Origin: Marsupella aquatica
Taxonomy: Eukaryota > Plantae > Marchantiophyta
Direction of reading: 5' to 3'
Length of the DNA: 64,000 nt
Assembly: GCA_973895155.1 (NCBI GenBank)
Contig: OZ316893.1
Location: 3,950,490-4,014,489 of the forward strand
Shown: positions 1-64,000 of the stretch, piece after piece
Layout of the letters: the number at the start of each line of letters is the position of its first letter
Position numbering within the stretch: the stretch's first letter is position 1
Position numbers and translations under genes: made by a program
The notes under the pieces: model-generated
What the model was told of the DNA's origin: nothing
The model's database searches: none
The model's input: the letters and a program-made list of their open reading frames with translations, nothing else

Positions 1-3000
1 AAGATGAGCTGGATGGCCCCCGTGAACTTGTAATTATAAGAGGGTCATAATCACAAACCGGTCTTTGACCCTAGATGTAGAGGCCCTACAATCCAGGAGG
101 CTCTTTAACGGTATGGCACTTCTGCATGCAACGAACCCGATTGGAACATTCAAACCTGGATTGGAAATTCGTTGAAATGTGGTCTTGTCGACGCCGTCTC
201 ACTGTTCCCATTTGCCCAGTGCAAATCCTGCTGCGAACATCCCCCGTGGAAAGAAAAGAATCAAGGAAACAGTCAGACTGAGGGTGCATACCTAGCCTGG
301 CTGCTGACAAACTGCGACTCATGAAATAATCATGGACGAGCTTGACTGAGAATCTGGACGTGAATCAACAATGCTTTGCTGTCACCCGTTTACAATATAT
401 TCTACATACAGACATGCCAGTCTACACGTATACATGAATTACAAGGATATAGTCTATCAAGCATTCGCAGACATTGGCAGCTTCCTAGCCTGGGTGCATT
501 CGTGCGGAGTTTGGTTCAAATGAAGCTGTATAAATTAATCTTTCTTTGGTTTTTTACTCTTAGAGCATACCAAATTCGTACTGTCTCAGAGAATACCAAA
601 TTCGTGACATATTTCTTTGGAATTGAGGATAGCCGACATGAGTGAATGATGTACCGGGGCTAGCCTGTCTGCCAACCAATAGCGCATTTTCTCCAGGCTC
701 ATGAGGAGTCCAGAGTCAATCACCAATATATATATGTACATCTTACTCAGTTCACCTTCTCTACTCCGTTCCTGAACTTCAAACGAATACTTTGTGTGAC
801 CATCGAGCACACACGCATTCCGGTGGTTTCACCTTGAATTCTCTTTCTCTGTCCTTGTTTTTTTCGTAAGCTGCACTTCACTTTTGGCTATGGACCTGCG
901 CGTTCTTCTTCGCTCTGCTGCATTGGTCAGAATCAATCTCCTGGGATTCACCTTTTCGCCTTTCGGTACGTCCGGGAGAGGTATGAAATGCCGTCATGTT
1001 ATTTCGACTTACAGTTTCCAACAATCTGGAGTTCAATCTTTGTGTTAGACAGTGTCAGTGAGCGTCACAAGTGCGACATCAGCAGAAGGTGCACTAGACT
1101 GCATGGTGGCAAATGCTGAACTCCAGACATATCAGGAATTCAGTGACGTTGACAATTTAGGCCACTTGAGATATTTAAACCAAGAGCCTTTCATTCGTGC
1201 AAACCTCTGTTTCTCCCCTCTCGTAACTTCGATTTTGTGGCCCCAAGTGAGAGGTCTTTAATTATCAATTCTCATCAGAGAAGAGTTGTTTTGCGTACAG
1301 GAAGTGTAAATCGTGTTCATGTCTCAAACCTCATGCGATGGATTTAAAGCTGTTCTGCAATAGAGTGATTACGTTGTCTGAAGTAGTACGTTCTCTTTTT
1401 TGCCACTCTGTCAGCTAGCCGTCGTCACTCCTATGAGAACAGTTGTTTATGGATCACACTGCATCTTGCGCAAAGCAGTTAAGCTCATCAAGATTTTGGA
1501 TTTAAGAAGTTACATAAATTGCAATCGTACACGCGCGGCTGCTTTACTAACCTCTTCCTGTCTTGAGTGTAGGTGATCTGAACAAGGACTTGGCCTCCAA
1601 AAACTCGCCGTCTATCGCACTTCTGATGTCGCCGCCCGGTAGAGGTAAATTTTGCACTAAAAGCGATAAACTTCGTTCGTTAGCAGCAACAACAGGTCTA
1701 GTCTCCAAGTGATCAATTTTAGCTACTTAATGGAGATGCATGTGCACGGACAACACATTGTAGGGACTCATACAACCTAGATTCTACCTGTAGCTTGAAT
1801 CAGCAAGCAAGTCTAGCAAGCAAGTCTAGCCGAAGGATCTGTACACACGTCATAGCACAGGGCCTTGGAAACGTCTGAACTTATCAACATTAGTTACGTA
1901 CGGACTGTTACAGTGATAGTATAAGCAGTGTATAAAAGTGGAATCCCGCAGTCCGGTGCTTTGAGCTTATAAGATGATATGGTTCGCATTTAGTTTGTCC
2001 GACAAGTGAAAGACCTTCTCATGCACGCCTATAACATTCATCTGAAAGAGAGACAGGACCCCCTTGTAATCCCACTGTAATACATCATGAGTACCAAGAC
2101 AATATATATCGCTACACTAATGGACGTAGTATCCCCTAAACTATTAAAACAATTACAGCAGTTTTGGTGATACGCATGTCAAATGATATTGCAGGTCAGT
2201 CGAAGAGTCTTCGCGACGATGCGCTTGCGGAAGGTGATCAAGGCGATAGCAGTGACCGTCGACGAGGCCTTCTGTCTATACTCCGTGATATTTCTCCTCC
2301 TGGGATGTGGCCTGTGGGAGACGATCAGGACCCTGACGATTTGCAAAGGGCAATGCCTCTATCAAGTGAACATTCAACTTTAAGCATGATCTCCAATGGA
2401 GCATACTGAAGTATACATCTCCAAGCCTTGATCTACCTTCCTCAGCCTGGCACAGAAGTTAAGCTGACCGAAGTTATATATGATGATGATCCCGACTATG
2501 ACACGGATGTACTTTACTTCTTGGCCTTGACGCAGACCTTTAGATTTTTTACTGCTGCATAGTCTTCTCGATATTCCGGTACGAACTCAGGATTTTGGCT
2601 ACCTAGTTTTTTTTGAATATGATTACAAATCCCGCGCATGATTCTATCTTGTGAGCCTCAAAGCGGTGTCGATAGTTGCCCCATGCGCACAATTTTGATT
2701 TAGATCGAGTCTATAAGCGATTCTTCTTTGAAAGAAGCTAGGGGACCGAACATGAGAAGCTGTTACAATATTGACACCGCGCATATACCGTGGAAATTGT
2801 TAGTGCTTAATGCTGTCGATCAGAATGGCGAAATGAATCTATTTGCACGTACACGGAAATTTTTCTCCAGACTCCTTGTGTCGTTCTTTCTATCGACGTA
2901 TGTTTAGTTGCACAGTACAACGCCGTGCAGGCGGGAAATCACACTGTAAGTCTTCATCACGAACTCCCTGTCGACACAAATTAAAAGACTTCTCTGAAAA

Positions 3001-4999
3001 GCAACTTCATCGAAATGATTCCCTAATAGAAATACAAAACATACCCAGAAGCCAGGATGCTCCAGAATTACGATGCTAACTTACAACCTCAGCACAGATA
3101 ACCTGTGTTTCTGCTTGTGGTTTGAAAGTCTAATTTATAGCTTTCCATCAATAGCCTTGTCACTCGTTCGCTGGCATGTGCGATCACTTGTTTCGGTTGA
3201 AAGAGTCAAGGACTCGAGGCACTTCATGAACTGGCTGTGCGCGAGAATGCTTTCCTATACGAACTTCAGCTTACTTCAGCTTACTGTCTCGATCTTTTGC
3301 ACGATTAATTGACCATTTGCACACAGCGTAGACTTCCAGGAACATGACTCTCCTTCGTCCTGTAGCTGTCTCAAGCTCACGGAAAGGAACAAAACCCAGT
3401 AGTAGAGCTCAGGGGGCTCTACGAGAACTAGAGGACAAAAAATGACCGTCACTACCGTACCAGTGCATTTAATAGTATATCACACAATGGACTAGACTCA
3501 GTGGTCCTTTCAAAATACCTGCTCAAGAGGTGGATAAACTTGGCCAAAACGACACTTGTACACGTACTCAGTGGCGGGACCCCACTCCTGTCCATGTAAG
3601 ATTGGAAGATTACTCGTGACCTCTCAACCTCATGTAATACTCAAATAGACTAATCACTAGATAAAATTAAAACGGCTGCAATTAGATCTTAAAGCAAAGT
3701 CTTGGAAACGACTGCTCATTTGTTGACCCATCATTCTTGTAAGCCCCCTGATGGTTTGATTTCTTTGGGTTTCAAGAAACAAAGATATACCCCTACAGTC
3801 AGGGCACACTAGTCTTAAATTTTCTCCTTTCAAAGTAGAGGTGTTTAGATATAAGGGATAAGTGTCCAAATCGCCCCCTCCCCCTTCCCACATTCTAGTC
3901 ACTCCCGTTTTCTACTATGCTAGCCTCCTACAGAATTTCAGGAACCATGACGAATCCAGATATGATAGAGCGCGGTGCTTCAAAATCTCTCCAACTTAAA
4001 CTATTTTAGTCCTGTTACCCGCAGATCGCCTAACTCACATTCTCCTGGGACATAATTCTAGATGACCATTTTTGGGAAACTCATCTCTTGTTTGCCCACT
4101 GGGTTCTGTGATTCAATTCTACCTGGTGTCGAGTACTTTGCATACAGAATGTGAAAGCATGATAGTGTACGTATTCACATTTCCGCATGCTACCAATGGT
4201 GGACGGATCCACATAACCGCGAAGTTTGCTGGACATTAGTCTTCATTAAGCCAAGTTTGATTCTGAGTTCAAGCTTTACAAGTCAAACAATTTTTGCACA
4301 TCCTCACCCGAAATTGGCAGGTGAAATTTTCAACACTTACGAAAACTGGAGTTCATCTACTGTACTTATTATCTCACAACTGTACACCTGTATATCTTGT
4401 AGAAGGGTAGTATATTAAAGTGAGACCCTGGGTGACCAGTGATGGTGATTGATGAATTTTCAAGTAACGTTCTACGTGAACGGGGCTTGCCAACCTATCA
4501 CAATTAGTCAGGACCGGGACCCACTCAAGTTTCTCGTTATGGCGAGTACTGAATCCAGGCAACAAGCAGGGAATATTTGCTGCCTTGCTGGTTTATTTAT
4601 GACGTGAGCTGTCCTATGAGAGCAGATTTCCCTTGCACTGACATGAGAAATCTTCTCTCACTCTAGGTTGGGGGCAGGTTCAGACTTGTAACACATGGCC
4701 AGAATCTCTTAGTCCACTTTTTGACCAACAGAAAACTCGTGCCCATCCCTTCGTCACGTGAATCAGGCACTCTCTGTTCACTGCAATTAGTGTGGGCTAC
4801 ACACGAATTAGTGAGTGTTACCTACATTAAAAAATTGTACACAGTCTGAACAATTATTTTCTGCCCAATGGAAAGAAAGTGGTTGCAATTATAATTTATA
4901 TATATCACATTACAGTACAAGCATAGTGAGATTACCCAAAAAAATGAGATCTTGCATTTCGAGAGAAACTATATTGAATCCATCCCCAGTTGCATGAGG

Positions 5000-5797
5000 C
5001 AGTGTCCCTGCAGTACATCAGTCCTGAATTTACATTGAATTCATGTTGACTTCGGAGAGGTCTGGTACTTTGACCAGGTTTTGCCTGCACCTATATAAGT
5101 GCTTTTCCCAAACAAAAGTATGACAACAGATTTGATGGGGCCCGGGAGTGAAAAGAAGCTCCTAGTAAAGCGCCCTCCTTTCAAAGGGACATTCTGGAGC
5201 CCACAGGACCTGCCGCCCTTCTCTTCTCCCTTTCAATCTCTCTGTCCACATAGTCATGGTTGGGCCCTCTGTGGTTACAGTTCAGGGAGGAACCTAGTTC
5301 TGAAGCCTGCTGCCCGATGCTACTAATGAGAAGAGAGAAGAGGAAGAAACATCACTAGAAACATCAAATTAATTTCTTAAACCCTGCAACATTGAGACTG
5401 CACATTGCGGGAGGGCTTTGGGCGAAGAGGTTTGCCAAGCCAAAGCGGGAGGTCGATTCTGCAAGGTTTCTCAATGCCTCTTCCCCTTCTCTCTTGTCCC
5501 CTATTCCATTTAGCAGCATCGGGCCTTACTGCCTGCCTCCCTATGCCAGCCCACGTGTCCAACCAAGATTGACCCATGGCTGTGCAGACAGAGAGATTGT
5601 AAGGAGTAGAGGAGGATGGCAGGTACTGGGAGCACCAGGAAGTTCCTTTCGAACGAAGGGGTGAGCCTTTTTATGCCTGTCCATCAAGTCTCTTGTTGAG
5701 CAAAAGTTTTTCCCCCTGCATCAACCAAAGAATGATTCACGGTGACCAAAGTAAGATGAACAATTTACTAGCTCAGCGCCCATGCAGTATACACTAC
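5000..5797. repeat. Long imperfect inverted repeat (foldback/MITE-like)
   Basis: Arms ~5000-5362 and ~5466-5797 are degenerate reverse complements, e.g. gcccgatgctactaatg...agagaagaggaagaaacat vs revcomp gcccgatgctgctaaatg...agagaaggggaagaggcat, and caatctctctgtccacatagtcatgg vs caatctctctgtctgcacagccatgg. No TSD found. Confidence 0.7.
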
Positions 5798-8700
5798 AGA
5801 CAATAATGAGTGATGATGCTGAACAGTAGTGTTCTCAAGCATTAGTGAGATGGCCAGGGGGAGATGGCCAGGCACACATGCAGGGAGAGTGATGAGTAAT
5901 AAGTTGTGGCACCTTTAGATCTATCTCATGCTTAGGAAAAATGTCGTCAGAATCAAGATGTCACCATAATTGAATTACCAAGGAGGTTTCCTGACAGACT
6001 ACATTTAGACAATGAAATGAAAGAGGGGGGTTACATAATACAATGTTTATATTTCTGTACTCTGAACAGTATGTCTACTAAAGCTATACCTCACCTGAAG
6101 GATTCATATGAACTTTTCTTGCAGTCCTGACAATGCATCTTTTAGAGATGGAACATCATCTAGCATATAGACCAACTTGACGTCCTTCAGCACCACATTC
6201 TTACTGTCTAGATCTATCGATATTTAGAAGTGTCAATGATCAGTTTCAACAACCCCACTATTCCAAGAATATGTTATCGATCTAAGCATTTAGCCCGGAT
6301 TCGAGAAACCGCTCAACCCCGTGCTCAAAATTGTTTTGCCTTGGGGTGAAAATTTTCCAATTTTCTATCAGAACATTCAATCCTTCAGCAGATCAGTCAT
6401 CTGTCTATTGGAATGTTCTCAGCGCCTTGATTCGCAATCGATCACCGTGTTTGTAGCATGAAAGAAGTAGAAAGGTGAATTTCGGTGAAGCGACCTGCAG
6501 AGTATCGTGGAATCCCGGCAGCCCGAGTCCTGAAAGAAACGAGGGAAGGAAGCAGCAGAATTTGAACAAACGAGCTCGACTCGAAGTTATAATGACCGTC
6601 ATGGGTGGGGAAGACAGCGGAAGATTCCTCTGATCACATGGCCGAAGCCAAGCAGGCATCTGTGATCGGGCATGCATAGAGAGAGGACGGCAGAGGACTA
6701 CACTCATGAAGCAAAGAAGGACCTAATGCCGAAAAACGTGGAGTAAGTGTAATTAGTATTATAGAAGAGCACGGTGCAGCCAGCGACGATGTACACAACT
6801 TCCTGTATTCTACGAACTGTTTCTTGATAGATTTCCTTCTTTTGGGCTTTGGATTTCGAGGTGCAGTCACGAGTTTGGGGTCAGCCTTTAGATCGTCTGG
6901 CTGTACGATCACGGTGTAAAAGGGAATGTAATCAAATAACACTCTTGGATTGTGGGTAGATGTTCAAAGGACACTTTAGAGAAGAGCTTCGAAATTGACG
7001 AACTCGCAAAGGGTCTATAGAAGATCATTCGCACAATATCACGCTACCTTATTAGCGCTTGCACTGCTCGAATGGCAGGACAGAGTACGTGGCTGAAAGG
7101 CATTTCCAGTAACAATCAGCTCCAAACGGGATATCCGACAATAGAGCAATGTGGGCATTGGAGGATATGGGAGAATGACTCAGAGAAAGGATAACGATGC
7201 TCCAGAACTTTAGAAGACGTTTGATCTGCTCATAGAGCATCCCCAACACATAGAAGTTTGCACTCATTACATCGTTTGGGGAGGTCAATTATCAGCACAT
7301 TGGGAATCAGCGTGCAGGGTTTGTCAATGTCCATTCCAGCGCTAACAATGGGGATAAAAACTGGGGAATGCAGAGTAATCATGGAAGAATCTCAATAACG
7401 GTATGGCTTTCGATCGAGCTGAATGAGCAAACGAAAGCTCCTGACAATTGGACAACCGACAATTCGACAATTCGACAACCGACCGGGTTCGCTAATTGAA
7501 CCGACAGTTAGCCTTTCACTGATTGAGCATCACACTCCACTTTTAGTAATCGAACCGAAATTCACGGGTTTCATTGACTGAAAGAACATTTTATTCATTC
7601 CAAATCAGATGACCCTGTGTCCCTGTCGCCTGAAAATCACCTCGAACTTCCACTGCCCAATCCAAAAACTCGGATTGCAACGATTGGACCGAGCAGCAAC
7701 CACCGCGATCAAACGTCTATTGCAGGTGGGAGTGACCTTCTCGCACATAAAGATGGGTATGGGCTCGAAACATCTTTGGGAAGGCCTCCAGTACGGGTAC
7801 AGTCCTTTGGCTCTTCGGCACTCGGCAGTGTATAAATAAAATCAACTTTTAAGTACCGTACTTTGCCACACTAAAAGGATGTTACAGTGAACTCTGGATA
7901 AACTCACCAGACAAGGCTCACCAGACAAATCTGGCGTGCACTAAACCAGGTTATTCATGACTTGACAAGAGCCCATCCTGCTAAAAGTGCTCTAATAGAT
8001 AAGTGTGCTTAAATTTGGGATCCTTTGTTAAATGTGTAATTATCCAGGGTTTTGAATCCATGTAACCAACCAAAGCTAAACTCTCAATCCCTTAGCTATC
8101 TCAACAATGAATCCGTGGACCCTCATGTTATTTTAGAGGCAGTTACCTAGAAACTGAAGCCTAGATGGACCTCCAAATCTAAAGAAAAAAAATCAAAAAT
8201 GGACAAGTCAAAGTTATAGAACATTGGAAATTTATAATCTCCTTAGAAACTCAACTAAATCTATCAATGTTAAGTTCATTAAAAAGCTAAAGAAATTCTA
8301 AAATTCATAATCTCTTTAGTACTCGATAAAATCTGTCAATTTTAGGTTCACTCTCATGGAAGGGGTCGACATTTCATGGGTTATACAACAAACATTTCTA
8401 TTCACGTTAGAGATTATGAAATCATGGGTAAAATCTAATTTTCAAATTACTTACTCAATTCTTACCGAATGGTGTCAATGTTGAGCTCATCAGGACCGTC
8501 TCTTCAAGGTCTTTCCAATGTCATATTATATGTGAGTTTTCATTATGAAATGACTCAACAATGTCAAATCAAAAATTTCTGTTGGGAAAATTTTATGTTT
8601 TGAATAAAATCAAAATGTAAATAAAATCGTTACTGAGAGTTGTTTGCCTCAATCTTTTGATCTTTTGATTTGCATGTCAACTTTTTTTTACATTCTTTTT

Positions 8701-8846
8701 TACGGCATGGCGTCCCAGTTTTTACAGCAAAGTTACCACAAACACAAATACAGAAGTTAATTTTATCCAAAAACAAGTCTCTTATTGTTTTGCAGCATCC
8801 ATGATGATGTGGTGCACTGTGGACCCAGGAATTTTGGAAAGGACCC

Positions 8847-9167
8847 CTAATGGGGGTCCGTAATCAAATCCTCAGAAATTGTCACTTGAGCTTCCTGGGC
8901 AGTGAGGAACCAACAATACAAGATTTCTTCCAGATCTGGGCAAAGTGCACTACGATTTGGTTTGACTTCATTTGCAGTCACATTGGAAAGCAATGAGAAA
9001 GATTTTTTCAAGATTCTACCAACGGTAGTTTGATTTACCTTAGCGCCAAATGTTTCTGAAGCCCATTCAACTAGAGCTTTGTTTGTGAACTCTAGATGCT
9101 TTTGCTTGTGGTGACACATTTCTCTCTTATGCTTGTGAATTAGTGTTCTCACCTTCCTTTCCTCCAT
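8847..9167 (-). pseudogene. pogo-family transposase N-terminal fragment (CENP-B-like HTH domains), truncated
   Basis: MEERKVRTLIHKHKREMC...LVEWASETFGAKVNQTTVGRILK...PDLEEILYCWF...VTISEDLI resembles CENP-B/Tigger HTH1-HTH2. It is interrupted at a TA by an unrelated repeat, and no DDD domain is present. Confidence 0.8.
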
Positions 9168-9520
9168 GTTGATTCCACTTGACTACCCCAATGATTCACG
9201 AGCTACAATACCACAAGTTACAGTGCGCAGCAGTGTTCACATGTGCTATGGACCCCATAGTCAGCCTCGTACCTTGATCCCTGCCCTAATTCTTTGCCCA
9301 AACTCCTTAAGTGCATTATGTACTCTACTAATAATGGGCATGCCTTTATCAGTAAATGGCATTTCTGGATCGAGTTTATGCATTTACATATAAGCGCATT
9401 CAATCACTTATCCAGGGTAAGCGCTTAGAAAGTTGTCTTTAGCAAAATGATTTTAGCCCTTTGTGCGCTAAGAAAAAATGCTTAAAAACCACTTATCCCG
9501 TCTAAAAAAAAGGGAAGAAC

Positions 9521-9862
9521 AGTTAGATATTGCTCTAGTCTTGTGACTCATGAGCTAACTACAATTAGGCTAACTCGGGTTAGGACTTAGCTAATGTTAG
9601 CGGTAATGCTGTTGTGTATTAAGCCAGTGCTGATGCCAGACCTTGGTGGAACTTAGGCTCATTGTTACGGAGCTAGTTGAGAGATAGGGAGAGCTTGTGC
9701 TGTGGATGCTTGGTATGGCCGGTCGGCCTAGAGTGCAGTAAAGCTCTTGTGTGTTCCCGTGGACGTACCCTCATGTGGAGGTGAACCACGTATCTCTGTG
9801 TCGACTCTTGTACGTTGGATGGTTCATGGGCTTGCCGTTGCGAATGTCATCTATGCTCAACA
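9521..9862 (+). mobile_element. Ty1/copia solo LTR
   Basis: 342 bp flanked by 5-bp TSD AGAAC (9516-9520, 9863-9867). Ends ...CAACA and starts AGTTAG (probably a mutated TG). Shares agtaaagctcttgtgt.ttcccgtg.acgta...ggtgaacca.gtatctct with the 340-bp copia LTR at 52398-52737. Confidence 0.8.
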
Positions 9863-9904
9863 AGAACAAGATGGCATGCAATACCAAGGTAAGCGATTAT
9901 GGAG

Positions 9905-11364
9905 AGTCGCAGAACTCGACTACCTTAACACTTAGCTTTGGCATCGCTGACTCCGACGCCGAGCTCCCTTATGGTCCAGGCCCGGATAGGCCATCCGGGG
10001 AGGACTTAGCATGGGGAGACTTGTGAGCAATGAGACGTGGCACTGGCGAGGCAAGGGACCAAGCTGGGGACACACACTAAGGACTTGGACTAGCCTATGG
10101 CTGGTTGGGTCAAGGGGAAATGGGCCGGGCTCAAGGATGGCCGTCCGGACCATCGAATGGGCTTTGAGTTTTGAGGGCTTGGGGGTGAGCTCCTCTTGGG
10201 CCCAAGGCCAATGGAGTTGACGCCATTGGCAACGGACGCTTGGGGCGCAAGTTGTGGCCCAATCCGGGTTGGGCCGGTCGGGGGCCCCGAGCGGCGATCA
10301 GACCTGAGGGCCTGGGCATGAGCACTGGGTCGGCCTGGTCACAACGGGCTAAGGCACTCCGCTTGTGGATGCCTATCAAGAAAGTTATGGGCGTTGCCAG
10401 TTGGTGGCGTGCCCATTATGCGCGATGGGATCCGGGTTGGGGGCCAAATGTTTAGGGACCAAAGCTGGTCCGGGGGTGGCAGGTCCCCATAAGCATATAT
10501 GAGGGGAGTGGTGTCTCCCTGGGGGCTAAGGGCGAGCCGAAGTCGTGAGCCGCGGCGGTAGCGGCACTAAGGAAAACCGTCAAACGGAAATGGCGATATC
10601 TTGAGGAGGGCTACGCTCTCTTGAGCTCAGTTGGGTCTGGAGGTGCCATGGGTTCTCATGGTTTGCGGGTGTTAGCTCGCCCGTTTGCCAAATCCTGCCG
10701 AACAGCAGCCAAGCTGCGTACAGCCTTCCAAGGGAGCTTGCATTGGGGAGGCAAGGCCAAGTAGGTATGGAGGCTGAGTCCCAAGGGCGCTCGGTCCCTA
10801 GACCATCAGTGGGGCGAACCGGGAGTCGGTGTTAGAGTCGGGGCCGTGCTGGTCCCCGCGTGTTGAGACAAGCTTGGGACAAGCTTTAGGACAAGCTACG
10901 CTATTTGGGCCATGAGCATGTCCTGAGGTCAGGGCGGTCAGTTGGTGATGGATAGGTACGAGGGGGAACCCGGGCTGCACCCAAGGGAGGAGCTGTCCTG
11001 GACGAACAGTGGGTGTGGGTTCTGGTTCCAGCTTATGGCATTGGGAGGACCTATCGCTGACCTATTTACCAACCTCTGTTGAGCTGAGTTAGGATGCTAG
11101 ACTTGGCGAGTTCTAGATCCGGAGGGGTTACTTACCGAGGTGTTTGGTTGCTTGTGCAGACAGTGAGGACCGTTGAGTAGCGGTCGTGTAGGTGAGCAAG
11201 TGCAGCTTCATATGGGAGTGGCCGCAGAGGGTGCTAGAGGCACTTGGGTGCTAGAGGCACTTGGGTGCTTGCTCGAGGTATTCTATTGAGGTGTTCGGGT
11301 ACCAAGGGCACTTAGGCGCAAGTGCTGGGACTGGTGAGGGCACTGGGTGGCGAAGTCCACCACT
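9905..11364 (+). repeat. 5' LTR of gypsy element
   Basis: Direct repeat of 17061-18571; begins AGTCGC and ends CCACCACT. Lacks a ~50-bp segment present in the 3' LTR at ~17757-17806. Confidence 0.93.
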
Positions 11365-11366
11365 TG

Positions 11367-11378
11367 TGGTATCAGAGC
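11367..11378 (+). other. Primer-binding site (initiator tRNA-Met)
   Basis: TGGTATCAGAGC, 2 nt after the 5' LTR end; the canonical plant iMet PBS. Confidence 0.93.
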
Positions 11379-11644
11379 GATTGCCAGCATAGACACCGGG
11401 CCGGGGCCGTGCTAAGTCGGAATCCAAAAATCTTAACGGATTTTTTCGGGGACTTAGTGCTTCAACGTGCCCGACGGGTCGACTGCGGGCAGATTCGGTC
11501 GCTGGGAACAGGGCAAAAAACACTTGTGCAAAGAGTGGCAAGCAGGCTCCCCCCACCAAGGGGAGAGCCCAAGTTCACGACGAACAGAAGGAGGACGGGT
11601 CGACTTCCCTGGACGAATGTTACAAGCAAGACAAAGAAGACGCA

Positions 11645-14600
11645 ATGGCCGAACCGTCGACCGCTGCGGCAAACAAGTCAAGTGCAGAGCACCGTCAACT
11701 TAAAGGGAAGGAGGCGGTTGATCCTTCAGAGGATGGGTCGAATGACGATGACTTTGACGCAACCGCAAGTGATGACGACGCTGAAGCTGAGACAGAGGAA
11801 GAGGGTCAGGACCCGGAAGAGGAACTGATCCCAGCCTTGAGAAGGTTGAATGCGGAACCAGAAGATGATGCCAAACCGGACATCATCGTGGATAATTTGA
11901 CCAAGCAGAACCAGGATGACGCGGGTGATACCTCAGTCCTGGGAGGTCATGGTGCTCGTAAGACGCGGGGGGTGTCACCAAAATCCACAAGAGAACCTAA
12001 GGACAAGCGGCCCGCAAAGGAAAGACGGTTGGAGGACCGTCCTCATACAACCCGCAAGGGCCCGGCCGCTGACGACGGTCTGGGTCCGTTGACTCAAGAC
12101 CAACGACTCATTTATGAGCAGTTGGAACACAACAAGGGGGCCCAGATTAAGTACTTACTTACTCTAGGTAGTCAGAGTGCGTCACGTCTGGGTAGTTGGA
12201 CGGAGTATGTTCCAAGTGAACCAGCTACCGACTCCTCCAACTTACAATGGGGCCTACGAGCAAAGTGGACAAAAGTTCCTAAGTTGGCTCTCCATGATGG
12301 AGATTCATCTCCAAGCGTGTGTTGAGCCTCCACTTGGGCTACCGCAACCGCTCCTTACCTGAAGGACTATGCCTTGACTTGGTACAAGTCATTGAAGAAG
12401 TCGCGAGAGGACTCCTCCTTGCCGTTAACTTGGGAAAACCTGGTTGAGGATCTCCGTGCTTATGTCACCACTAAGTACCCGGAGCGGCACGCTCAAAAAT
12501 GCGTAACGGAGATGAGTTTCAAGGGTGATATCCAAAAGTTCATCACTTATTACCAGAATCAGTTGGCGTGTATCCCAGCGAGACAAGAGACCCTACATAC
12601 ACAGCTTCACAACTTTATCGTGAAGCTCCCGCCGTTGCTCAGGGAAAAGTTGCAGGAAAAGCGTCATGAGTTCAAAACGCTTTCTGACGCCTTTGACAAG
12701 GCCACTACGTTGGTGAATAACCGACCGGACTTGGCGAAGGTGGGTGGCAAGGGATCCGAGGGGGAAGCTGGGAAAGCAAAAGGTCCCGGGAATAAGCGTA
12801 AGCAACTTGAGGGGGCGGGGGCCGGTGGTTCGGACCCCCAGCCCCAGAATGGAGAAGCTAAGCGAAACCGGAAGGCCAACAACTTTAAGAAAGGAGCCTC
12901 ATCGGCACAGAAAGCAAAGAAGCAGGCGACCATGGAGCAGAGGCGGGCTGAAGGTTCGTGCTTCACATGTGGCGCCATGGGCCATCAAAGTAAGGATTGT
13001 TTCACGAAAGGTGGCAAGCCAAATAGAGATGGTGGAGGGCAGAAGAGCATTAAGGTAAGTATCGCTCTAACTGAACCCTTAGTAGCTGACAAGGTCCCTG
13101 TAGGGGATGTCCCTGACGGTGAGAGGGTGTTGTTGCGAGAGATACCTAAAGTTAAGACAATGGATCCTAAAAAACTGATTTTTGTGAATGTCACTTCTAA
13201 CGGTAATCTGGGTGTTGCTTTGGTGGATACAGGCGCGACCGCCTGCTTCATAAGTGGGCAGGCGGCAGCTCGTCTTGGGGTGGACGTGCAAGAGTTGTTA
13301 CAACCGTTAGTGTGCAAGTTCGCCAACGACACGAAGGGGATAGTGTCAAAAGTAGTGCATAGACTTCGGGTAGAGGTCATAGGCGAACAACAAAATTTTG
13401 TTAGTCAGGAGATGTTCTACGTTCTAGATGGTCTAGCCGTAGACTTCATTTTGTCGGTAGGTTATCTCAGAAAGCACAATGTTACCTTGAAACCGGGGGG
13501 TGAGGTGCTCCATTTTCCCAATAAGGGCGGTGAGCCCATCGTTGTACACGAAATTACCAAAAATAAAGAAAGATTTCTTAAAGTAAGTAAAGTGTCGTGG
13601 ATGTCTCCGTGTGTATCGGCGAAGCAATGGTGGAAAGACTTCAAGGGTGGACATGAATGTTTCTTCTTTCACCTCCACCCAACTAAGGAGGCTGCGTCGC
13701 AGCCAAAGGTCAAGTCAGCTACGGTCGGGCCCGACTGCGGTCAAATTCCTGAAATTTTAGAGGAATTCAACGACGTGCTCTCGCAAAAGCTACCTAAAGG
13801 TTTACCCCACGGAGAGAAGTGGATCACCAAGTTGAGTTGGAGTCGGGATTGGCCCCTCAGGCTAAAGCTCCTTATCGTCTGAACCTGAACGAGCGAATGA
13901 TGTTGAAGAACGCCTTGGAAGAGTTGATCGACCAAGGGTTCATTCGCCCTAGTAAGAGTCCTTACGGGGCGCCCGCGCTGTTTGTGTCCAAAAAGGATGG
14001 TACATTGAGATTGTGCGCAGATTACCGGGCCCTCAATAAGCAGACGGTAAAGAACAAGTACCCGTTACCTCATATGGATGACCTCTTCGATTGCCTCTCC
14101 GGGGCTAAGAAGTTTTCAAAGGTGGACTTGTGGTCTGGGTATTACCAGATCCGCATGGCTAAGGGAGACGAGTATAAGACCGCGATGCGCACAAGGTTTG
14201 GATCCTATGAGTTTTTGGTTATGCCATTCGGGTTGTGTAATGCAACCGCAACGTTCATGAAGATGATGAATACCATCTTTCATGACTTGTTGGACCAAGG
14301 AGTGGTCGTCCTTATTGACGACATCCTAATCTACTCGCGTGAAAACGTTGGAGGAGCATGAGCAATTGCTCAGAGAAGTGTTCTCTTGCCTTCGTAAGGC
14401 CCGTCTCTTTGCTAAACCTAGCAAGTGCGAGTTTGCGATGAATGAGATTCAATTCCTCGACCATACCTTTACCTCGGAAGGGATTACGCCTAGTCAAGAC
14501 AAGCTTAAGGAGATCAAAGAATGGGAGCATCCGTCCAATGTAAGGCAAGTTAGAGCCTTCTTAGGATTTATGGGGTTCTATCGGAGATACATGAAAGACT

Positions 14601-16576
14601 ATGCAAGGATTGCGAGGCCCCTAAATGCGCTAACGTTGAAGAACAAAGTGATTGTGTGGACACAGGATTGTGAGTTAGCATTCCTAGAACTTAAGCGGTT
14701 AATGATAACACCGCCAGTTCTAAAGTAACCTGAGATGGGGAAGCCGTTCGAGATTTGGACAGACGCAAGTGATTATGCCATTGGCGCCTGTCTTCACCAA
14801 GATGGGCGTCCTGTGGCCTTCGAGTCATGTAAGTTGGAAAATCATTGGATCACGCCAGAAAGGGAAATGTATGTTATGATCTACGCGTTGAAGAAGTGGG
14901 AGATTTACCTTAAGAACGGTCCCAAAGTGGTAATTCACACAGATAGCTCGCCGGCGGGGTACTTCAGTTCTAAGCCAAGGCTGAACCCCAAGGAAATGAG
15001 TTGGCACATGTTCTTGGTGGATTTTGATTTCGAAGTCCGCCACGTTCCAGGGAAGACAAATACGGCAGCGGACGCGTTATCACGTAAGGACCAACAACGT
15101 GTCAATGGGATTACGATGCTCAAATCCGAGTGGCCAAAGGTTCTGGCCACGGCGTATGGGGATGATAGGTTAGCTAAGGATTGGCAGAGCAATGGGGGTA
15201 GCCGGGGCAAGGTAAGGCACGTATCGTTGGGGTTGGATACAACGCATAATGTCCAGTTATGGCAATACAAGTAGAGGCGTGTGTACATACCAGAGTCTCT
15301 AAGGTTAGAGGTTCTGCAAAAGTACCACGACTCGCCCTGGGGAGGGCACGGAGGACAAGCCGCCACGTATCGCAGCATGTCGCGAGATATGTATTGGCCG
15401 GACATGAAGCAATCGGTCCTTCAACACGTGCAAAGTTGTTACTCGTGCCGAAAGAACCAAACGGTCTATAGGGCAAAAGGAGGACTGTTGCAACCCTTAC
15501 CAGTAGCTGCGGCTCCATGGGAGTCTATCTCCATGGACTTCATTGTTGGATTACCTGAGTCCCACGGCAATAACTCCATCTTAACAATCGTGGATCGTTT
15601 TTCCAAGATGGCGTATTTCTTGCCTACTACGAAGATGGTTTCGGCCCGAGAGGTTACCGGTCTAGTATTTGACAATGTCTTCCGACAGTGGGGATTGCCG
15701 TTGCATATCCTGTCCGATTGCGATACCAAGTTCACGGGCCATTTTTGGAAGGCATTGTTCCGTTTATCCGGAACGGACCTGACTAGGGGATCAGCGTATC
15801 ATCATGAGACAGATGGCCAAACAGAACGGGTTAATGGTATTGTGGAGGACTACTTGCGTCACTTTGTGACAGCCAATCAGAAGGATTGGGCGAAGCATTT
15901 AACAATGGCCGAGTTTAGGTATAACTCGACCAAGCATTCGGCGATGGGCTTTGCGCCGTTTGTGTTGGTCACAGGGAGGACGCCAAGGGCGCCCTCCTGG
16001 TTTATAAATCCGGAAGCTTGGCGGACGGAAAGCAAGGTTCCTTCTGTGGACGATTTTGTTCAAGAGCTGCGCCTAGTTGTGAAAGCGGCTACCAAGGGTA
16101 TGACCCTTGCCCAAAGTCGGTACAAGGAGCAAGGGGATAAACATCGACGCCAGGTAAGCTTTGAAATTGGGGAGAGCGTCTGGTTGCAGTTGAGACCTGA
16201 GCAATACCACGGGAACGTAAGTAGGAAGCTGGCTCCCAAATATGCAAGGCCCTATCGCATCATACGATGGGCCCACAAGGATAATCCGGTTTCGGTGGTG
16301 TTGGAGACACTCAAGGAAATGGGCGTGGGCAAAAGCTACCATGTTAGCCGGCTCAAGAAGTTTGTCAAAGACAATGATCCCAACCGGGATCAGGTCTTCC
16401 GCCCGGACGCCATGCTGGTGGAGGACGCTGAGGAGTTTGAGGTGGAGGCAATTCTGGACCACCATTACAAACGCAAGTTGGGAAGGCAAATCTTAGAGTA
16501 TTTGGTGAAGTGGGCTGGCTACGACCAGGCCGAGAGTACTTGGGAACCGGAAGAAAATTTGGGTAATGCCTCATAG
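11645..16576 (+). pseudogene. gag-pol polyprotein with frameshifts and stops
   Basis: Zinc knuckle CFTCGAMGHQSKDC; protease ALVDTGA; [22 protein letters not shown]; RNase H WTDASDYAIGA; integrase HDSPWGGH...CYSC, SMDFI, TERVN; chromodomain FEVEAILDH...YLVKWAGY...STWEPEENL. Frameshifts near 12225, 12335, 13810 and 14340; stops at 14726 and 15272. Confidence 0.95.
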
Positions 16577-17046
16577 ATCCTTGGAAGCTATCGTAAGCGA
16601 AGCGGCCTACCGCCGTTGTGAACTGGTACAAGCAACTGTAGCTACCTTTGTGAGTTGTATCCTAGTTTCACTCCTCTTGACCTCTTAAGGATAAAGTCAA
16701 ATTGCGTTGGTACTAGAGGTTGTTGGGCGGCCGATTTGCTTTTTGCGAGTGGAAGTTGATGGTGCCCGCCCTACATCTGTGGGCGGGCTAGTTCGAACCA
16801 AAGGGGAGTGCCCCAAGGTGAGGACAATGGGACTGACGAGTTTGGAGTTAGCTTACCCGTTTGGACTAGCATCCTACTTGGATAAGTGGGATAGGTTGGA
16901 ATTTCCTAAGTTTGGAATGCGCATACCAACCTGGTTTGCATCAGCCTTATGGGCAAACCATTTGTTACCTCATAAAAAATTTTAAGGCCAAAAGTGGTCT
17001 AGGCGTGTTGGAACGTTTACTTAGGTCACGCGGACGTGACCATTTT

Positions 17047-17056
17047 GAAGGGGGGG
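17047..17056 (+). other. Polypurine tract
   Basis: GAAGGGGGGG just upstream of the 3' LTR. Confidence 0.85.
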
Positions 17057-17060
17057 TGCA

Positions 17061-18571
17061 AGTCGCGGAACTCGACTACCTTAACACTTAACTCCGGCGT
17101 CGCTGACTCCGACGCCGAGCTCCCTTATGGTCCAGGCCCGGATAGGCCATCCGGGGAGGACTTAGCATGGGGAGACTTGTGAGCAATGAGACGTGGCACT
17201 GGCGAGGCAAGGGGCCAAGCTGGGGACACACACTAAGGACTTGGACTAGCCTATGGCTGGTTGGGTCAAGGGGAAATGGGCCGGGCTCAAGGATGGCCGT
17301 CCGGACCGTCGGATGGGCTTTGAGTTTTGAGGGCTTGGGGGTGAGCTCCTCTTGGGCCCAAGGCCAATGGAGTTGACGCCATTGGCAACGGACGCTTGGG
17401 GCGCAAGTTGTGGCCCGATCCGGGTTGGGCCGGTCGGGGGCCCCGAGCGGCGATCAGACCTGAGGGCCTGGGCATGAGCACTGGGTCGGCCTGGTCACAA
17501 CGGGCTAAGGCACTCCGCTTGCGGATGCCTATCAAGAAAGTTATGGGCGTTGCCAGTTGGTGGCGTGCCCATTATGCGCGATGGGATCCGGGTTGGGGGC
17601 CAAATGTTTAGGGACCAAAACTGGTCCGGGGGTGGCAGGTCCCCATAAGCATATATGAGGGAGTGTTGTCTCCCTGGGGGCTAAGGGCGAGCCGAAGTCG
17701 TGAGCCGCGGCGGTCGCGACACTAAAGAAAACGCTAAACGAAAATGGCGATATCTTCCCAACAGGAAGTCCATTGGAGGACTTCTTAGGTGCGTTGGAAA
17801 GCTTTTAAGGAGGGCTACGCCCTCCTGAGCTCAGTTGGGTCTGGAGGTGCCATGGGTTCTTGTAGTTTGCGGGTGTTAGCTCGCCCGTTTGCCAAATCCT
17901 GCCGAACAGCAGCCAAGCTGCGTACAACCTCCCAAGGGAGCTTGCGTTGGGGAGGCAAGGCCAAGTAGGTATGGAGGCTGAGTCCCAAGGGTGCTCGGTC
18001 CCTAGACCATCAATGGGGCAAACCGGGAATTGGTGTTAGAGTCGGGGCCGTGCTGGTCCCGGCGTGTTGAGACAAGCTTGGGACAAGCTTTAGGACAAGC
18101 TACGCTATTTGGGCCATGAGCATGTCCTGAGGTCAGGGCGGTCAGTTGGTGATGGATAGGTACGAGGGGGAACCCGGGCTACGCCCAAGGAAGGAGCTGT
18201 CCTGGACGGACAGTGGGCGTGGGTTCTGGTTCCGGCTTATGGCATCGGGAGGACCTATCGCTGACCTATTTACCAACGTCTGTTGAGCTTGAGTTAGGAT
18301 GCTAGACTTGGCGAGTTCTAGATCCGGAGGGGTTACTTACCGAGGTGTTTGGTTGCTTGTGCAGACAGTGAGGACCGTTGAGTAGCGGTCGTGTAGGTGA
18401 GCAAGTGTGGCTTCGTATGGGAGTGGCCACAGAGGGTGCTAGAGGCACTAGAGGGTGCTAGAGGCACTTGGGTGCTTGCTCGAGGTATTCCGTTGAGGCG
18501 TTCGGGCACCAAGGGCACTTAGGCGCAAGTGCTGGGACTGGTGAGGGCGCTGGGTGGCGAAGTCCACCACT
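17061..18571 (+). repeat. 3' LTR of gypsy element
   Basis: Direct repeat of 9905-11364, differing mostly by transitions; AGT...ACT termini. Confidence 0.93.
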
Positions 18572-21420
18572 TGGAGTGTGCATTTATCCAGAGTTCACTA
18601 TACTTTGCCACACCAAAGATATTCTAATTGACACACCAAAGATATTCTAATTGACACGTATGCCACAACTTTTATGAATAAATATGCCACTGTTTTGTAT
18701 ATGGCCAATGGAGAAGTATATATAGTAGCCTGATTACCTCTTCCTTGAACTTAAATACAATTGAAAAAAAATTGAAAAAAAAATTGAAAAAAAACTATAC
18801 TCTTTTCCATTATCTTTGCATACATAATTTGTTTTTTTACTTTTTTAAATTTGTCTTATTCAGAGTCATTATACATTTTTTCCTTATTTGAGTTAAGGTC
18901 TAGAGGCTTCACTCTAGACCATAGCCCAAGCTTCACTCTAAACAGTACCCCTTAGAAGTAGCTTTTGTTTGCGAGTATATAATGAGATGCCAATGGTACT
19001 GGTAAGTGTATAAATAAATCAACTTTTAAGTACAGTACTTTTGCCACACTAAAAGGATGTTACTTCGCCACACCAAATATAATCTAATTCACAATTATGC
19101 CACAATTTTTATTAATAAATATGCCATTGATGGCTTTGTATATGGCCAATATATACAAGAGAGTCTTAGATGACGGGACACCTTTTCCCTATTTTGTCAA
19201 AAAATAAATAAATATATATATATATATATGCCAATGGAGAGATATATATGAGAGTCTTATATGGCCGGACATCTTCTCCCTATCTTGTCTTATGAAAAGA
19301 GATAGTTAAGTATTTTTATATACATATGGTCTAGTCTAGACTTTCACTTAATTTGTATTAATTTGAATTTAGCTATTGCTCTTACCCGTCTAATCTTCCA
19401 AGTCCTTAGTTTTTATTAGATATGTTAGAAATATATATTTTATTAGATATGTTAGAAATATATATTCATATACTAAATATATATACCCTATACTAAAAGT
19501 AAAATACAAATTAGCTTATTTCTCTTTCAATCACAAATAATATACCCCTAAGGTACACTGACTTGGATATTCAATTTAATGTACTTGTTTGTCAGTAAGG
19601 TACCTCTCCTCACTTTAAAGGTGTTTTTATTTACGGACCCCACTAGAGGTCCCTTCCAAACTTCCTGGCACCACAGCGTGTCATGTTAACAACAACCGCA
19701 ACAAACAAGACTTATCAGTTTTGTGAATCAAACTTATAGTTTTCATTCGTGTTTGTGTTAATTGGGTGTAAGTTTTGGGACGCCATGCCGTAAAAAGAAA
19801 AATAAAAAATTAGAAATGCAAAGAGCAAGATGGTTAAAACTGTCACTATGTAACCGTTTAAATAGTTACATTTCCAATTTTAAAACTTAAATTTAAAGAT
19901 TTAAAAAATATTTTTTATATAACAAATAATGATTAATAACTAACTTGATAACTTCCTTGTTAAAGGGTAATTGGCACCTGGTGTAAGAATTCCGGCCCTT
20001 TGCAATTAAGGTACACTGCTAGCCATGGTCCGAACTTGAACTCAACGAACTGATACAATTCATTTATCAGATATTTATCTAATTGCAAATGGACTTGCCA
20101 CAGATTGAATTCTGACTCGTAGTTTGAGAATTTGGTAGCATGTAGCAAAAAGGCCTGATTTTGACAACTGCTTCTGATAACCATGCTGTCAATTAGCCAA
20201 GGGGTCCACAAACTAATTATTTTACCTTTTAGAATCATTGTTTCAACACATTTGAATACAATGGGATAGCTTTTATTTCATAAACTAGTTAAACTTATCA
20301 GTACTCTAAATCGAGTAAAATGGAATGTATTATCAATAAACTAAAATAGCATGGTCTTAGAACGGGCCAGCTATATGTCCAACGAGTTCATCAATTTTAC
20401 AAGAGGGAGTATATATATTACTGTGGTATACTTATTAAATGTACTGAAAACAGTGACAATATTGTAAATTTAAACTTCTCTAGTGGCAATGTAATTAAGC
20501 TGATAAATAAATAAATTGATGCTAGAATTGGGCATCTCCAACCTCAAAATTTCCATGCCCAGAAGTTTGGGACATCACCAATAGAGCAACTCAAATGTCT
20601 TTGTTTTGACTCTGCTAGCTCATGGTCACATCAGTTTCCCTGGAACTAAACTGGCAGACTCAAATAGGTGATTTACCACTTGCAAAAATTTTCACTGAGG
20701 GCATCCACAAAAAGGTACAGCCAAAGGCATTAAAATTTCAGCCCCAGTCACGGTATTGGGCAGGAGCTGACCACTAGCCTGTTCACTGGGGTCATGGGAC
20801 CTCGTGCTGGGATAATGGCCCAAGTCAAGTAAGCCTAGTTTGCTTGCCTCGAGTCCAAAAGGTTTCACTCCAACCATTTCAAACCAACTGCCCATTGCTC
20901 ATTCACCAACTAACTTTTAAATATTGGCCCCTTAAATATGCAGCCAATTCTCAAATCAAGCTTGCATTCCCCTTTGATTAGTTTTTTGCATCCACCCTCT
21001 CAGAAGCATGGACGACCAGCTAACAAGAAACCATGGAGGATACCGATATCAGCAGAGCCCCCTTCCTACCTCAGTTTCATCAGCAACTGCCACAATGATA
21101 GCGCTTGAATTGTTTCATTCAGCAGCTGTTATTGAAACCCAGGCAGGCACTGAAAGATACACATGGTTTGCTCTAAGTCAAAAGTTGATCATTTTTACTC
21201 TCAAATTATAATCTGGCAATAAAGATACACAGACAGTCCCAAATTTCCCAAATTCTCTGGTGAGTGGAGGATAGTTAGCACAAACCCACAATGAACCGGT
21301 TCAGAACCAACTTGGGTCAGTTTAGTCACATAGAAAGCAACCAACAGTGGGGCGAGAAACTCTTTTGGTGTGGAGTGAACTCAGGGAGGGGGAGCGGGTA
21401 CGCAACTCTTGTACAATAGG

Positions 21421-21656
21421 CAGGGGTCTACATTTTTATATGGACTAAAAAGTTGGCTATCCAAAATTATTAAAATTTTAAAAAACCTGGGTTTTCCACT
21501 AAAAAAAAATTTGAAGTTGTATAAAAGGTTTGGTTCTCCTCTTTTTCCGTATGAAATTAAAAAATATTCCTATACCTGTTGTAGTTTTTATTAAAAGGTT
21601 TTTAAAATTTTAATAAAAATCCTAAAAAAACTGGCTAGTTTGGCTGTAGACCCCTG
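21421..21656. mobile_element. MITE with hAT-like termini
   Basis: Perfect 12-bp TIR CAGGGGTCTACA / TGTAGACCCCTG around an AT-rich 236-bp body. No 8-bp TSD visible. Confidence 0.6.
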
Positions 21657-23019
21657 TATTAAAAAAAAGTAATATACTTTGGTTTTGATAAACTTTTTAT
21701 GCATCAAAACATCTTAGGGGTTTGTTTTAGTTACATTTTTGGATTCTTTGAGTTGAGAGGTACAAGACTTTAGTAAACTAAATAAAATCTAAGATGGTCT
21801 AAGGATATAAGCCAGGTCATTATAAGGAATTAAAAACTTGCTTTCTAAAAAGGGAGTTGCATGGGGGGGGGGGGGTCATTTTCACAAAAGTGGCACTTCA
21901 CGTGTGCCGAAGCATAGGCCTATTTGAATGGGTGTGGCAGAAGACTGGTCTTAGGGTATCTTTTATTAACTGGTGGGCTTTAAAGAACACATAGGCCTAT
22001 TTCATTGTAAAAAATATTTTCTTTAAAGCTTTTAGGGGTTATTTAGTAAAAAATAATGACCAAATTTAAAGAAACAAAAACTTTTGGAAAAAAATATTTT
22101 TCACTTATAAGTTAAGGGGGGTCAAATCCTAAAACATCACACGCGATGTATGACCCTCCATATAGTGACCCCCCGCCCCTTCCCCCCTAGGGAGTGAGTG
22201 GGAAAAAGGTTTCAACTCAGGATTAAGGATTTCTTCAAGATCATAGGTACTACAAGCATGTGGAGGGTGATGATTGATTAGAAATGGCTTCAATCAGAGA
22301 GTGAGCTTTTGAAGTGGATGTAATTTAGGACTAAGGAAATTAGGTCTGATCCCAAGTTAGAGCAAATCTTTGGTGAAAGTCAGGACCTACTTTAATTACG
22401 GACATCTTTAATGCCATAGAATAACATTTTCTCTCTGTTTCATAAATCCTCTTAAAAAACTTTATATAAATCAGTGTTTTACATAAAAACATTGAGAATA
22501 TTACTAAAATATGCACTGAAATATTTTCCCCAGTTTTGCAAAACACTCACCTAAAATTTTGAGCCCAAGAAATTTTTTTCTAGAATGAAAGTTCAGTATT
22601 ATCATGGGCCCTGAAGTGCCCCCCAAAAGTAGTGTCAAAACCTTATTGTCACAAAGAGTATAATCTTGATAGGGCCCCGCAATGGACCCAATACTAGTGT
22701 CAGAGCTTATTGTCACCCAAAAACTAGGGTTGGAGCTTATTGTCACTAGCCTCATTATTTATTCTTGCGTAGCTTTGGCTACAGAATAGGTTTTTAATTT
22801 TTTGAAAGAACCTGATCATCCTTTGGAGGGGCGCCTCAAAGCTTCAAAGTAGCGTGTGATGATCTTTTGCTGTCAACAAATGGCCATAGCTTTTTCATAG
22901 GTGTTAAAGGTGTTTTGGGCTTTTTTTCACAAGCCTCTACAATAACTCATGGTCATGGTATATGATCAATCCTAGCTTTGAATTTGGCATTGCCCTGTTT
23001 TGTCCATAAGTTAAAAGGC

Positions 23020-23290
23020 CCATCAAATTTTGAGTTTTGAAACACCCTACTATTAAGCTTCTGCCACTGGACTCGCTATTTATTTGACCCCATCAAATTT
23101 TGAGGTTTGAGACACCCTACTCTTTAGCGCCGGTCGTAGGACTCGTTATTTATTTGACTCCATACTAAGCTACTTTCCATCAAATTTTGAGGACACCTCG
23201 TACTGTAATAGCTTTGGTCACCGGACTCGTTATTTATTTGACCCTCTACTTTAATAGCTTTGCTCACAGGACTCTTTATTTATTTTTTGG
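23020..23290. repeat. Degenerate ~70-bp tandem repeat
   Basis: catcaaattttgag...caccctact...ggactcgttatttatttgac repeated 3-4 times. Confidence 0.75.
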
Positions 23291-23498
23291 ACAAACCTGA
23301 TAAAACCTGATAGTCTCTACTGTAATAGTATATATCACAATGCCCAAGGGCAAAAAATGTCAAACTGGGAGACATGATCCCAATGGCAAAGCAATTCAAT
23401 GAATTGAGGGGAGGAAAAGAGGGGAAAGGGCCCCAAGATAAACAATCCAAGGGGTCCCCAACCAAAAGCCAACGAAGGAACAAAGACAAAAAAGTAAG

Positions 23499-23683
23499 CA
23501 ACAAAGGAGCCGTGAAGGCTAACACCCTATTGAGCAGAGAACTGAAAAGCCTGACATTGCTCCGGAGTAAACTGCATAAGAGGGACAAAAAATAACCAAC
23601 AAGGAGCCGTGAAGACTAACACCCTACTGAGCGGAGAAATGAAAAGCCTGACATTGCTCCAGAGTAAACTGCATAGGAGGGTC
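23499..23683. repeat. ~97-bp tandem duplication
   Basis: aaggagccgtgaag.ctaacacccta.tgagc.gaga..tgaaaagcctgacattgctcc.gagtaaactgcata occurs twice; a 20-bp ggaaaaaaggccatcagctg repeat follows at ~23780-23836. Confidence 0.8.
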
Positions 23684-24385
23684 ACAAAGCGAAAACAGCG
23701 GGGAGGCCCTAAAACCAACTGCCTCATCTTTACAAAGGAGTGTGAAAACCTGGGCCATCAAGAGCCACGGACACCTGTTGAGGAAAAAAGGCCATCAGCT
23801 GTGGAAAAAAGGCCATCAGCTGTGGAAAAAAGGCCATGAAGACAGAAAAAACGGAAAGGCCTCCTTAGTGCTTCTTGAGTGATAGTGAGACAGGCAGGCC
23901 TCCTGAATGATAGTGATAGTGATACTGAGTGGCTGTCAACTACCTCTCAGGAAAGCAATTCTCTCGCTGTCATCTACAGCAGGAATCGTCTCAGGGAAAA
24001 TAGTACTGTACAGCAGGAGGGGCATCAGGCATCCTGATCTTCATCACCCAATTTGGTCAGGGCCTGGGTCGCAAAGCAACGCGTCTGAATTTGTTTTGTC
24101 ATCCGGATAGAGAACTTTTCCAATTGTCGCCTCTGTAAAGATTGTGAAGTAGGAGAGTCATCTGGCATCCCGATCTTCGTCAACCAAATTGGGCAGGATC
24201 TGGGTCACAAATGCATTCCAATTTGTTCTGCTCATCCGCAATCACAGAGCATCTACCGTTACTGATGTGCGCAGGAGCAGAGCTGGAATAGGGAGCTTGA
24301 TATCGGATTTTTTCATGAACCTTGCTTCCTTTTAGGAAGATTTGAGCAGTTCGGATTCCAATCCATTCCTGGCCGCCTCGGCATT

Positions 24386-27300
24386 ATGTACCCACAGCCT
24401 TGTGGTTCACGATTGAAGGACGTTGTAGTGATTTCCCTGGTTTTGATCGTTGGCTTGTTTGCCGTCGACAGCTTTTTGTATCCGGTTTTACCCAGCGTGC
24501 GTCAATATGCGTTTCCTTCCGCATCTTCAAGTTCGGGAGAGTCGAGTGTGGAAGAAGGCTTTCCAGACGGTGTTCTTGGCCACTGGAATCCACCGCCGGC
24601 ATTTCTGGAAGAATCGGAGGAAGAACCAGGCGTCGTTTATCGGAATGCTTTGTGGAAACCTGAAATTGGGCACTGGCTTTTGCAGTGCGGTGCAGCTCCG
24701 ATGATTTCCGTTTCTGAGGTAGGTAATTTATCTCTTGCAGATTTTTATGGGAACAATTACACAAAACCTTCTTGGTCACTGTTCAGAAACGTCGCTCTTA
24801 CTCATTTCGTCTGAAAGGTATGAGTGACAAGTTTTGCTCTTTCCAATGTTGTCGAGCTTGGTCGATCGCACCCATCCTGAATTAATCTGAAACAGCGTTT
24901 GTACAGTAACGAGTGCGACAATGGCTGCGGTGGACGGGGTGTTTGCAATCGTCATCTTGCCGAGTGCCGATGCTTTCACGGGTTTAAAGGTATGTGCAAA
25001 ATCTGCGTCTCAAACTCACATTTATTTTCTTGCCAATGTCGGCTTTTGTTGCGACTTGTTAACTGTGGTTGAATATGCACATAGTTTTGTGCAATCCGAG
25101 AGCTAGCATTAGTTCATAATTTCCTTAAAAGATGTACGCTAGATACGATGGTCATACAAGTTTCTCCACCCACTCCAGCGATATTTCTTGCACGGACGTC
25201 GTCGCTGGCTACTGGCCTCCCTTTACAGTGGTATCTTGTCACGGTTAGCTCTTCCGTTCATTGATCTTAATTGACCAATTCGTGCATGTCATGTCATGTG
25301 AGTGTCAACATTAGTTGTGACTTTTAAAAATCTCTTTACAAAAATTCAAACTCTTGTTCAGGTAGGTATCCGGAGCAGTTCCCCTAATTTTGCTTTCTAG
25401 TTACTAAGCGACCCGACTAGCAAGGTAGTTCCTGCCGTCCCCTCTTTGAGGTATTTCGCAGGGAGGTCATGGTGTATGTGGGTTGCGTGTTTCATCACAG
25501 GGAATTCAGGTGTGAAAAAAATGAATGCTAAAGTCGAGACTGCGATGTCTGGCAGGGAAGGGATGCGAACGGGAGGAAGAGTTTCCATGTACGATTGCCG
25601 AAACAGTTTGGAGGGTATCGACTTGCGGCGCTACCTGCGATAAGAAAAAGGCGTTCTGTTATTGTGGCGAGGGCACAAAGTATCCTCAACGCCCAGTTGC
25701 GGAGAGTTGCGGATTCGTTCGGAAGTAAGTTCTTGGAGATTTTCATGGTGCAAGCACGTACATCCTACCTAGGTGTCTGTTAGGGCCTTCCTACGGCATC
25801 TGGGGCACGCGCCTCCTTGCCTGAGGGGACAGAAAACTAAGAAGTAGTTGTAGTACTATCAGCTTACAATTGGCTCTGGTTGTACAGAAACGGGGCGGTG
25901 GACTGGAAGACCCCTGATCCACTGATTTTCGCCAATACCAGTGGAAAGGATGGCCGCGGGTGGTGCAACCTGGATCCTCACGTTATCAGTCCTCGGAAAA
26001 TGGACTGTTTTTGTACCTACGATGGCACTGGCGGAAGGTTTTGCGATGTGCCTGTGGAAAGTGTGTGCATCAATCAGTGTTCCGGAAATGGACAATGTCG
26101 AGGTGGATTTTGTGCCGTAAGTTCCCTGCCAACCAATGTACCTAGGAAAGCTCGATTTCGTATATAATTATGTCATTTATTGTGGCGTGCAGGAAATGAA
26201 TGAGACTGGTGTTTTACAGTGAGGCTGAAAGGCAGGGGAAGTCATCAGTCAATATGATGAGTGCATCTTTAGGGCAGACTGTGACCGATGAATCCCAACT
26301 CCCCAAGTCCTGAACCCAGGCACTACTGTAGAATCTTTTCGGTACCCCCTCGATTGAAAGGATTGTTTATAATGAAGATTGATTGATTGACAACACTGTA
26401 AGCTTAAAGTAAGAATTGACCTCCATTGCAGCACAATTAGTGTCTAAGGTATCATTACTTGACCTCCATTGCAGCACAATTAGTGTCTAAGGTGTAATTG
26501 CTTGAGCTCCATTGCAGCACAATTAGTGTTTACTTGTATCATTGCTGGACATCATTCTTCGAGTTCAGTGAGGATTAATATGTTGTTTGTAGTGCAACTG
26601 TGCAAAGGCCACGCAATGAACCTAAGTTACCTTTCCGTATTTTCCTCATAACAGGGCAGACAGAGTGGTCCTCAAGCCCTATTGTGCAAGGAATCAGCTT
26701 GGCGTTACCGTACAGATTTTGCAAGACAGAGCCTGAGTCGTCGTAAAGTCCTGTCCTGTGCACACAGAGTAGGGCAAATAAAAGAACCTTGTTCCAGGTA
26801 GTCCAGTAACATTAGAGGCAGGTTATCCTGCCTCACTAGGATAATGTGTTCTTCCGGCTTCTGTCTTTCATTTGCCTTCCACCGTCACCATGACCGTGGA
26901 CCTTTTTCTTAGTTTAGGATAGAAATTGTCGGTACCAATCACTGTTGGAAACATTACAAATGTTTGTTACTGGGCCCATCCGCGAGGAAAACCAGCACAC
27001 TAGAGAAGGTCTTGATGCCAATTACAGCAGCCATAGCCAAGTTTACTGACAATCGCATTTCGAGCTGTCGACGATTATAATAAGAACTTGCATTTTCTTC
27101 CCTAACTAAAGAATGAAAGTTGATCCCGTGGAAGTCTGTACTCCTCTGATCTCAAAGCAGTTTAAAGATCGTCGAGGCAAATATTGTGATGTACGCATAT
27201 TCACATTGTTTTCAGAGTTCCAACTGCTGAAGATTCTGCAGTAGGAATCCCATGTGTCCATGCTATGGATAAATAAACTTTTGATCGTACCCTAGGTATA

Positions 27301-30300
27301 GGAGAAACATTCAGCCAAGCCCTAGACTCTACATAAGCCATCTCCCGATGAGTATCTCTGACACCATGTCGATGGTTTTATGGCTCAAGGTTCTGTTTGA
27401 CAATGTGATCTACCGTGTGATCTACCACGCTTTGAGTCGCTCTTTCTGCATATTGTAATTTCTACGATTTGCAACCAGTTGAATTATGCTTTGACAGATA
27501 CTGTATTGATCTGTGCACGCTGCAGTGTGGTGAAGGTTGGTACGGTATTGATTGCAGTGTACCCTCGTTGCTCCAGTCTCTAAACCCTATCCAGCCCACC
27601 TGGCTTTCAGCTTCAAAGATAGACACATCTATGTCAGATTCGCCGGAGAGGAATACGGTGGAATTAACCGTGGAAAAGCTCCGACCTCTCATCTATGTCT
27701 ATGACTTGCCTGCAGAATTCAACAGCCATCTCTTGGAGGTTAGTGAATTAATATTTGAAATTTCCTTGTTAAACATTCCCTTTTGGATGTATCTCACTGA
27801 TTGAAATATCTTGGCCTGACAGATTAAATGAATCTTGGACTACACAGTAGTAAAAGTGTGACTTAGCATATGCAGAACTCAACTAATTACAGGGAGGATT
27901 ATGAATTGCAGGGACGCCACTTCAGATATTGGTGTTCAACCAGAACCTATAACGAGCAAAACATGACTGTTTGGGCCCAAGACCTGTATGGCTCAGAGGT
28001 GTTTAGTATACAGTTACTCTCCCTTAAATTGATTATTTTTAATGTCGGAATGACTTCAAATTTTGGAAGACAATCGAGCAGTTATATTCGTTGCAGATGA
28101 GAGAAATGCAGCCTTAGCCATGCTAGTGCCTTACTTGTGTCGAGCTGATCTGTGAGGGTTTTCCCGTAATAATTATATAAGGATGGCTGATATTAAGCTA
28201 ACTTGATGCATGTCGTTCCTACCTGCTACAGCCTGCATTGCTGGAGAGTTTGTTGGCCAGCCCACACCGAACTACTAACGCTGAGGAAGCGGACTACTTT
28301 TACGTCCCAACTTTTGAAGCTTGTGCTCGCTTCCAAGCTGATTCAGCTCCGCACACAGATATGCAGGTTTATCCTCTCTAAAGTTTGGAATTGACATATT
28401 TCTGTGAGAACTCTACTCTGTCATTTATGGATAATTTTGCTCGGATTTATATACACCGGAGAGGTTATGACATTTGACTGAATGCACTCTTTAACGGTTG
28501 TGTATTCATATGAGCTGTCTTGTAGGAGAAGTATCTAGGACTAAGAGGCTATTACTCAGGGGCGTTCCACAAGAGAGCTTATGAGCATATCCAGGAAAGA
28601 TATCCTTATTGGAATCGCTCAGGCGGTAAAGACCACATTTGGGTGAGATCCACTTCTACAAACGTTGACAAACTTATTAAGAAAATGTTAACAAAAACTT
28701 ATTAAGAAAACTGAAACAAAAACTAACTGAACACTGCGACATAGGTTCATTCCAGTATTTTGTTCTGCCGTATGTTAAGTTCTATAATGGAATGAAAAGG
28801 TTGTTTGGGAGCTGAAAAGCACCATTAAGTATTCGAGTTTTGGAATCGAATCCTTCTTAATTTGCTTTCTAAATTATATTGATCATCACGCTGGTCCTGC
28901 TTTGCACGGTTTGCTCATTGGGTCAGTTCTGGATTACAGTTATTCGCTTGGGATGAAGGTGCCTGCTCTGCCCCAAAGGAGATTTGGGGTAGCATCATGC
29001 TTGTGCACTGGGGCAACACGCAGTCCAAACATAAGTACTCGACCTCAGCATACGACAGCGATAGATGGGATCACATTCCGACGGACTGGAGGGGCAATCA
29101 TCCGTGCTATGATCCATCCAAGGACATCGTGCTTCCGGCTTGGAAGGTGCCTGATGCAGATATCATAAGGCAGAAGCTCTGGGCCAGGTTTGTGCGCACT
29201 GTAACCATTGTCCATTAAATCCTTAATGTTCTCATACTCTGGAACGCAATTATACTCTAGGCTCAAGTATGTGTATGGGGAATTGGATTCTTGCAAGAAT
29301 TGAATCACATAATTTTCTGTGAGGTACAAAGGAGAATGTCGTGCTTTTAGTACGAAATTTCCTAGAATGTATTCGAATTTGAGTTGATGTCAATGATAGA
29401 TCGTTATTGACATTCAAGTAAGACGGAATTACTTTGTCGTGATGAAGATTTCTGTACTCCATGCTTGTTCCTAACTTAGTATTACAAATGAATTGTATGC
29501 CGAAGAAGGGCTATTGCCGTGACTGGTCCGGCAGAGCAACGGGTGTCTTTGCCCATCAGATGAGGAAGCTACTAACCCACATCGTTGGCTGTTCGTTCGA
29601 TTGATTCGTGTAGGCCAAGAGAAGACCGCACGACTTTATTTTACTTCAATGGCAATCTCGGTAAGATGTATGGTGGGCGACCAGAGGAAGGGTGAGTCAT
29701 GAATAACCATGTATTTTGATTCCAAAGTGACTATTTCTTCAGTATATAAGTTCATTTTGTGGAAAACCTCGTCTGCTCTCTTGGAGGCCCCGGCTTAACT
29801 TTTGCTAACAACGAGTCGGGCGGAAGATTAGATTTCGGCTCAGAGACACCCAGCATTGAATTCTCGGTATGTGGAAAGCAGCCACACCTTCATGAACGAT
29901 GATGTTTAGCCTGGATCTCTATGTTTTTAGATATAGCATGGGACTTCGACAGAGGCTTGCAGAAGAATTTGGCTCGATTCCCAACTTAGATGGCCAGCTA
30001 GGTCGACAATCAGCTCCTGATGTGACTGTCATCAGTCAACGTAGTTTCCAATATGGCCTTGAACTTTCACAGTCGCGATTCTGCGGGGTATTTCCTGGAG
30101 ATGGATGGAGCAGCCGCATTGAGGACAGTATCTTGCATGGCTGCATCCCCGTAATCGTCCAGGTAAAAATCTAGGGAACACCTTGGATGAGCATCCTTGT
30201 CTCGTTGACAAATCTTTCTTTGAATTCTGCTCATAATCTGCCCTAGTTAGAATGTTCGATGAACTAATTTTGGAGTACCAAATGCTTCTATCTAATTGGG

Positions 30301-31534
30301 GAGTATCAAACCATCCACTACCGGTACTGTATAGAGGTGCCTGACAAACTGCTCGGCATGTCCGGTGCGTGTAGGATGGAATACACCTGCCTTTCGAAAA
30401 TGTGCTCGATTACAATGCGTTTACCGTACGCATCGCTGAAAATGAGCTGGCAGACATGGTGCGCATCTTGCGGGTATGGTTATTGCCGCCACATACATAC
30501 CTGGTCATGATTGCAATTTCTATAATGATTACGCACTGGCTCACTGCCTCTTCGCTGTCGAGAAAGATATGAACATGAATGATTTAAACATGTATTCTGC
30601 TCACGTTTTGATATAGTCTTCAATTACAATAAAAAAGTTCATTGATTCGGATTGAAGCGAACGACTGTAAACGGGAAGCTAATTCATTCCATCAAAAGTG
30701 GTAACGATGTAGTGGGTGTCATTATACGGATGGAACCTATGGATTTCTAGAAAGTGATCGTGTGGCCAGTGTTTAATGTGGATTTCACTTCCACGTTCGT
30801 TGTGTACATCGCCTGAAGGTTACGAACAGAAGTCATGACAAATGTTACAACATTCTCTTTATCTGGAAGGATCCGGTGACATGTTTTAGTCAAATCTGAT
30901 TTAAATGCAACTCAATGCAACTCTCACCTTGGATTTTTTCCCAGACATAAAGACCTTCGCTGTTCATAGATTCTATGCTATGGTCAGTTTGATTAAAAAT
31001 TGGGCATGGCTTGTTTGTGAATATAGGGAATAAACGAGACTCGGATAGATTTTATGTTGTCAGCTGTTCAACAGATGTGGCAGAGATTCACATATCACAA
31101 CGTTGTGAAACTAGAAGCGGAGAGACAGAAGCTTCGGAACAAAATTGAAGCAGAATGGGCAACCCAATACAACAAACTGGTCGACGATGATGCCTTCGCG
31201 ACTGTCATCCAGGTAGTCTAATTATTGTGGTTCTTTCTACCTGAGAGATACAGTCGCATTGTATGTAGGTGGTACTATTTACTGCTCTAAACAACAAAGA
31301 AGGTTGGTACTTGATTACGTTTTGCAAAATTCATGTAAATACACGTATGAGAATGAACCTGTTGTAGTCTATTGTTGAATGTGTTATCTATCTATTGCAA
31401 GATGATGAATTTTACCTTGGTTCATGGTTTGGCAGGTATTGCACTTCAAACTTAGGAATAGATCTTGGCGAACAACTTCGACGGAAGTCTCAATTGGCAG
31501 CAGTGACGCCAGGGACCATTGTGGCAACCGGTAG
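24386..31534 (+). CDS. Exostosin-family glycosyltransferase (GT47) with N-terminal anchor and EGF-like Cys-rich domains, At3g57630-like; 14 exons, ~772 aa
   Basis: GT-AG exons 24386-24718, 24896-24989, 25556-25724, 25888-26116, 27526-27738, 27912-27998, 28232-28366, 28526-28642, 28940-29187, 29614-29691, 29931-30162, 30375-30473, 31027-31212 and 31436-31534 join into one 2319-nt ORF. Motifs include VVYRNALWKPEIG, CGEGTKYPQRPV, CINQCSGNGQCRGGFC, RPLIYVYDLP, EEADYFYVP, YPYWNRSGGKDHIW, FCGVFPGDGWSSRIEDSILHGCIPVIVQ. Confidence 0.95.
26416..26530. repeat. ~43-bp intronic tandem repeat x3
   Basis: ttgacctccattgcagcacaattagtgtctaaggt repeated three times in intron 4 of the GT47 gene. Confidence 0.85.
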
Positions 31535-34469
31535 CTTCCTCCAAGGCCAGACCATGGAACCGCTGTTGTAAATTACAAAGCTAGAGATGCGAGATTCTTT
31601 GTATCGATATCTATAAGAACATGGTCGGCCTTTGTTTTTGTACAGATCAGTCTTTTTCCAGGTTTCCTCGAGCTTAGGGCAACCATACACGTAGAAGGAA
31701 GAGTTTAATCAATGCCAAATGATTTGGCAATAGAGACAGACTCAGAGACAAGGGTTCGATCAAAAGCTGGCGCGCTGGACTTCTACTGCATTCGACTTTG
31801 TATAGATTAAAATTGAGATGATTCCCATGGTGGTGCAATCAGATGCATTGTACTTGCATTTTTGGCCCATCTGTTCAAATAAGGTTTTTTGGAAAATGCG
31901 ACTATCAGACCATGGTATAAATATGCAGGGAAAACGGGTAGGTTTGGGACCTTGGATTCTAAGTTGCAGTACTTTTCCTTCCTTCTGGATGGATAGTTGA
32001 AAGTGTGAGCAGAATTTCTGTACTTGTTATCAACTAAATGTGTTGTCTGAAAGGTCGTATGAAAAACTGACGTGCCATTAAACCCCTCTTGAGATATTCT
32101 CGTATGTAAATGCCCAAAAGCTTTAAACACGTTAGAACGTATGTTTTCTTCAACCAGTCTCTGAATGCTAGACTTATGGACACTATAGCAGTCTCCTCGT
32201 GACGTCAAGTCCGAACCCGGCCATCGCTAAGTCCTCTCAACCCCAATTCTTGCCCCATTGGCATTCCCTTACCACTCGTTCACTGGTGTTTACAGCCAAG
32301 GACTTTGGAATCTGATAAGCATGCAAGTGTCAACCTGTCCTGTAGGCCACTGCAAAACATTCGATCTCCAATTTTTAAATCTTGGCCATGGGAGCTATCC
32401 TGGCATCTCAGCTTGAAGGTTTGATGGAGACTCCATTTGAGCTTATGACACTATTTAATGTGCTTTTTTAATGGGATGTGAGAAGTCGTTCACCTAGAGC
32501 GATTTGTACCTACTCATGATAACCCATGTTCACGCATTGCAATAACTGCACATCACCATATCCATAGAAGGAATAGCATTCAATGATAAAAACGAGCATG
32601 TTTGTCATGGTATGGAAAATATGTTCAGCTTGTGGGCACGCGCATGTCCAACAGTTAACCACATGTTGTTACTATTTGATGTGCATTTACCAGAACCTTG
32701 TCTTCACCATTAAAGAACTGTCATCTTGTCAGTTTTGAGGCCTTGACCTCGGTAATTCATCGTCACAAGTATTTTGAAATTAATAGTATTTTAAGTTTTA
32801 GTCTATGTTGGAAAATCATTCCTTTGTGTGTAGGTCCATGTGAAATTGGATGGCAAGTTTTTTTTTATCATTTTTAAACCTTTCAGATCACCCCTTCAGA
32901 CTATTCGTAGAACTTTTCCTTATTGGAAAAGTTTGTTATTTTCTCCTGTAGTAAACTAAGAGGACAGTTATTCTATCTTAATGAGCTGAATTAAATGAAT
33001 CAATGTTCTTCGTTCTTACTGATGACAATGATATAAAGTTACATTCATTAATGTTTAAGTTGCAAAAGCAACAGTAAGCGTTGTCCATGGAACTAGTATC
33101 AATTAACTCTGCCTGCACCTAAAAGTCACAATTAATGCCGAGTGAACAGCTGAGGAGTTGTCTTCCTAGCAGAGCCAATTGAATATCTATTTTCATTTTT
33201 TGTCGTTGCACGACATAATATTGGAAATTGGACATTGTGATTGAATATTCATTTTGTGTTTGAATTTTGTATTTTTTGTATTCAATGTGAAAACAGTTTA
33301 GGGTCAAAACTTAAACACGTCCAAGGCATTAGAGTTCAAGTGTCTTTTTGTCACATGACCCAACAGTTTTCATTTTCAAACATGAGGCCATGGCGCTCTG
33401 TGTAGGGCAAGACTTACGTGAATAATTATTTTTAAAATCTTAACAGAACTTCAAACGTATCATAGTGGTGTGCATGGTCATCGGGAACAACCTTGGAAAG
33501 GAAAGTCATGATGCTATCATGTGTTATTCTTATCTAATTTCAATTCAATCATTGATGTGACATGAAAATTCTCTCAATTGATTACCTACAGTAGATTGCA
33601 GGCACATTCATTCAATCCAAGCCAATATATGCCATGAGTTGCTATTTTCATCCAATGCTTACACTATTTGAGCTGATATCCAAATTGGTTTGTGTACCTT
33701 TACTTTAATGGAGAGGTATAGTCAAGGGACTCCAAATGCAACTTTGTCTCTTAAGGGACCAAAAGATGAATATTTTTCCCAATGGACCTCCGGGCACACC
33801 AAAGGTACCATTTAGTGCCAGACATTCTATAACCCAGTTTTAAGTTCTTATGAGGTGAGAAAGTCACTATAAAACACAGGATTGTTGTTGAGTGTCTCAT
33901 TGCCTTGCCAAATCGTTTGACTACAACCGCAATGTCAAGTGAATCGTTTGTCGTGCCGTTGCGAGAGCACAATGCAAAGCGTTGGAGTTTGAACTTGGAT
34001 ACATTGAACTCAATATATACACATAGTTAAAGGGCTAGAGTTTAGGGAAAACCGCAGCTTAGGCGTGTAAAATCAAAATGAACACATGCATCTTAAAGAA
34101 AATAAAATACATTATGCAAAATATATTAAGTCTAAGATCCGCCAAATTGCAAACATAAACTTGGACTGGCCCAATGATAATTTCTGGCCGCTCCTTTATT
34201 ATAGTTTGCATATCTTAAAGGGTAGCCATAGGTGAGAACACGAGCAAGAACACAAGTAGGAAAAACAAGAACAAGCGACACTGACAATAAAATGTTGAGA
34301 AATGAAAATAAGCGCAATGTGAGCAAAACAGGTTTCATAAAAGAAGGGCACATTTGAATTTGAATTTTTATTAACTTTTTTATATAATATTCATATTGTC
34401 TTCAAAAAACCAATGAGTTTGGGATGATATGGTGCTTGCATGCTTCAATGCAGCCGTAAACTCTTTCTT

Positions 34470-34740
34470 TGTAGTTTGGATACAATAGCCACAATGTATT
34501 CAACCAAGTTGGGAGGTGGCGCTATAAGCTTTGGTACTCCGATGCGGTCGTTAGATCTTTCATTAATTTGTAGTTTGAATACATTAACCACAATGTATTT
34601 GACCAAGTTGGGAGGCCTCGCTCCTATGCTTGGGTGCTCCAATTCAATATAAGATCCTTCATTTCTAGTTTGAATACAATAGTCACAGTATATCCAAACA
34701 AGCAAGGAGGCCATTGTGCTTTGGCACTCGGGTGCTTCAT
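34470..34740. repeat. Degenerate ~97-bp tandem repeat x3
   Basis: tagtttg.ataca.ta.ccaca.tgtatt..accaagttgggagg recurs at ~34472, ~34571 and ~34666. Confidence 0.7.
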
Positions 34741-34942
34741 TTTGGCCAGGGGCTACAACTTTTGTTGTTCACACACTACACATTTATCTTTTGATCTTAC
34801 TATTAATACTTGACTAATCACAGTGTTAACAGATTACATAGTAAGCCTGAACTATGTGGTAAATACTTTCACAAGACTGAACATTGTTGTATGGAGACCG
34901 TGGGCCAAGAGATCCACGACTAGGAGAGAATCTAAAACTTTG

Positions 34943-35343
34943 AGTCCCAAAACTCAACTACCCTACCACTTACCTCCGGAACGGCCATCCATTGGAGACT
35001 AACTATGGGGAGACTAGACAATGGGCAATGAAGCATTGCATTAGTAAAGGCAATGCACTAAGCTGGTGGCGCACGCTAAGGACTTAGAGTAGCATTGGGA
35101 GGTGTTTGGGTATGGGAAGGGCCAAGCTTAGGTTGGACTGGTCAGACCCTTGCTTTGAGTTTTGAGAGCTTGAGTGGGAGCTCCTCTTGGGCCCAAAGCC
35201 AAAGAACTTTACTTTATGCGCAACAGACACTTTATGCGCAGGTCTATCCTTCAGGGACCCTCGACTGACAACTGGTTTCGAGACCTTGAGCATGAGCACT
35301 AGGTCAGCCTGATCATACTGGGCTAATTTACTTCACTTATGGG
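34943..35343 (+). mobile_element. Diverged, truncated LTR fragment of the same gypsy family
   Basis: Collinear with the first ~460 bp of the LTR at 9905/17061 (ggccatcc, atggggagact, ctaaggactt, gctttgagttttgag, gagctcctcttgggccca, catgagcact). It also begins AGTC. Confidence 0.8.
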
Positions 35344-38300
35344 ACGAAGGGGGGGGGGGGGGTCACTTCCACAAATGTTGACATCATGTGAAAACAAAGT
35401 AATTAAAGGGCATTTTACTCATTTTAGGGAAATACTTAGAAGTAGCGAGGAGGGGTTAACAATCCAAGCAGAGTTACTTTCATCACATGATTCATTGCTT
35501 GCCATGTGTCAATAAATGATTGGTGGGTTTCTTGAGCTTCCTATTCCTTTTAGTGAGAGTGGTTAAATAAGGCCATTCGCAAAGGGTAGACAACAACTTC
35601 ATAAGGTGAAGCTCCCGAGGTCCATGCAATCGGGTATATTGGAGTCCAGGTCAAGGGCTAAACATAGGCAACTAAAATAGAGGTATTGATCCTGTGACCA
35701 AAATGTTGCAGACAAGGTCATGGACCAAAAATATTTATGTTGTTTCCAACAAAAGGTGATCATCAGTAATTAGGGCAGTTAGTGCACCACTGTCCGCACC
35801 AAATGTTCTTTGCACAATATGTGTTGGTGCTGTTCAAGAATTGTTTTGCGCCCTTAAGAATATCAGCAACCATTTAAAAAATTGTTGGCACACATTTGAC
35901 TAAGGGAGCCTGTTGATACCTATCTCAAATCTGAAACCTTGTGGATTAAGTTGGCCAGAAAGTTGTGTTTTGGTCTAGGTTAGAGACATAGATCTCTTAG
36001 AACAGCTGACCACAAAAGCTGACCACAAAAAACAGGGAGAGGAGAATGGGTGTCTCAATCCTTCAGGTCCAGGTCCGCAAAAAAAACTTGTCCTGAAATT
36101 ATCAGGTTAGGTTTGCAAGCACCAATATGTGGACAAACATTTTCATATTGACCACTTTATTTCCAGGAAATTGCCCTTAACAGCAGCACAGCAGGAGGCA
36201 GAATGAAGAAGATTGATACGCCCTAATGCAATCAAGTCCACTCCACTCCACTCCACTCTGGAAGCATGAACTTCTAGTTGTAACGACTGCATTGAACAGA
36301 CATTACACTTGGACCAGGTAGAGCAGGATGTCGGATCTTGCGCTGCGGGCGGTCCCTTCTGCAATGAAGATGGTTGTTTATTATTGTAGCCCCTCGGAGC
36401 GTGCGTGTGTGTTACATGTGATTTTGTTGAAGAAAGGACGGATTTCTGAACCTGACGAACTGACTGACTGTTCAATGGGCGTGGCATGGAATGACCTGCC
36501 TCCTGCTGCAGTAGCAGTACCGCCGGTTCGTCTTGTTCATGCCTAATGAATGAAATCCCCAAATCTCTTGGCGCTAATACCCGATCAGAGAGGTCCTGGA
36601 CCCAAATGCTCAATCAGTATATCACCCAACGATCCAACAGTAAGTTAAACGGAAGAGAGTAGTTTAGGGTATGAGCTATGAAGATGTTAATGGCATCGAT
36701 GGACAGACTGATGAGGATCGAAATGCTTTTAATGTAATGCGAGGTTTGCAATTTTGAATGTACAGTACAGTACTCTTCGGGAAGTAAGTGAAATGACATC
36801 GATCGACAGAACTGATGATAGAAAGTAATGTTTTTATTAATGTAATGGGAGGGCAATATTTCCGGTTGCGAGGTAAATGTACTCGCCGTTGGGATTCATT
36901 AGGGGCCTGGAGGCGTACGAGTGTGCTACTGTGCTACAGGAAGGCCGGAGGATTCAGTAGGATCTTGGAAATTGATTCGAGAGACTACGTCGACGTGTAC
37001 GGGAAAAGTGGGAGGGAGAGGCTCAGAGGTGGTCATGGCCGAGTGATTACTCTCTAGTAACGGGTACATGTCCAGCTTGTCGAGGCCAATAATGAGCTCC
37101 AGCGCAGTCTGAACGCACCAGGGAGACTGCCCATGTGGATTGCTCCTGTGGCTGACTGATGAATGCACGACTCAGGCTTACGTTCGGAGCTTACGTTCGG
37201 AGGCTCTGGTGTCGGATTATTAGGTATATAGATCTTGCCTCCATTACACGAAGTGCATGGCCACCACTTTCTGTCTATTGATCATCGTCGACTTGAGAGT
37301 ATCACCTCCAGTCTGATCGAGGAGAAGATGGTGTGCGTGTGGTCGATCGATGGTGAGCTAGCTAAATCGTCTTGTACACCCCCGATTTTATCTTCGCGCT
37401 GCGATTTGAGTCCCGGACAAGACCTTGGCATTTTTCACGGCAGTCCTCGCTACTGGATCCTCGGAGTCCGACTCTCCCTTGACATCGTGGTCGAGAAGAA
37501 GTGGTAAGATCTGATGACGATGTCGCTGGAATGATCTTTTCTCGGATTGATTGGATACCTGGCTTTCTCTTGAAGGGAGAGGGAGGAACTCTTGGCCTTC
37601 TACGTTGATGACTCCCTCATCCAGCTGGCCGCGTCGGAGTCGTTCCAGGTGAGCAGGCATGGCCTAGGCTTACAGAAAGGGAAAAATTCGTTGCTTCTGA
37701 TCTTTAGCGGTCCTCGATCCAGTCAAGAATCGCGGCCTAATTCAGATACGTACATGCAATGTTTTACGGTGAAGATGCCAGGCCTAGTCGACAAGAGTCA
37801 TTTCTTGGCAGGGATAAGAAGGAAAGCATCTTGTCGATTAGGCCTGGAATCTTCAGAGCAAAGGGCACAGATCACGCGGCACCCACCAGAGGCACTCTCA
37901 TCATATAATACCCACTTAGTGTAAAGAAGGTAGAAGGACGTTCAATGTTTTCGTTTGATTCTTCGAACTGCGCCACAGAACTTTCGTCTAGGAAGCTGTT
38001 CGCTGGATAAATTGATATTCCATACTTGTAGTGCGAAAGATTAGTTCGTATTAGCCAGTTCTTCATCAAGTGGAAGCTGTACAAATTCATTATTCCATTT
38101 TTTACTCTTTGCTGATAAACAGGATTTGAATCTCTTAAAATCATCCATTTGAGTCTGAGGTGTCTCGATTCGAAATTTGCGAAACAGGTCTACCTACGAC
38201 GATTGAACATTGTCTCAAATTCTCATGAATCCCACTTCCGTATTGTTAGTTGTCTCCGGTGTCATTCTTTTTCCAGCCGATTGGTGGCGAAACAAATGGG

Positions 38301-39650
38301 CAGGCATCTTCAGAAAACTGTTTCGGATTTACAGTCATGTCGAACATGTTGTGAGATATGAGTCAGTTGGTAGATTCATCCTCCTTGCCGTACCCAGAAC
38401 TTTCGCACTAACTTTGTGCATCATGTGAGCTACCGGTTGTCTATTATTTCTGCATGTGAGTGAGCCCATTCGGTATCTAATCCTACAAGATTTGTAGACT
38501 TGATTGTCCACCTCAAAATGCGAAGCTGGGCCGATCTTTCTCCTGGGAATTGGAAGTTCATCAGATTCCACGACTCAAGGGAAGAAGACTGATTATATGC
38601 TGCAAGAGAGTGAACCCTATCGTTTAAGATTTGTTGGCTGAACTACAGTATGTTCAGCTATGTGATGGGAGACCAAAAAGCTCAAAACAAAAGGAAAACG
38701 TTTTAAAACTAATCGCCACACAAAGCAAGGGGTGGTTTTCCCTAAGAATCACTTTTAAAACTAATCGCCACACAAAGCAAGGGGTGGTTTTCGCTAAGAA
38801 TCACTCGTTTGATTGTTAGAACCACGTGTACACGAATATATTATTTTAAGTAATGCTCTGGAGCTAATCATTATAATGTCATATTCTTAATGAAGACAAT
38901 AATTACAACCACGCATATCCCCTTTAGAAGAAGGCAAAGGGTTTATAATATTGAATGCTGATGTTATTTCTACTTTGATGCAAGGGTTTTACGGCAAGCT
39001 ATGCACCGATCGGTCCATGCAACACATGCTCAGCTCAGGCCATGTCTGAGTAGGCTCAGACTGTCCACCACTCTTGAGCCAGAACATTAATTTAAGGATA
39101 CAAGATAGTGTTCACGAGTTCTAAGCAGGTAATGATGCATGCACTCTGTTTTACAAAATGAAATTGCATATAGAAATGAAAATGTCAAGTTTTGTAAGAA
39201 AATAGTTGATATCTTCCTTGTCTTTTTCTCCAGGGAATGTCCCTACAATTGAACTCTGTATATTCCCTACATGATTTATTGTAGGTGTGCATTCGATTTA
39301 TTGTAGGTATGCATTATGTTTACAGCTTTTGCACTTTTCTCCACTTTGGTGCATTTCTGTGGTCTGGCTACAAATTGTCTATCATATGGTTAGTTCGACA
39401 TATGAGATTTATATATGATTGCCGCGAGAGCCTTCTTTCGAACAATAGTGTCACCCACTGCAGATTGCTCTGCATGCGAAAATGGTCTTGATGAGCTAGT
39501 ATGGTGCTTTCATAAAAATTTCGGCATTTCTGACGTTCCTGCCTTGTTTTCTGAAGGATCGAAATGCAAGTATAAGTCTGTACGAATGGTTGGTTAATTC
39601 GCTCGGACATTGTTGTTGACAACGTTGCTCGCGTGTGATCATCACTTGCA

Positions 39651-41185
39651 GGCAAATCCAAGGTCTTGCAGATGACCTAAGCAGGCCTGTTGCTGGTACC
39701 GAGGACCTGCACTGCCCAACCAAATATTCACAGCCGGCGATTGTGCAACTGTCGTATCGCCTGTGGTAGCAAAACCTGACGTATTGGCGCACAACCCGGA
39801 CTATCATAATGTTCAATACGTCTTCACGTTTTTCGCGGATCTGTTTTTCTGCCCGCTTGTTTTGCACGTACATGGCCAGAAACGGTGAGCTTAGTTTATC
39901 TCGATCACCTAATGAATGTTCTTATTTTCGAAGCCTATTCGTGCGTCGCCCCTCAATTGTTTCACCTTGAAGCACAAATAGTTGGCGAAGGACTTCACAA
40001 GACTATGTCAAATAATCTCGAGCTTAGGTTATGGAAGGAGAGGCTAGCGTTTCGTCTTTGTACGTACTGCCATCTTGATGACAAGATTCCATCAAGTTGT
40101 TACAAGATAATTTTTAGGTAGGGTTCGAGTAATATAGATCTCATTTATCTATGGAAGCATCGAGTTCAATAATATCTTGGAATTTATGGGACCAGTTTAC
40201 GCCGCTGGCTTTCTAATAGGAATACTATGTCCTCCGCGGTTCAGCCAATGACAGGAACAGAACGTGAAGTATATTATCGCGAGCATTCAGCTGTCTCAGG
40301 TAAATTCTATGATCAATTCCTCTGAACGTACTGCATTTTGCTCATTTTTCAATCAACGCTAGTAAACGTTTCAAGGCAGGATTCCAAAAACTTGGCTTGT
40401 TTTTCTTGGGGCCCTTTCCACTCTTTGTCTCCCCTTCATTGGGTTGCTTATCATGTCTCCCCGTTCTTTCTGCCTTTTTGGGATCATGACTCGTTCGCTG
40501 TTTTCCTTTTTGGGATCATGTCTCCCGTTCGATGTTTTTTGCCTTTGTTCTAGTTTTGAACTACCTCAATGCAGATAATGATCGAAAATACCGTACACTT
40601 TCTTGCAAAGTCTTGTTTACTCCTTAGTTACATATTCATTGATAAACCTGCAGTAGAAAGCTGATAAATGCTTTCTGTACCTCCATTTCACCTCGTCATC
40701 ATTCTCTTTGCTTATTACAGAATGATGACGGTTGCTCTCAGTCCAAATGTACAAGTTGCCACTGACTGTCTTTTCTGCCTTCTTTTCAACTTTTGGACCA
40801 TTTTCTGCGGCTTCATTATCACCAAGCCGGTCAGCGGCCTATCTATCTGATTAAACTGCACAAGTGTCATCCGCATTTATATCATAAAAATGTTCGGTGT
40901 CCCATGTATATTGCCATGGTAATGGGTTAGCATGATAACACCTCAATGTTCAGAATTGAATCAGTTTCTTTGTTTTAACCGATCTGGACTGGAAACTTCT
41001 GCAGAGAATGCCGAAGTGGTGGTCGTGGTATTACTGGGCCTGTCCTAGCGTGGCACATGTGTGCTGCTGTCATGTCGCAATCTGGAGACCTGAACGATAA
41101 ATTAGTCCGCGTTGTTGGAGAACTGGAGCTGGAATCGATTCCCCATTATCTCTGCCAAGCCTTCGGTTTGTGTCACAGCTGGCTA
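39651..41185 (+). pseudogene. ABCG/PDR full-size transporter pseudogene, C-terminal TMD2 exons
   Basis: Exon remnants LADDLSRPVAGTEDLHCPTKYSQ...LW*QNLTYWR, AVQPMTGTEREVYYREHS, MMTVALSPNVQVA...FWTIFCGFIITKP and MPKWWSWYYWACP match PDR motifs, with stops and frameshifts. Confidence 0.85.
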
Positions 41186-44100
41186 GTTCGGCTTTACAGA
41201 ATGTGGGACTAACAATTAATTACACGCCGACATCAGCAAATCAGATGGGAGAACTTTCCTCGTGACTTTCCTCAGGACAACGTTAGGTGCATAGGGTTGG
41301 AAATGACTGCCCAGCATAGCAGTCTCAGTTTCGGCAACTTGTTCAAATGTCTCAATCTGCAGTTTGGTCACCGGCCATGGAGGTCCAGAGTGTGCCAATC
41401 GGCTAGCTGCAGCCGATTCTAAACCCTAAACAAGCACTGGCCGCTGTGCTACGTCGAGGTGTGTTTAAAAATTTATCAGTCATATGATAAAGGGTATATA
41501 CGCAAGAAAGACAGCATTGTTATCGCTGTTTAGCTAATGCTTTGTATGGAGGAAGTGAGAGAATGAGTTGTGCCAGTTGGAATCTCCATTTTGGCTTTCG
41601 TTGTTTCGTTGTTGAAAGCCAAGCCCACTTTCAAGCGTCCCGATGGCTAAAAAGATCAATCTTCGATCACAGCTTAAAAGTTAGGTCTCGTGCCACCAAG
41701 TAGTAGAAGAATAAAATTTCATTGTGGCAGGAAAACCCGCGGCAAACACAAGCCTAAGAATGTGTTCAAGTTGATCCGAGTCGCTACATCCAGAAGCAGT
41801 TAGCGTTGCACTCTATACGTGATATCTTTCTATAATATGCGGTGTTCATCAATAAATTGATGAAGAATGACTGCCTTAAAACACAACATAAAACTGAATT
41901 TTGCTTGATCAGAATGATGATTTGTACGTATACTCCAAGAATTCAGGTACCCTTGCCAACTGGCGATGTAGCTTCGAACAATGGATCTCCAGCATTCGGC
42001 TCCTTCCACATGTATCTAGCTCTAAATATTCTCTCTTGGCATTTCTTGAAACAGTCTGTGACAATGGTCAAATGCTGGCCGCGACCATGCCACGATTGTA
42101 GCTTCTTCCGTTTGTTAATTGTAACGATTCTATTCAATTAATGATTCAGCATTTGATCCAACGAGTTTCAAAAATGATCACTTTCGTCAATTCCGATCGG
42201 GATTCCGATTCTATGGATTATTTCAAAGAAGGAATGTGTAAGTTTATTGGGGATATATCCAGGCTTGCCGATGAGAAAAACTTTTTAATTGATGCCGCCA
42301 AAGAAGTCTCTAATCTGAACCGTTCAAAATGTACACATTTCTGAAGGCTTTTAACTCGGAGAACTTACGCTGTAACTTCCTTGACCGGGAAATTCATCGG
42401 CTCGTTTTTTTAGATTCTCACTGACGGCTGTACTTTCCACTTTCCAATGGCCTCAGATAATATTTCTCATTCCCAACTACTACGTTCAACTCCTCCTCGA
42501 AGTCAAGAAAGTGTCTTCCATATTCTTGATATTGTGACTGAGTGGATGGCCTCGGGAGTTGTTGAATGGCGCTACAATTCAGAGATGAGGACAATTGAAT
42601 TGAACCTGTGGGACCTATACACCACAACCTATAACTCGGAGGACCAGCTACTATGTATAAAAGCTGCGATCTTCTCAGGCCTTGTAGTAAGGCTCGTAGT
42701 AGATTTGGAGTATCCCGTAGTAAATTTCTATTCACGCCTCCGGCATTCGGCAATGCTAGAAAACTCAGATTTTGAAAATTGGCTAACGGGGGACCTACCG
42801 GCAACTTTTCCAGTAGAATACGTTTTCCAAGGAATAGTCCGGGTAGAAAATTCCAATCACATCATCCGATCATGAGCTCTTCACTTGAACTAATGAAAGA
42901 ATATTCGAGAGACTCACAGTAAGCTAGCCCATGTTAGCGAACAGAAGTTGATCTCCAGTTTTCTTCTCGGACGGTAGATACGTGGACTTGAGCGCTTTCG
43001 CAGGTTTTTCAAGAAATAAAAATTAGAAAAATGCCGAAGTTGTTGAGGCTTGGTGCATGAAGCCCGATCCATATTCTCCCATAGAAGGATGAATACATAT
43101 TTTTACGGTCTAGGGGCCCAGAGACACACGTAAGACATAGCAACATAGCAACCATTGAAGAATCGCGTGGAGCATACTCGGGATTCTAGCGATTGTGGTT
43201 ATTTTTTTGCTTTTCTCAACTGTATCCCTAGCCTGCCCCGAGAATTAACCCCAGCTTAGAAGTGTGTATCTGCAACTATGTTCGAGCGGGTATCATGGTG
43301 TCTGGACAAAAACTATCTGTCGCATTCTGCCACACGCCAGTATCTTTGGCTCAACATATTGCACCTACCAGATATCACCTCAAGAGACGTTCATTCTGCG
43401 GCCGGGACCGAGGTTGAGGGTTCATTGCAAACCTAAAGGAACACTCGGAGGCTATGAGCTACATCTTCTAGCTAGTGTAAATCGAATAAATATGATTTTT
43501 TTTAGGACAGAGGACTCTTGCTGATGTGCTACAGCGGAGATTTCTTGATAATTTGTATCATTCGCTCGATTGCAATATATATGTGATGATCTAGCGGTGA
43601 AACGATTTTGTAGCACTCGAACTTGAGTTCAGTATAGTCGCTGTAAATTAATATGGCCCCAAATCTGTTGACTGCGGACCCTTTTTGGGAGTTCGAGTCC
43701 CTGTAGTATCATTCCTTCTCGCGTTTGAGTTAGGAATGCCCCCGATGGTTCTTTCATGCCTTGAGAACGGACTAAACGGTCTACTGCAGAGTCACGCCTG
43801 TTCGTGTAAATGTTCAATTCGAGATCATTAAGAGATCCTCATAATTTTTTTTTAAAGCAACTAGAATTAGGCTGCAGTACACAGGTCAGAAACGCGATAT
43901 ATATCAATTAAAGACACGGTTTGACCATGCCAAGAAGACGCATCGGAAGGAAATGAACGATTTAACATTGAATCTTGACTTGGCAATTCAAAAGGTGGTC
44001 CTAAAGGCACCACCCTTTGTGATTGAGTTCTATAATTGGCCCGGATATCTTCGTTTAAGTTGCAGAAGTGAAGTTCATCAGCAAAATCTGGCACTGTAAG

Positions 44101-46802
44101 ACTAATATGCTACGACAAGACCGAATTGTCTTCAAATAAGGCCGAGAACTTAATGAAGTCAACCCTAAATTTGCGTTCGACACAATTAAAGGACTTTCTA
44201 TCATTTTTGCAAACTCTGCAGTTGATCAGAACAGTGCTACTAGCTTTTCAGTTCCATGTTCGGATGTACATTTGTCACATTGGTCAGCGCGCCAGTAGGG
44301 AGACGTACCTATCGAGCGGATGAGTGATTCGTAATCTTGCAGTGGATTCTAAATATTAATCAGTCAGAAAGACGGACAGGAAGAACTAGAAGGAGTCTAA
44401 GGCTTATATGAAAATATAAACCTAGCTTCCTCAGACGATCCAGCGATTGGTGTGCAGATTTAATTGGATATGGGAACTCCAGACAAAAGCCATCGCGCTC
44501 TTCACACCGATGAGAGAGCTTGGCACGCTCCTGAATTGGATCCCACGTTAAGGCATGTCCCACTTCAAGCATCTTCTGAACGGGCGTCTGCAGGTGTGTT
44601 AAACCGGTGCCTCCCATGTTTGGCTCCTAGGTAATTGATATTGCCCTATCGTTGCATTTCTAGGACCAACTCATGGACGACGTGGTCTTGCATATGTCCA
44701 TCACATGGAATCTTAGAAAGTTAGAAAGAACTACAGTTTAGCGAGATGCTACTTCCCATATGTCGCAAGCCGTTTCCCCCACACAATTGTCACACAAGGG
44801 TTTCGTCTTATGATGAATTTTTGTGGGTTCTAACAATACAGTACTGTGAACGAGTGTTAATAAATGGTAGGTTTCAATTTTCCATTTCATAAGCTAAAGA
44901 TTGAACCGCTCGCTTTCCTTTATTAGTTAATTAACTTACTCACGTTTTAGGGATGGATGCTGTAACTTTCTGTGTAGTAGTCGCTGTGGCTCGGCGGCAC
45001 ATTGAGCCAAAGAGAATGCAATCTCTGTGGCTGAGAAAATGCCACAGGGAATGCCGCAGGAGGTCGCATCCTCTGTGGCTCGGCAGCAGATTTTCTTTGG
45101 CAAACAAGAAAATTCTCTGCAAATCTAAATTCTAAGCTTAGGCCGCATTCTATTTATTGAGTGATAACATCAACCCTGATACAGCCATCGTCCTCAGTTA
45201 ACACCGCAGTAAACATTTTGTCAATAGCATGTCTCTGGAAGAAGATACTGTATCGTAAGAAAGCCACTGTAGAAAAATGTTTAGGTTTCAGAATATCATT
45301 ATTATGGAAAATTTTACGGCACTCTTAATTTTGCTGTGCCGTGTTATACCCGTGCAACGCACCTCCCAACTCCATATGGAGCACCTTCATCGTCTTCCTA
45401 CTCCCAATAGTCCCAGCAACTCAGAACTTGAAGAAGTCGGACGGGCCTGTAGCTGCACCTCCCAAGCCACATTATTGTTCACGTCCACACATTCCCGTAC
45501 CCTTCATGTCCCCTGCGGCTCATAGGCACCCAAAACCCATATTACCAAAGGTAGGTTTCTCTCCAGGTTCATCAGGTGGAGCAGTCTTCCCAAGCATCCT
45601 GCTATGTCCTCCTACAACTACGAATGTATCTAGCTCATGGTGAGAGTCTGTACTACTATGTTCGTCGTATTCTTGGAAGCCCTCTTCAGTAAGCCAGGGA
45701 TATGCGTCAGCTTGTTCATCACTAAATAGTTAGATTTAAAGTAGTAAAACCCTCGAGAATTCTCTTCTTCATATTTAAAGTACAAATATTTATTACCGCA
45801 ACCTCAGAACCTGAATGGAAATTCGTTGGTGTGTCCATGGCGTGTCAATGATAGGGCTAGTTTCGACTTTCGCACTGGCAGTACGTGTACATATCTAGTA
45901 AGATTTTAATAGCTATTTCTAATTCAATCTTAGATTGGAAATTGAGTTGAAGGTTTAGTTTCTAATCGGAGTGTATTTCACGATCGAATCCTCGCCGGGT
46001 ACAAGTAATCCTGAAGGGAAAACAAGATACACCCTACGCAAAGCATTTTAGTCTGAATGGGGCTTTAATTTGTGTTACTGAGTGTATTCAAACGTTTCTG
46101 TTGTTCTTAATAGAACAAAGAAGTACTGTGTTGGGGTCTGAAATGACACCCACGATCATTTTCAAATAAAATTGGTATGAAGCACCACATTAGAGGTTTG
46201 CTGTGAAAAAGCCAGTTAGGTCTGGTGTACGTGCATATACTCCAGAGCTTGAGGGCATAACTTTCAGAAAGATCCATAAAACAAGAGCTCTGGCTCAAAT
46301 TTTCTTCTAGTTCACTTGTTAGTAGGTATAGTCTCACGTCGGTAAGATATGAGCGCGTAAAATATGCTCTGCACTTGAACCACTAACCTATTGACTGCGT
46401 TACAGTTTTCCTTTTATCTTAACGCACCCTAGACTCGAGGTTTAATGCTGTCGTGGTCTGCTCTAGCTAGTTTGCAGTTGTGGCTGCTTGTATCATCGAT
46501 TTTGGTGAGCTAGAGGGAAGGAGCCATCGAAGGTGTCCTCATGAGTCTTAGTAAACTGCAATTGTTTGAAAATGAGAACTTAAAGAATCAATGGCTACTC
46601 ACGCTTTCTTTTCTCGTGACCTTCGTCGGAAGAGCCAAAAAAATGGGCTTCATAATAATTATGCGCTTGGACGACTGGCATTTGTAACGTAAGCACGCTA
46701 AATATAATCAATCGCGAGTCATATCGCTTGATCCTTCGAGATTATAAAGTTGGGGCTAACTGAACGTCTCTGTGTCTGTGAATAAACACCAGCTTCTCAT
46801 GG

Positions 46803-49800
46803 ATGTGGGATCGCCCTCAATCTGCCGACCTTGCTGAGATTCCACAATCATCAACCAGTCACGTCCATTTCTCTCAAAGCCCAATTGGGAAATACCCTGC
46901 AAAGAGAGGTGAGGTACAAATTCGTCAATATGTAGATAAAATGGAGTGGTATTCCAGGAACTTCAATAATTTAGTCCAATACCAAAGCATGACTATTGCA
47001 ATCAGTATTACAAAGATTAGAAATTTCAAAAGTTAAAGCCAGGGAAAACATGCATGAGATTCCTTCCACTGCTATGAAGAGGTTACTGTACAAATCCAGT
47101 GCTTTACAATTTTTCAATGAATGATAACGCCTTAGCATTACAGATCTTTACATCTTTTGGTACTAGGTGATATGTGTTCTGAACAGTCCTGAGTGGCCCA
47201 ATTGTGACCTTGTTCTGTCACGGATGACAGACGTCAGTCCCACCAACTCCAATGGTATTGTTGATGAAACTAGCATTCAGCACATCAAGAAGCAAAAGGA
47301 CGATAAAAGTTACAATCAAATCTCGAATCAAATGTCTCAAAACAACAGCTCCCGAAGTGCTACTCAGGTATTTCATATTCAATCTTCGAAAATGGAAGAT
47401 TGTTAGTTGCAAGATCCTGGAATCAGTTTCATTGAAGAAGACGGATTCAAAGTTCAATAAAATTAAAGAAACCTTCCTGACACATGTAGTGCTCTGAAAT
47501 GTTCTGCAATTTTTGATTTAGAACTTGATCATTTGATTGGGCGTAGTTTTGAGGTTGGTACTTTGTGTGCCTTTGAGGTTCAGCTTAATCACATAGACAA
47601 ACTGACGGTTATTGTACTCCCATCATGAAAACAAGAGGCTGCATATTGTGAATATGAACTAGCTTCTACTTTTGAATATAACCAACAATGAACGCAATTT
47701 CCGATCACACTTTTGACCGAATTGAAGAAAGCAAATTCCAAATTAGGTACAAATTATGAGACATTCCAGCACGACAGATGCAGAGTTTAAATCTTCTTCT
47801 TCGGATTCAGAACTCGTATGCCAAATTATCAACGTCGATAATTCTTCAGAATGTTCTTTACCTAAATAATATCCTATTCGTGAACTTGAAGAAGGAGAGG
47901 AAAAAGGAACATAAAATAAAGCTTAGATTGATTCCAATCTAGCAGTTAGTAGATCATTTATTTTAAGGTGGGGCTATAGAGAATGGGGGTTGAAGCGTTG
48001 AGGTCAGATGACTTTAGAAAGAGAGATCGGAAGATGACCAATAGCAAAAGTCGATGAAGGAAAGCCTTGAGACAAACCGAATGACTCTAGCTTTCATAGA
48101 TAGACTGTGAAATGTTTTATAGATTTCTATGACACATGTACTGATCTAAAGTCTGTTGGCTTCGGACACTAACAGTAAGTTGCAATGAGTGCGTAGGACG
48201 TCGAAAGAGAAGATTCAGAAACGTCATCTGGCTTGGAGGATCCACAAGTTGATACATCGCTAGAGGTCTACCCATACGACGCTGAAAGAATTTCGATTCA
48301 GAGTCGAATCTTTGGGAAATCAAACGATCTTTCCATCGAACCCGAATACTTTAGTCTCACACGCTACTTGGCTAGAGTATACACGGTAAGATTGTAAACC
48401 GCCACTGACAGTATACCATAGAGACTTCAACATGCATTCTACCCAAGTGATACTTACTACAGGCTAAGGAATGGCAATATATGTTCAATTGAATTGAGCT
48501 GCATTATTTCAAATAACTCAAATCACCTGATCGGATGCACGACTTGGTGGCATGACAGTCATATATAGTCAGTTGTGTCTCTCTTCTTATGGTAGAGAAA
48601 TTTTGGGTTGAGACTGTCAAACATGTTTGCCTTGCAGGCCCTTGAAAAGCGACAGTTTTACCATATGTGGGAGGAATGTCCGCCCTCACACGCACCGTCA
48701 ATACAAGAATTGCAGCAGTGCTGTTGGAGAGAGCTAGAGGTCCAATTGATGGGACAAAATGTAGACAGGAAAACCTTGCACGTCAACTTTCGAAGAGTAC
48801 AAACCAGACCTTGCTTTGCAGTACAGTTGTCTGACTAGCACAAACTAAAGTTTCTGCTAGGTTTATATATAGAATGAGGAAAGCATTCCACAAACTAAGT
48901 GGTACTTGTGATTTCTAATAAAATCTCATTGACAGTACTGAAATCGGACTTGGCCTGTTGCTGTTTAAGGAAGTGACGGCAGCGTCATTCGAGTTAGTGG
49001 AGAACCGTAAGAGGAGGATGTACAAGTGGCCCTTCCACGTTAAAAGACTCTACCGGTGAGACCGGGGACACAACATCTAATTAAGTTGACTAGGCTTAGT
49101 TCTCAGTTCTAGCTCAAGTGCGGATGGTAGGTCGGGCGCGCTGGTGAAGGAAAATGAACCGATTCTCTATTTATTGAAACGAAAATGATTTTCTTTCCAA
49201 AAAATGGGGTCCTGTCTTGAGTTCCTTACAATATTGAGTTGAATAGATGTCCGGAGAGCTAGAAGTTGAATCTATTATAGAGCTGCATACTTATCACCAA
49301 AACAGCTGAGTAGCACTTTTATTGAAATGGGATTTGACCTGATTGACAAATAAACTGCCACTCAACCTATGAAAACTGACGTAGTTATTCTATCTCTGAA
49401 CAATCAGGAAATGGATTTCAGAACATGCTGGTGAAACTTGGGACACTCCATCCAGCAAAGCATGTCAGGATATGTCAACAGAAACAGGGGTGCCTGCAGA
49501 GAAGGTTTGTCTTACTGACGATTTCGTATCTAAACCTCCGTTCTTTGGTCCTTCAGGCATGAGTGTCTATATATGGAACACGGCCGAAATGTACGTAGGA
49601 CAACATTGCTTCGTATACATTATCTCAATCAATGCTGGTTACATAAACATTTAGTCAAACGTTGAAATTTTACGGAGAGGATACTCCCGGTCATACCGTT
49701 TGAATGAAAAAATGAATTAATGGATTCAAATTCGAGGTTTCCCAGACATGCATATTAATGCGTTAGAATTGCATGGTGTAAATATCTGATAAAACAAGTA

Positions 49801-51486
49801 GGTTCAGTTACTACGATGAAGAAAATCCGGGATGAGAAAATTTGGAGGGTTCTCGACAAACATTTACTATCTAAAGTCAATTCAACCTCAAAGAAAATCA
49901 AAAGTTTTGATATCATCCTAGCTTAGGCTACTGTTAGTGACTCATAAGAATGGTCGATAACGCTCCAATTGTTTGGATTCTTCTTATACTCATAACAACA
50001 ATACTTCATGACGTTCTACTACGTCTTGAAACAGTGATGAGAGTGAACTTTTCATAAATTTAAAATAGTTATAGATCTTCACAGACCTAATACTTTGTCT
50101 TTATGTTCAGATTTATCGACATTTGAAGGCGAAAAGAATTAAACTGAGGGCTACAGTAGAAAAGAAAGCGAAAGAACAAGGAAGAACAATTGAAAAGAAA
50201 CAGCGGATGTGTATTAACAAGCAAATCAACCCTACTCAGAGAGACTTGCTACGGTGGGTTCTGAATGCCCTAATCCGAGGGACTGCTTCCCTCGTATTTG
50301 CGCGTAATTTAGAACAAGTGTGAAAAGGATTTACGGCCAATATTGAAGTACTTTTCGGCACTACTACAAAAGTACAGAGCTGCCTAAGTCTAGGAAATTC
50401 CCCGCGTTAGCCATTGTGTATTCTCCAGTAATTATAGTGCTTGAAGTAAGCTGGCATTCGCGTCCAAAGGATTATTTAACTGTCCATGATGCTAGTGAGA
50501 TTCTCTTACACCTTCGGGATAAGGGATCGCGTTAATAAATATGTGCGATAAATTCTTGAAGTAGAGAAGCTAGACGTTATTTCGGGACAGACAACAGCAA
50601 AGCTTTCGGAAATTCCTTGATTTCCAGATTCTGGTAACTCATTAAGATTAAATTCCGTATCTGTTCATACAGGTCTTGGATTGCAGCTCACATAGAATAT
50701 CCCTTTCCAAATGAAGACGAGATGAAAGTCCTAGAAAAGGAAACGCGGTTAGAACCAGAGAAGGTTTGTTCTTCCTCCAACACCATGACGTCAATAAAAG
50801 TCACACCAAACCTGAGAGTTAGATAGAGTTAGATGTACTACATTATGATGACTTGCTCACTTTTTTATAGGGAGAGGTACTTAGATCGGTTGAATCATCA
50901 CTGAGACTTTCTAATATTAATTGGAATCAATTCAAGAGATGAAAAAAAAAAGTAGACGTTAGCGTCCTTGTCAGAGGATGACAGTTGCTCTTAACACATT
51001 GTTTTTCAGAGATTGAAAGCGCTGTCTATCCTCTGAACTCCTTGGATCCTTTTTTAGACTGACTCACCTCGAATTCTATTGTAGATCTGGAAATGGATTG
51101 AGTACTACATAAATATATCCAGATCAAAATTTCCACCGGGGAAACAGTTTAAACATCCAGGGGATGATACAAGGACCCCTTGGTTAAAGCCGGTAACGAG
51201 AAGGAAAACGGATGAAGCCTCAACACAATCAAAGGAAGATTCAGCTGCTGAGCTCGCTGCTAGAATATTGGCCAATAAACCTGGTATCGAGAAATTACAA
51301 AGAGAAATAGAAGATCGGAGAAGGGCAAGGAAAGAAAAAGAAGCTCAAGAAGCTATCCAGACGTCAGAGTTAACTAGAGCAGTGGAACAACAAGGCGAAA
51401 CCTACGAAAACTTGGAGCCTGAAGAATTAGATTTTGCGGCTGAACTGGAATCAGGGATAGAAGCTGATTTAGGGAATGTTAACTAG
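46803..51486 (+). CDS. Predicted multi-exon protein with two tandem divergent TALE-like homeodomains (~496 aa; 5' exons tentative)
   Basis: Phase-consistent GT-AG exons: 46803-46913, 47167-47367, 47747-47815 (tentative), 48197-48385, 48638-48739, 48970-49055, 49408-49504, 50111-50253, 50673-50763, 51085-51486. HD1: NRKRRMYKWPFHVKRLYR|KWISEHAGETWDTPSSKACQDMSTETGVPAEK|IYRHLKAKRIKL. HD2: KKQRMCINKQINPTQRDLLR|SWIAAHIEYPFPNEDEMKVLEKETRLEPEK|IWKWIEYYINISR. Acidic, coiled-coil-like C-terminus. Confidence 0.75.
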
Positions 51487-51761
51487 AATCAAGAAGACTA
51501 GGATTCCCTAAACTGCTAGAATTCGACCTTGAAATTGAATAGAAAACTCACTCACTAAAGAAATGCCCGAAGAAATGTATCCAACAGCTCTGGGAACTAG
51601 ATAAAACTTACAAATCGTAAAGATCTATAGAAGACGCTCTGGGAACTAGAGATAGAACTTACAAATCGTAAAGATCCATGGAAGACCACCCAACTACTTC
51701 AAGTCAGAAAAAGTTCAAACCAGAATCAAGCTCACGGGTCGAATCCTGGTATAGATTACTT

Positions 51762-52092
51762 TTTTGCCTTAAAAAAACAATTTGAAATTCATCCAAAAAG
51801 CCAGCATACAACGGTGGCCCACAAAAGGGGGTCGAGGGGGACCAAAGGTAGCGCGAGCTGCCCATGAGACCGGAGAGGCCGGCACCAGAAGAGAAGCAGG
51901 CCCAGCACGAAGGGAGCCAAACCAGAAATTTAACTACTACAGAAGGAGCGGCACACCCCAAAGACCGGCCAGTGAGGAGTGCCGGCATGGCACCCAACAG
52001 TGGGTCAGTGATAAAGTAAAACAATATCAGTCTAGCCTGCAGTCAAGCTTCTACTCCTGACTCCAACACCTAAATCATGGGGGACGGGGTGT
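51762..52092 (-). mobile_element. 5'-truncated non-LTR retroelement 3' end (LINE/SINE tail)
   Basis: Flanked by 18-19-bp TSD ATCCTGGTATAGATTACT(T) at 51743-51761 and 52093-52111, with an oligo-T on + (A tail on -). The paralog at ~59690-59710 has a single, empty site. Confidence 0.85.
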
Positions 52093-52397
52093 ATCCTGGT
52101 ATAGATTACTTGCTATGTCGTCTTTGCAGATACATTCTATCAAGAATTGCCGATGACTCCAGCCGAGAACCAACATGGAGGGTTCCTCATGGCGAATCAC
52201 GGAGGACATCACATTCAAAGCTAAAGCGTGGACAGACATCTGGACTTCTAGACAAAATGGAAGTCTGTCAAACTTCAAAAAAATTGTAAAACTTTTGAAT
52301 ATAAAAATTATTTCTTTAATACTTTAGAACTTTAAAACATTTGTTTCCTATCACTCAAGTATGTTTGGATTCTATTCTATGATGCGGTGGTCAATAT

Positions 52398-53262
52398 TGT
52401 TGGAAAAATCATCACAAAACAATCATGAGAACAATAAACAAACACGCACACACCAAGAGATACTTGGTTCACCTCGTAAAGGCTACGTTCACGGGAATAC
52501 ACAAGAGCTTTACTAAGTTTTGGCCACCATGGCCACACAAAGCTTTCTTACACAAGCTCTCCTCATAGAACCTAGTTAGCTCCCTCAACAATGAGCATGA
52601 GTCTCCAAAAAGTGCTCTCCTTAGCCTCTCTATAATTATGCTAGATGCAAGAGTTGCGGCCAATCACTATTAACATCCTAATGGCGGTTTAACCTAAGTA
52701 ACATGTGATTAACCCAAGACTTGAGTTAACCTTAACAACCTCCCCTTGACTTGATCTGGTCGAGGGGTATGTAACATCTGCTAACCATATGAATACTCAA
52801 CAGAAATTTCTAGAAATAAACCTAAACCAAGTCCTCCTTATATAGCAAGGTTAACTATTAATAATTAAGTCGTAGCCATACAAGATAGAGTAATCAAAGA
52901 CAAAGTTACAATAATGCTAGGGCACTCTACTTGTGCTCCAAATTAAAGACAAAACCTTTAATATTGCACGATGTCTTGCGAAACTCTCCAATGGAAGTAC
53001 TTTGGTAAATGCATTAGCTGGATTGAGTTTACTGTCAATCTTGACTAGCTCAATTAACTTATTAGACGTCGTTTGCCTAATAAAATGATAAGTGATGTTG
53101 ATGTGTTTTACTCTACAATTCATCATTTGATTCACAACTAGATGTAAGGCACTCTGGCTATCACACTTGAGATGTACCACCTCATGTGTCAATCCCATCT
53201 CAAGTGACCAACCCATCCAACCAAATTAATTCCTTTGCAGCTTCTGTCGCCATCACCTACTC
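52398..53262 (-). mobile_element. Ty1/copia 3' remnant: RNase H end, PPT and 3' LTR
   Basis: ATEAAKELIWL...CDSQSALHL...RVKHINITYHFIR...NPANAFTKVL. PPT AAGGGGAGG (revcomp of ~52739-52747). LTR TGTT...AACA at 52737-52398. Confidence 0.88.
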
Positions 53263-53370
53263 ACGGGCCTACTCAGGAGTTTATCTTAGTTAGGGAGCCT
53301 AAAAAAACCTACTCGAAGGGTTATTCTCAATGTGAAATGTCCTTCTAAAGGTAGCTTCTAAAGGTATCTA

Positions 53371-54054
53371 CAGTGTTCACCGTAATTAGTGTTATGCCAA
53401 AATTAATGTTATGTCCAAATTAGTGTTAGTTACACTAATTTATGTGAACTTGATCCGGAAGCAAAAGTAACACTAATTGGTGTTGGTTTTCAAATTATAT
53501 TTTTTGAGATTTTGTTTAAATGTTTTGTTCAACATATTACTATAGAGCATCTGGAGGTGAAAGCTCTGTAGTCGTGGAGGGCTAGAGTATCTACTAGGAA
53601 GGGCTCCACAACATTTACTCCCATGTGCAATCATTTTTGGAGGTTTTATTTCACGTCCAACAGTAGAGCATTTTGAGGTGCGGAGAGCTCTATAGTCGTG
53701 GAGGCTAAAACATCTATTAGGGATCTTTTTCTATCAGCTCACATTGAACTACAGCTCACATTGTGCTCATCAATCAATGTTAGCCTGAATGAGAGGGACA
53801 ACTGAATACCCTAACAAAGAGCTTGTGACGAGAGGCCTGGTTGCCAAGAACACTTGAAGTTCTGTCATTCTGGAGCCACGCAATTTACAAGTCGAAAAGT
53901 CACATGAATGTGTTACGTATGTAACACTATTTGGTATGCGCGAAATTAGTTTTTGCTCAGAATTAGTGTGACTAACACATTCGCAAATAGACCTTGAAAA
54001 TGGGCGCTCTCGAATTAGGGAAAGTGTTACTCACACTAATTACGGTAAATAGTG
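53371..54054. mobile_element. Non-autonomous pogo/Tc1-mariner MITE
   Basis: 22-bp TIR CAGTGTTCACCGTAATTAGTGT vs revcomp CACTATTTACCGTAATTAGTGT (19/22), TA on both flanks, repeated aattagtg subterminal motifs. An empty-site-like paralog lies at ~54178-54210. Confidence 0.8.
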
Positions 54055-54875
54055 TAGTTACATTTTCTGTGCAGTATGAATTGACTGATGACTTAGGCAG
54101 CCCATGGGGTATATACATGAACTGACTAATGACTTCAGGCAGTCCATGTGGGTGGCCGACTAAATCCCTCTCTCAGTGTCCTTCTAAAGGCAACTAGTCA
54201 CTTTTTCTTTCCACTCAGTGTGAACTGGCTAATGACTTTAGACAGTAGGCTAATGACTTTAGACAGTCAATGGGGATGGCAGGACAAAAACCCTCGTCCG
54301 TCCAGGACTTATTTTAATTTTTATAATTTTGGATTTCACTTGGTTCCTATTTGTGAATTTCATTTTGATAAATGCAACGCTTGCTTTGTGTCATGATTCG
54401 GTTCACAAATAACTTGCAGACTGCATGGAGATCCTCTGAATTTTGGCTTTCAACAAACAAACAAAAAGGTTGATCAGAAGATCTAAAATTATGCATGCAT
54501 CTCTCAATGACAAACTTTCAGAACCAAGGCGTGGTAAGATGAGATACGCATTGCTGCCGTAGATAACAAAATTGAGAGGAATTCTCTACCCAAATTAACC
54601 TCAGTCTCTTCTCTACAAGCCCAAACAAATACAGGGAATAGGTTAAACCAGTACACTGTTTTACCTTAGTTAGCTTAACTGACACTATTTATGTGACTCA
54701 CAAAAGTTTCAATCCCACTAGAAATAGTCTTACTAACACAATAGCTTTTAATATTTCACAGAATCAGAAACCATATCGTGCCAAAGTTTACATAACTTTG
54801 GCGTGCTGTGAAGCTCTATGTTATATTAGCTAGGGCAGCCACCTCCTTACCCACATGCATCAAAATTATTAGAAA

Positions 54876-54903
54876 CTAGCACTATGCCCGTGGGTTGCAC
54901 CAA
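54876..54903 (-). mobile_element. Probable Helitron 3' terminus
   Basis: Minus strand reads ...GGTGCAACCCACGGGCATAGTGCTAG|T, resembling the plant Helitron hairpin + CTAG end followed by T. The stem is degenerate. Confidence 0.5.
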
Positions 54904-55342
54904 AGATGTTGAACTGAGAAATATGTCCATGAGAGAGAAAAATGTAAGATTATAAAGATGTTGACGAGTCTAGAAAACATGTAGGATGAGAGAGAAAAAT
55001 GTAAGATTAAAAAGATGTTGATGAGTCTAGAAAACATGTAGGGCAGCCACGTCCTCACCCACAGGCACAGAAATTATGAAGTCAGAGCAAATGGTCTACA
55101 TCTCCTAAGCTCTCCTTCATACCCAAAATAAGATACCCTACCTTGGCTAACTTACTCTTGGATACCAATAGTAGATCCATGGTGACGTCACACTATTTGT
55201 CTCCACTTCCTCCATGCAAACAAAAGCCACGTCTGTATTTTCTACTTTCTTATGCTGTACTACATATGTGGCCAAACATTACCACAATTGTTCCTGAATG
55301 CCCACTGCTATTATGGTGTATTCGAGCACAATGTTGAGTCAA

Positions 55343-55900
55343 TCAGAAACCATAGAAGAAATAAGCAGTGAAGTTGAGATTTGCATTGGCGACGTCAGTC
55401 AAGGAGTAAGTGGTGATGTCTGCCCACCCTCGAGCCAATCGAAAGTCAACAGTGCCCCCAACAATGGCTATTTCCCTCACAGGAGCCGCAATCCTGTCGA
55501 ACCCCTTGAACGTCAGTGTGCTGCCGGGAGTGAAGCCGCTCGCTTCGTTGAACTCCGCTGTAAACGAAAACTCGAGGCCCGCTATCATGGTGCTGTTCTG
55601 ATCAAAGATGTAGAAGCCTCGGCCTCTGCCGATCTCCAGGGACGATTCCTCCGGACCTACGGTCATGGAATCGTCGAACACGGACAAAGCTCCGAAAAAG
55701 CTCTGGTTGACGAGCGGGAGTGAAAATCCTGCCAACGGTGGCAAAATAATGAAAGCGCTCGGGTTCATGGCGGCGAGAAGACGATCGTGCAAGAAGAAGT
55801 TGAGGACCTTGCTTTGTTCCGCTACCGCAGCTGGGCTGCTCATGATTCCCAAAGCACAGGCTACAAGAGCTACTAGGGCCGCCATTGTCGATGTCCTCAT
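55343..55900 (-). CDS. Dirigent-family protein (185 aa, intronless, signal peptide)
   Basis: Hydrophobic N-terminus and dirigent motifs LNFFLHD, FGALSVFDDSMTVGPE, IGRGRGFY, GSTLTFKG, REIAIVGGTVDFRLARGWA. Confidence 0.92.
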   Translation of the reverse strand: MRTSTMAALVALVACALGIMSSPAAVAEQSKVLNFFLHDRLLAAMNPSAFIILPPLAGFSLPLVNQSFFGALSVFDDSMTVGPEESSLEIGRGRGFYIFDQNSTMIAGLEFSFTAEFNEASGFTPGSTLTFKGFDRIAAPVREIAIVGGTVDFRLARGWADITTYSLTDVANANLNFTAYFFYGF

Positions 55901-56544
55901 ATTGATAGAGCTCCGAGTCCTTCCGCTGTTTAGTACACTATCAAAGTTGAACCAAAAGAGGACGCTCCTCAAAATGAATGACGAGAAATATCATACATTT
56001 CGAATGGCATCTGCAGAGAGAGGTTCATGTCAAGACTTTGGCGGAGTGCACGTGGAAAGACCACAAATAGGGATCTCTGATCTGCAAATTAGGGACACCT
56101 CTTTCTCAAATAAGGATCATCATTAACATTTCAGACATCAGCTAGAGCCATACCTGGCCTCCTGGTCACGGGCGCGGTCTCTCGTTGTAACTGTAAACTA
56201 TGAATCGCCGAATTCGAGAGGACTCATCAACAAATATTTCTCTCTGCGGTTACGACGCCAACAACGGTCTTCCTATAATCGCCACCGCCATGTCGTTCGC
56301 TTGATATCTCTTGGACAAGTTCGCCTCTTCGAATACTCTTTATCTTTCCACAAATTGCTTGACGAGTAGAGCGCGAGTTGTCAGGTCCGCGGCAACTCCG
56401 TGAATGTAGTCAATAATACTAATGTACGGTAACTCGTACACAGATCGATCTGTCCGCCACGGATGTAGTTAATGACATTAATGTACTGTCGCTCGTCCAC
56501 AGTTTGATCTGTCGGCAAAGCAAAATTTATTGTGTCTGGAGTCT

Positions 56545-58140
56545 GTGAAGGAGGCGGAGGCCTGCTCCACGATTTTGAGGCTGAGATGGTTCGTTGGATG
56601 GACTTCATCCTGCAGTCCAGGTGGACTGGTGAAGGAGACAAATGCTCCAAGCTTTTCGTCAGAAGCTTCAAAGGACTGGCCATGAAGGACTGGTAGGTTA
56701 GGGAGACAAATGCTCCAAGCTTTTCGTCAGAAGCTTCAAAGGACTGGCCATGAAGGACTGGTAGGTTAGGGAGACAAATGCTCCAAGCTTTTCGTCAGAA
56801 GCTTCAAAGGACTGGCCATGGATAAGGAGATCACTGAATTACTTATCCCAGAGGAACGAATCGTCAGTGGGTGGGAGGATTTGGCCACCAGGGCTACCAA
56901 AGTCTTCCAAGGCATTCTCGGTCAATCAGCTGGTTTCCACTGGGAACAGTGTCAAAAGTTGGATTTGACCACCACGGCTACCAAAGCCTTCCAAGGCATT
57001 CTCGGTCAATCAGGTGGTTTCCTCTGGGAACAGGTGTCAAAAGTTTTCGAGCTGCAAACCAAGCGCATCACAATGGAGGACAGAGATCTGCTGAATGCAT
57101 CCCTCACGGTGGACTTGGGAAAGCAGCAGTGCTAGACAACAATAAGTGCCCCGGCCCCGATGGAGTCCCTGTTGAATTCTTCGTGGCACATTGGCACACG
57201 GTGGGTCCTTCTCGTCATAGAGCTCTGCTGCAAGGAATGGCCGATGGGACATTCTCTCCAGAAAGCACCCGGGGCCTAATTGTCCTACTACCAAAGAAGG
57301 ACTACCAAAGGTCCTTAACCAAGAAGCACCCCATCACCCTCTTAAATGTGGCTCATTCCGGTCTTGCAGCAGTTCATCTCGCTCCAACAATTCGCCTTTC
57401 TCCCGGGAAGAAATATCCTCATTCAAATTCAATTGGTTTTTCTGAGGCAAAAACAAAAACAAAAAACCTCATTCTGTTGTGCTCCTCAATGAGAGGCCTC
57501 CAGGTTGGAATATATTCTGCTGAAACTGGATGTCATCAAGGCCTTTGACAAGCTTGATTGGCATTTTCTGATGACTCTTATGGAAAAGGCCGGGTTCAAT
57601 GTGCTGATCATGCAGTTTTTTATGGCAACGCACGCATCTGCATCTTTGGCTGTGCTGATCAATAGAAGAATGGTTTCACCATTCAGTCTAGCTCATCGGT
57701 GAGGGAGGGATACCCTCTGTCTCCTCATTGCGATTGATTCCCTTAGCATAATTCTTACCAGGGAGGTCAGTCGGGGTTCGATTCAAGATGTGCACATTCA
57801 ACACTTGGCGGTACACAACATACACAATTTGTTTGCAGTCAGAGGATATTGCTTTGCTCATTCGTGCTATGATTCACTTGTCGATAGATGTAAGCTGGTT
57901 TTGACCTAATTGGCATGGTTTCCGGCCTCTTTGGTGCCTGGGAGAAAAACCAAGGCTGCATTTAATTTCACGCACAGGATTCGAATTGAGTTTAGACATC
58001 TACCCTGGAAGTGGGAGGATGAGCACAATGCCACTAAGCTTCTTGGGATCCCTCTTGCTCGGCACATTTCGGAACATCAAATGGTCCAAACCTTATCCGA
58101 TAAACTTGAGTCAAGACTTGACAGGGTCCGTAAGACCTCG
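56545..58140 (+). mobile_element. Degenerate L1-clade LINE ORF2 fragment (reverse transcriptase)
   Basis: RWTGEGDKCSKLF, NKCPGPDGVPVEFF, GLIVLLPKK...PITLLNV, LKLDVIKAFDKLDW...LMEKAGF. Multiple frameshifts, plus an internal 67-bp triplication at ~56622-56820 and a 75-bp duplication. Confidence 0.88.
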
Positions 58141-58148
58141 GATATTTG

Positions 58149-59825
58149 GAGAGCTACTTAGATCGGTTGAATCCTCACTGAGACTCTCTAATATTTATCG
58201 GAATCAATTCAAGAGAGCGAAAAAAAACCTGGACTTTAGCGTCCTTGTCAGAGGATGATAGCTGCTCTTAAGATATTGTTCTTTAGAGATTGAAAGCGCT
58301 GTCTATCCTCTGAACTCCTCGGATCCTTTTTTAGACTGACTCACCTCGGATTCTTTTCAAGATCTGGAAATGGATTGATATATATCCAGATCAAAATTTC
58401 CACCGGGGAAACAGTTTAAACATCCAGGGGATGATACAAGGACCCTTGGTTAAAGCCAGTAACGAAAAGGAAAACGGAAGCAGCCTCAACACAATCAATA
58501 ATATATTCAGGTGCTGACCTCGCTGATAGAATATTGGCCAATAGACCTGGTATCGAGAATTGCAAAGAGAATAGAAGATCGGAGAAGGGCAAGGTAAGAA
58601 AATGAAGCTCAAGAAGCTATCCAGACGTCAGAGTTAACTAGAGCAGTGGAACAACAAGACGAAAACTGCGACAACTTGGAGCCTGAAGAATTAGATTTTG
58701 CGGCTGAGCTGGAATCAAAGATAGATGCTGATTTAGAGAATGAAGAGTATAATCAAGACGACTAGGATTTCCCAAAACAGCTAGAATTCGACCTTGAAAT
58801 TGAATAGAAAACTCACTCACTAAAGAAATGCCCGAAGAAATGTAGAGTGAGAAGTGGAAGATCAGAAGAATCAAACGAGAGATACTGCACTAAACAGGTG
58901 CATTGAGTCGCAAGTATATACTTTGGCTACATATCTAACTTTCAATTTGGTACAGTTTAGATTTATGCAATTCTCTTAAGAAGCCAGATCAAACCATAAT
59001 TTTTCTGATCGAAGAATAAGGTGCATCAAAAGATAGTTGAAGATTATGTATGCACACAACAGGCTGTAGTTCGAAATTAATTCATTTCACATTGCCGACA
59101 AACAAATCAGATCCGAATTTAGATTCGCAACTAATCGACTCTTCTAGATGTTCAGATGCATCCGTGTTCAGACGCACGTGCAGACATCTATGCATCCCTG
59201 CTCTGTACAGAGCCAGCTTACCAACCACTGCAACAACTACAAACAACAGGCAAGAACAACGTCCAATCAAGACTGGGGCTCAGATTGGCTACGATAAATT
59301 GCTGAAAGGAGTCTTCCCCTTGAAGACAAACACGAAAAATTGAAAATTGTTTATAGCAGTATTGCTATTTTTTAATCTCCCATCTAATTGCTATCTATTC
59401 ATAATTATGGATCTAACGGTGATAAAGTGGTTCTCAACCCCAAACTCCTCAATTTCAGGAATGCCAACTTAGCGCGCAGAGTCACGCTGTCCAATGCACG
59501 GTCACGACCTTTCGCTTATATAAGTTTGTGGAAAGGTTGCGATGAGATAGTCAAGGGATCCCAATGCAAATGGACCCAACAGCTCTGGGAACTAAAGATA
59601 GAACTGACAAATCGTAAAGATCTATACAAGACCACCCAACTACGTCAAGTCAGAAAAACATTCAAACCAAAATCAATCTCGCGGGTGGAATCCTGGTATA
59701 GATTGCTTGCTATGTCGTCTTTGCAGATACATTCCATCAAGAATTGCCGACGACTCCAGCCGAGAACCAACATGGACCTTGGAGGGTTTCCTCGTGGCGA
59801 ATCACGGAGGACATCACATTCAAGC
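58149..59825 (+). repeat. Segmental duplicate of 50870-52222, including a frameshifted copy of the last exon of the double-homeodomain gene
   Basis: 58149-58843 matches 50870-51580 and 59576-59825 matches 51582-52222. The exon copy at 58362-58760 carries indels. Confidence 0.9.
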
Positions 59826-61082
59826 CAAATACCGTCAAGAAATTCCTGGTTGTAACTTTAATAACATGTCAGTGAAGCCAATGGCGTCAAGATTCATATC
59901 AGGACGACGGAGACCGTGATCGAAAGAATCTTCAACTGGAGGGCTTTGGTTCTTTGAGATGTAATTGTATATAGTCATTGGAAGAAATTTCGAGAAAGCA
60001 CCTAATAGGGAATCTCTGTTTGGCTCATACCTTTTAATTTGGCAAATGGAAAATTTTCTTATATTCCTCAGTTTCAAAAAGGGCTGGTAGGGGCTCTAGT
60101 TCATAGCAGAATCAACATTTGAGGTAAGATCTCCACTTGTTTCGTCTCCCTGGTTAGCAAGTTTTTTCGGATCTGCAGGTGTGATCGATCTTCAACAAAA
60201 TATTATAACCATTCTTAAAGGTCACATTTATTTCATAACGATACTTATCATTTTGAACAAAAGATTGTGACCAAGTTACGTCAACTAAGATTCCCTCTGG
60301 AATTTGAGAGTTAGTGGTCGCCTTTTGCGTGGAAGAAAAATCACGATGATTTCAGGTTTCGCTAGAAGTATAGGGACAAAGTTCTCTGTTTAGCAGCATC
60401 CAGTACGGCCAAACTTTGGTACCACCCTGACACAATATATATGACCAGAGTTCAATTTCAAGTCTCAGTGGCAGACAAACTGTTTATTCTGTCCTCTTCA
60501 GATTGAGCATGCCTAGCCGCAAATTCTATGAAATGGCTTCAGACTCTAAAACTAACACAACTATCAAGAGGCTTCGAAACGTGTCCCACTTCAAGCTCTT
60601 TCCCATTAGGACGGACAGAGGGATTGTGAGTTTGGCTCGGCATAACACGTAGCTGTGAATAAGAAACTTAAGGTTATGTAGATATTGTCCATCGTCTTCT
60701 TGTGGTTGATTGGCAACATTAGTTTCGTCGAGAGGAATCTGGAATCCAAGAAAATGATAGAGACAGCTATGAAGTTTTCAGAGACAAAAAGAGCACATAA
60801 TTGTACATTAGCTCTAATAGAACGGAAGAATTGCACCATTTAATAAGGCTTTTTGTCTAGGCCCCTAGCCCTCGTTTTAATTGTAACAAAATGAAGGAAA
60901 TAGATGAATTCTCGATAGCTCTAAGTCATGTTGCGCTTAATTTCATGACTAGTCCCCATATGTGGACTTCGTCATAAAACAAACATCTTGTTTCGTATGG
61001 GGAATGGATTATCTCACCTCGTTCCGACGCTTATGAGTATCCATAAACAGCAGAACAATAAAAAGCAGATCATTCCCTGTAG

Positions 61083-63080
61083 CTCGTGCTCGAGCTCGTG
61101 ACCAACATGGGAGATCCAAGATTCTGTGGAAAGACTGTTCTTCCCCCTCATTTTCAGCACTTATAACTCAGCCATCTCCAAATTGTACCCTTAGTGCGCC
61201 TCGACCAGTTGGGAAAGAAAAATCGTCAGTTTTCTCCAGGGTTAGAGAGACACACATGGATGCCAGAGGTGCCCAAGAAGGACAAGGACCAAATGACGAT
61301 CTATCTTCTCAATTGCCGAAGGTTTGGTTTCCAAACATTTGGTAAGTGCCGAAGTAGACGCAATGCTATTATCGAATAATTTCCTTCTTGTGCAAACTAA
61401 GACTGATCCGTCGGAACCGGTCCCTGTGCATATTCCCTGCAAGCACGTCGTTTTCATTACAAACCGGCTTTTGGAGGATCATGTGCTACAAGACTACAGT
61501 ACATATTGATGATGAAGTTTGCGCACGTCTAGCAAGGAATATTTATCTAACATTTTCCCCAATTATAGAGCAGTGTCAGAAATAATTCTCTAAATTTTAT
61601 TTTACTGCTTCAAAGCGATATATCACCGAAGAGTTGACGGAAAAAGGTGCTTGGATAATTCTTGAAATATGTACAGAAAGGAATATGTCACTGGAACCAA
61701 AAACGGTTTTTGAGAACCAAATCTGGGCAATCTCGGAAGTCACTAAGGTATTGAAAGGTGATAGATTTGCAACCATGAGCCCCAGTCTTTGAACGATCAA
61801 ATTCACTGCCAGTGAATCCATAATTTGGCTCCACCGAGTTTTAGAATTTGAAGCTCGACGTTGACAATCTGTGAAAACCAGGATTGAATCAACAAGTGCC
61901 TTCATGACTGCTCTGTTATCCCAAGAACCCTCATCTATCATTGAATTTTCATTAAAACAAGTTAACTAAGTATATTTAATAAACGAATATAATCTCATTG
62001 GATTTTTCAATATCTGTAGTGGCAATCCCGGCGATGTTATCAACCATGAGGTAGGCTCAGACCAACTCAATAACAAAAGTCAAGAGATCCGAGACAGACG
62101 CCGAAAGCTACGAAATAAACCTCTCAAAGACGATGCCGCTACGAACACACTGAGGTAAATTTTAAATATGACTAGTGTTCATCTTGATTCTCTTAAAATC
62201 TTGTCTGTTTAGCCTGTTGTATTTCCCACGAGTTTCTTCTACATGTCCTTTGGCCGGAATCAAATCGCAGGTGGGAAAACGGCTTGAATTGGATGATCTT
62301 AAACTGTGGACCACTGCCTTCGATTTCAGAATTGTTAGTAGTGTGGAATTCTTTACAAAATAGTACACCTTAATCTCTCTCGCAGGAGTTGGCTGGCTCA
62401 GAACCAAGAATACCCATATGCCACTGATGACGAAACAGCTGAATTAGTGACGAAAACGGGCCTGACAAGCTATCAGGTTTTTTTATGGATAATCAGTCGT
62501 CAATTGTGATTAACAAAAATTGTACAATTGTCCATTGTAACTCTTTTGGAACTTACTAGAGTACCTGATCAAGAGCGGGAATTAATTGAGGGCTGAAATA
62601 AACAAAACGTTGCATGTAAAGTGGCTACCTGAATACTATTAGGGAACCTTAAGCATGAATATATAGTTAGTTCACCTAGTCAAATGGGTTGTACATAATG
62701 ATCTATTCAACATTTGAAGTCGGCTATCAGAATGTCCGCTCTGAGCTTGTACATATCATAGGCCGGGTACAACAGCTAAAATTTTCAATGCTTTTACACA
62801 GGTCAAGAAAGGCTTGCAGAGACTGCGGGAGGACGAATTCAAGGGATCAGTAAAATATGTTCAAGGGACCTATAAATGGACGAGGGATGAGATACTCCGG
62901 ATGATTAGAAATACGGAACGACATTCAGTGGCGCCAATGAGTAGGTCTGTAGACGTAGTACTCAGTTCCTTTCTGTGTATCAAATCTAATTTTCGAATTG
63001 CTTTTCCTCGAAGCTCCTGTTCGCAGAACATGTTTAAAGTCAGAGCACTTTCAGACCTTTTGCTAGACTATACGTCGTAG
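61083..63080 (+). CDS. Second divergent TALE-like homeodomain gene (partial model; start and end uncertain)
   Basis: Phase-consistent exons 61083-61341, 62020-62154, 62386-62476 and 62802-(63080) give RRRKLRNKPLKDDAATNTLR|SWLAQNQEYPYATDDETAELVTKTGLTSYQ|VKKGLQRLRE. The two homeodomain intron positions match the gene at 46.8-51.5 kb. Confidence 0.7.
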
Positions 63081-64000
63081 TTCGTCTCTTCAAATTTATT
63101 GCTTCACATATCTGTGAATGCTGTTCGGGACTTCGAGGTGAAATGTACGCAACGAACCAACTCTCGAAGGTAGTCTTTTATGATCATATATGGTGGATAC
63201 ATATGCATAATTTTTGCTCCCTCCAAATTACTTCTGTAAGTTGGTCATAGGGGAACCCTGCAAGATCAATACAGGACCGACTTCATCTGATCTATCCAAT
63301 ATGGCTATATGTATGAGTCAAGAAATCACATCATGAGTTACTTTATAGACATCCATCCAAAACCCGGCAAATTTCCGAAGTGTGTGGATAGAAATATACC
63401 TTTCCTCGATGGAATCTCGTCACAACCAGTCAAAAGTATCTTTAAAGAAAAATGCACTGAAAGAGAAGCATGAATCAAGTTGCCTAATGTCACATTTCCA
63501 TACCTCATTGAATGACTTTGGCCACTTCCTCAAAAACATGTCTTACCCGGGATCTTACCTTCAGACTGCATTTTGCTCAGTGTCCTGAGCGCAGGCATAT
63601 TTCTTGGGAGCTCGTCGACCAAGGAATCAGCAAAATCAATAAAGTAAGGATACAATTTACTCTCACATAAGAATTCGCAATCAGGAGATTCCTCTGATCG
63701 ATGCTCAGATTTTGGGGTGAGAAATGGAAGAACTTGCTGACGCTTCGCTTTGATATCTATTCCCCTGTTGAAAATCTCCGGAATTTCGCCGTCCTCTGGA
63801 CTTTCTAGACATAGCAGGTTGTTTGCAACAAGATCTAGGATGACCCACAGACAGCTACAATTGTTCATTTTAATTCATTTCGAAATATTAATATTCAAAG
63901 AAACCTTAAACGTCGATTTTTACCATTGAATAGATTGAAATCCAAATTCTGCCATTATGACATTAGCATAGACAATAATTGGTTTGAAATGCTCTTCAGT

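Follow-up and report, generated by a model that had tools for sequence, protein, structure and literature searches.

For integrases of the retroviral type, the CA at the ends is regarded as invariant. Among insect elements, the Drosophila errantiviruses (gypsy, ZAM and Idefix subgroups) possess AGT/AnT termini (PMC5408687; PMC3601003). In plants, non-TGCA LTR elements include Tos17 (TG..GA), soybean Gypsy (TG..CT) and TGCT or TACT Copia elements of lotus (bioRxiv 137141; PMC9804982). Their non-CA 3' ends, CT included, are transposition-competent; they are mostly short-LTR Copia elements with mostly non-palindromic ends, and their first base is always T (bioRxiv 137141; PMC9804982). The lotus survey found TG...CT to be the most frequent non-canonical plant end (PMC9804982). 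The Selaginella elements SM1-Galahad and SM2-Galahad of the Galadriel clade are 7-9 kb long, with LTRs of about or above 1 kb and a tRNA-Met primer-binding site (PBS), and end in TG...CA and TGT...ACA (SM2-Galahad, TGT...ACA) (PMC3350952; REXdb, PMC6317226). The Tcn1 clade comprises non-seed-plant chromoviruses that are mostly self-priming (83%) and end in TG...CA (PMC2864245; PMC6317226).

Here we describe an element in a 64,000-nucleotide stretch of the liverwort Marsupella aquatica (contig OZ316893.1, hereafter the window), which resembles Galahad in size, LTR length and PBS type, and also in its target-site duplication (TSD) of 5 bp, CCHC knuckle and group I chromodomain (PMC3350952; PMC6317226), but has AGT...ACT ends. 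It shares the group I chromodomain with Tcn1, but its tRNA-Met-type PBS at 11367 does not match the Tcn1 hallmark of self-priming without a tRNA PBS. Unlike most non-TGCA plant elements, it is a Gypsy element with 1.5-kb LTRs, a first base A and a perfect inverted repeat. CT-3' ends are thus already known in plants, and the new part is the 5'-A, that is, CT at both ends; we found no report of plant AG...CT ends. A reading of the window from sequence alone had regarded such ends as an exception of insect errantiviruses, in agreement with the published descriptions (PMC5408687; PMC3601003).

A decayed chromovirus copy with AGT...ACT ends

The element is an 8,667-bp Ty3/gypsy chromovirus at window positions 9905-18571, and all of its parts lie on the + strand. 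LTR identity ran from AGTCGC (9905/17061) to CCACCACT (11364/18571), as the sequence-only reading had placed it, and the element was flanked exactly by unstranded copies of TGGAG at 9900-9904 and 18572-18576. The 5' LTR (9905-11364, 1460 bp) and the 3' LTR (17061-18571, 1511 bp) both read AGT...ACT; the start of the former and the end of the latter were set by other copies, whose flanks come loose before 9905 and behind 18571. The LTR pair was identical in 1407 of 1458 aligned columns (96.5%; K2P 0.036). A TG spacer of 2 nt (11365-11366) separates the 5' LTR from the PBS TGGTATCAGAGC (11367-11378), which we take to be of the initiator tRNA-Met type. The identical PBS recurred after the LTR in other family copies (loose ends behind 18573 in runs X2 and X4). 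At the other end, the polypurine tract (PPT) GAAGGGGGGG (17047-17056) is followed by TGCA (17057-17060), which separates its G-run from the 3' LTR. The internal junctions thus read GAAGGGGGGG-TGCA|AGT and ACT|TG-TGGTATCAGAGC, and the inverted repeat CAAGT...ACTTG that had been read from them is complementary over exactly 5 bp, with base six mismatched.

The coding region has the order gag-PR-RT-RH-IN-chromodomain, and its frame is broken. Gag, with a CCHC zinc knuckle, and the aspartic protease (11393-13882) contain an in-frame stop at 12323-12325; reverse transcriptase (13798-14728) lies in two pieces in different frames with a stop at its end, and RNase H (14729-15274) also ends in a stop. 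Integrase (15275-16576) comprises an H2C2 finger, the core, an SH3-like domain and, at its C-terminus, a group I chromodomain (PF00385, E 1.6e-14) with a stop within its tail. The aromatic-cage positions of the chromodomain are F/W/Y, and Y/W/Y in relatives, among which elements with a single 1672-aa gag-pol frame exist. In the gap of less than 500 bp between integrase and the 3' LTR no env was seen, and no ORF there exceeded 96 aa. With PR-RT-RH-IN between LTRs, a PBS, a PPT and a chromodomain, the element is a decayed copy of a Ty3/gypsy chromovirus.

Comparison of the two LTRs showed that their identity overruns the ends by 2 bases, to 11366/18573, because the TSD itself starts with TG. We scanned all starts from 9890 to 9920 against all ends from 18555 to 18589 for exact 4-6-bp repeats. 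Among the ten repeats found, only TGGAG at 9905/18571 was at least 5 bp long and at the boundary of LTR identity; with the ends fixed by the flanks of other copies, a 5-bp match would arise by chance with a probability of about 4e-4. A 4-bp TSD at 9904/18571 or 9908/18573 was ruled out by LTR identity and breakpoints. As for TG...CA boundaries, only one alternative was present within about 25 bp; its 4-bp repeat contains one mismatch, and it is located beyond LTR identity. The 5-bp TSD was seen for the window copy only; in contigs, the two flanks of other copies are unpaired.

Ends across the family

Other copies were sampled from contigs of four public runs (X2-X5) belonging to two studies; run X1 (share 0.11) was left out. 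Among the matches listed, the flanks before 9905 were heterogeneous in 61 contigs of X4 and 50 of X5 (111 in two of the four runs; agreement 0.35-0.36); 24 rows of loose ends were listed, and the six for X2 and X3 did not include this position. The flanks behind 18571 were heterogeneous in all four runs (15, 8, 21 and 22 contigs in X2-X5, 66 in all; agreement 0.37-0.48), and 24 of the 32 pieces listed at the right end stopped at 18571. The internal CA end (18569) was a break in one contig only among the matches listed. Further, two joints listed for X2 re-entered the LTR at 9905, and the junction of the 3' LTR with TGGAG occurred without differences in one contig of X2 and one of X5, which come from the two studies. 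As a control of the method, a neighbouring repeat broke at its own CA end, 9862, in all four runs. No empty insertion site or 2-LTR junction occurred among the matches listed, which are a minority of the rows (a further 2367 and 55 loose-end rows and 176 joints stood outside the listings), so that this carries no evidential weight.

These results bear on whether the element is really of the canonical TG...CA kind, its boundaries being shifted and TGGAG a coincidence, or an assembly artefact. The right end does have a CA 2 nt to its inside, a TG precedes the start of the 3' LTR by 4 nt, and the overrun of LTR identity by TG would fit such a shift; however, other copies have flanks that break at 9905 and 18571, no TG...CA pair is accompanied by an exact 4-6-bp repeat, and the 3' junction is free of differences in contigs of both studies. 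We consider this explanation almost certainly wrong. TG...CA ends with shifted TSDs in other copies, on which the sequence-only reading would have fallen, were not what the flanks showed. Canonical 5'-TG...CA-3' termini were absent from the window copy and the other copies, and we conclude that the AGT...ACT ends are real and family-wide, being confirmed in many copies.

A many-copy AGT...ACT plant chromovirus breaks the CA rule and the invariant first T of two plant surveys. REXdb was assembled from TG/CA elements only (PMC6317226), and pipelines of the REXdb or LTR_retriever type, which demand TG...CA or motifs beginning with T, would count too few of the intact family elements in liverwort genomes, as had been anticipated for finders filtered on TG...CA.

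Proposed processing of the cDNA ends

The spacer TG must be copied, yet the integrated ends lack it. From the TG spacers at both internal junctions we infer that integrase trims the usual 2 nt and joins a CT-3'OH. Priming by tRNA-Met would copy the TG spacer first, giving a right cDNA end ...ACT-TG, and cleavage of the PPT after ...GGGTG would give a left end CA-AGT..., so that the inverted repeat would be symmetric over 5 bp; the overhangs predicted in this way complement each other (1 in 16 by chance). TG would then be removed from both 3' ends to expose ...ACT-OH, and a staggered cut of 5 bp in host DNA would produce the duplication. We consider it probable that this decayed copy represents a many-copy chromovirus family with integrated AGT...ACT ends, whose integrase likely trims two bases per cDNA end and joins a CT-3'OH rather than a CA-3'OH. 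The ends differ from the usual TGT...ACA by an exchange of the outer base pair. The ancestral ends were likely TGT...ACA, as SM2-Galahad has them; only the outer pair would have been swapped, probably through a TG...CT intermediate, and the penultimate C:G pair kept.

The spacer geometry thus fits the proposal that integrase removes TG and joins a CT-3'OH, although the cut may be 3 nt at U5 or 4 nt at U3. The pure purine run stops at 17056, which leaves four bases to the LTR; if the plus strand started after the G-run, the U3 end TGCA-AGT would lose all four bases instead of CA, and/or a retained tRNA base would lead to a 3-nt cut at U5. Asymmetric processing is known in retroviruses, and their integrases remove di- or trinucleotides (PMC3395085; PMC6784120). 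In contrast, the complementarity of CA|AGT with ACT|TG extends over exactly 5 bp, and if the end were a blunt TGCA, it would provide a CA-3'OH of its own, but TGCA is not shared by the flanks preceding 9905 (agreement 0.35). We regard asymmetric processing as unlikely.

The ends may be real without any new preference of integrase. The enzyme may cut at a fixed distance and tolerate any base after C, so that AGT...ACT drifted to fixation and a change in the active-site loop of integrase (below) is incidental. Plant elements with differing ends group on the integrase tree (PMC9804982), and the sister group of the family likewise lacks the loop Pro. Against this, both ends bear the same complementary change and the perfect inverted repeat is kept in many copies, which suggests selection. 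The unused CA at 18568-18569, inward of the right end by 2 nt, where one listed contig breaks, fits distance cutting and a CT preference alike. To mere tolerance we give somewhat less than an even chance; of the altered end specificity proposed earlier, CT at both ends family-wide stands, and the preference may be tolerance.

The integrase loop and the lineage

Comparison of the integrase residues that contact the ends, as the first reading had suggested, revealed a clade-wide change. The active-site loop reads YHHETDGQTER, with HHE in place of HPQ in all ten family rows of the alignment, and His177 (codon 15803-15805) replaces a conserved Pro. At this position His occurred in 10/10 family rows, Ser in 3/3 sister rows and Pro in 125/127 others, and the column was one of seven clade-specific columns flagged. 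The Gln-to-Glu change was rejected as a family marker, as Glu also occurs in 22 of the 127 other rows. His177 aligns with Pro214 of PFV integrase, over which the scissile dinucleotide passes and whose base contacts are van der Waals only (PMC3395085). Tolerance also gains from RSV integrase, which has Ser at the equivalent position, yet CA ends (PMC7955051). The loop change is a single evolutionary event on one branch, and Pro-to-His is a candidate co-adaptation with the ends. The AGT...ACT ends, together with a change at the residue that the trimmed end crosses in PFV, make it possible to test with close natural relatives what end recognition rests on. A broader view is that an entire bryophyte chromovirus lineage, comprising the His- and Ser-loop integrases, switched from CA to CT recognition via loss of this Pro, converging on errantivirus ends, and is abundant but absent from plant catalogues built on TG...CA filters. 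We find this rather doubtful, but if true, it would offer a natural enzyme pair for tracing what keeps the CA "invariant".

The element shares AGT/AnT termini with errantiviruses, a likeness that may itself be convergent. In contrast to errantiviruses, it carries a chromodomain, with no env seen, and in trees without errantivirus rows its integrase falls among chromoviruses of plants and other hosts. Further, errantiviruses hit specific targets (ZAM at CGCGCg; PMC2527525), whereas the flanks of the window family showed no strong target motif.

In a tree of the integrase core (141 rows, without named Galadriel references), the element grouped at SH-like 0.89 with angiosperm elements bearing Galadriel-motif chromodomains (motif per PMC3350952), and a Pol tree of 23 rows, from a quick search only, gave 99 for a group with one such relative and without a Tekay-like Lolium row. 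The tRNA-Met PBS, 5- or 4-bp TSD, length of 4.8-12.5 kb and CHD of Galadriel/Galahad by REXdb criteria were present, but these also occur in Reina, Tekay and CRM and are thus non-diagnostic. The lineage appears to lie near Galadriel/Galahad and may belong to that clade. Scans with the integrase alignment found no DNA of relatives in viral_contigs or metagenome_contigs; further scans gave one locus each (L006 and L007; 32% identity, outside the clade and therefore left out). A search for the LTR-end/PBS pattern gave five metagenome loci, none resembling the element or its proteins, which were taken as chance. The closest named relatives of the element are in the leafy liverwort Calypogeia fissa. 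The chromodomain-bearing Ty3/gypsy element is a plant chromovirus, as first read, in a land-plant context, and the family is likely one of a leafy liverwort. A dirigent gene lies near the element, and its best named match is from Calypogeia fissa (72%), which points to a land-plant host.

Structure of the element in the window

The LTR element spans 8,667 bp (9905-18571), and its coding region matches zinc knuckle, protease, RT, RNase H, integrase and chromodomain sequences, in agreement with its earlier identification as a plant chromovirus. The coding region contains stops at 12323, 14726, 15272 and 16574 and frame changes near 13800-13880 and 14330-14360, suggesting that this copy is likely dead. 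The LTRs (1460 and 1511 bp) were 96.5% identical across 1458 aligned columns, with 46 transitions and 5 transversions (K2P 0.036).

Both LTRs start with AGTCGC and end with CCACCACT, and the element is bordered left and right by TGGAG. After the 5' LTR come TG and, next to it, TGGTATCAGAGC; GAAGGGGGGG-TGCA lies directly 5' of the 3' LTR. Thus, the AGT...ACT termini, TGGAG flanks and ACT-TG and CA-AGT junctions described in the sequence-only reading were all present, and the CAAGT/ACTTG complementarity at the internal junctions extends over exactly five bases. The window copy alone is ambiguous: its target-site duplication (TSD) begins with TG, a CA (18568-18569) stops 2 nt short of the right end and a TG sits 4 nt ahead of the 3' LTR. 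No TG...CA pair with an exact repeat was found near the element ends, and the chance of a 5-bp flank match, with ends fixed independently, is approximately 4e-4.

Ends of other copies

We compared contigs from four of five public sequencing runs (X2-X5, from two studies and under two organism labels), which carry other copies of the LTR family, with the window at 9780-11480 (left end; 24 loose-end rows listed, 2367 more beyond) and 18515-18650 (right end; 24 listed, 55 more beyond). Among the rows listed, at least 61 contigs of X4 and at least 50 of X5 broke before 9905 into unrelated flanks (median 170 and 255 loose letters, respectively; agreement among flanks 0.35-0.36); these counts are from X4 and X5, the rows listed for X2 and X3 being without 9905. 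If other copies started with TGCA, the flanks would agree there; no common TGCA was seen in the X4 and X5 flanks before 9905, which argues that these copies do not start with TGCA. Two of the 12 listed joints with letters between re-entered the LTR at 9905, both in X2.

At the right end, breaks behind 18571 were detected among the rows listed in 15, 8, 21 and 22 contigs of X2-X5 (flank agreement 0.37-0.48), and 24 of the 32 listed pieces ended at 18571. Minor breakpoints among these rows fell at 18572 (3 and 1 contigs), 18575 (3) and the internal CA at 18569 (1). Further, 7, 10 and 4 of the listed contigs broke at 18573, and those of X2 and X4 continued into the primer-binding site (PBS), as expected of 5' LTRs. 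The window copy's own 3' junction occurred without differences in two contigs, one from X2 and one from X5, and either of these two runs may be the source of the window. As a control, contigs from each of the four runs broke at 9862, the CA end of a neighbouring repeat. The sequence-only reading had named TG...CA ends at shifted boundaries in other copies as the alternative; the breaks fall at 9905 and 18571 instead. The AGT...ACT ends are almost certainly real and family-wide.

Proposed trimming of the TG spacer, and changes in the integrase loop

Minus-strand DNA synthesis begins at the base adjoining the PBS, and the TG spacer would therefore be copied. As the spacer is missing from the integrated right ends of family copies, it must be removed. 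TG would be taken off the U5 end, and a further base with it should RNase H leave the final tRNA nucleotide in place. Because the CA before AGT at the left end complements the TG spacer, the simplest model is that both 3' ends lose TG symmetrically and that ...ACT-OH is then joined. A U3 overhang of 4 nt instead of 2 is the rival; the ends and the absent spacer fit the earlier proposal that integrase removes TG and joins a CT-3'OH, but the cut lengths are deduced from sequence. Two-base trimming with CT joining, taken as a whole, is probably the best mechanism.

The general LTR end signal is given as TGT...ACA (PMC3601003), as are the termini of the Selaginella element SM2-Galahad (PMC3350952); judged by its bases, AGT...ACT is this signal with the outer pair alone exchanged. 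Insect errantiviruses are described with AGT/AnT termini (PMC5408687; PMC3601003), in line with the sequence-only reading. For plants, a 50-genome scan describes the first T as the only invariable terminal base (bioRxiv 137141), a lotus curation gives T as first base in every case, with T-initial ends only in its Table S3 (PMC9804982), and REXdb is described as drawing on TG/CA elements only (PMC6317226). Our literature search, mostly of open-access papers and with Repbase outside its scope, found no plant AG...CT element.

Comparison of integrase residues near the DNA end aligned the window loop YHHETDGQTER with NHPQTDGQSER of Ty3 and YHPQSSGKVER of the retrovirus PFV. The Pro column held His in 10/10 family rows, Ser in 3/3 rows of the adjoining sister group and Pro in 125/127 others, one row with a deletion there being omitted. 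Residues Pro214-Gly218 of PFV are reported to separate the two strands of the DNA end (PMC6784120), and Pro214 is described as the residue over which the scissile dinucleotide runs (PMC3395085). However, the Pro change is a single event, six additional clade-specific columns were flagged and RSV is reported with Ser at the Pro214 position and CA ends (PMC7955051), which argues against the loop change causing the new ends. A true change in end preference tied to the loop is less likely than not.

Lineage and neighbouring sequences

The best named integrase match was from Calypogeia fissa (80%), and RT matches from this species reached 86-91%. A dirigent gene in a single frame (55343-55990, minus strand) has its best named match in C. 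fissa (72%), and its homologues carry PF03018. These matches point to a leafy liverwort as the likely host. An integrase-core tree (141 rows: the window plus whichever of 240 proteins spanned 150 residues or more) united the family and its three-row sister group in one clade (SH-like 0.99). At SH-like 0.89 only, this clade joined a group that includes angiosperm elements with chromodomains matching the Galadriel motif from the literature. A quick-search Pol tree (23 rows), for which a natural relative with an unbroken frame served as guide, gave support of 99 for a similar group, with a Tekay-like row outside. The element fits Galadriel/Galahad in PBS, TSD, size and chromodomain, a set that does not fit Tcn1. 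Placement near Galadriel/Galahad is tentative, the trees containing no named clade reference.

The neighbouring repeat, solo-LTR-like and 342 bp long (9521-9862), lies between exact AGAAC repeats (9516-9520, 9863-9867), and 64-131 loose flanks per run confirmed its 3' boundary. It reads AGTT...AACA and a 75%-identical piece at approximately 52300-52700 (minus strand) reads TGTT...AACA; the first base of the 342-bp copy could be a mutation private to that copy. Both LTR items are enclosed by inverted arms (8669-8863 and 19631-19822; 72% alike), near which an ORF (8847-9182, minus strand) encodes an ABP1/CENP-B-type HTH piece (PF18107, E 1e-5). The arms and HTH piece probably represent an ancient pogo-like DNA transposon into which the LTR items inserted.

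A fragment at 34976-35342 was 70% identical to the first 460 LTR bases, and recognisable ends were not found in it. A second pair of long direct repeats (50866-52218 and 58143-59823; approximately 90% identical, 7.3 kb apart) had no tRNA-Met PBS beside it. Retrotransposon sequences filed under Acinetobacter, Saccharimonadales, Corynebacterium and Bacteroidota MAG names (P0241, P0150, P0022 and locus L006) are likely eukaryotic contamination of bacterial assemblies. Short tandem arrays, built of 43-99-bp units, were located at 56628-57045, 23019-23688, 26416-26544 and 34468-34717.

What the first reader, a model, noticed from the sequence alone, without database searches (positions are those of the whole stretch)
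48970..51486. Hidden gene with two tandem, highly divergent TALE homeodomains
Seen: five consecutive GT-AG exons splice in frame into two homeodomain-like units about 15 residues apart. Each unit is cut by a phase-2 intron in helix 1 (R|xW) and a phase-0 intron before helix 3. The HD2 middle exon is 91 nt (SWIAAHIEYPFPNEDEMKVLEKETRLEPEK), matching the 30-residue span of the BELL/KNOX segment of type AWLFEHFLHPYP...TGLSRNQ with its three-amino-acid loop; HD1 has two extra loop residues. Established: plant TALE proteins (KNOX, BELL) normally have one homeodomain, BELL genes have an intron just before VSNWF, and KNOX/BELL pairs trigger zygote development in green plants. Inference: this is a lineage-specific double-TALE protein that arose by exon-block duplication. 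I could not recognise a KNOX/MEINOX or POX domain.
Basis: partly seen in the sequence, partly recalled or inferred. Interest (0 to 1): 0.88.

Follow-up and report, generated by a model that had tools for sequence, protein, structure and literature searches.

The report
Liverwort gamete-type BELL gene, two homeodomains
This is a real intron-containing gene with two TALE homeodomains in a row, and it is likely a new member of the liverwort 'BELL-gamete' family already described in Marchantia, where such genes help start development of the fertilised egg.

Summary
The five exons splice in frame, and an independently annotated protein of the liverwort Calypogeia fissa matches the product across all four junctions (155 of 264 aligned residues identical). 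Both units are homeodomains by profile and by predicted fold. The architecture is not new: Marchantia MpBELL2/3/4 ('BELL-gamete', Dierschke 2021) carry two or three homeodomains. MpBELL3 was among the 51 hits in 1.84 billion proteins. It aligns collinearly over both domains with the same spacing (80 against 81 residues). Intron positions fit neither plant KNOX nor canonical BELL. Neither domain keeps the usual W48/N51/R53 set, yet the more degenerate first domain is the better conserved one between the two species (71% against 53%). Likely role: a gamete-supplied KNOX partner (inferred, untested). No RNA data were available, and the tree does not resolve the clade. A broken partial copy and a second TALE gene lie downstream. 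Verdict: new member of a known kind.

The parts
46803..46913 (+). Possible first coding exon with ATG (tentative)
   Evidence: One of three ATG-to-donor phase-0 candidates in 44000-47100; no homology support
47167..47367 (+). Candidate upstream exon, phase 0/0 (weak)
   Evidence: AG/GT-bounded, open, splices in frame; no homology support
48197..48385 (+). Probable upstream exon, phase 0/0
   Evidence: AG/GTAAG-bounded, open; its last residues continue the alignment with the MpBELL3 pre-homeodomain segment
48638..48796 (+). Upstream exon with a Cys-containing pre-homeodomain motif shared with MpBELL3
   Evidence: Ranks first of 1657 six-frame pieces for a profile of two MpBELL3 segments, E 0.009; shuffles 15/2000 and 1/2000; 3 of 4 listed substitutions in organism B are synonymous
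48970..49055 (+). Exon: N-terminal arm and helix 1 of HD1; phase-2 intron in codon 17 follows
   Evidence: 18/24 identical to C. fissa
49408..49504 (+). Exon: HD1 loop (two residues longer than TALE) and helix 2; 44/45 intron follows
   Evidence: 25/32 identical to C. fissa
50111..50253 (+). Exon: HD1 helix 3, linker, HD2 arm and helix 1
   Evidence: 24/48 identical to C. fissa
50673..50763 (+). Exon: HD2 TALE loop and helix 2 (91 nt)
   Evidence: Homeobox_KN 23.2 bits, E 6e-5; PKNOX1/Meis hits
51085..51486 (+). Last exon: HD2 helix 3, conserved helical segment, acidic tail, stop
   Evidence: 12 of the last 40 residues are D/E
58148..58844 (+). Broken partial duplicate of the end of intron 4 and the last exon
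   Evidence: 90% identical over 710 columns, several frameshifts
62020..62476 (+). Second, separate TALE homeobox gene: exons 62020-62154 and 62386-62476, same phase-2 intron in helix 1; source of helix 3 undecided
   Evidence: Homeobox_KN 30.2 bits, above cut-off; top hit of the own TALE profile in the window; read-through 48.6 bits against splice to 62802 48.4 bits

Best explanation
The locus is a spliced gene encoding two tandem TALE homeodomains behind a Cys-containing segment, likely a member of the liverwort BELL-gamete family (MpBELL2/3/4 type) that would act as a gamete-supplied partner of KNOX1 at fertilisation. Shown: exon structure, the C. fissa counterpart, two homeodomain units, collinear similarity to MpBELL3 inside and outside the homeodomains. 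Inferred from Marchantia genetics: expression in antheridia or gametes, heterodimer formation with egg KNOX1, transport of KNOX1 into the pronuclei, and activation of karyogamy and sporophyte genes. Inferred from sequence: since neither helix 3 keeps the W48/N51/R53 set and HD2 has an acidic residue 50, KNOX would supply most base reading, while this protein would supply partner binding, nuclear import (basic arm before HD1) and an acidic activation tail. Odds: real two-homeodomain gene about 0.95; BELL-gamete member about 0.8; KNOX1 partner acting in zygote activation about 0.5.
For: MpBELL3 (BFI41821.1) is one of 51 hits at E<=0.001 among 1.84 billion proteins, in one stretch covering both domains. 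With the upstream exon included it is the best non-self match among the 67 proteins held: local score 168 against 139 for the next, 43 against 32.5 bits. Spacing between the helix-1 Trp of the two domains is 80 (window), 81 (C. fissa), 81 (MpBELL3); Cys motif to HD1 is 56 against 59. A profile made only from MpBELL3 pre-homeodomain segments finds exon 48638-48796 first of 1657 pieces. The helix-1 motif P[FYW]HV occurs in 3 of 142 domains compared: window HD1, C. fissa HD1 and MpBELL3 residues ~1850 (motif chosen after seeing the alignment). The C-terminal domain is closer to the TALE consensus than the upstream one (42.4 against 19.4 bits), as published for MpBELL2/3/4. Introns at 44/45 and 17(2/3) differ from plant KNOX (27/28) and from moss canonical BELL (24[2/3] plus 44/45) (Joo 2018 supplement). 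Constraint: 6 of 10 listed exonic substitutions in organism B are synonymous (20% expected, p 0.007) and 0 of 12 listed indels fall in exons (p 0.03). Marchantia function.
Against: On the two homeodomains alone MpBELL3 is not distinguishable from unrelated multi-homeodomain proteins (140 against 139); domain by domain, several non-plant domains score higher than MpBELL3's. The tree (143 rows, 69 columns, quick method) puts HD1 beside one MpBELL3 domain (SH-aLRT 93, with one unrelated row) and HD2 beside another (85, with two unrelated rows), but neither fork is starred and the branches are long. MpBELL2 and MpBELL4 were not among the 20 of 50 non-self hits that I had named, so only one family member was compared. 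No canonical plant BELL, GLX-basal or KNOX sequence was in my comparisons. The MpBELL3 segments for the profile were chosen after seeing the resemblance. The variant table was cut (40 of 72 rows), and the synonymous test ignores transition bias. Mpbell2, the member closest in size, has no single-mutant phenotype.
Confidence: 0.78

Rival explanations
1. A BELL-gamete paralog that has become an inhibitor: it still binds KNOX or other BELL proteins but no longer binds DNA, and so sequesters them, in the way proposed for the homeodomain-less MpKNOX1A/B.
For: Helix 3 reads H48/A51/R53 in HD1 and W48/Y51/I53 in HD2, whereas control TALE domains have W48 in 130, N51 in 91 and R53 in 124 of 134. I53 is shared with C. 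fissa. The decoy idea for KNOX1A/B is in PMC8476127.
Against: MpBELL3, which is a positive regulator, also has degenerate helices (only its last domain keeps W48, N51 and R53). C. fissa keeps N51 in HD2. The acidic tail fits an activator. This reading is a variant of the best explanation, not a different family.
Confidence: 0.2
2. An independent duplication of a single non-KNOX TALE homeobox in leafy liverworts, only superficially like MpBELL3.
For: Homeodomain-only scores and the tree do not isolate MpBELL3; tandem TALE domains occur in many unrelated eukaryotes among the 51 hits.
Against: It does not explain the shared pre-homeodomain segment at the same distance, nor the equal domain spacing.
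Confidence: 0.12
3. A KNOX or canonical BELL gene that has diverged beyond recognition.
For: The Atlas structure search lists KNOX clusters among the nearest models, all under its bar.
Against: No KNOX1/KNOX2/ELK/POX hit in 9 upstream and neighbouring pieces, 5 exons or the C. fissa protein; no 27/28 or 24[2/3] intron.
Confidence: 0.04
4. A pseudogene or chance splicing.
For: No RNA run was available; no start codon is established; a broken copy lies 7 kb downstream.
Against: Open frame over 455 codons in 8 exons, 59% identity to an annotated protein in another species, excess of synonymous changes.
Confidence: 0.04

Closest known systems
MpBELL3 (Marchantia polymorpha, BFI41821.1, BELL-gamete clade; PMC8476127)
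   Same: Tandem divergent TALE domains, collinear over about 190 residues including a pre-homeodomain Cys segment; same spacing; last domain nearest the consensus.
   Different: MpBELL3 is 2791 aa with three recognised domains; this gene is about 455-490 aa with two. Identity is low (22% for the C. fissa protein). HD1 here has two extra loop residues, and HD2 lacks R53.
MpBELL2 (Mp4g09650)
   Same: Small protein with two homeodomains, per PMC8476127 section 5.
   Different: Described as consisting of only the two domains; this gene has an upstream segment and a long acidic tail. Sequence not retrieved, so not compared.
CAM6091827.1, unnamed protein of Calypogeia fissa
   Same: Likely ortholog; 155 of 264 aligned residues identical, aligned through all four junctions.
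   Different: Its annotated start lies just before HD1, so it lacks the upstream segment (possibly a truncated model); longer acidic tail.
Canonical land-plant BELL (PpBELL1-4, MpBELL1)
   Same: TALE loop; 44/45 intron.
   Different: Single domain, POX domain and 24[2/3] intron, none seen here.
DUX4 double homeodomain (animals)
   Same: Two homeodomains in tandem; appears in the fold searches.
   Different: Not TALE class, unrelated origin; an analogy only.

Membership tests
TALE homeodomain superclass | Three-helix homeodomain fold | tested here: met
   Predicted models of the C. fissa ortholog: HD2 Z 10.9 to MATalpha2, HD1 Z 9.6 to CDX2; the second model used MpBELL3 as alignment row
TALE homeodomain superclass | Three extra residues between helices 1 and 2 | tested here: met
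   HD2 aligns without gaps to PKNOX1/Meis; HD1 has two further residues
TALE homeodomain superclass | Recognition helix W48-F49-x-N51-x-R53 | tested here: not met
   HD1 H48 L49 A51 R53; HD2 W48 I49 Y51 I53; controls. Bears on DNA binding, not on descent
BELL-gamete (MpBELL2/3/4) | Two or three homeodomains, the C-terminal one least degenerate | tested here: met
   19.4 against 42.4 bits; definition
BELL-gamete (MpBELL2/3/4) | No discernible POX/PBC domain | tested here: met
   No Pfam hit; the 5' end is not fully known
BELL-gamete (MpBELL2/3/4) | Sequence similarity to a member outside the homeodomains | tested here: met
   Cys segment shared with MpBELL3; my own criterion, modest significance, one member only
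BELL-gamete (MpBELL2/3/4) | Placement in the BELL-gamete groups of the homeodomain tree | tested here: inconclusive
   near MpBELL3 domains but unstarred; no other plant TALE rows available
BELL-gamete (MpBELL2/3/4) | Expression in gametangia, gametes or young embryo | not testable with these tools
   No RNA run listed
BELL-gamete (MpBELL2/3/4) | Binds KNOX1 and brings it into the nucleus | not tested
   No KNOX1 sequence of this lineage was retrieved; shown for MpBELL4
Canonical land-plant BELL | POX domain and 24[2/3] intron | tested here: not met
Land-plant KNOX | MEINOX and ELK domains, 27/28 intron | tested here: not met

The most novel reading that the evidence does not exclude
The building block of BELL-gamete proteins is a module of Cys segment + degenerate homeodomain + homeodomain. 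It is present once here and twice in MpBELL3, which would hide a fourth, unrecognised homeodomain at about residues 2630-2690. The Cys segment and first homeodomain, strongly conserved although stripped of DNA-reading residues, would be the missing KNOX-binding surface that replaces the POX/PBC domain: a homeodomain turned into a dimerisation domain.
Probability: 0.25. Interest if true: 0.6.

Novelty: new member of a known kind. Interest (0 to 1): 0.33.

Why it matters
As a family member it is ordinary: multi-homeodomain BELL genes are known in liverworts. It adds a compact version from a second liverwort lineage, and so dates the two-domain arrangement to before the leafy/complex-thalloid split. 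It also marks a conserved segment outside the homeodomains. Dierschke et al. could find no PBC-type dimerisation domain in these proteins and could not easily test the 2791-aa MpBELL3, so a protein of about 470 aa with a defined conserved module makes the question 'what binds KNOX1 at fertilisation?' easier to test.

Tried and rejected
No whole genome is held. No RNA holder was listed; the four runs behave as DNA and show no exon-joining contigs, which says nothing on expression. Word-indexed protein searches returned only the C. fissa protein (1 of 1086, 70 and 2063 candidates); MpBELL2/4 were not retrieved. ESM Atlas gave only sub-0.9 leads for the double domain and for the upstream exon. 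Foldseek gave no match at E<=0.001, though the listed rows were homeodomain proteins. Two first attempts at a control profile had too few seed domains and were replaced. The careful tree did not finish; only the quick tree is reported. An alternative acceptor at 48935-48936 was rejected: wrong phase, and altered in organism B. The hidden fourth MpBELL3 domain is weak (1.6 bits, reached by 37 of 2000 shuffles). No complex was predicted, as no KNOX partner was in hand. The figure data file of PMC8476127 is a picture, and its homeodomain alignment is a figure, so I could not compare with the published BELL-gamete sequences or see whether the module is already marked there. PMC11006913 was searched for N51/R53 statements without result; their role is recalled knowledge. 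Four look-ups of earlier scan findings gave nothing on this locus.

Full report
Observation. A search with the last exon returned one protein among 1086 candidates: CAM6091827.1, an unnamed 324-aa protein of the leafy liverwort Calypogeia fissa. It aligns with the spliced product across all four junctions, with 155 of 264 aligned residues identical. This is an independent gene model, not RNA evidence; no RNA run was listed. That the window comes from a liverwort is inferred from this match.

Both units are homeodomains. The HD2 exon scores 23.2 bits on Homeobox_KN (cut-off 24) and hits PKNOX1 and Meis without gaps. HD1 has no Pfam hit but scores 23.8 bits on a profile of 134 TALE domains cut from the other search hits, above all 2000 shuffles. 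AlphaFold models of the C. fissa protein show two three-helix units (mean pLDDT 61 alone; 70 with MpBELL3 as second row). HD2 matches MATalpha2 and Exd at Z 10.8-10.9, and HD1 matches CDX2 at Z 9.6, rmsd 2.2 over 70 residues. Both domains have introns in codon 17 (phase 2) and at 44/45, which fits an intragenic duplication.

It is a known architecture. Dierschke et al. 2021 (PMC8476127; I read the outline, passages and sections 5, 7, 8, 11 and 24) describe MpBELL2, 3 and 4 of Marchantia as BELL-gamete genes with two or three homeodomains, the last one most conserved, made by intragenic duplication, with relatives throughout liverworts and in some mosses. An exhaustive search with the C. fissa double domain gave 51 hits at E<=0.001 among 1.84 billion proteins. 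I looked up 20 of the 50 non-self hits; the only one with a plant name was MpBELL3, matched in one stretch over both domains (E 6.6e-5). The spacing between the helix-1 Trp residues is 80 in the window, 81 in C. fissa and 81 in MpBELL3.

The gene extends upstream. Three further GT-AG exons (47167-47367, 48197-48385, 48638-48796) splice in phase 0 onto the core and give 455 codons without a stop. The nearest carries a Cys-containing segment like one found twice in MpBELL3, before residue ~1850 and before residue ~2630 (reached by 15 and 1 of 2000 shuffles). A profile built only from those two MpBELL3 segments ranks this exon first among 1657 six-frame pieces of the window (E 0.009), though I chose the segments after noticing the likeness. 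With this exon, MpBELL3 becomes the best non-self match of the 67 proteins held (168 against 139). In organism B, 3 of 4 listed substitutions in this exon are synonymous; over all five exons covered, 6 of 10 are, and 0 of 12 listed indels are exonic (40 of 72 substitution rows were shown). The start codon is not established; a candidate lies at 46803.

Against the assignment. On homeodomains alone MpBELL3 ties with an unrelated protein (140 against 139), and single-domain scores do not rank it first. The quick tree puts HD1 and HD2 near MpBELL3 domains but with unstarred support, long branches and unrelated rows mixed in. MpBELL2, MpBELL4, MpBELL5 and canonical plant TALE proteins were not available for comparison. 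Intron data from Joo et al. 2018 (PMC6219170; passages and rows of supplement 1) give 27/28 for land-plant KNOX and 24[2/3] plus 44/45 for moss BELL. The window gene has 44/45 but neither of the others, and no KNOX, ELK or POX hit. I could not see whether MpBELL2/3/4 share the codon-17 intron.

Mechanism. In Marchantia, sperm- and egg-supplied MpBELL3/4 are needed for karyogamy and embryo development, MpBELL4 draws MpKNOX1 into the nucleus in BiFC, and KNOX1 enrichment in pronuclei falls without paternal MpBELL3/4 (Hisanaga 2021, PMC8478417, passages). I infer the same role here at about even odds. Helix 3 is degenerate in both domains: H48/A51/R53 and W48/E50/Y51/I53, against W48 in 130, N51 in 91 and R53 in 124 of 134 control domains. 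That N51 and R53 are central to DNA contact is recalled knowledge. The protein would therefore be a weak DNA binder that works mainly through its partner, either as co-activator (acidic tail) or as decoy. HD1, although further from the consensus, is better conserved between the two species than HD2 (71% against 53%), which suggests a constrained non-canonical function; this rests on one species pair.

Novelty. Five literature searches found the family described in PMC8476127 and its preprint (passages) and discussed for Riccia (PMC11923412, passages); none of the listings pointed to this gene or to the C. fissa protein. In the text I read I saw no mention of the Cys segment or of a repeated module in MpBELL3, but figures and the alignment were not visible. 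The verdict is a new member of a known kind, with a modest, testable addition about the conserved module.

Noticed in passing
window 62020-62476 (+), possibly to 62940: A second TALE homeobox gene with the same phase-2 intron in helix 1; its middle exon passes the Homeobox_KN cut-off. Helix 3 is either read through the next donor (W48 kept, early stop) or spliced to 62802 (W48 lost); the scores tie. It is not a close copy of the first gene.
   Followed up: partly
window 58148-58844 and 59568-59823: Frameshifted partial duplicate of the last exon and 3' flank, about 90% identical, directly after a decayed LINE-like reverse-transcriptase stretch at about 56800-58140 (LINE identity judged by eye). 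It accounts for the second copy seen in the sequencing runs.
   Followed up: partly
P0032 (MpBELL3) residues about 2550-2760: Looks like a second copy of the module Cys segment + degenerate homeodomain + homeodomain; the hidden domain is only weakly supported (37 of 2000 shuffles).
   Followed up: partly
window 55346-55990 (-): Dirigent-like gene (Pfam PF03018, E 6e-28) between the TALE gene and its broken copy.
   Followed up: no
window about 11400-16600 (+): Ty3/gypsy retrotransposon with gag, protease, RT, RNase H, integrase and chromodomain, split over several frames.
   Followed up: no
window about 51760-52090: High-copy repeat inserted just 3' of the gene (depth 20-50 times background); absent from the duplicated flank at about 59660.
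   Followed up: no
window 56625-56822: Three tandem copies of a unit of about 65 nt (seen).
   Followed up: no
window 36146-36613 (-): ORF with a weak, below cut-off match to the P2RX7 intracellular domain (E 0.003); perhaps a transposon-derived Cys-rich domain.
   Followed up: no

What the first reader, a model, noticed from the sequence alone, without database searches (positions are those of the whole stretch)
46803..63080. Cluster of TALE-like genes whose recognition helices all lost WFxN
Seen: the three helix-3 sequences are IYRHLKAKRIKL, IWKWIEYYINISR and VKKGLQRLRED, against canonical VSNWFINARVRL. Helices 1-2 (xW, PY/PF, TGL/TGV/TRL) and both intron positions are kept. Both genes lie on the + strand about 10 kb apart. 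Established: W48, F49, N51 and R53 are near-invariant, and Asn51 makes the core adenine contact. Inference: a fast-evolving paralog family with altered or no DNA binding. They could be competitors or partners of KNOX/BELL heterodimers, or reproductive-incompatibility genes.
Basis: partly seen in the sequence, partly recalled or inferred. Interest (0 to 1): 0.78.

Follow-up and report, generated by a model that had tools for sequence, protein, structure and literature searches.

The report
Liverwort gamete BELL genes, degenerate homeodomains
Two neighbouring genes carry three homeodomains that lack the usual DNA-reading motif; the larger gene has a liverwort counterpart and resembles the Marchantia BELL3 fertilisation regulator, whose upstream homeodomains are worn down the same way, so it is likely a fast-evolving partner of the egg's KNOX protein, not a new family.

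Summary
The three helix-3 exons start at 50111, 51085 and 62802, and none has WFxN. The loss is partial: W48 survives in one domain, R53 in two, and only Asn51 is gone from all three. Gene 1 (46803-51486, nine exons, 469 aa, open frame) has two tandem TALE-type homeodomains. A Calypogeia fissa protein matches it at 155 of 264 aligned residues across the predicted HD-region splice junctions and also lacks WFxN, so this is conserved, not decay. Gene 1's pre-HD + HD + HD module aligns collinearly with Marchantia MpBELL3, best of 29 multi-homeodomain hits. Two of MpBELL3's three clear homeodomains also lack Asn51. This fits the published 'BELL-gamete' class (2-3 progressively degenerate homeodomains, sperm/egg expressed, KNOX1 partners), although a homeodomain tree did not resolve the placement. 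Two points were not found in print: gene 1 has no domain with Asn51, and its most degenerate domain is the better conserved (72% vs 54%). Gene 2 has one homeodomain in view, no ortholog, and an unresolved 3' end. No RNA or binding data. Verdict: new member of a known kind, modest interest.

The parts
46803..51486 (+). Gene 1, BELL-gamete-like TALE gene, 9 coding exons, 469 aa: 46803-46908, 47231-47367, 48197-48385, 48638-48796, 48970-49055, 49408-49504, 50111-50253, 50673-50763, 51085-51486
   Evidence: Open frame, 8 of 8 introns GT-AG. Exons 5-9 confirmed by C. fissa CAM6091827.1. Exon 4 supported by MpBELL3 alignment. Exons 1-3 and the start codon rest mainly on splice signals.
48638..48796 (+). 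Exon 4: Cys/His-containing pre-homeodomain segment (W-x-x-C ... QQCC), candidate partner-binding region
   Evidence: Aligns just upstream of the HD pair in both MpBELL3 modules. Pre-HD through the PFHV motif scores 56 against MpBELL3, reached by 0 of 1000 shuffles; the strict pre-HD part alone is reached by 12 of 1000. No Pfam hit.
48997..50158 (+). Gene 1 homeodomain 1 (exons 5-7; start approximate): two extra loop residues, helix 3 H48 L49 A51 R53
   Evidence: 39 of 49 residues identical to C. fissa before the 44/45 intron, 9 of 16 after. Three helices in the ortholog's AF2 model, low to medium confidence.
50204..51132 (+). Gene 1 homeodomain 2 (exons 7-9; start approximate): helix 3 W48 I49 Y51 I53
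   Evidence: Pfam PF05920 E 6e-5 on exon 8. 24 of 47 and 11 of 16 identical to C. fissa. Ortholog model superposes on MEIS/TGIF/PBX homeodomains at 0.6-1.6 A over 43-55 columns, all E above 0.1.
51232..51363 (+). Conserved predicted long helix / coiled coil in the last exon, followed by an acidic tail
   Evidence: 30 of 44 identical to C. fissa; also in unnamed P0016. Long helix 188-235 in the ortholog model.
58148..58844 (+). Broken duplicate of gene 1's last intron and last exon (90% identical; frameshifting deletions, changed acceptor), next to a LINE-like fragment
61256..63080 (+). Gene 2, TALE-type gene with one homeodomain in view: 61256-61341 (tentative), 62020-62154, 62386-62476, then 62802 to 62944 (donor) or 63080 (stop)
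   Evidence: Open frame, GT-AG. Pfam PF05920 30.2 bits. Helix-1/2 exon has 0 listed differences in two diverged haplotypes against 10 substitutions and 2 insertions in the 231-nt intron before it. No ortholog found.

Best explanation
Gene 1 encodes a protein with two tandem TALE-type homeodomains that lack Asn51, and it is likely a single-module member of the liverwort BELL-gamete class that would be supplied by gametes and would act mainly by binding KNOX1 and carrying it into the zygote nucleus, with KNOX1 likely doing the base-specific DNA reading. Shown: the gene structure, the residue losses, the C. fissa ortholog, the collinear match to MpBELL3 residues 1796-1978, and the missing Asn51 in MpBELL3's two upstream homeodomains. 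Inferred from Marchantia: gamete expression, KNOX1 binding and the zygote role. Inferred from sequence alone: the degenerate domains, the Cys-containing pre-HD segment and the coiled coil serve as protein-contact or non-specific DNA-backbone surfaces. Gene 2 is likely a more diverged local paralog. Odds: BELL-gamete membership of gene 1 about 0.85; this mechanism, given membership, about 0.65.
For: Ortholog with identical exon joins and no WFxN in either domain. Module match to MpBELL3: pairwise E 3e-15 over 189 columns, score 168 against 139 for the next of 29 proteins. MpBELL3 was the only named land-plant protein among the 20 of 29 other hits looked up. PMC8476127 section 5: MpBELL2/3/4 carry 2-3 homeodomains, upstream ones progressively less conserved, with relatives throughout liverworts. 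Same paper, passages of section 8: full-length MpBELL4 moves MpKNOX1 to the nucleus in BiFC, while the short 3' MpBELL3 form does so poorly; that the N-terminal part holds the KNOX contact is my inference. The 44/45 intron is the ancestral TALE intron (PMC6219170 passages). Top Foldseek rows are double homeodomains and TALE domains.
Against: With the C. fissa query MpBELL3 ranked only 28th of 30 (E 7e-4). Single domains do not pick it first: HD1 tied third, HD2 fourth, gene 2 outside the top six. A 59-row homeodomain tree did not group the 9 liverwort domains (0% of 200 bootstrap trees; long branches) and held no canonical BELL, KNOX or MpBELL2/4/5 rows. No blastp match of the coiled coil to MpBELL3. 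Gene 1 stops about 20 codons earlier than the tail of P0016 suggests. Expression and binding are untested.
Confidence: 0.57

Rival explanations
1. Same family, but a decoy: without Asn51 the protein binds KNOX1 or other BELL-gamete proteins and holds them inactive, like the homeodomain-less MpKNOX1A/B are proposed to do.
For: No domain in the window has Asn51. MpKNOX1A/B are proposed sequesterers (PMC8476127 Figure 6 legend). BELL2/3/4-like sequences without homeodomains exist in Riccia sorocarpa and Ricciocarpos (PMC11923412 passage).
Against: The C. fissa ortholog keeps Asn51 in HD2. Both domains are retained and conserved. No canonical paralog to antagonise was seen, but the genome was not available.
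Confidence: 0.15
2. The tandem pair still binds DNA on its own with a changed specificity, the basic HD1 helix and the second domain acting together as in double-homeodomain proteins.
For: HD1 keeps R53 and has 6 K/R and no acidic residue in positions 45-60. HD1 and HD2 spacing is close in both species. Top Foldseek rows are DUX4 double homeodomains, E 0.12-0.19, rmsd about 15 A.
Against: Position 51 differs between orthologs in HD2 (Tyr vs Asn), and HD1's helix 3 is less conserved (9 of 16) than its helices 1-2 (39 of 49). That is not the pattern expected of a base-reading helix (own knowledge).
Confidence: 0.15
3. The locus is decaying in this species: gene 1 and above all gene 2 are becoming pseudogenes.
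For: Asn51 lost in HD2 relative to C. fissa. Earlier stop than P0016. A broken duplicate and transposon debris lie between the genes. Gene 2 has no ortholog and no detectable pre-HD segment. 2 of 3 listed differences in exon 62020-62154 change the amino acid.
Against: Gene 1 has an open 469-codon frame with 16 intact splice sites and 155 of 264 identities to the ortholog. Gene 2's helix-1/2 exon shows 0 listed differences in diverged haplotypes.
Confidence: 0.08
4. Genes 1 and 2 are halves of one long MpBELL3-like gene, or a normal WFxN domain lies further downstream beyond the window.
For: MpBELL3 has two modules about 700 residues apart. Gene 2 has an unused-looking donor at 62945, and the window ends at 64000.
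Against: The C. fissa protein and P0016 both end in the same acidic tail as gene 1. Gene 2 lacks the pre-HD segment of MpBELL3's second module. No further homeodomain exon in 62945-64000. A downstream domain for gene 2 alone is not excluded.
Confidence: 0.05

Closest known systems
Marchantia polymorpha BELL-gamete class, MpBELL3 (BFI41821.1, Mp8g02970) and by description MpBELL2/MpBELL4
   Same: Tandem TALE homeodomains with the upstream one more degenerate; shared K-x-PFHV and RKW motifs in the first domain; shared Cys-containing pre-HD segment; MpBELL3's two upstream domains lack Asn51.
   Different: 469 aa with one module against 2791 aa with two; no domain keeps Asn51, whereas MpBELL3's last domain has W-L-D-N; a C-terminal coiled coil and acidic tail with no blastp match in MpBELL3. 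MpBELL2 and MpBELL4 sequences were not obtained.
Calypogeia fissa CAM6091827.1 (unnamed protein product)
   Same: Ortholog over exons 5-9: 155 of 264 identical, both domains, coiled coil and tail.
   Different: The record starts at a Met just before HD1 (324 aa, no pre-HD part, possibly an incomplete model); HD2 has F48 and N51 where the window has W48 and Y51.
Canonical land-plant BELL (MpBELL1/BEL1) and KNOX
   Same: TALE loop; 44/45 intron (in BELL, recalled).
   Different: No POX, KNOX or ELK Pfam hit on the exons tested or the ortholog; intron at 17(2/3), not the BELL-specific 24(2/3) (PMC6219170); two homeodomains; no WFxN.
HOPX (homeodomain-only protein)
   Same: A homeodomain fold that works as a cofactor without DNA binding (recalled). 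Nearest named clusters by features for HD2, score 0.78-0.79, below the tool's lead threshold.
   Different: Non-TALE, single domain, animal; an analogy only.

Membership tests
TALE homeodomain superclass | Three-residue loop extension with P-Y/F-P after the helix-1 Trp | tested here: met
   Gene 1 HD2 and gene 2 hit PF05920 from model position 1 without gaps in range; HD1 has two further residues and no Pfam hit, so it is met for 2 of 3 domains.
TALE homeodomain superclass | Three-helix homeodomain fold | tested here: met
   Tested on the ortholog only: AF2 helices 99-111, 120-130, 134-144 (pLDDT 74-90) and 18-30, 41-51, 55-79 (lower); Atlas TM 0.78-0.85 to Homeobox_KN clusters for HD2.
TALE homeodomain superclass | W48-F49-x-N51-x-R53 recognition helix | tested here: not met
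   0 of 3 window domains have Asn51; 1 of 3 W48; 2 of 3 R53.
BELL-gamete (MpBELL2/3/4) | Two or three tandem homeodomains in one protein | tested here: met
   Gene 1 has two. Gene 2 shows one within the window.
BELL-gamete (MpBELL2/3/4) | C-terminal homeodomain closest to the canonical form | tested here: met
   Only HD2 hits Pfam. Between species, however, HD1 is the more conserved, 72% vs 54%.
BELL-gamete (MpBELL2/3/4) | Homology to MpBELL3 outside the homeodomain | tested here: met
   Collinear pre-HD + HD + HD match, best of 29; 0 of 1000 shuffles with the PFHV motif, 12 of 1000 without.
BELL-gamete (MpBELL2/3/4) | Phylogenetic placement in the BELL-gamete clade | tested here: inconclusive
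   Tree of 59 domains, 63 columns: only the window/C. fissa pairs are supported (100/100, 99/94); no BELL1, BELL5 or KNOX rows.
BELL-gamete (MpBELL2/3/4) | Expression in antheridia, egg and young sporophyte | not testable with these tools
   No RNA run was listed.
BELL-gamete (MpBELL2/3/4) | Heterodimer with KNOX1 | not tested
Canonical land-plant BELL | SKY/BELL (POX) domain and 24(2/3) intron | tested here: not met
   No POX hit on exons 3 and 4 scanned singly; the intron is at 17(2/3).
KNOX | KNOX1/KNOX2 (MEINOX) and ELK domains | tested here: not met
   No such Pfam hit on exons 3, 4, 6, 7, 8, 9 or the ortholog; exons 1, 2 and 5 were not scanned.

The most novel reading that the evidence does not exclude
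Leafy liverworts keep a BELL-gamete factor whose first homeodomain has been converted into a strongly selected protein-contact module (39 of 49 residues fixed between species in helices 1-2 while helix 3 drifts). In this species the last DNA-reading asparagine has also gone, so the plant haploid-to-diploid switch would run with a BELL partner that reads no bases at all.
Probability: 0.3. Interest if true: 0.62.

Novelty: new member of a known kind. Interest (0 to 1): 0.36.

Why it matters
KNOX/BELL pairing starts the diploid programme in Chlamydomonas and Marchantia, but what the BELL-gamete partner contributes is not settled, and no heterodimerisation domain was discerned in MpBELL2/3/4 (PMC8476127 section 5). 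A compact 469-aa natural version with a conserved pre-HD segment, a conserved degenerate domain and no Asn51 is a convenient test of whether the BELL side must read DNA or only escort KNOX1. The degenerate-domain architecture itself is already described.

Tried and rejected
No whole genome is held, so copy number, synteny and sex linkage were not tested. No RNA holder listed. Alternative WFxN exon: 17 W[FLIY]xN matches in six frames; the two on + after exon 6 are at 53484 (high-copy repeat, no AG in register, stop three codons later) and 61325 (upstream of gene 2's domain). A profile of the five domains over 2839 stop-to-stop peptides gave E under 0.05 only for the 8 peptides it was built from. 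Candidate second-domain exon of gene 2 at 63338-63428 rejected: weak splice sites, no profile hit, a 1-base insertion in one relative. A contig joint 62848 to 63289 lies at GATC sites on both sides and is taken as a probable library ligation artefact. Word-index searches: one search found only the query, nothing among 10 candidates. PDB sequence search gave only E 0.13 or worse (MEIS, TGIF). Foldseek had no match at E 0.001 or better. The wide structural search was filled by generic long helices. Atlas feature scores were all under 0.9. The tree did not resolve the family. Paper searches for Asn51 loss in this class found nothing (zero papers; one; none relevant). The word 'helix' does not occur in PMC8476127's main text, but its alignment figure and supplement 1 are images I could not read and may show these residues. 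No complex prediction was run.
Full report
Observation. Splice-site inspection gives a nine-exon gene 1 from 46803 to a stop at 51484-51486: 469 codons, open throughout, 8 of 8 introns GT-AG, 173-829 nt long. It carries two homeodomains in tandem. Gene 2 (about 61256-63080) shows one. All three domains have a phase-2 intron two codons before the helix-1 Trp and a phase-0 intron at position 44/45, the intron Joo et al. call most ancestral in TALE genes (PMC6219170, passages). The helix-1/2 exons of gene 1 HD2 and gene 2 are both 91 nt and hit Pfam Homeobox_KN at 23.2 and 30.2 bits (cut-off 24); 2 of 10 peptides scanned hit this family. Counting from the intron, HD1 is H48 L49 A51 R53, HD2 is W48 I49 Y51 I53 and gene 2 is G48 L49 R51 R53. 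The WFxN motif is gone, but only Asn51 is missing from all three. That these positions are near-invariant and that Asn51 contacts adenine is recalled, not tested.

Is it real? Contigs of one DNA run match 44500-51037 and 58815-64000 with no differences, at flat depth outside the repeats; this may be the source sample. No alternative exon supplies WFxN inside the window. The last exon of gene 1 found 1 protein among 1086 candidates, Calypogeia fissa CAM6091827.1. It aligns with exons 5-9 straight across the four predicted junctions, at 155 of 264 identities. Its helix 3s are also non-canonical: C48 L49 A51 R53 in HD1, and F48 I49 N51 I53 in HD2. So the window is likely from a leafy liverwort (inference), and the odd helices predate the split of the two species. 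HD2 descends from a W-I-x-N form of which each species kept a different half (inference). An AF2 model of the ortholog (single sequence, mean pLDDT 64.6) has two three-helix units and a long C-terminal helix. Foldseek's top rows are DUX4 double homeodomains and MEIS/TGIF, none at E 0.001 or better.

What family? A HMMER search of 1.84 billion representatives with the ortholog gave 30 proteins at E 0.001 or better, mostly multi-homeodomain TALE-like proteins. Names were looked up for 20 of the 29 non-self hits. The only named land-plant protein was MpBELL3 (BFI41821.1), ranked 28th. With the window's longer model, which adds the region upstream of HD1, MpBELL3 becomes the best of the 29 (score 168 vs 139) and aligns collinearly over residues 1796-1978 (pairwise E 3e-15). 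Shared features are a Cys-containing segment ending in QQCC, then K-x-PFHV and RKW in the first domain. The upstream segment including PFHV was matched by 0 of 1000 shuffles, the strict pre-domain part by 12 of 1000. MpBELL3's own domains read I48 F49 R51 R53, W48 L49 D51 R53 and W48 L49 N51 R53, so two of three lack Asn51. Dierschke et al. (PMC8476127; I read section 5, section 14, part 1 of the Discussion and passages) define BELL-gamete genes as having two or three homeodomains, the upstream ones progressively less conserved. They report relatives throughout liverworts, gamete expression, rapid evolution, and nuclear import of MpKNOX1 by full-length MpBELL4. Hisanaga et al. (PMC8478417, passages) place the pair at karyogamy. 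The Riccia paper (PMC11923412, passages) reports loss of these genes in one species and homeodomain-less relatives in two others. Against the assignment: single domains do not rank MpBELL3 first, and a 59-row tree supported only the window/C. fissa pairs and did not group the liverwort domains (all rows came from the hits, at most two domains per outgroup protein, P0006 and P0016 left out for lack of a domain). Membership therefore rests on module-level homology, architecture and taxon.

Gene 2. Its spliced helix 3 shares K46, a hydrophobic residue 49 and R-L-R with MpBELL3's first domain, and the exon has a donor 143 nt in, the length of gene 1's matching exon. This suggests a second domain downstream, but none lies before 64000. 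A read-through of the intron gives W48 and a stop after ten codons and cannot be excluded. In two diverged haplotypes the helix-1/2 exon has 0 listed differences, while the preceding 231-nt intron has 10 substitutions and 2 insertions. The exon before has 1 silent and 2 replacement changes. This is weak evidence of constraint. No pre-domain segment and no ortholog were found for it.

Mechanism. Most likely gene 1 is a gamete-supplied KNOX1 partner that escorts KNOX1 to the nucleus and leaves base reading to it; every step of this is inferred from Marchantia. The internal pattern fits. HD1 helices 1-2 are 39 of 49 identical between species against 9 of 16 for its helix 3, and a predicted coiled coil is 30 of 44 identical, while position 51 of HD2 is free to vary. 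Rivals are a decoy, a changed DNA specificity (HD1's helix is basic and keeps R53), and incipient decay (earlier stop than P0016, broken duplicate at 58148-58844).

Novelty. The class, its tandem degenerate domains and its fast evolution are published. I did not find in print the residue-level loss of Asn51, the pre-domain motif, the apparent two-module structure of MpBELL3 with a fourth, more degenerate domain before the last one, or the higher conservation of the degenerate domain (searches). The paper's alignment figure is an image I could not see and may show the residues. Verdict: new member of a known kind, interest 0.36.

Noticed in passing
P0028 (MpBELL3) residues about 1760-1985 and 2545-2760: MpBELL3 looks like two copies of one module (Cys-containing segment, degenerate homeodomain, homeodomain), implying a fourth, very degenerate domain at about 2640-2690; the paper counts at most three. 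Direct blastp of the two halves matched only the homeodomains.
   Followed up: partly
window 55343-55879 (-): Intronless dirigent-like protein gene between the two TALE genes (Pfam PF03018, E 4.5e-28); contigs suggest a further diverged copy elsewhere in the genome.
   Followed up: partly
window 9905-18573: Ty3/Gypsy retrotransposon with a chromodomain integrase; terminal repeats 9905-11366 and 17061-18573 are 93% identical; pol is broken by stops and frameshifts. A weaker repeat match lies at 34976-35243.
   Followed up: partly
window 51661-54264 and 56600-58150: High-copy repeat (depth up to 100 times background or more) with a copia-like RNase H remnant at 52917-53225 (-), and a decayed LINE-like fragment; both family labels are recalled, with no Pfam hit.
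   Followed up: no
window 58148-59823: The duplicate of gene 1's 3' end extends in pieces into the 3' flank (matches to 51573-51761 and 52085-52218). It and gene 1 share an in-frame stop where unnamed P0016 reads on.
   Followed up: partly
window about 25800-30400 (+): Multi-exon gene with Cys-rich EGF-like segments resembling an exostosin-family glycosyltransferase (recalled; three exon peptides gave no Pfam hit).
   Followed up: no
window 8847-9182 (-): CENP-B/Tc5-type helix-turn-helix fragment (PF18107 E 1e-5), probably a transposase remnant.
   Followed up: no
window 37872-38189 (-), 39496-39921 (-), 42414-42875 (+), 45329-45643 (+): Open frames of 104-153 aa with no Pfam hit; the last is Pro-rich. 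Unexplained.
   Followed up: no
runs X3, X4, X5 on 61950-63450: Runs labelled as a second organism hold haplotypes 2-4% different from the window, and X4 holds both an identical and a diverged one, as a polyploid or mixed sample would.
   Followed up: no
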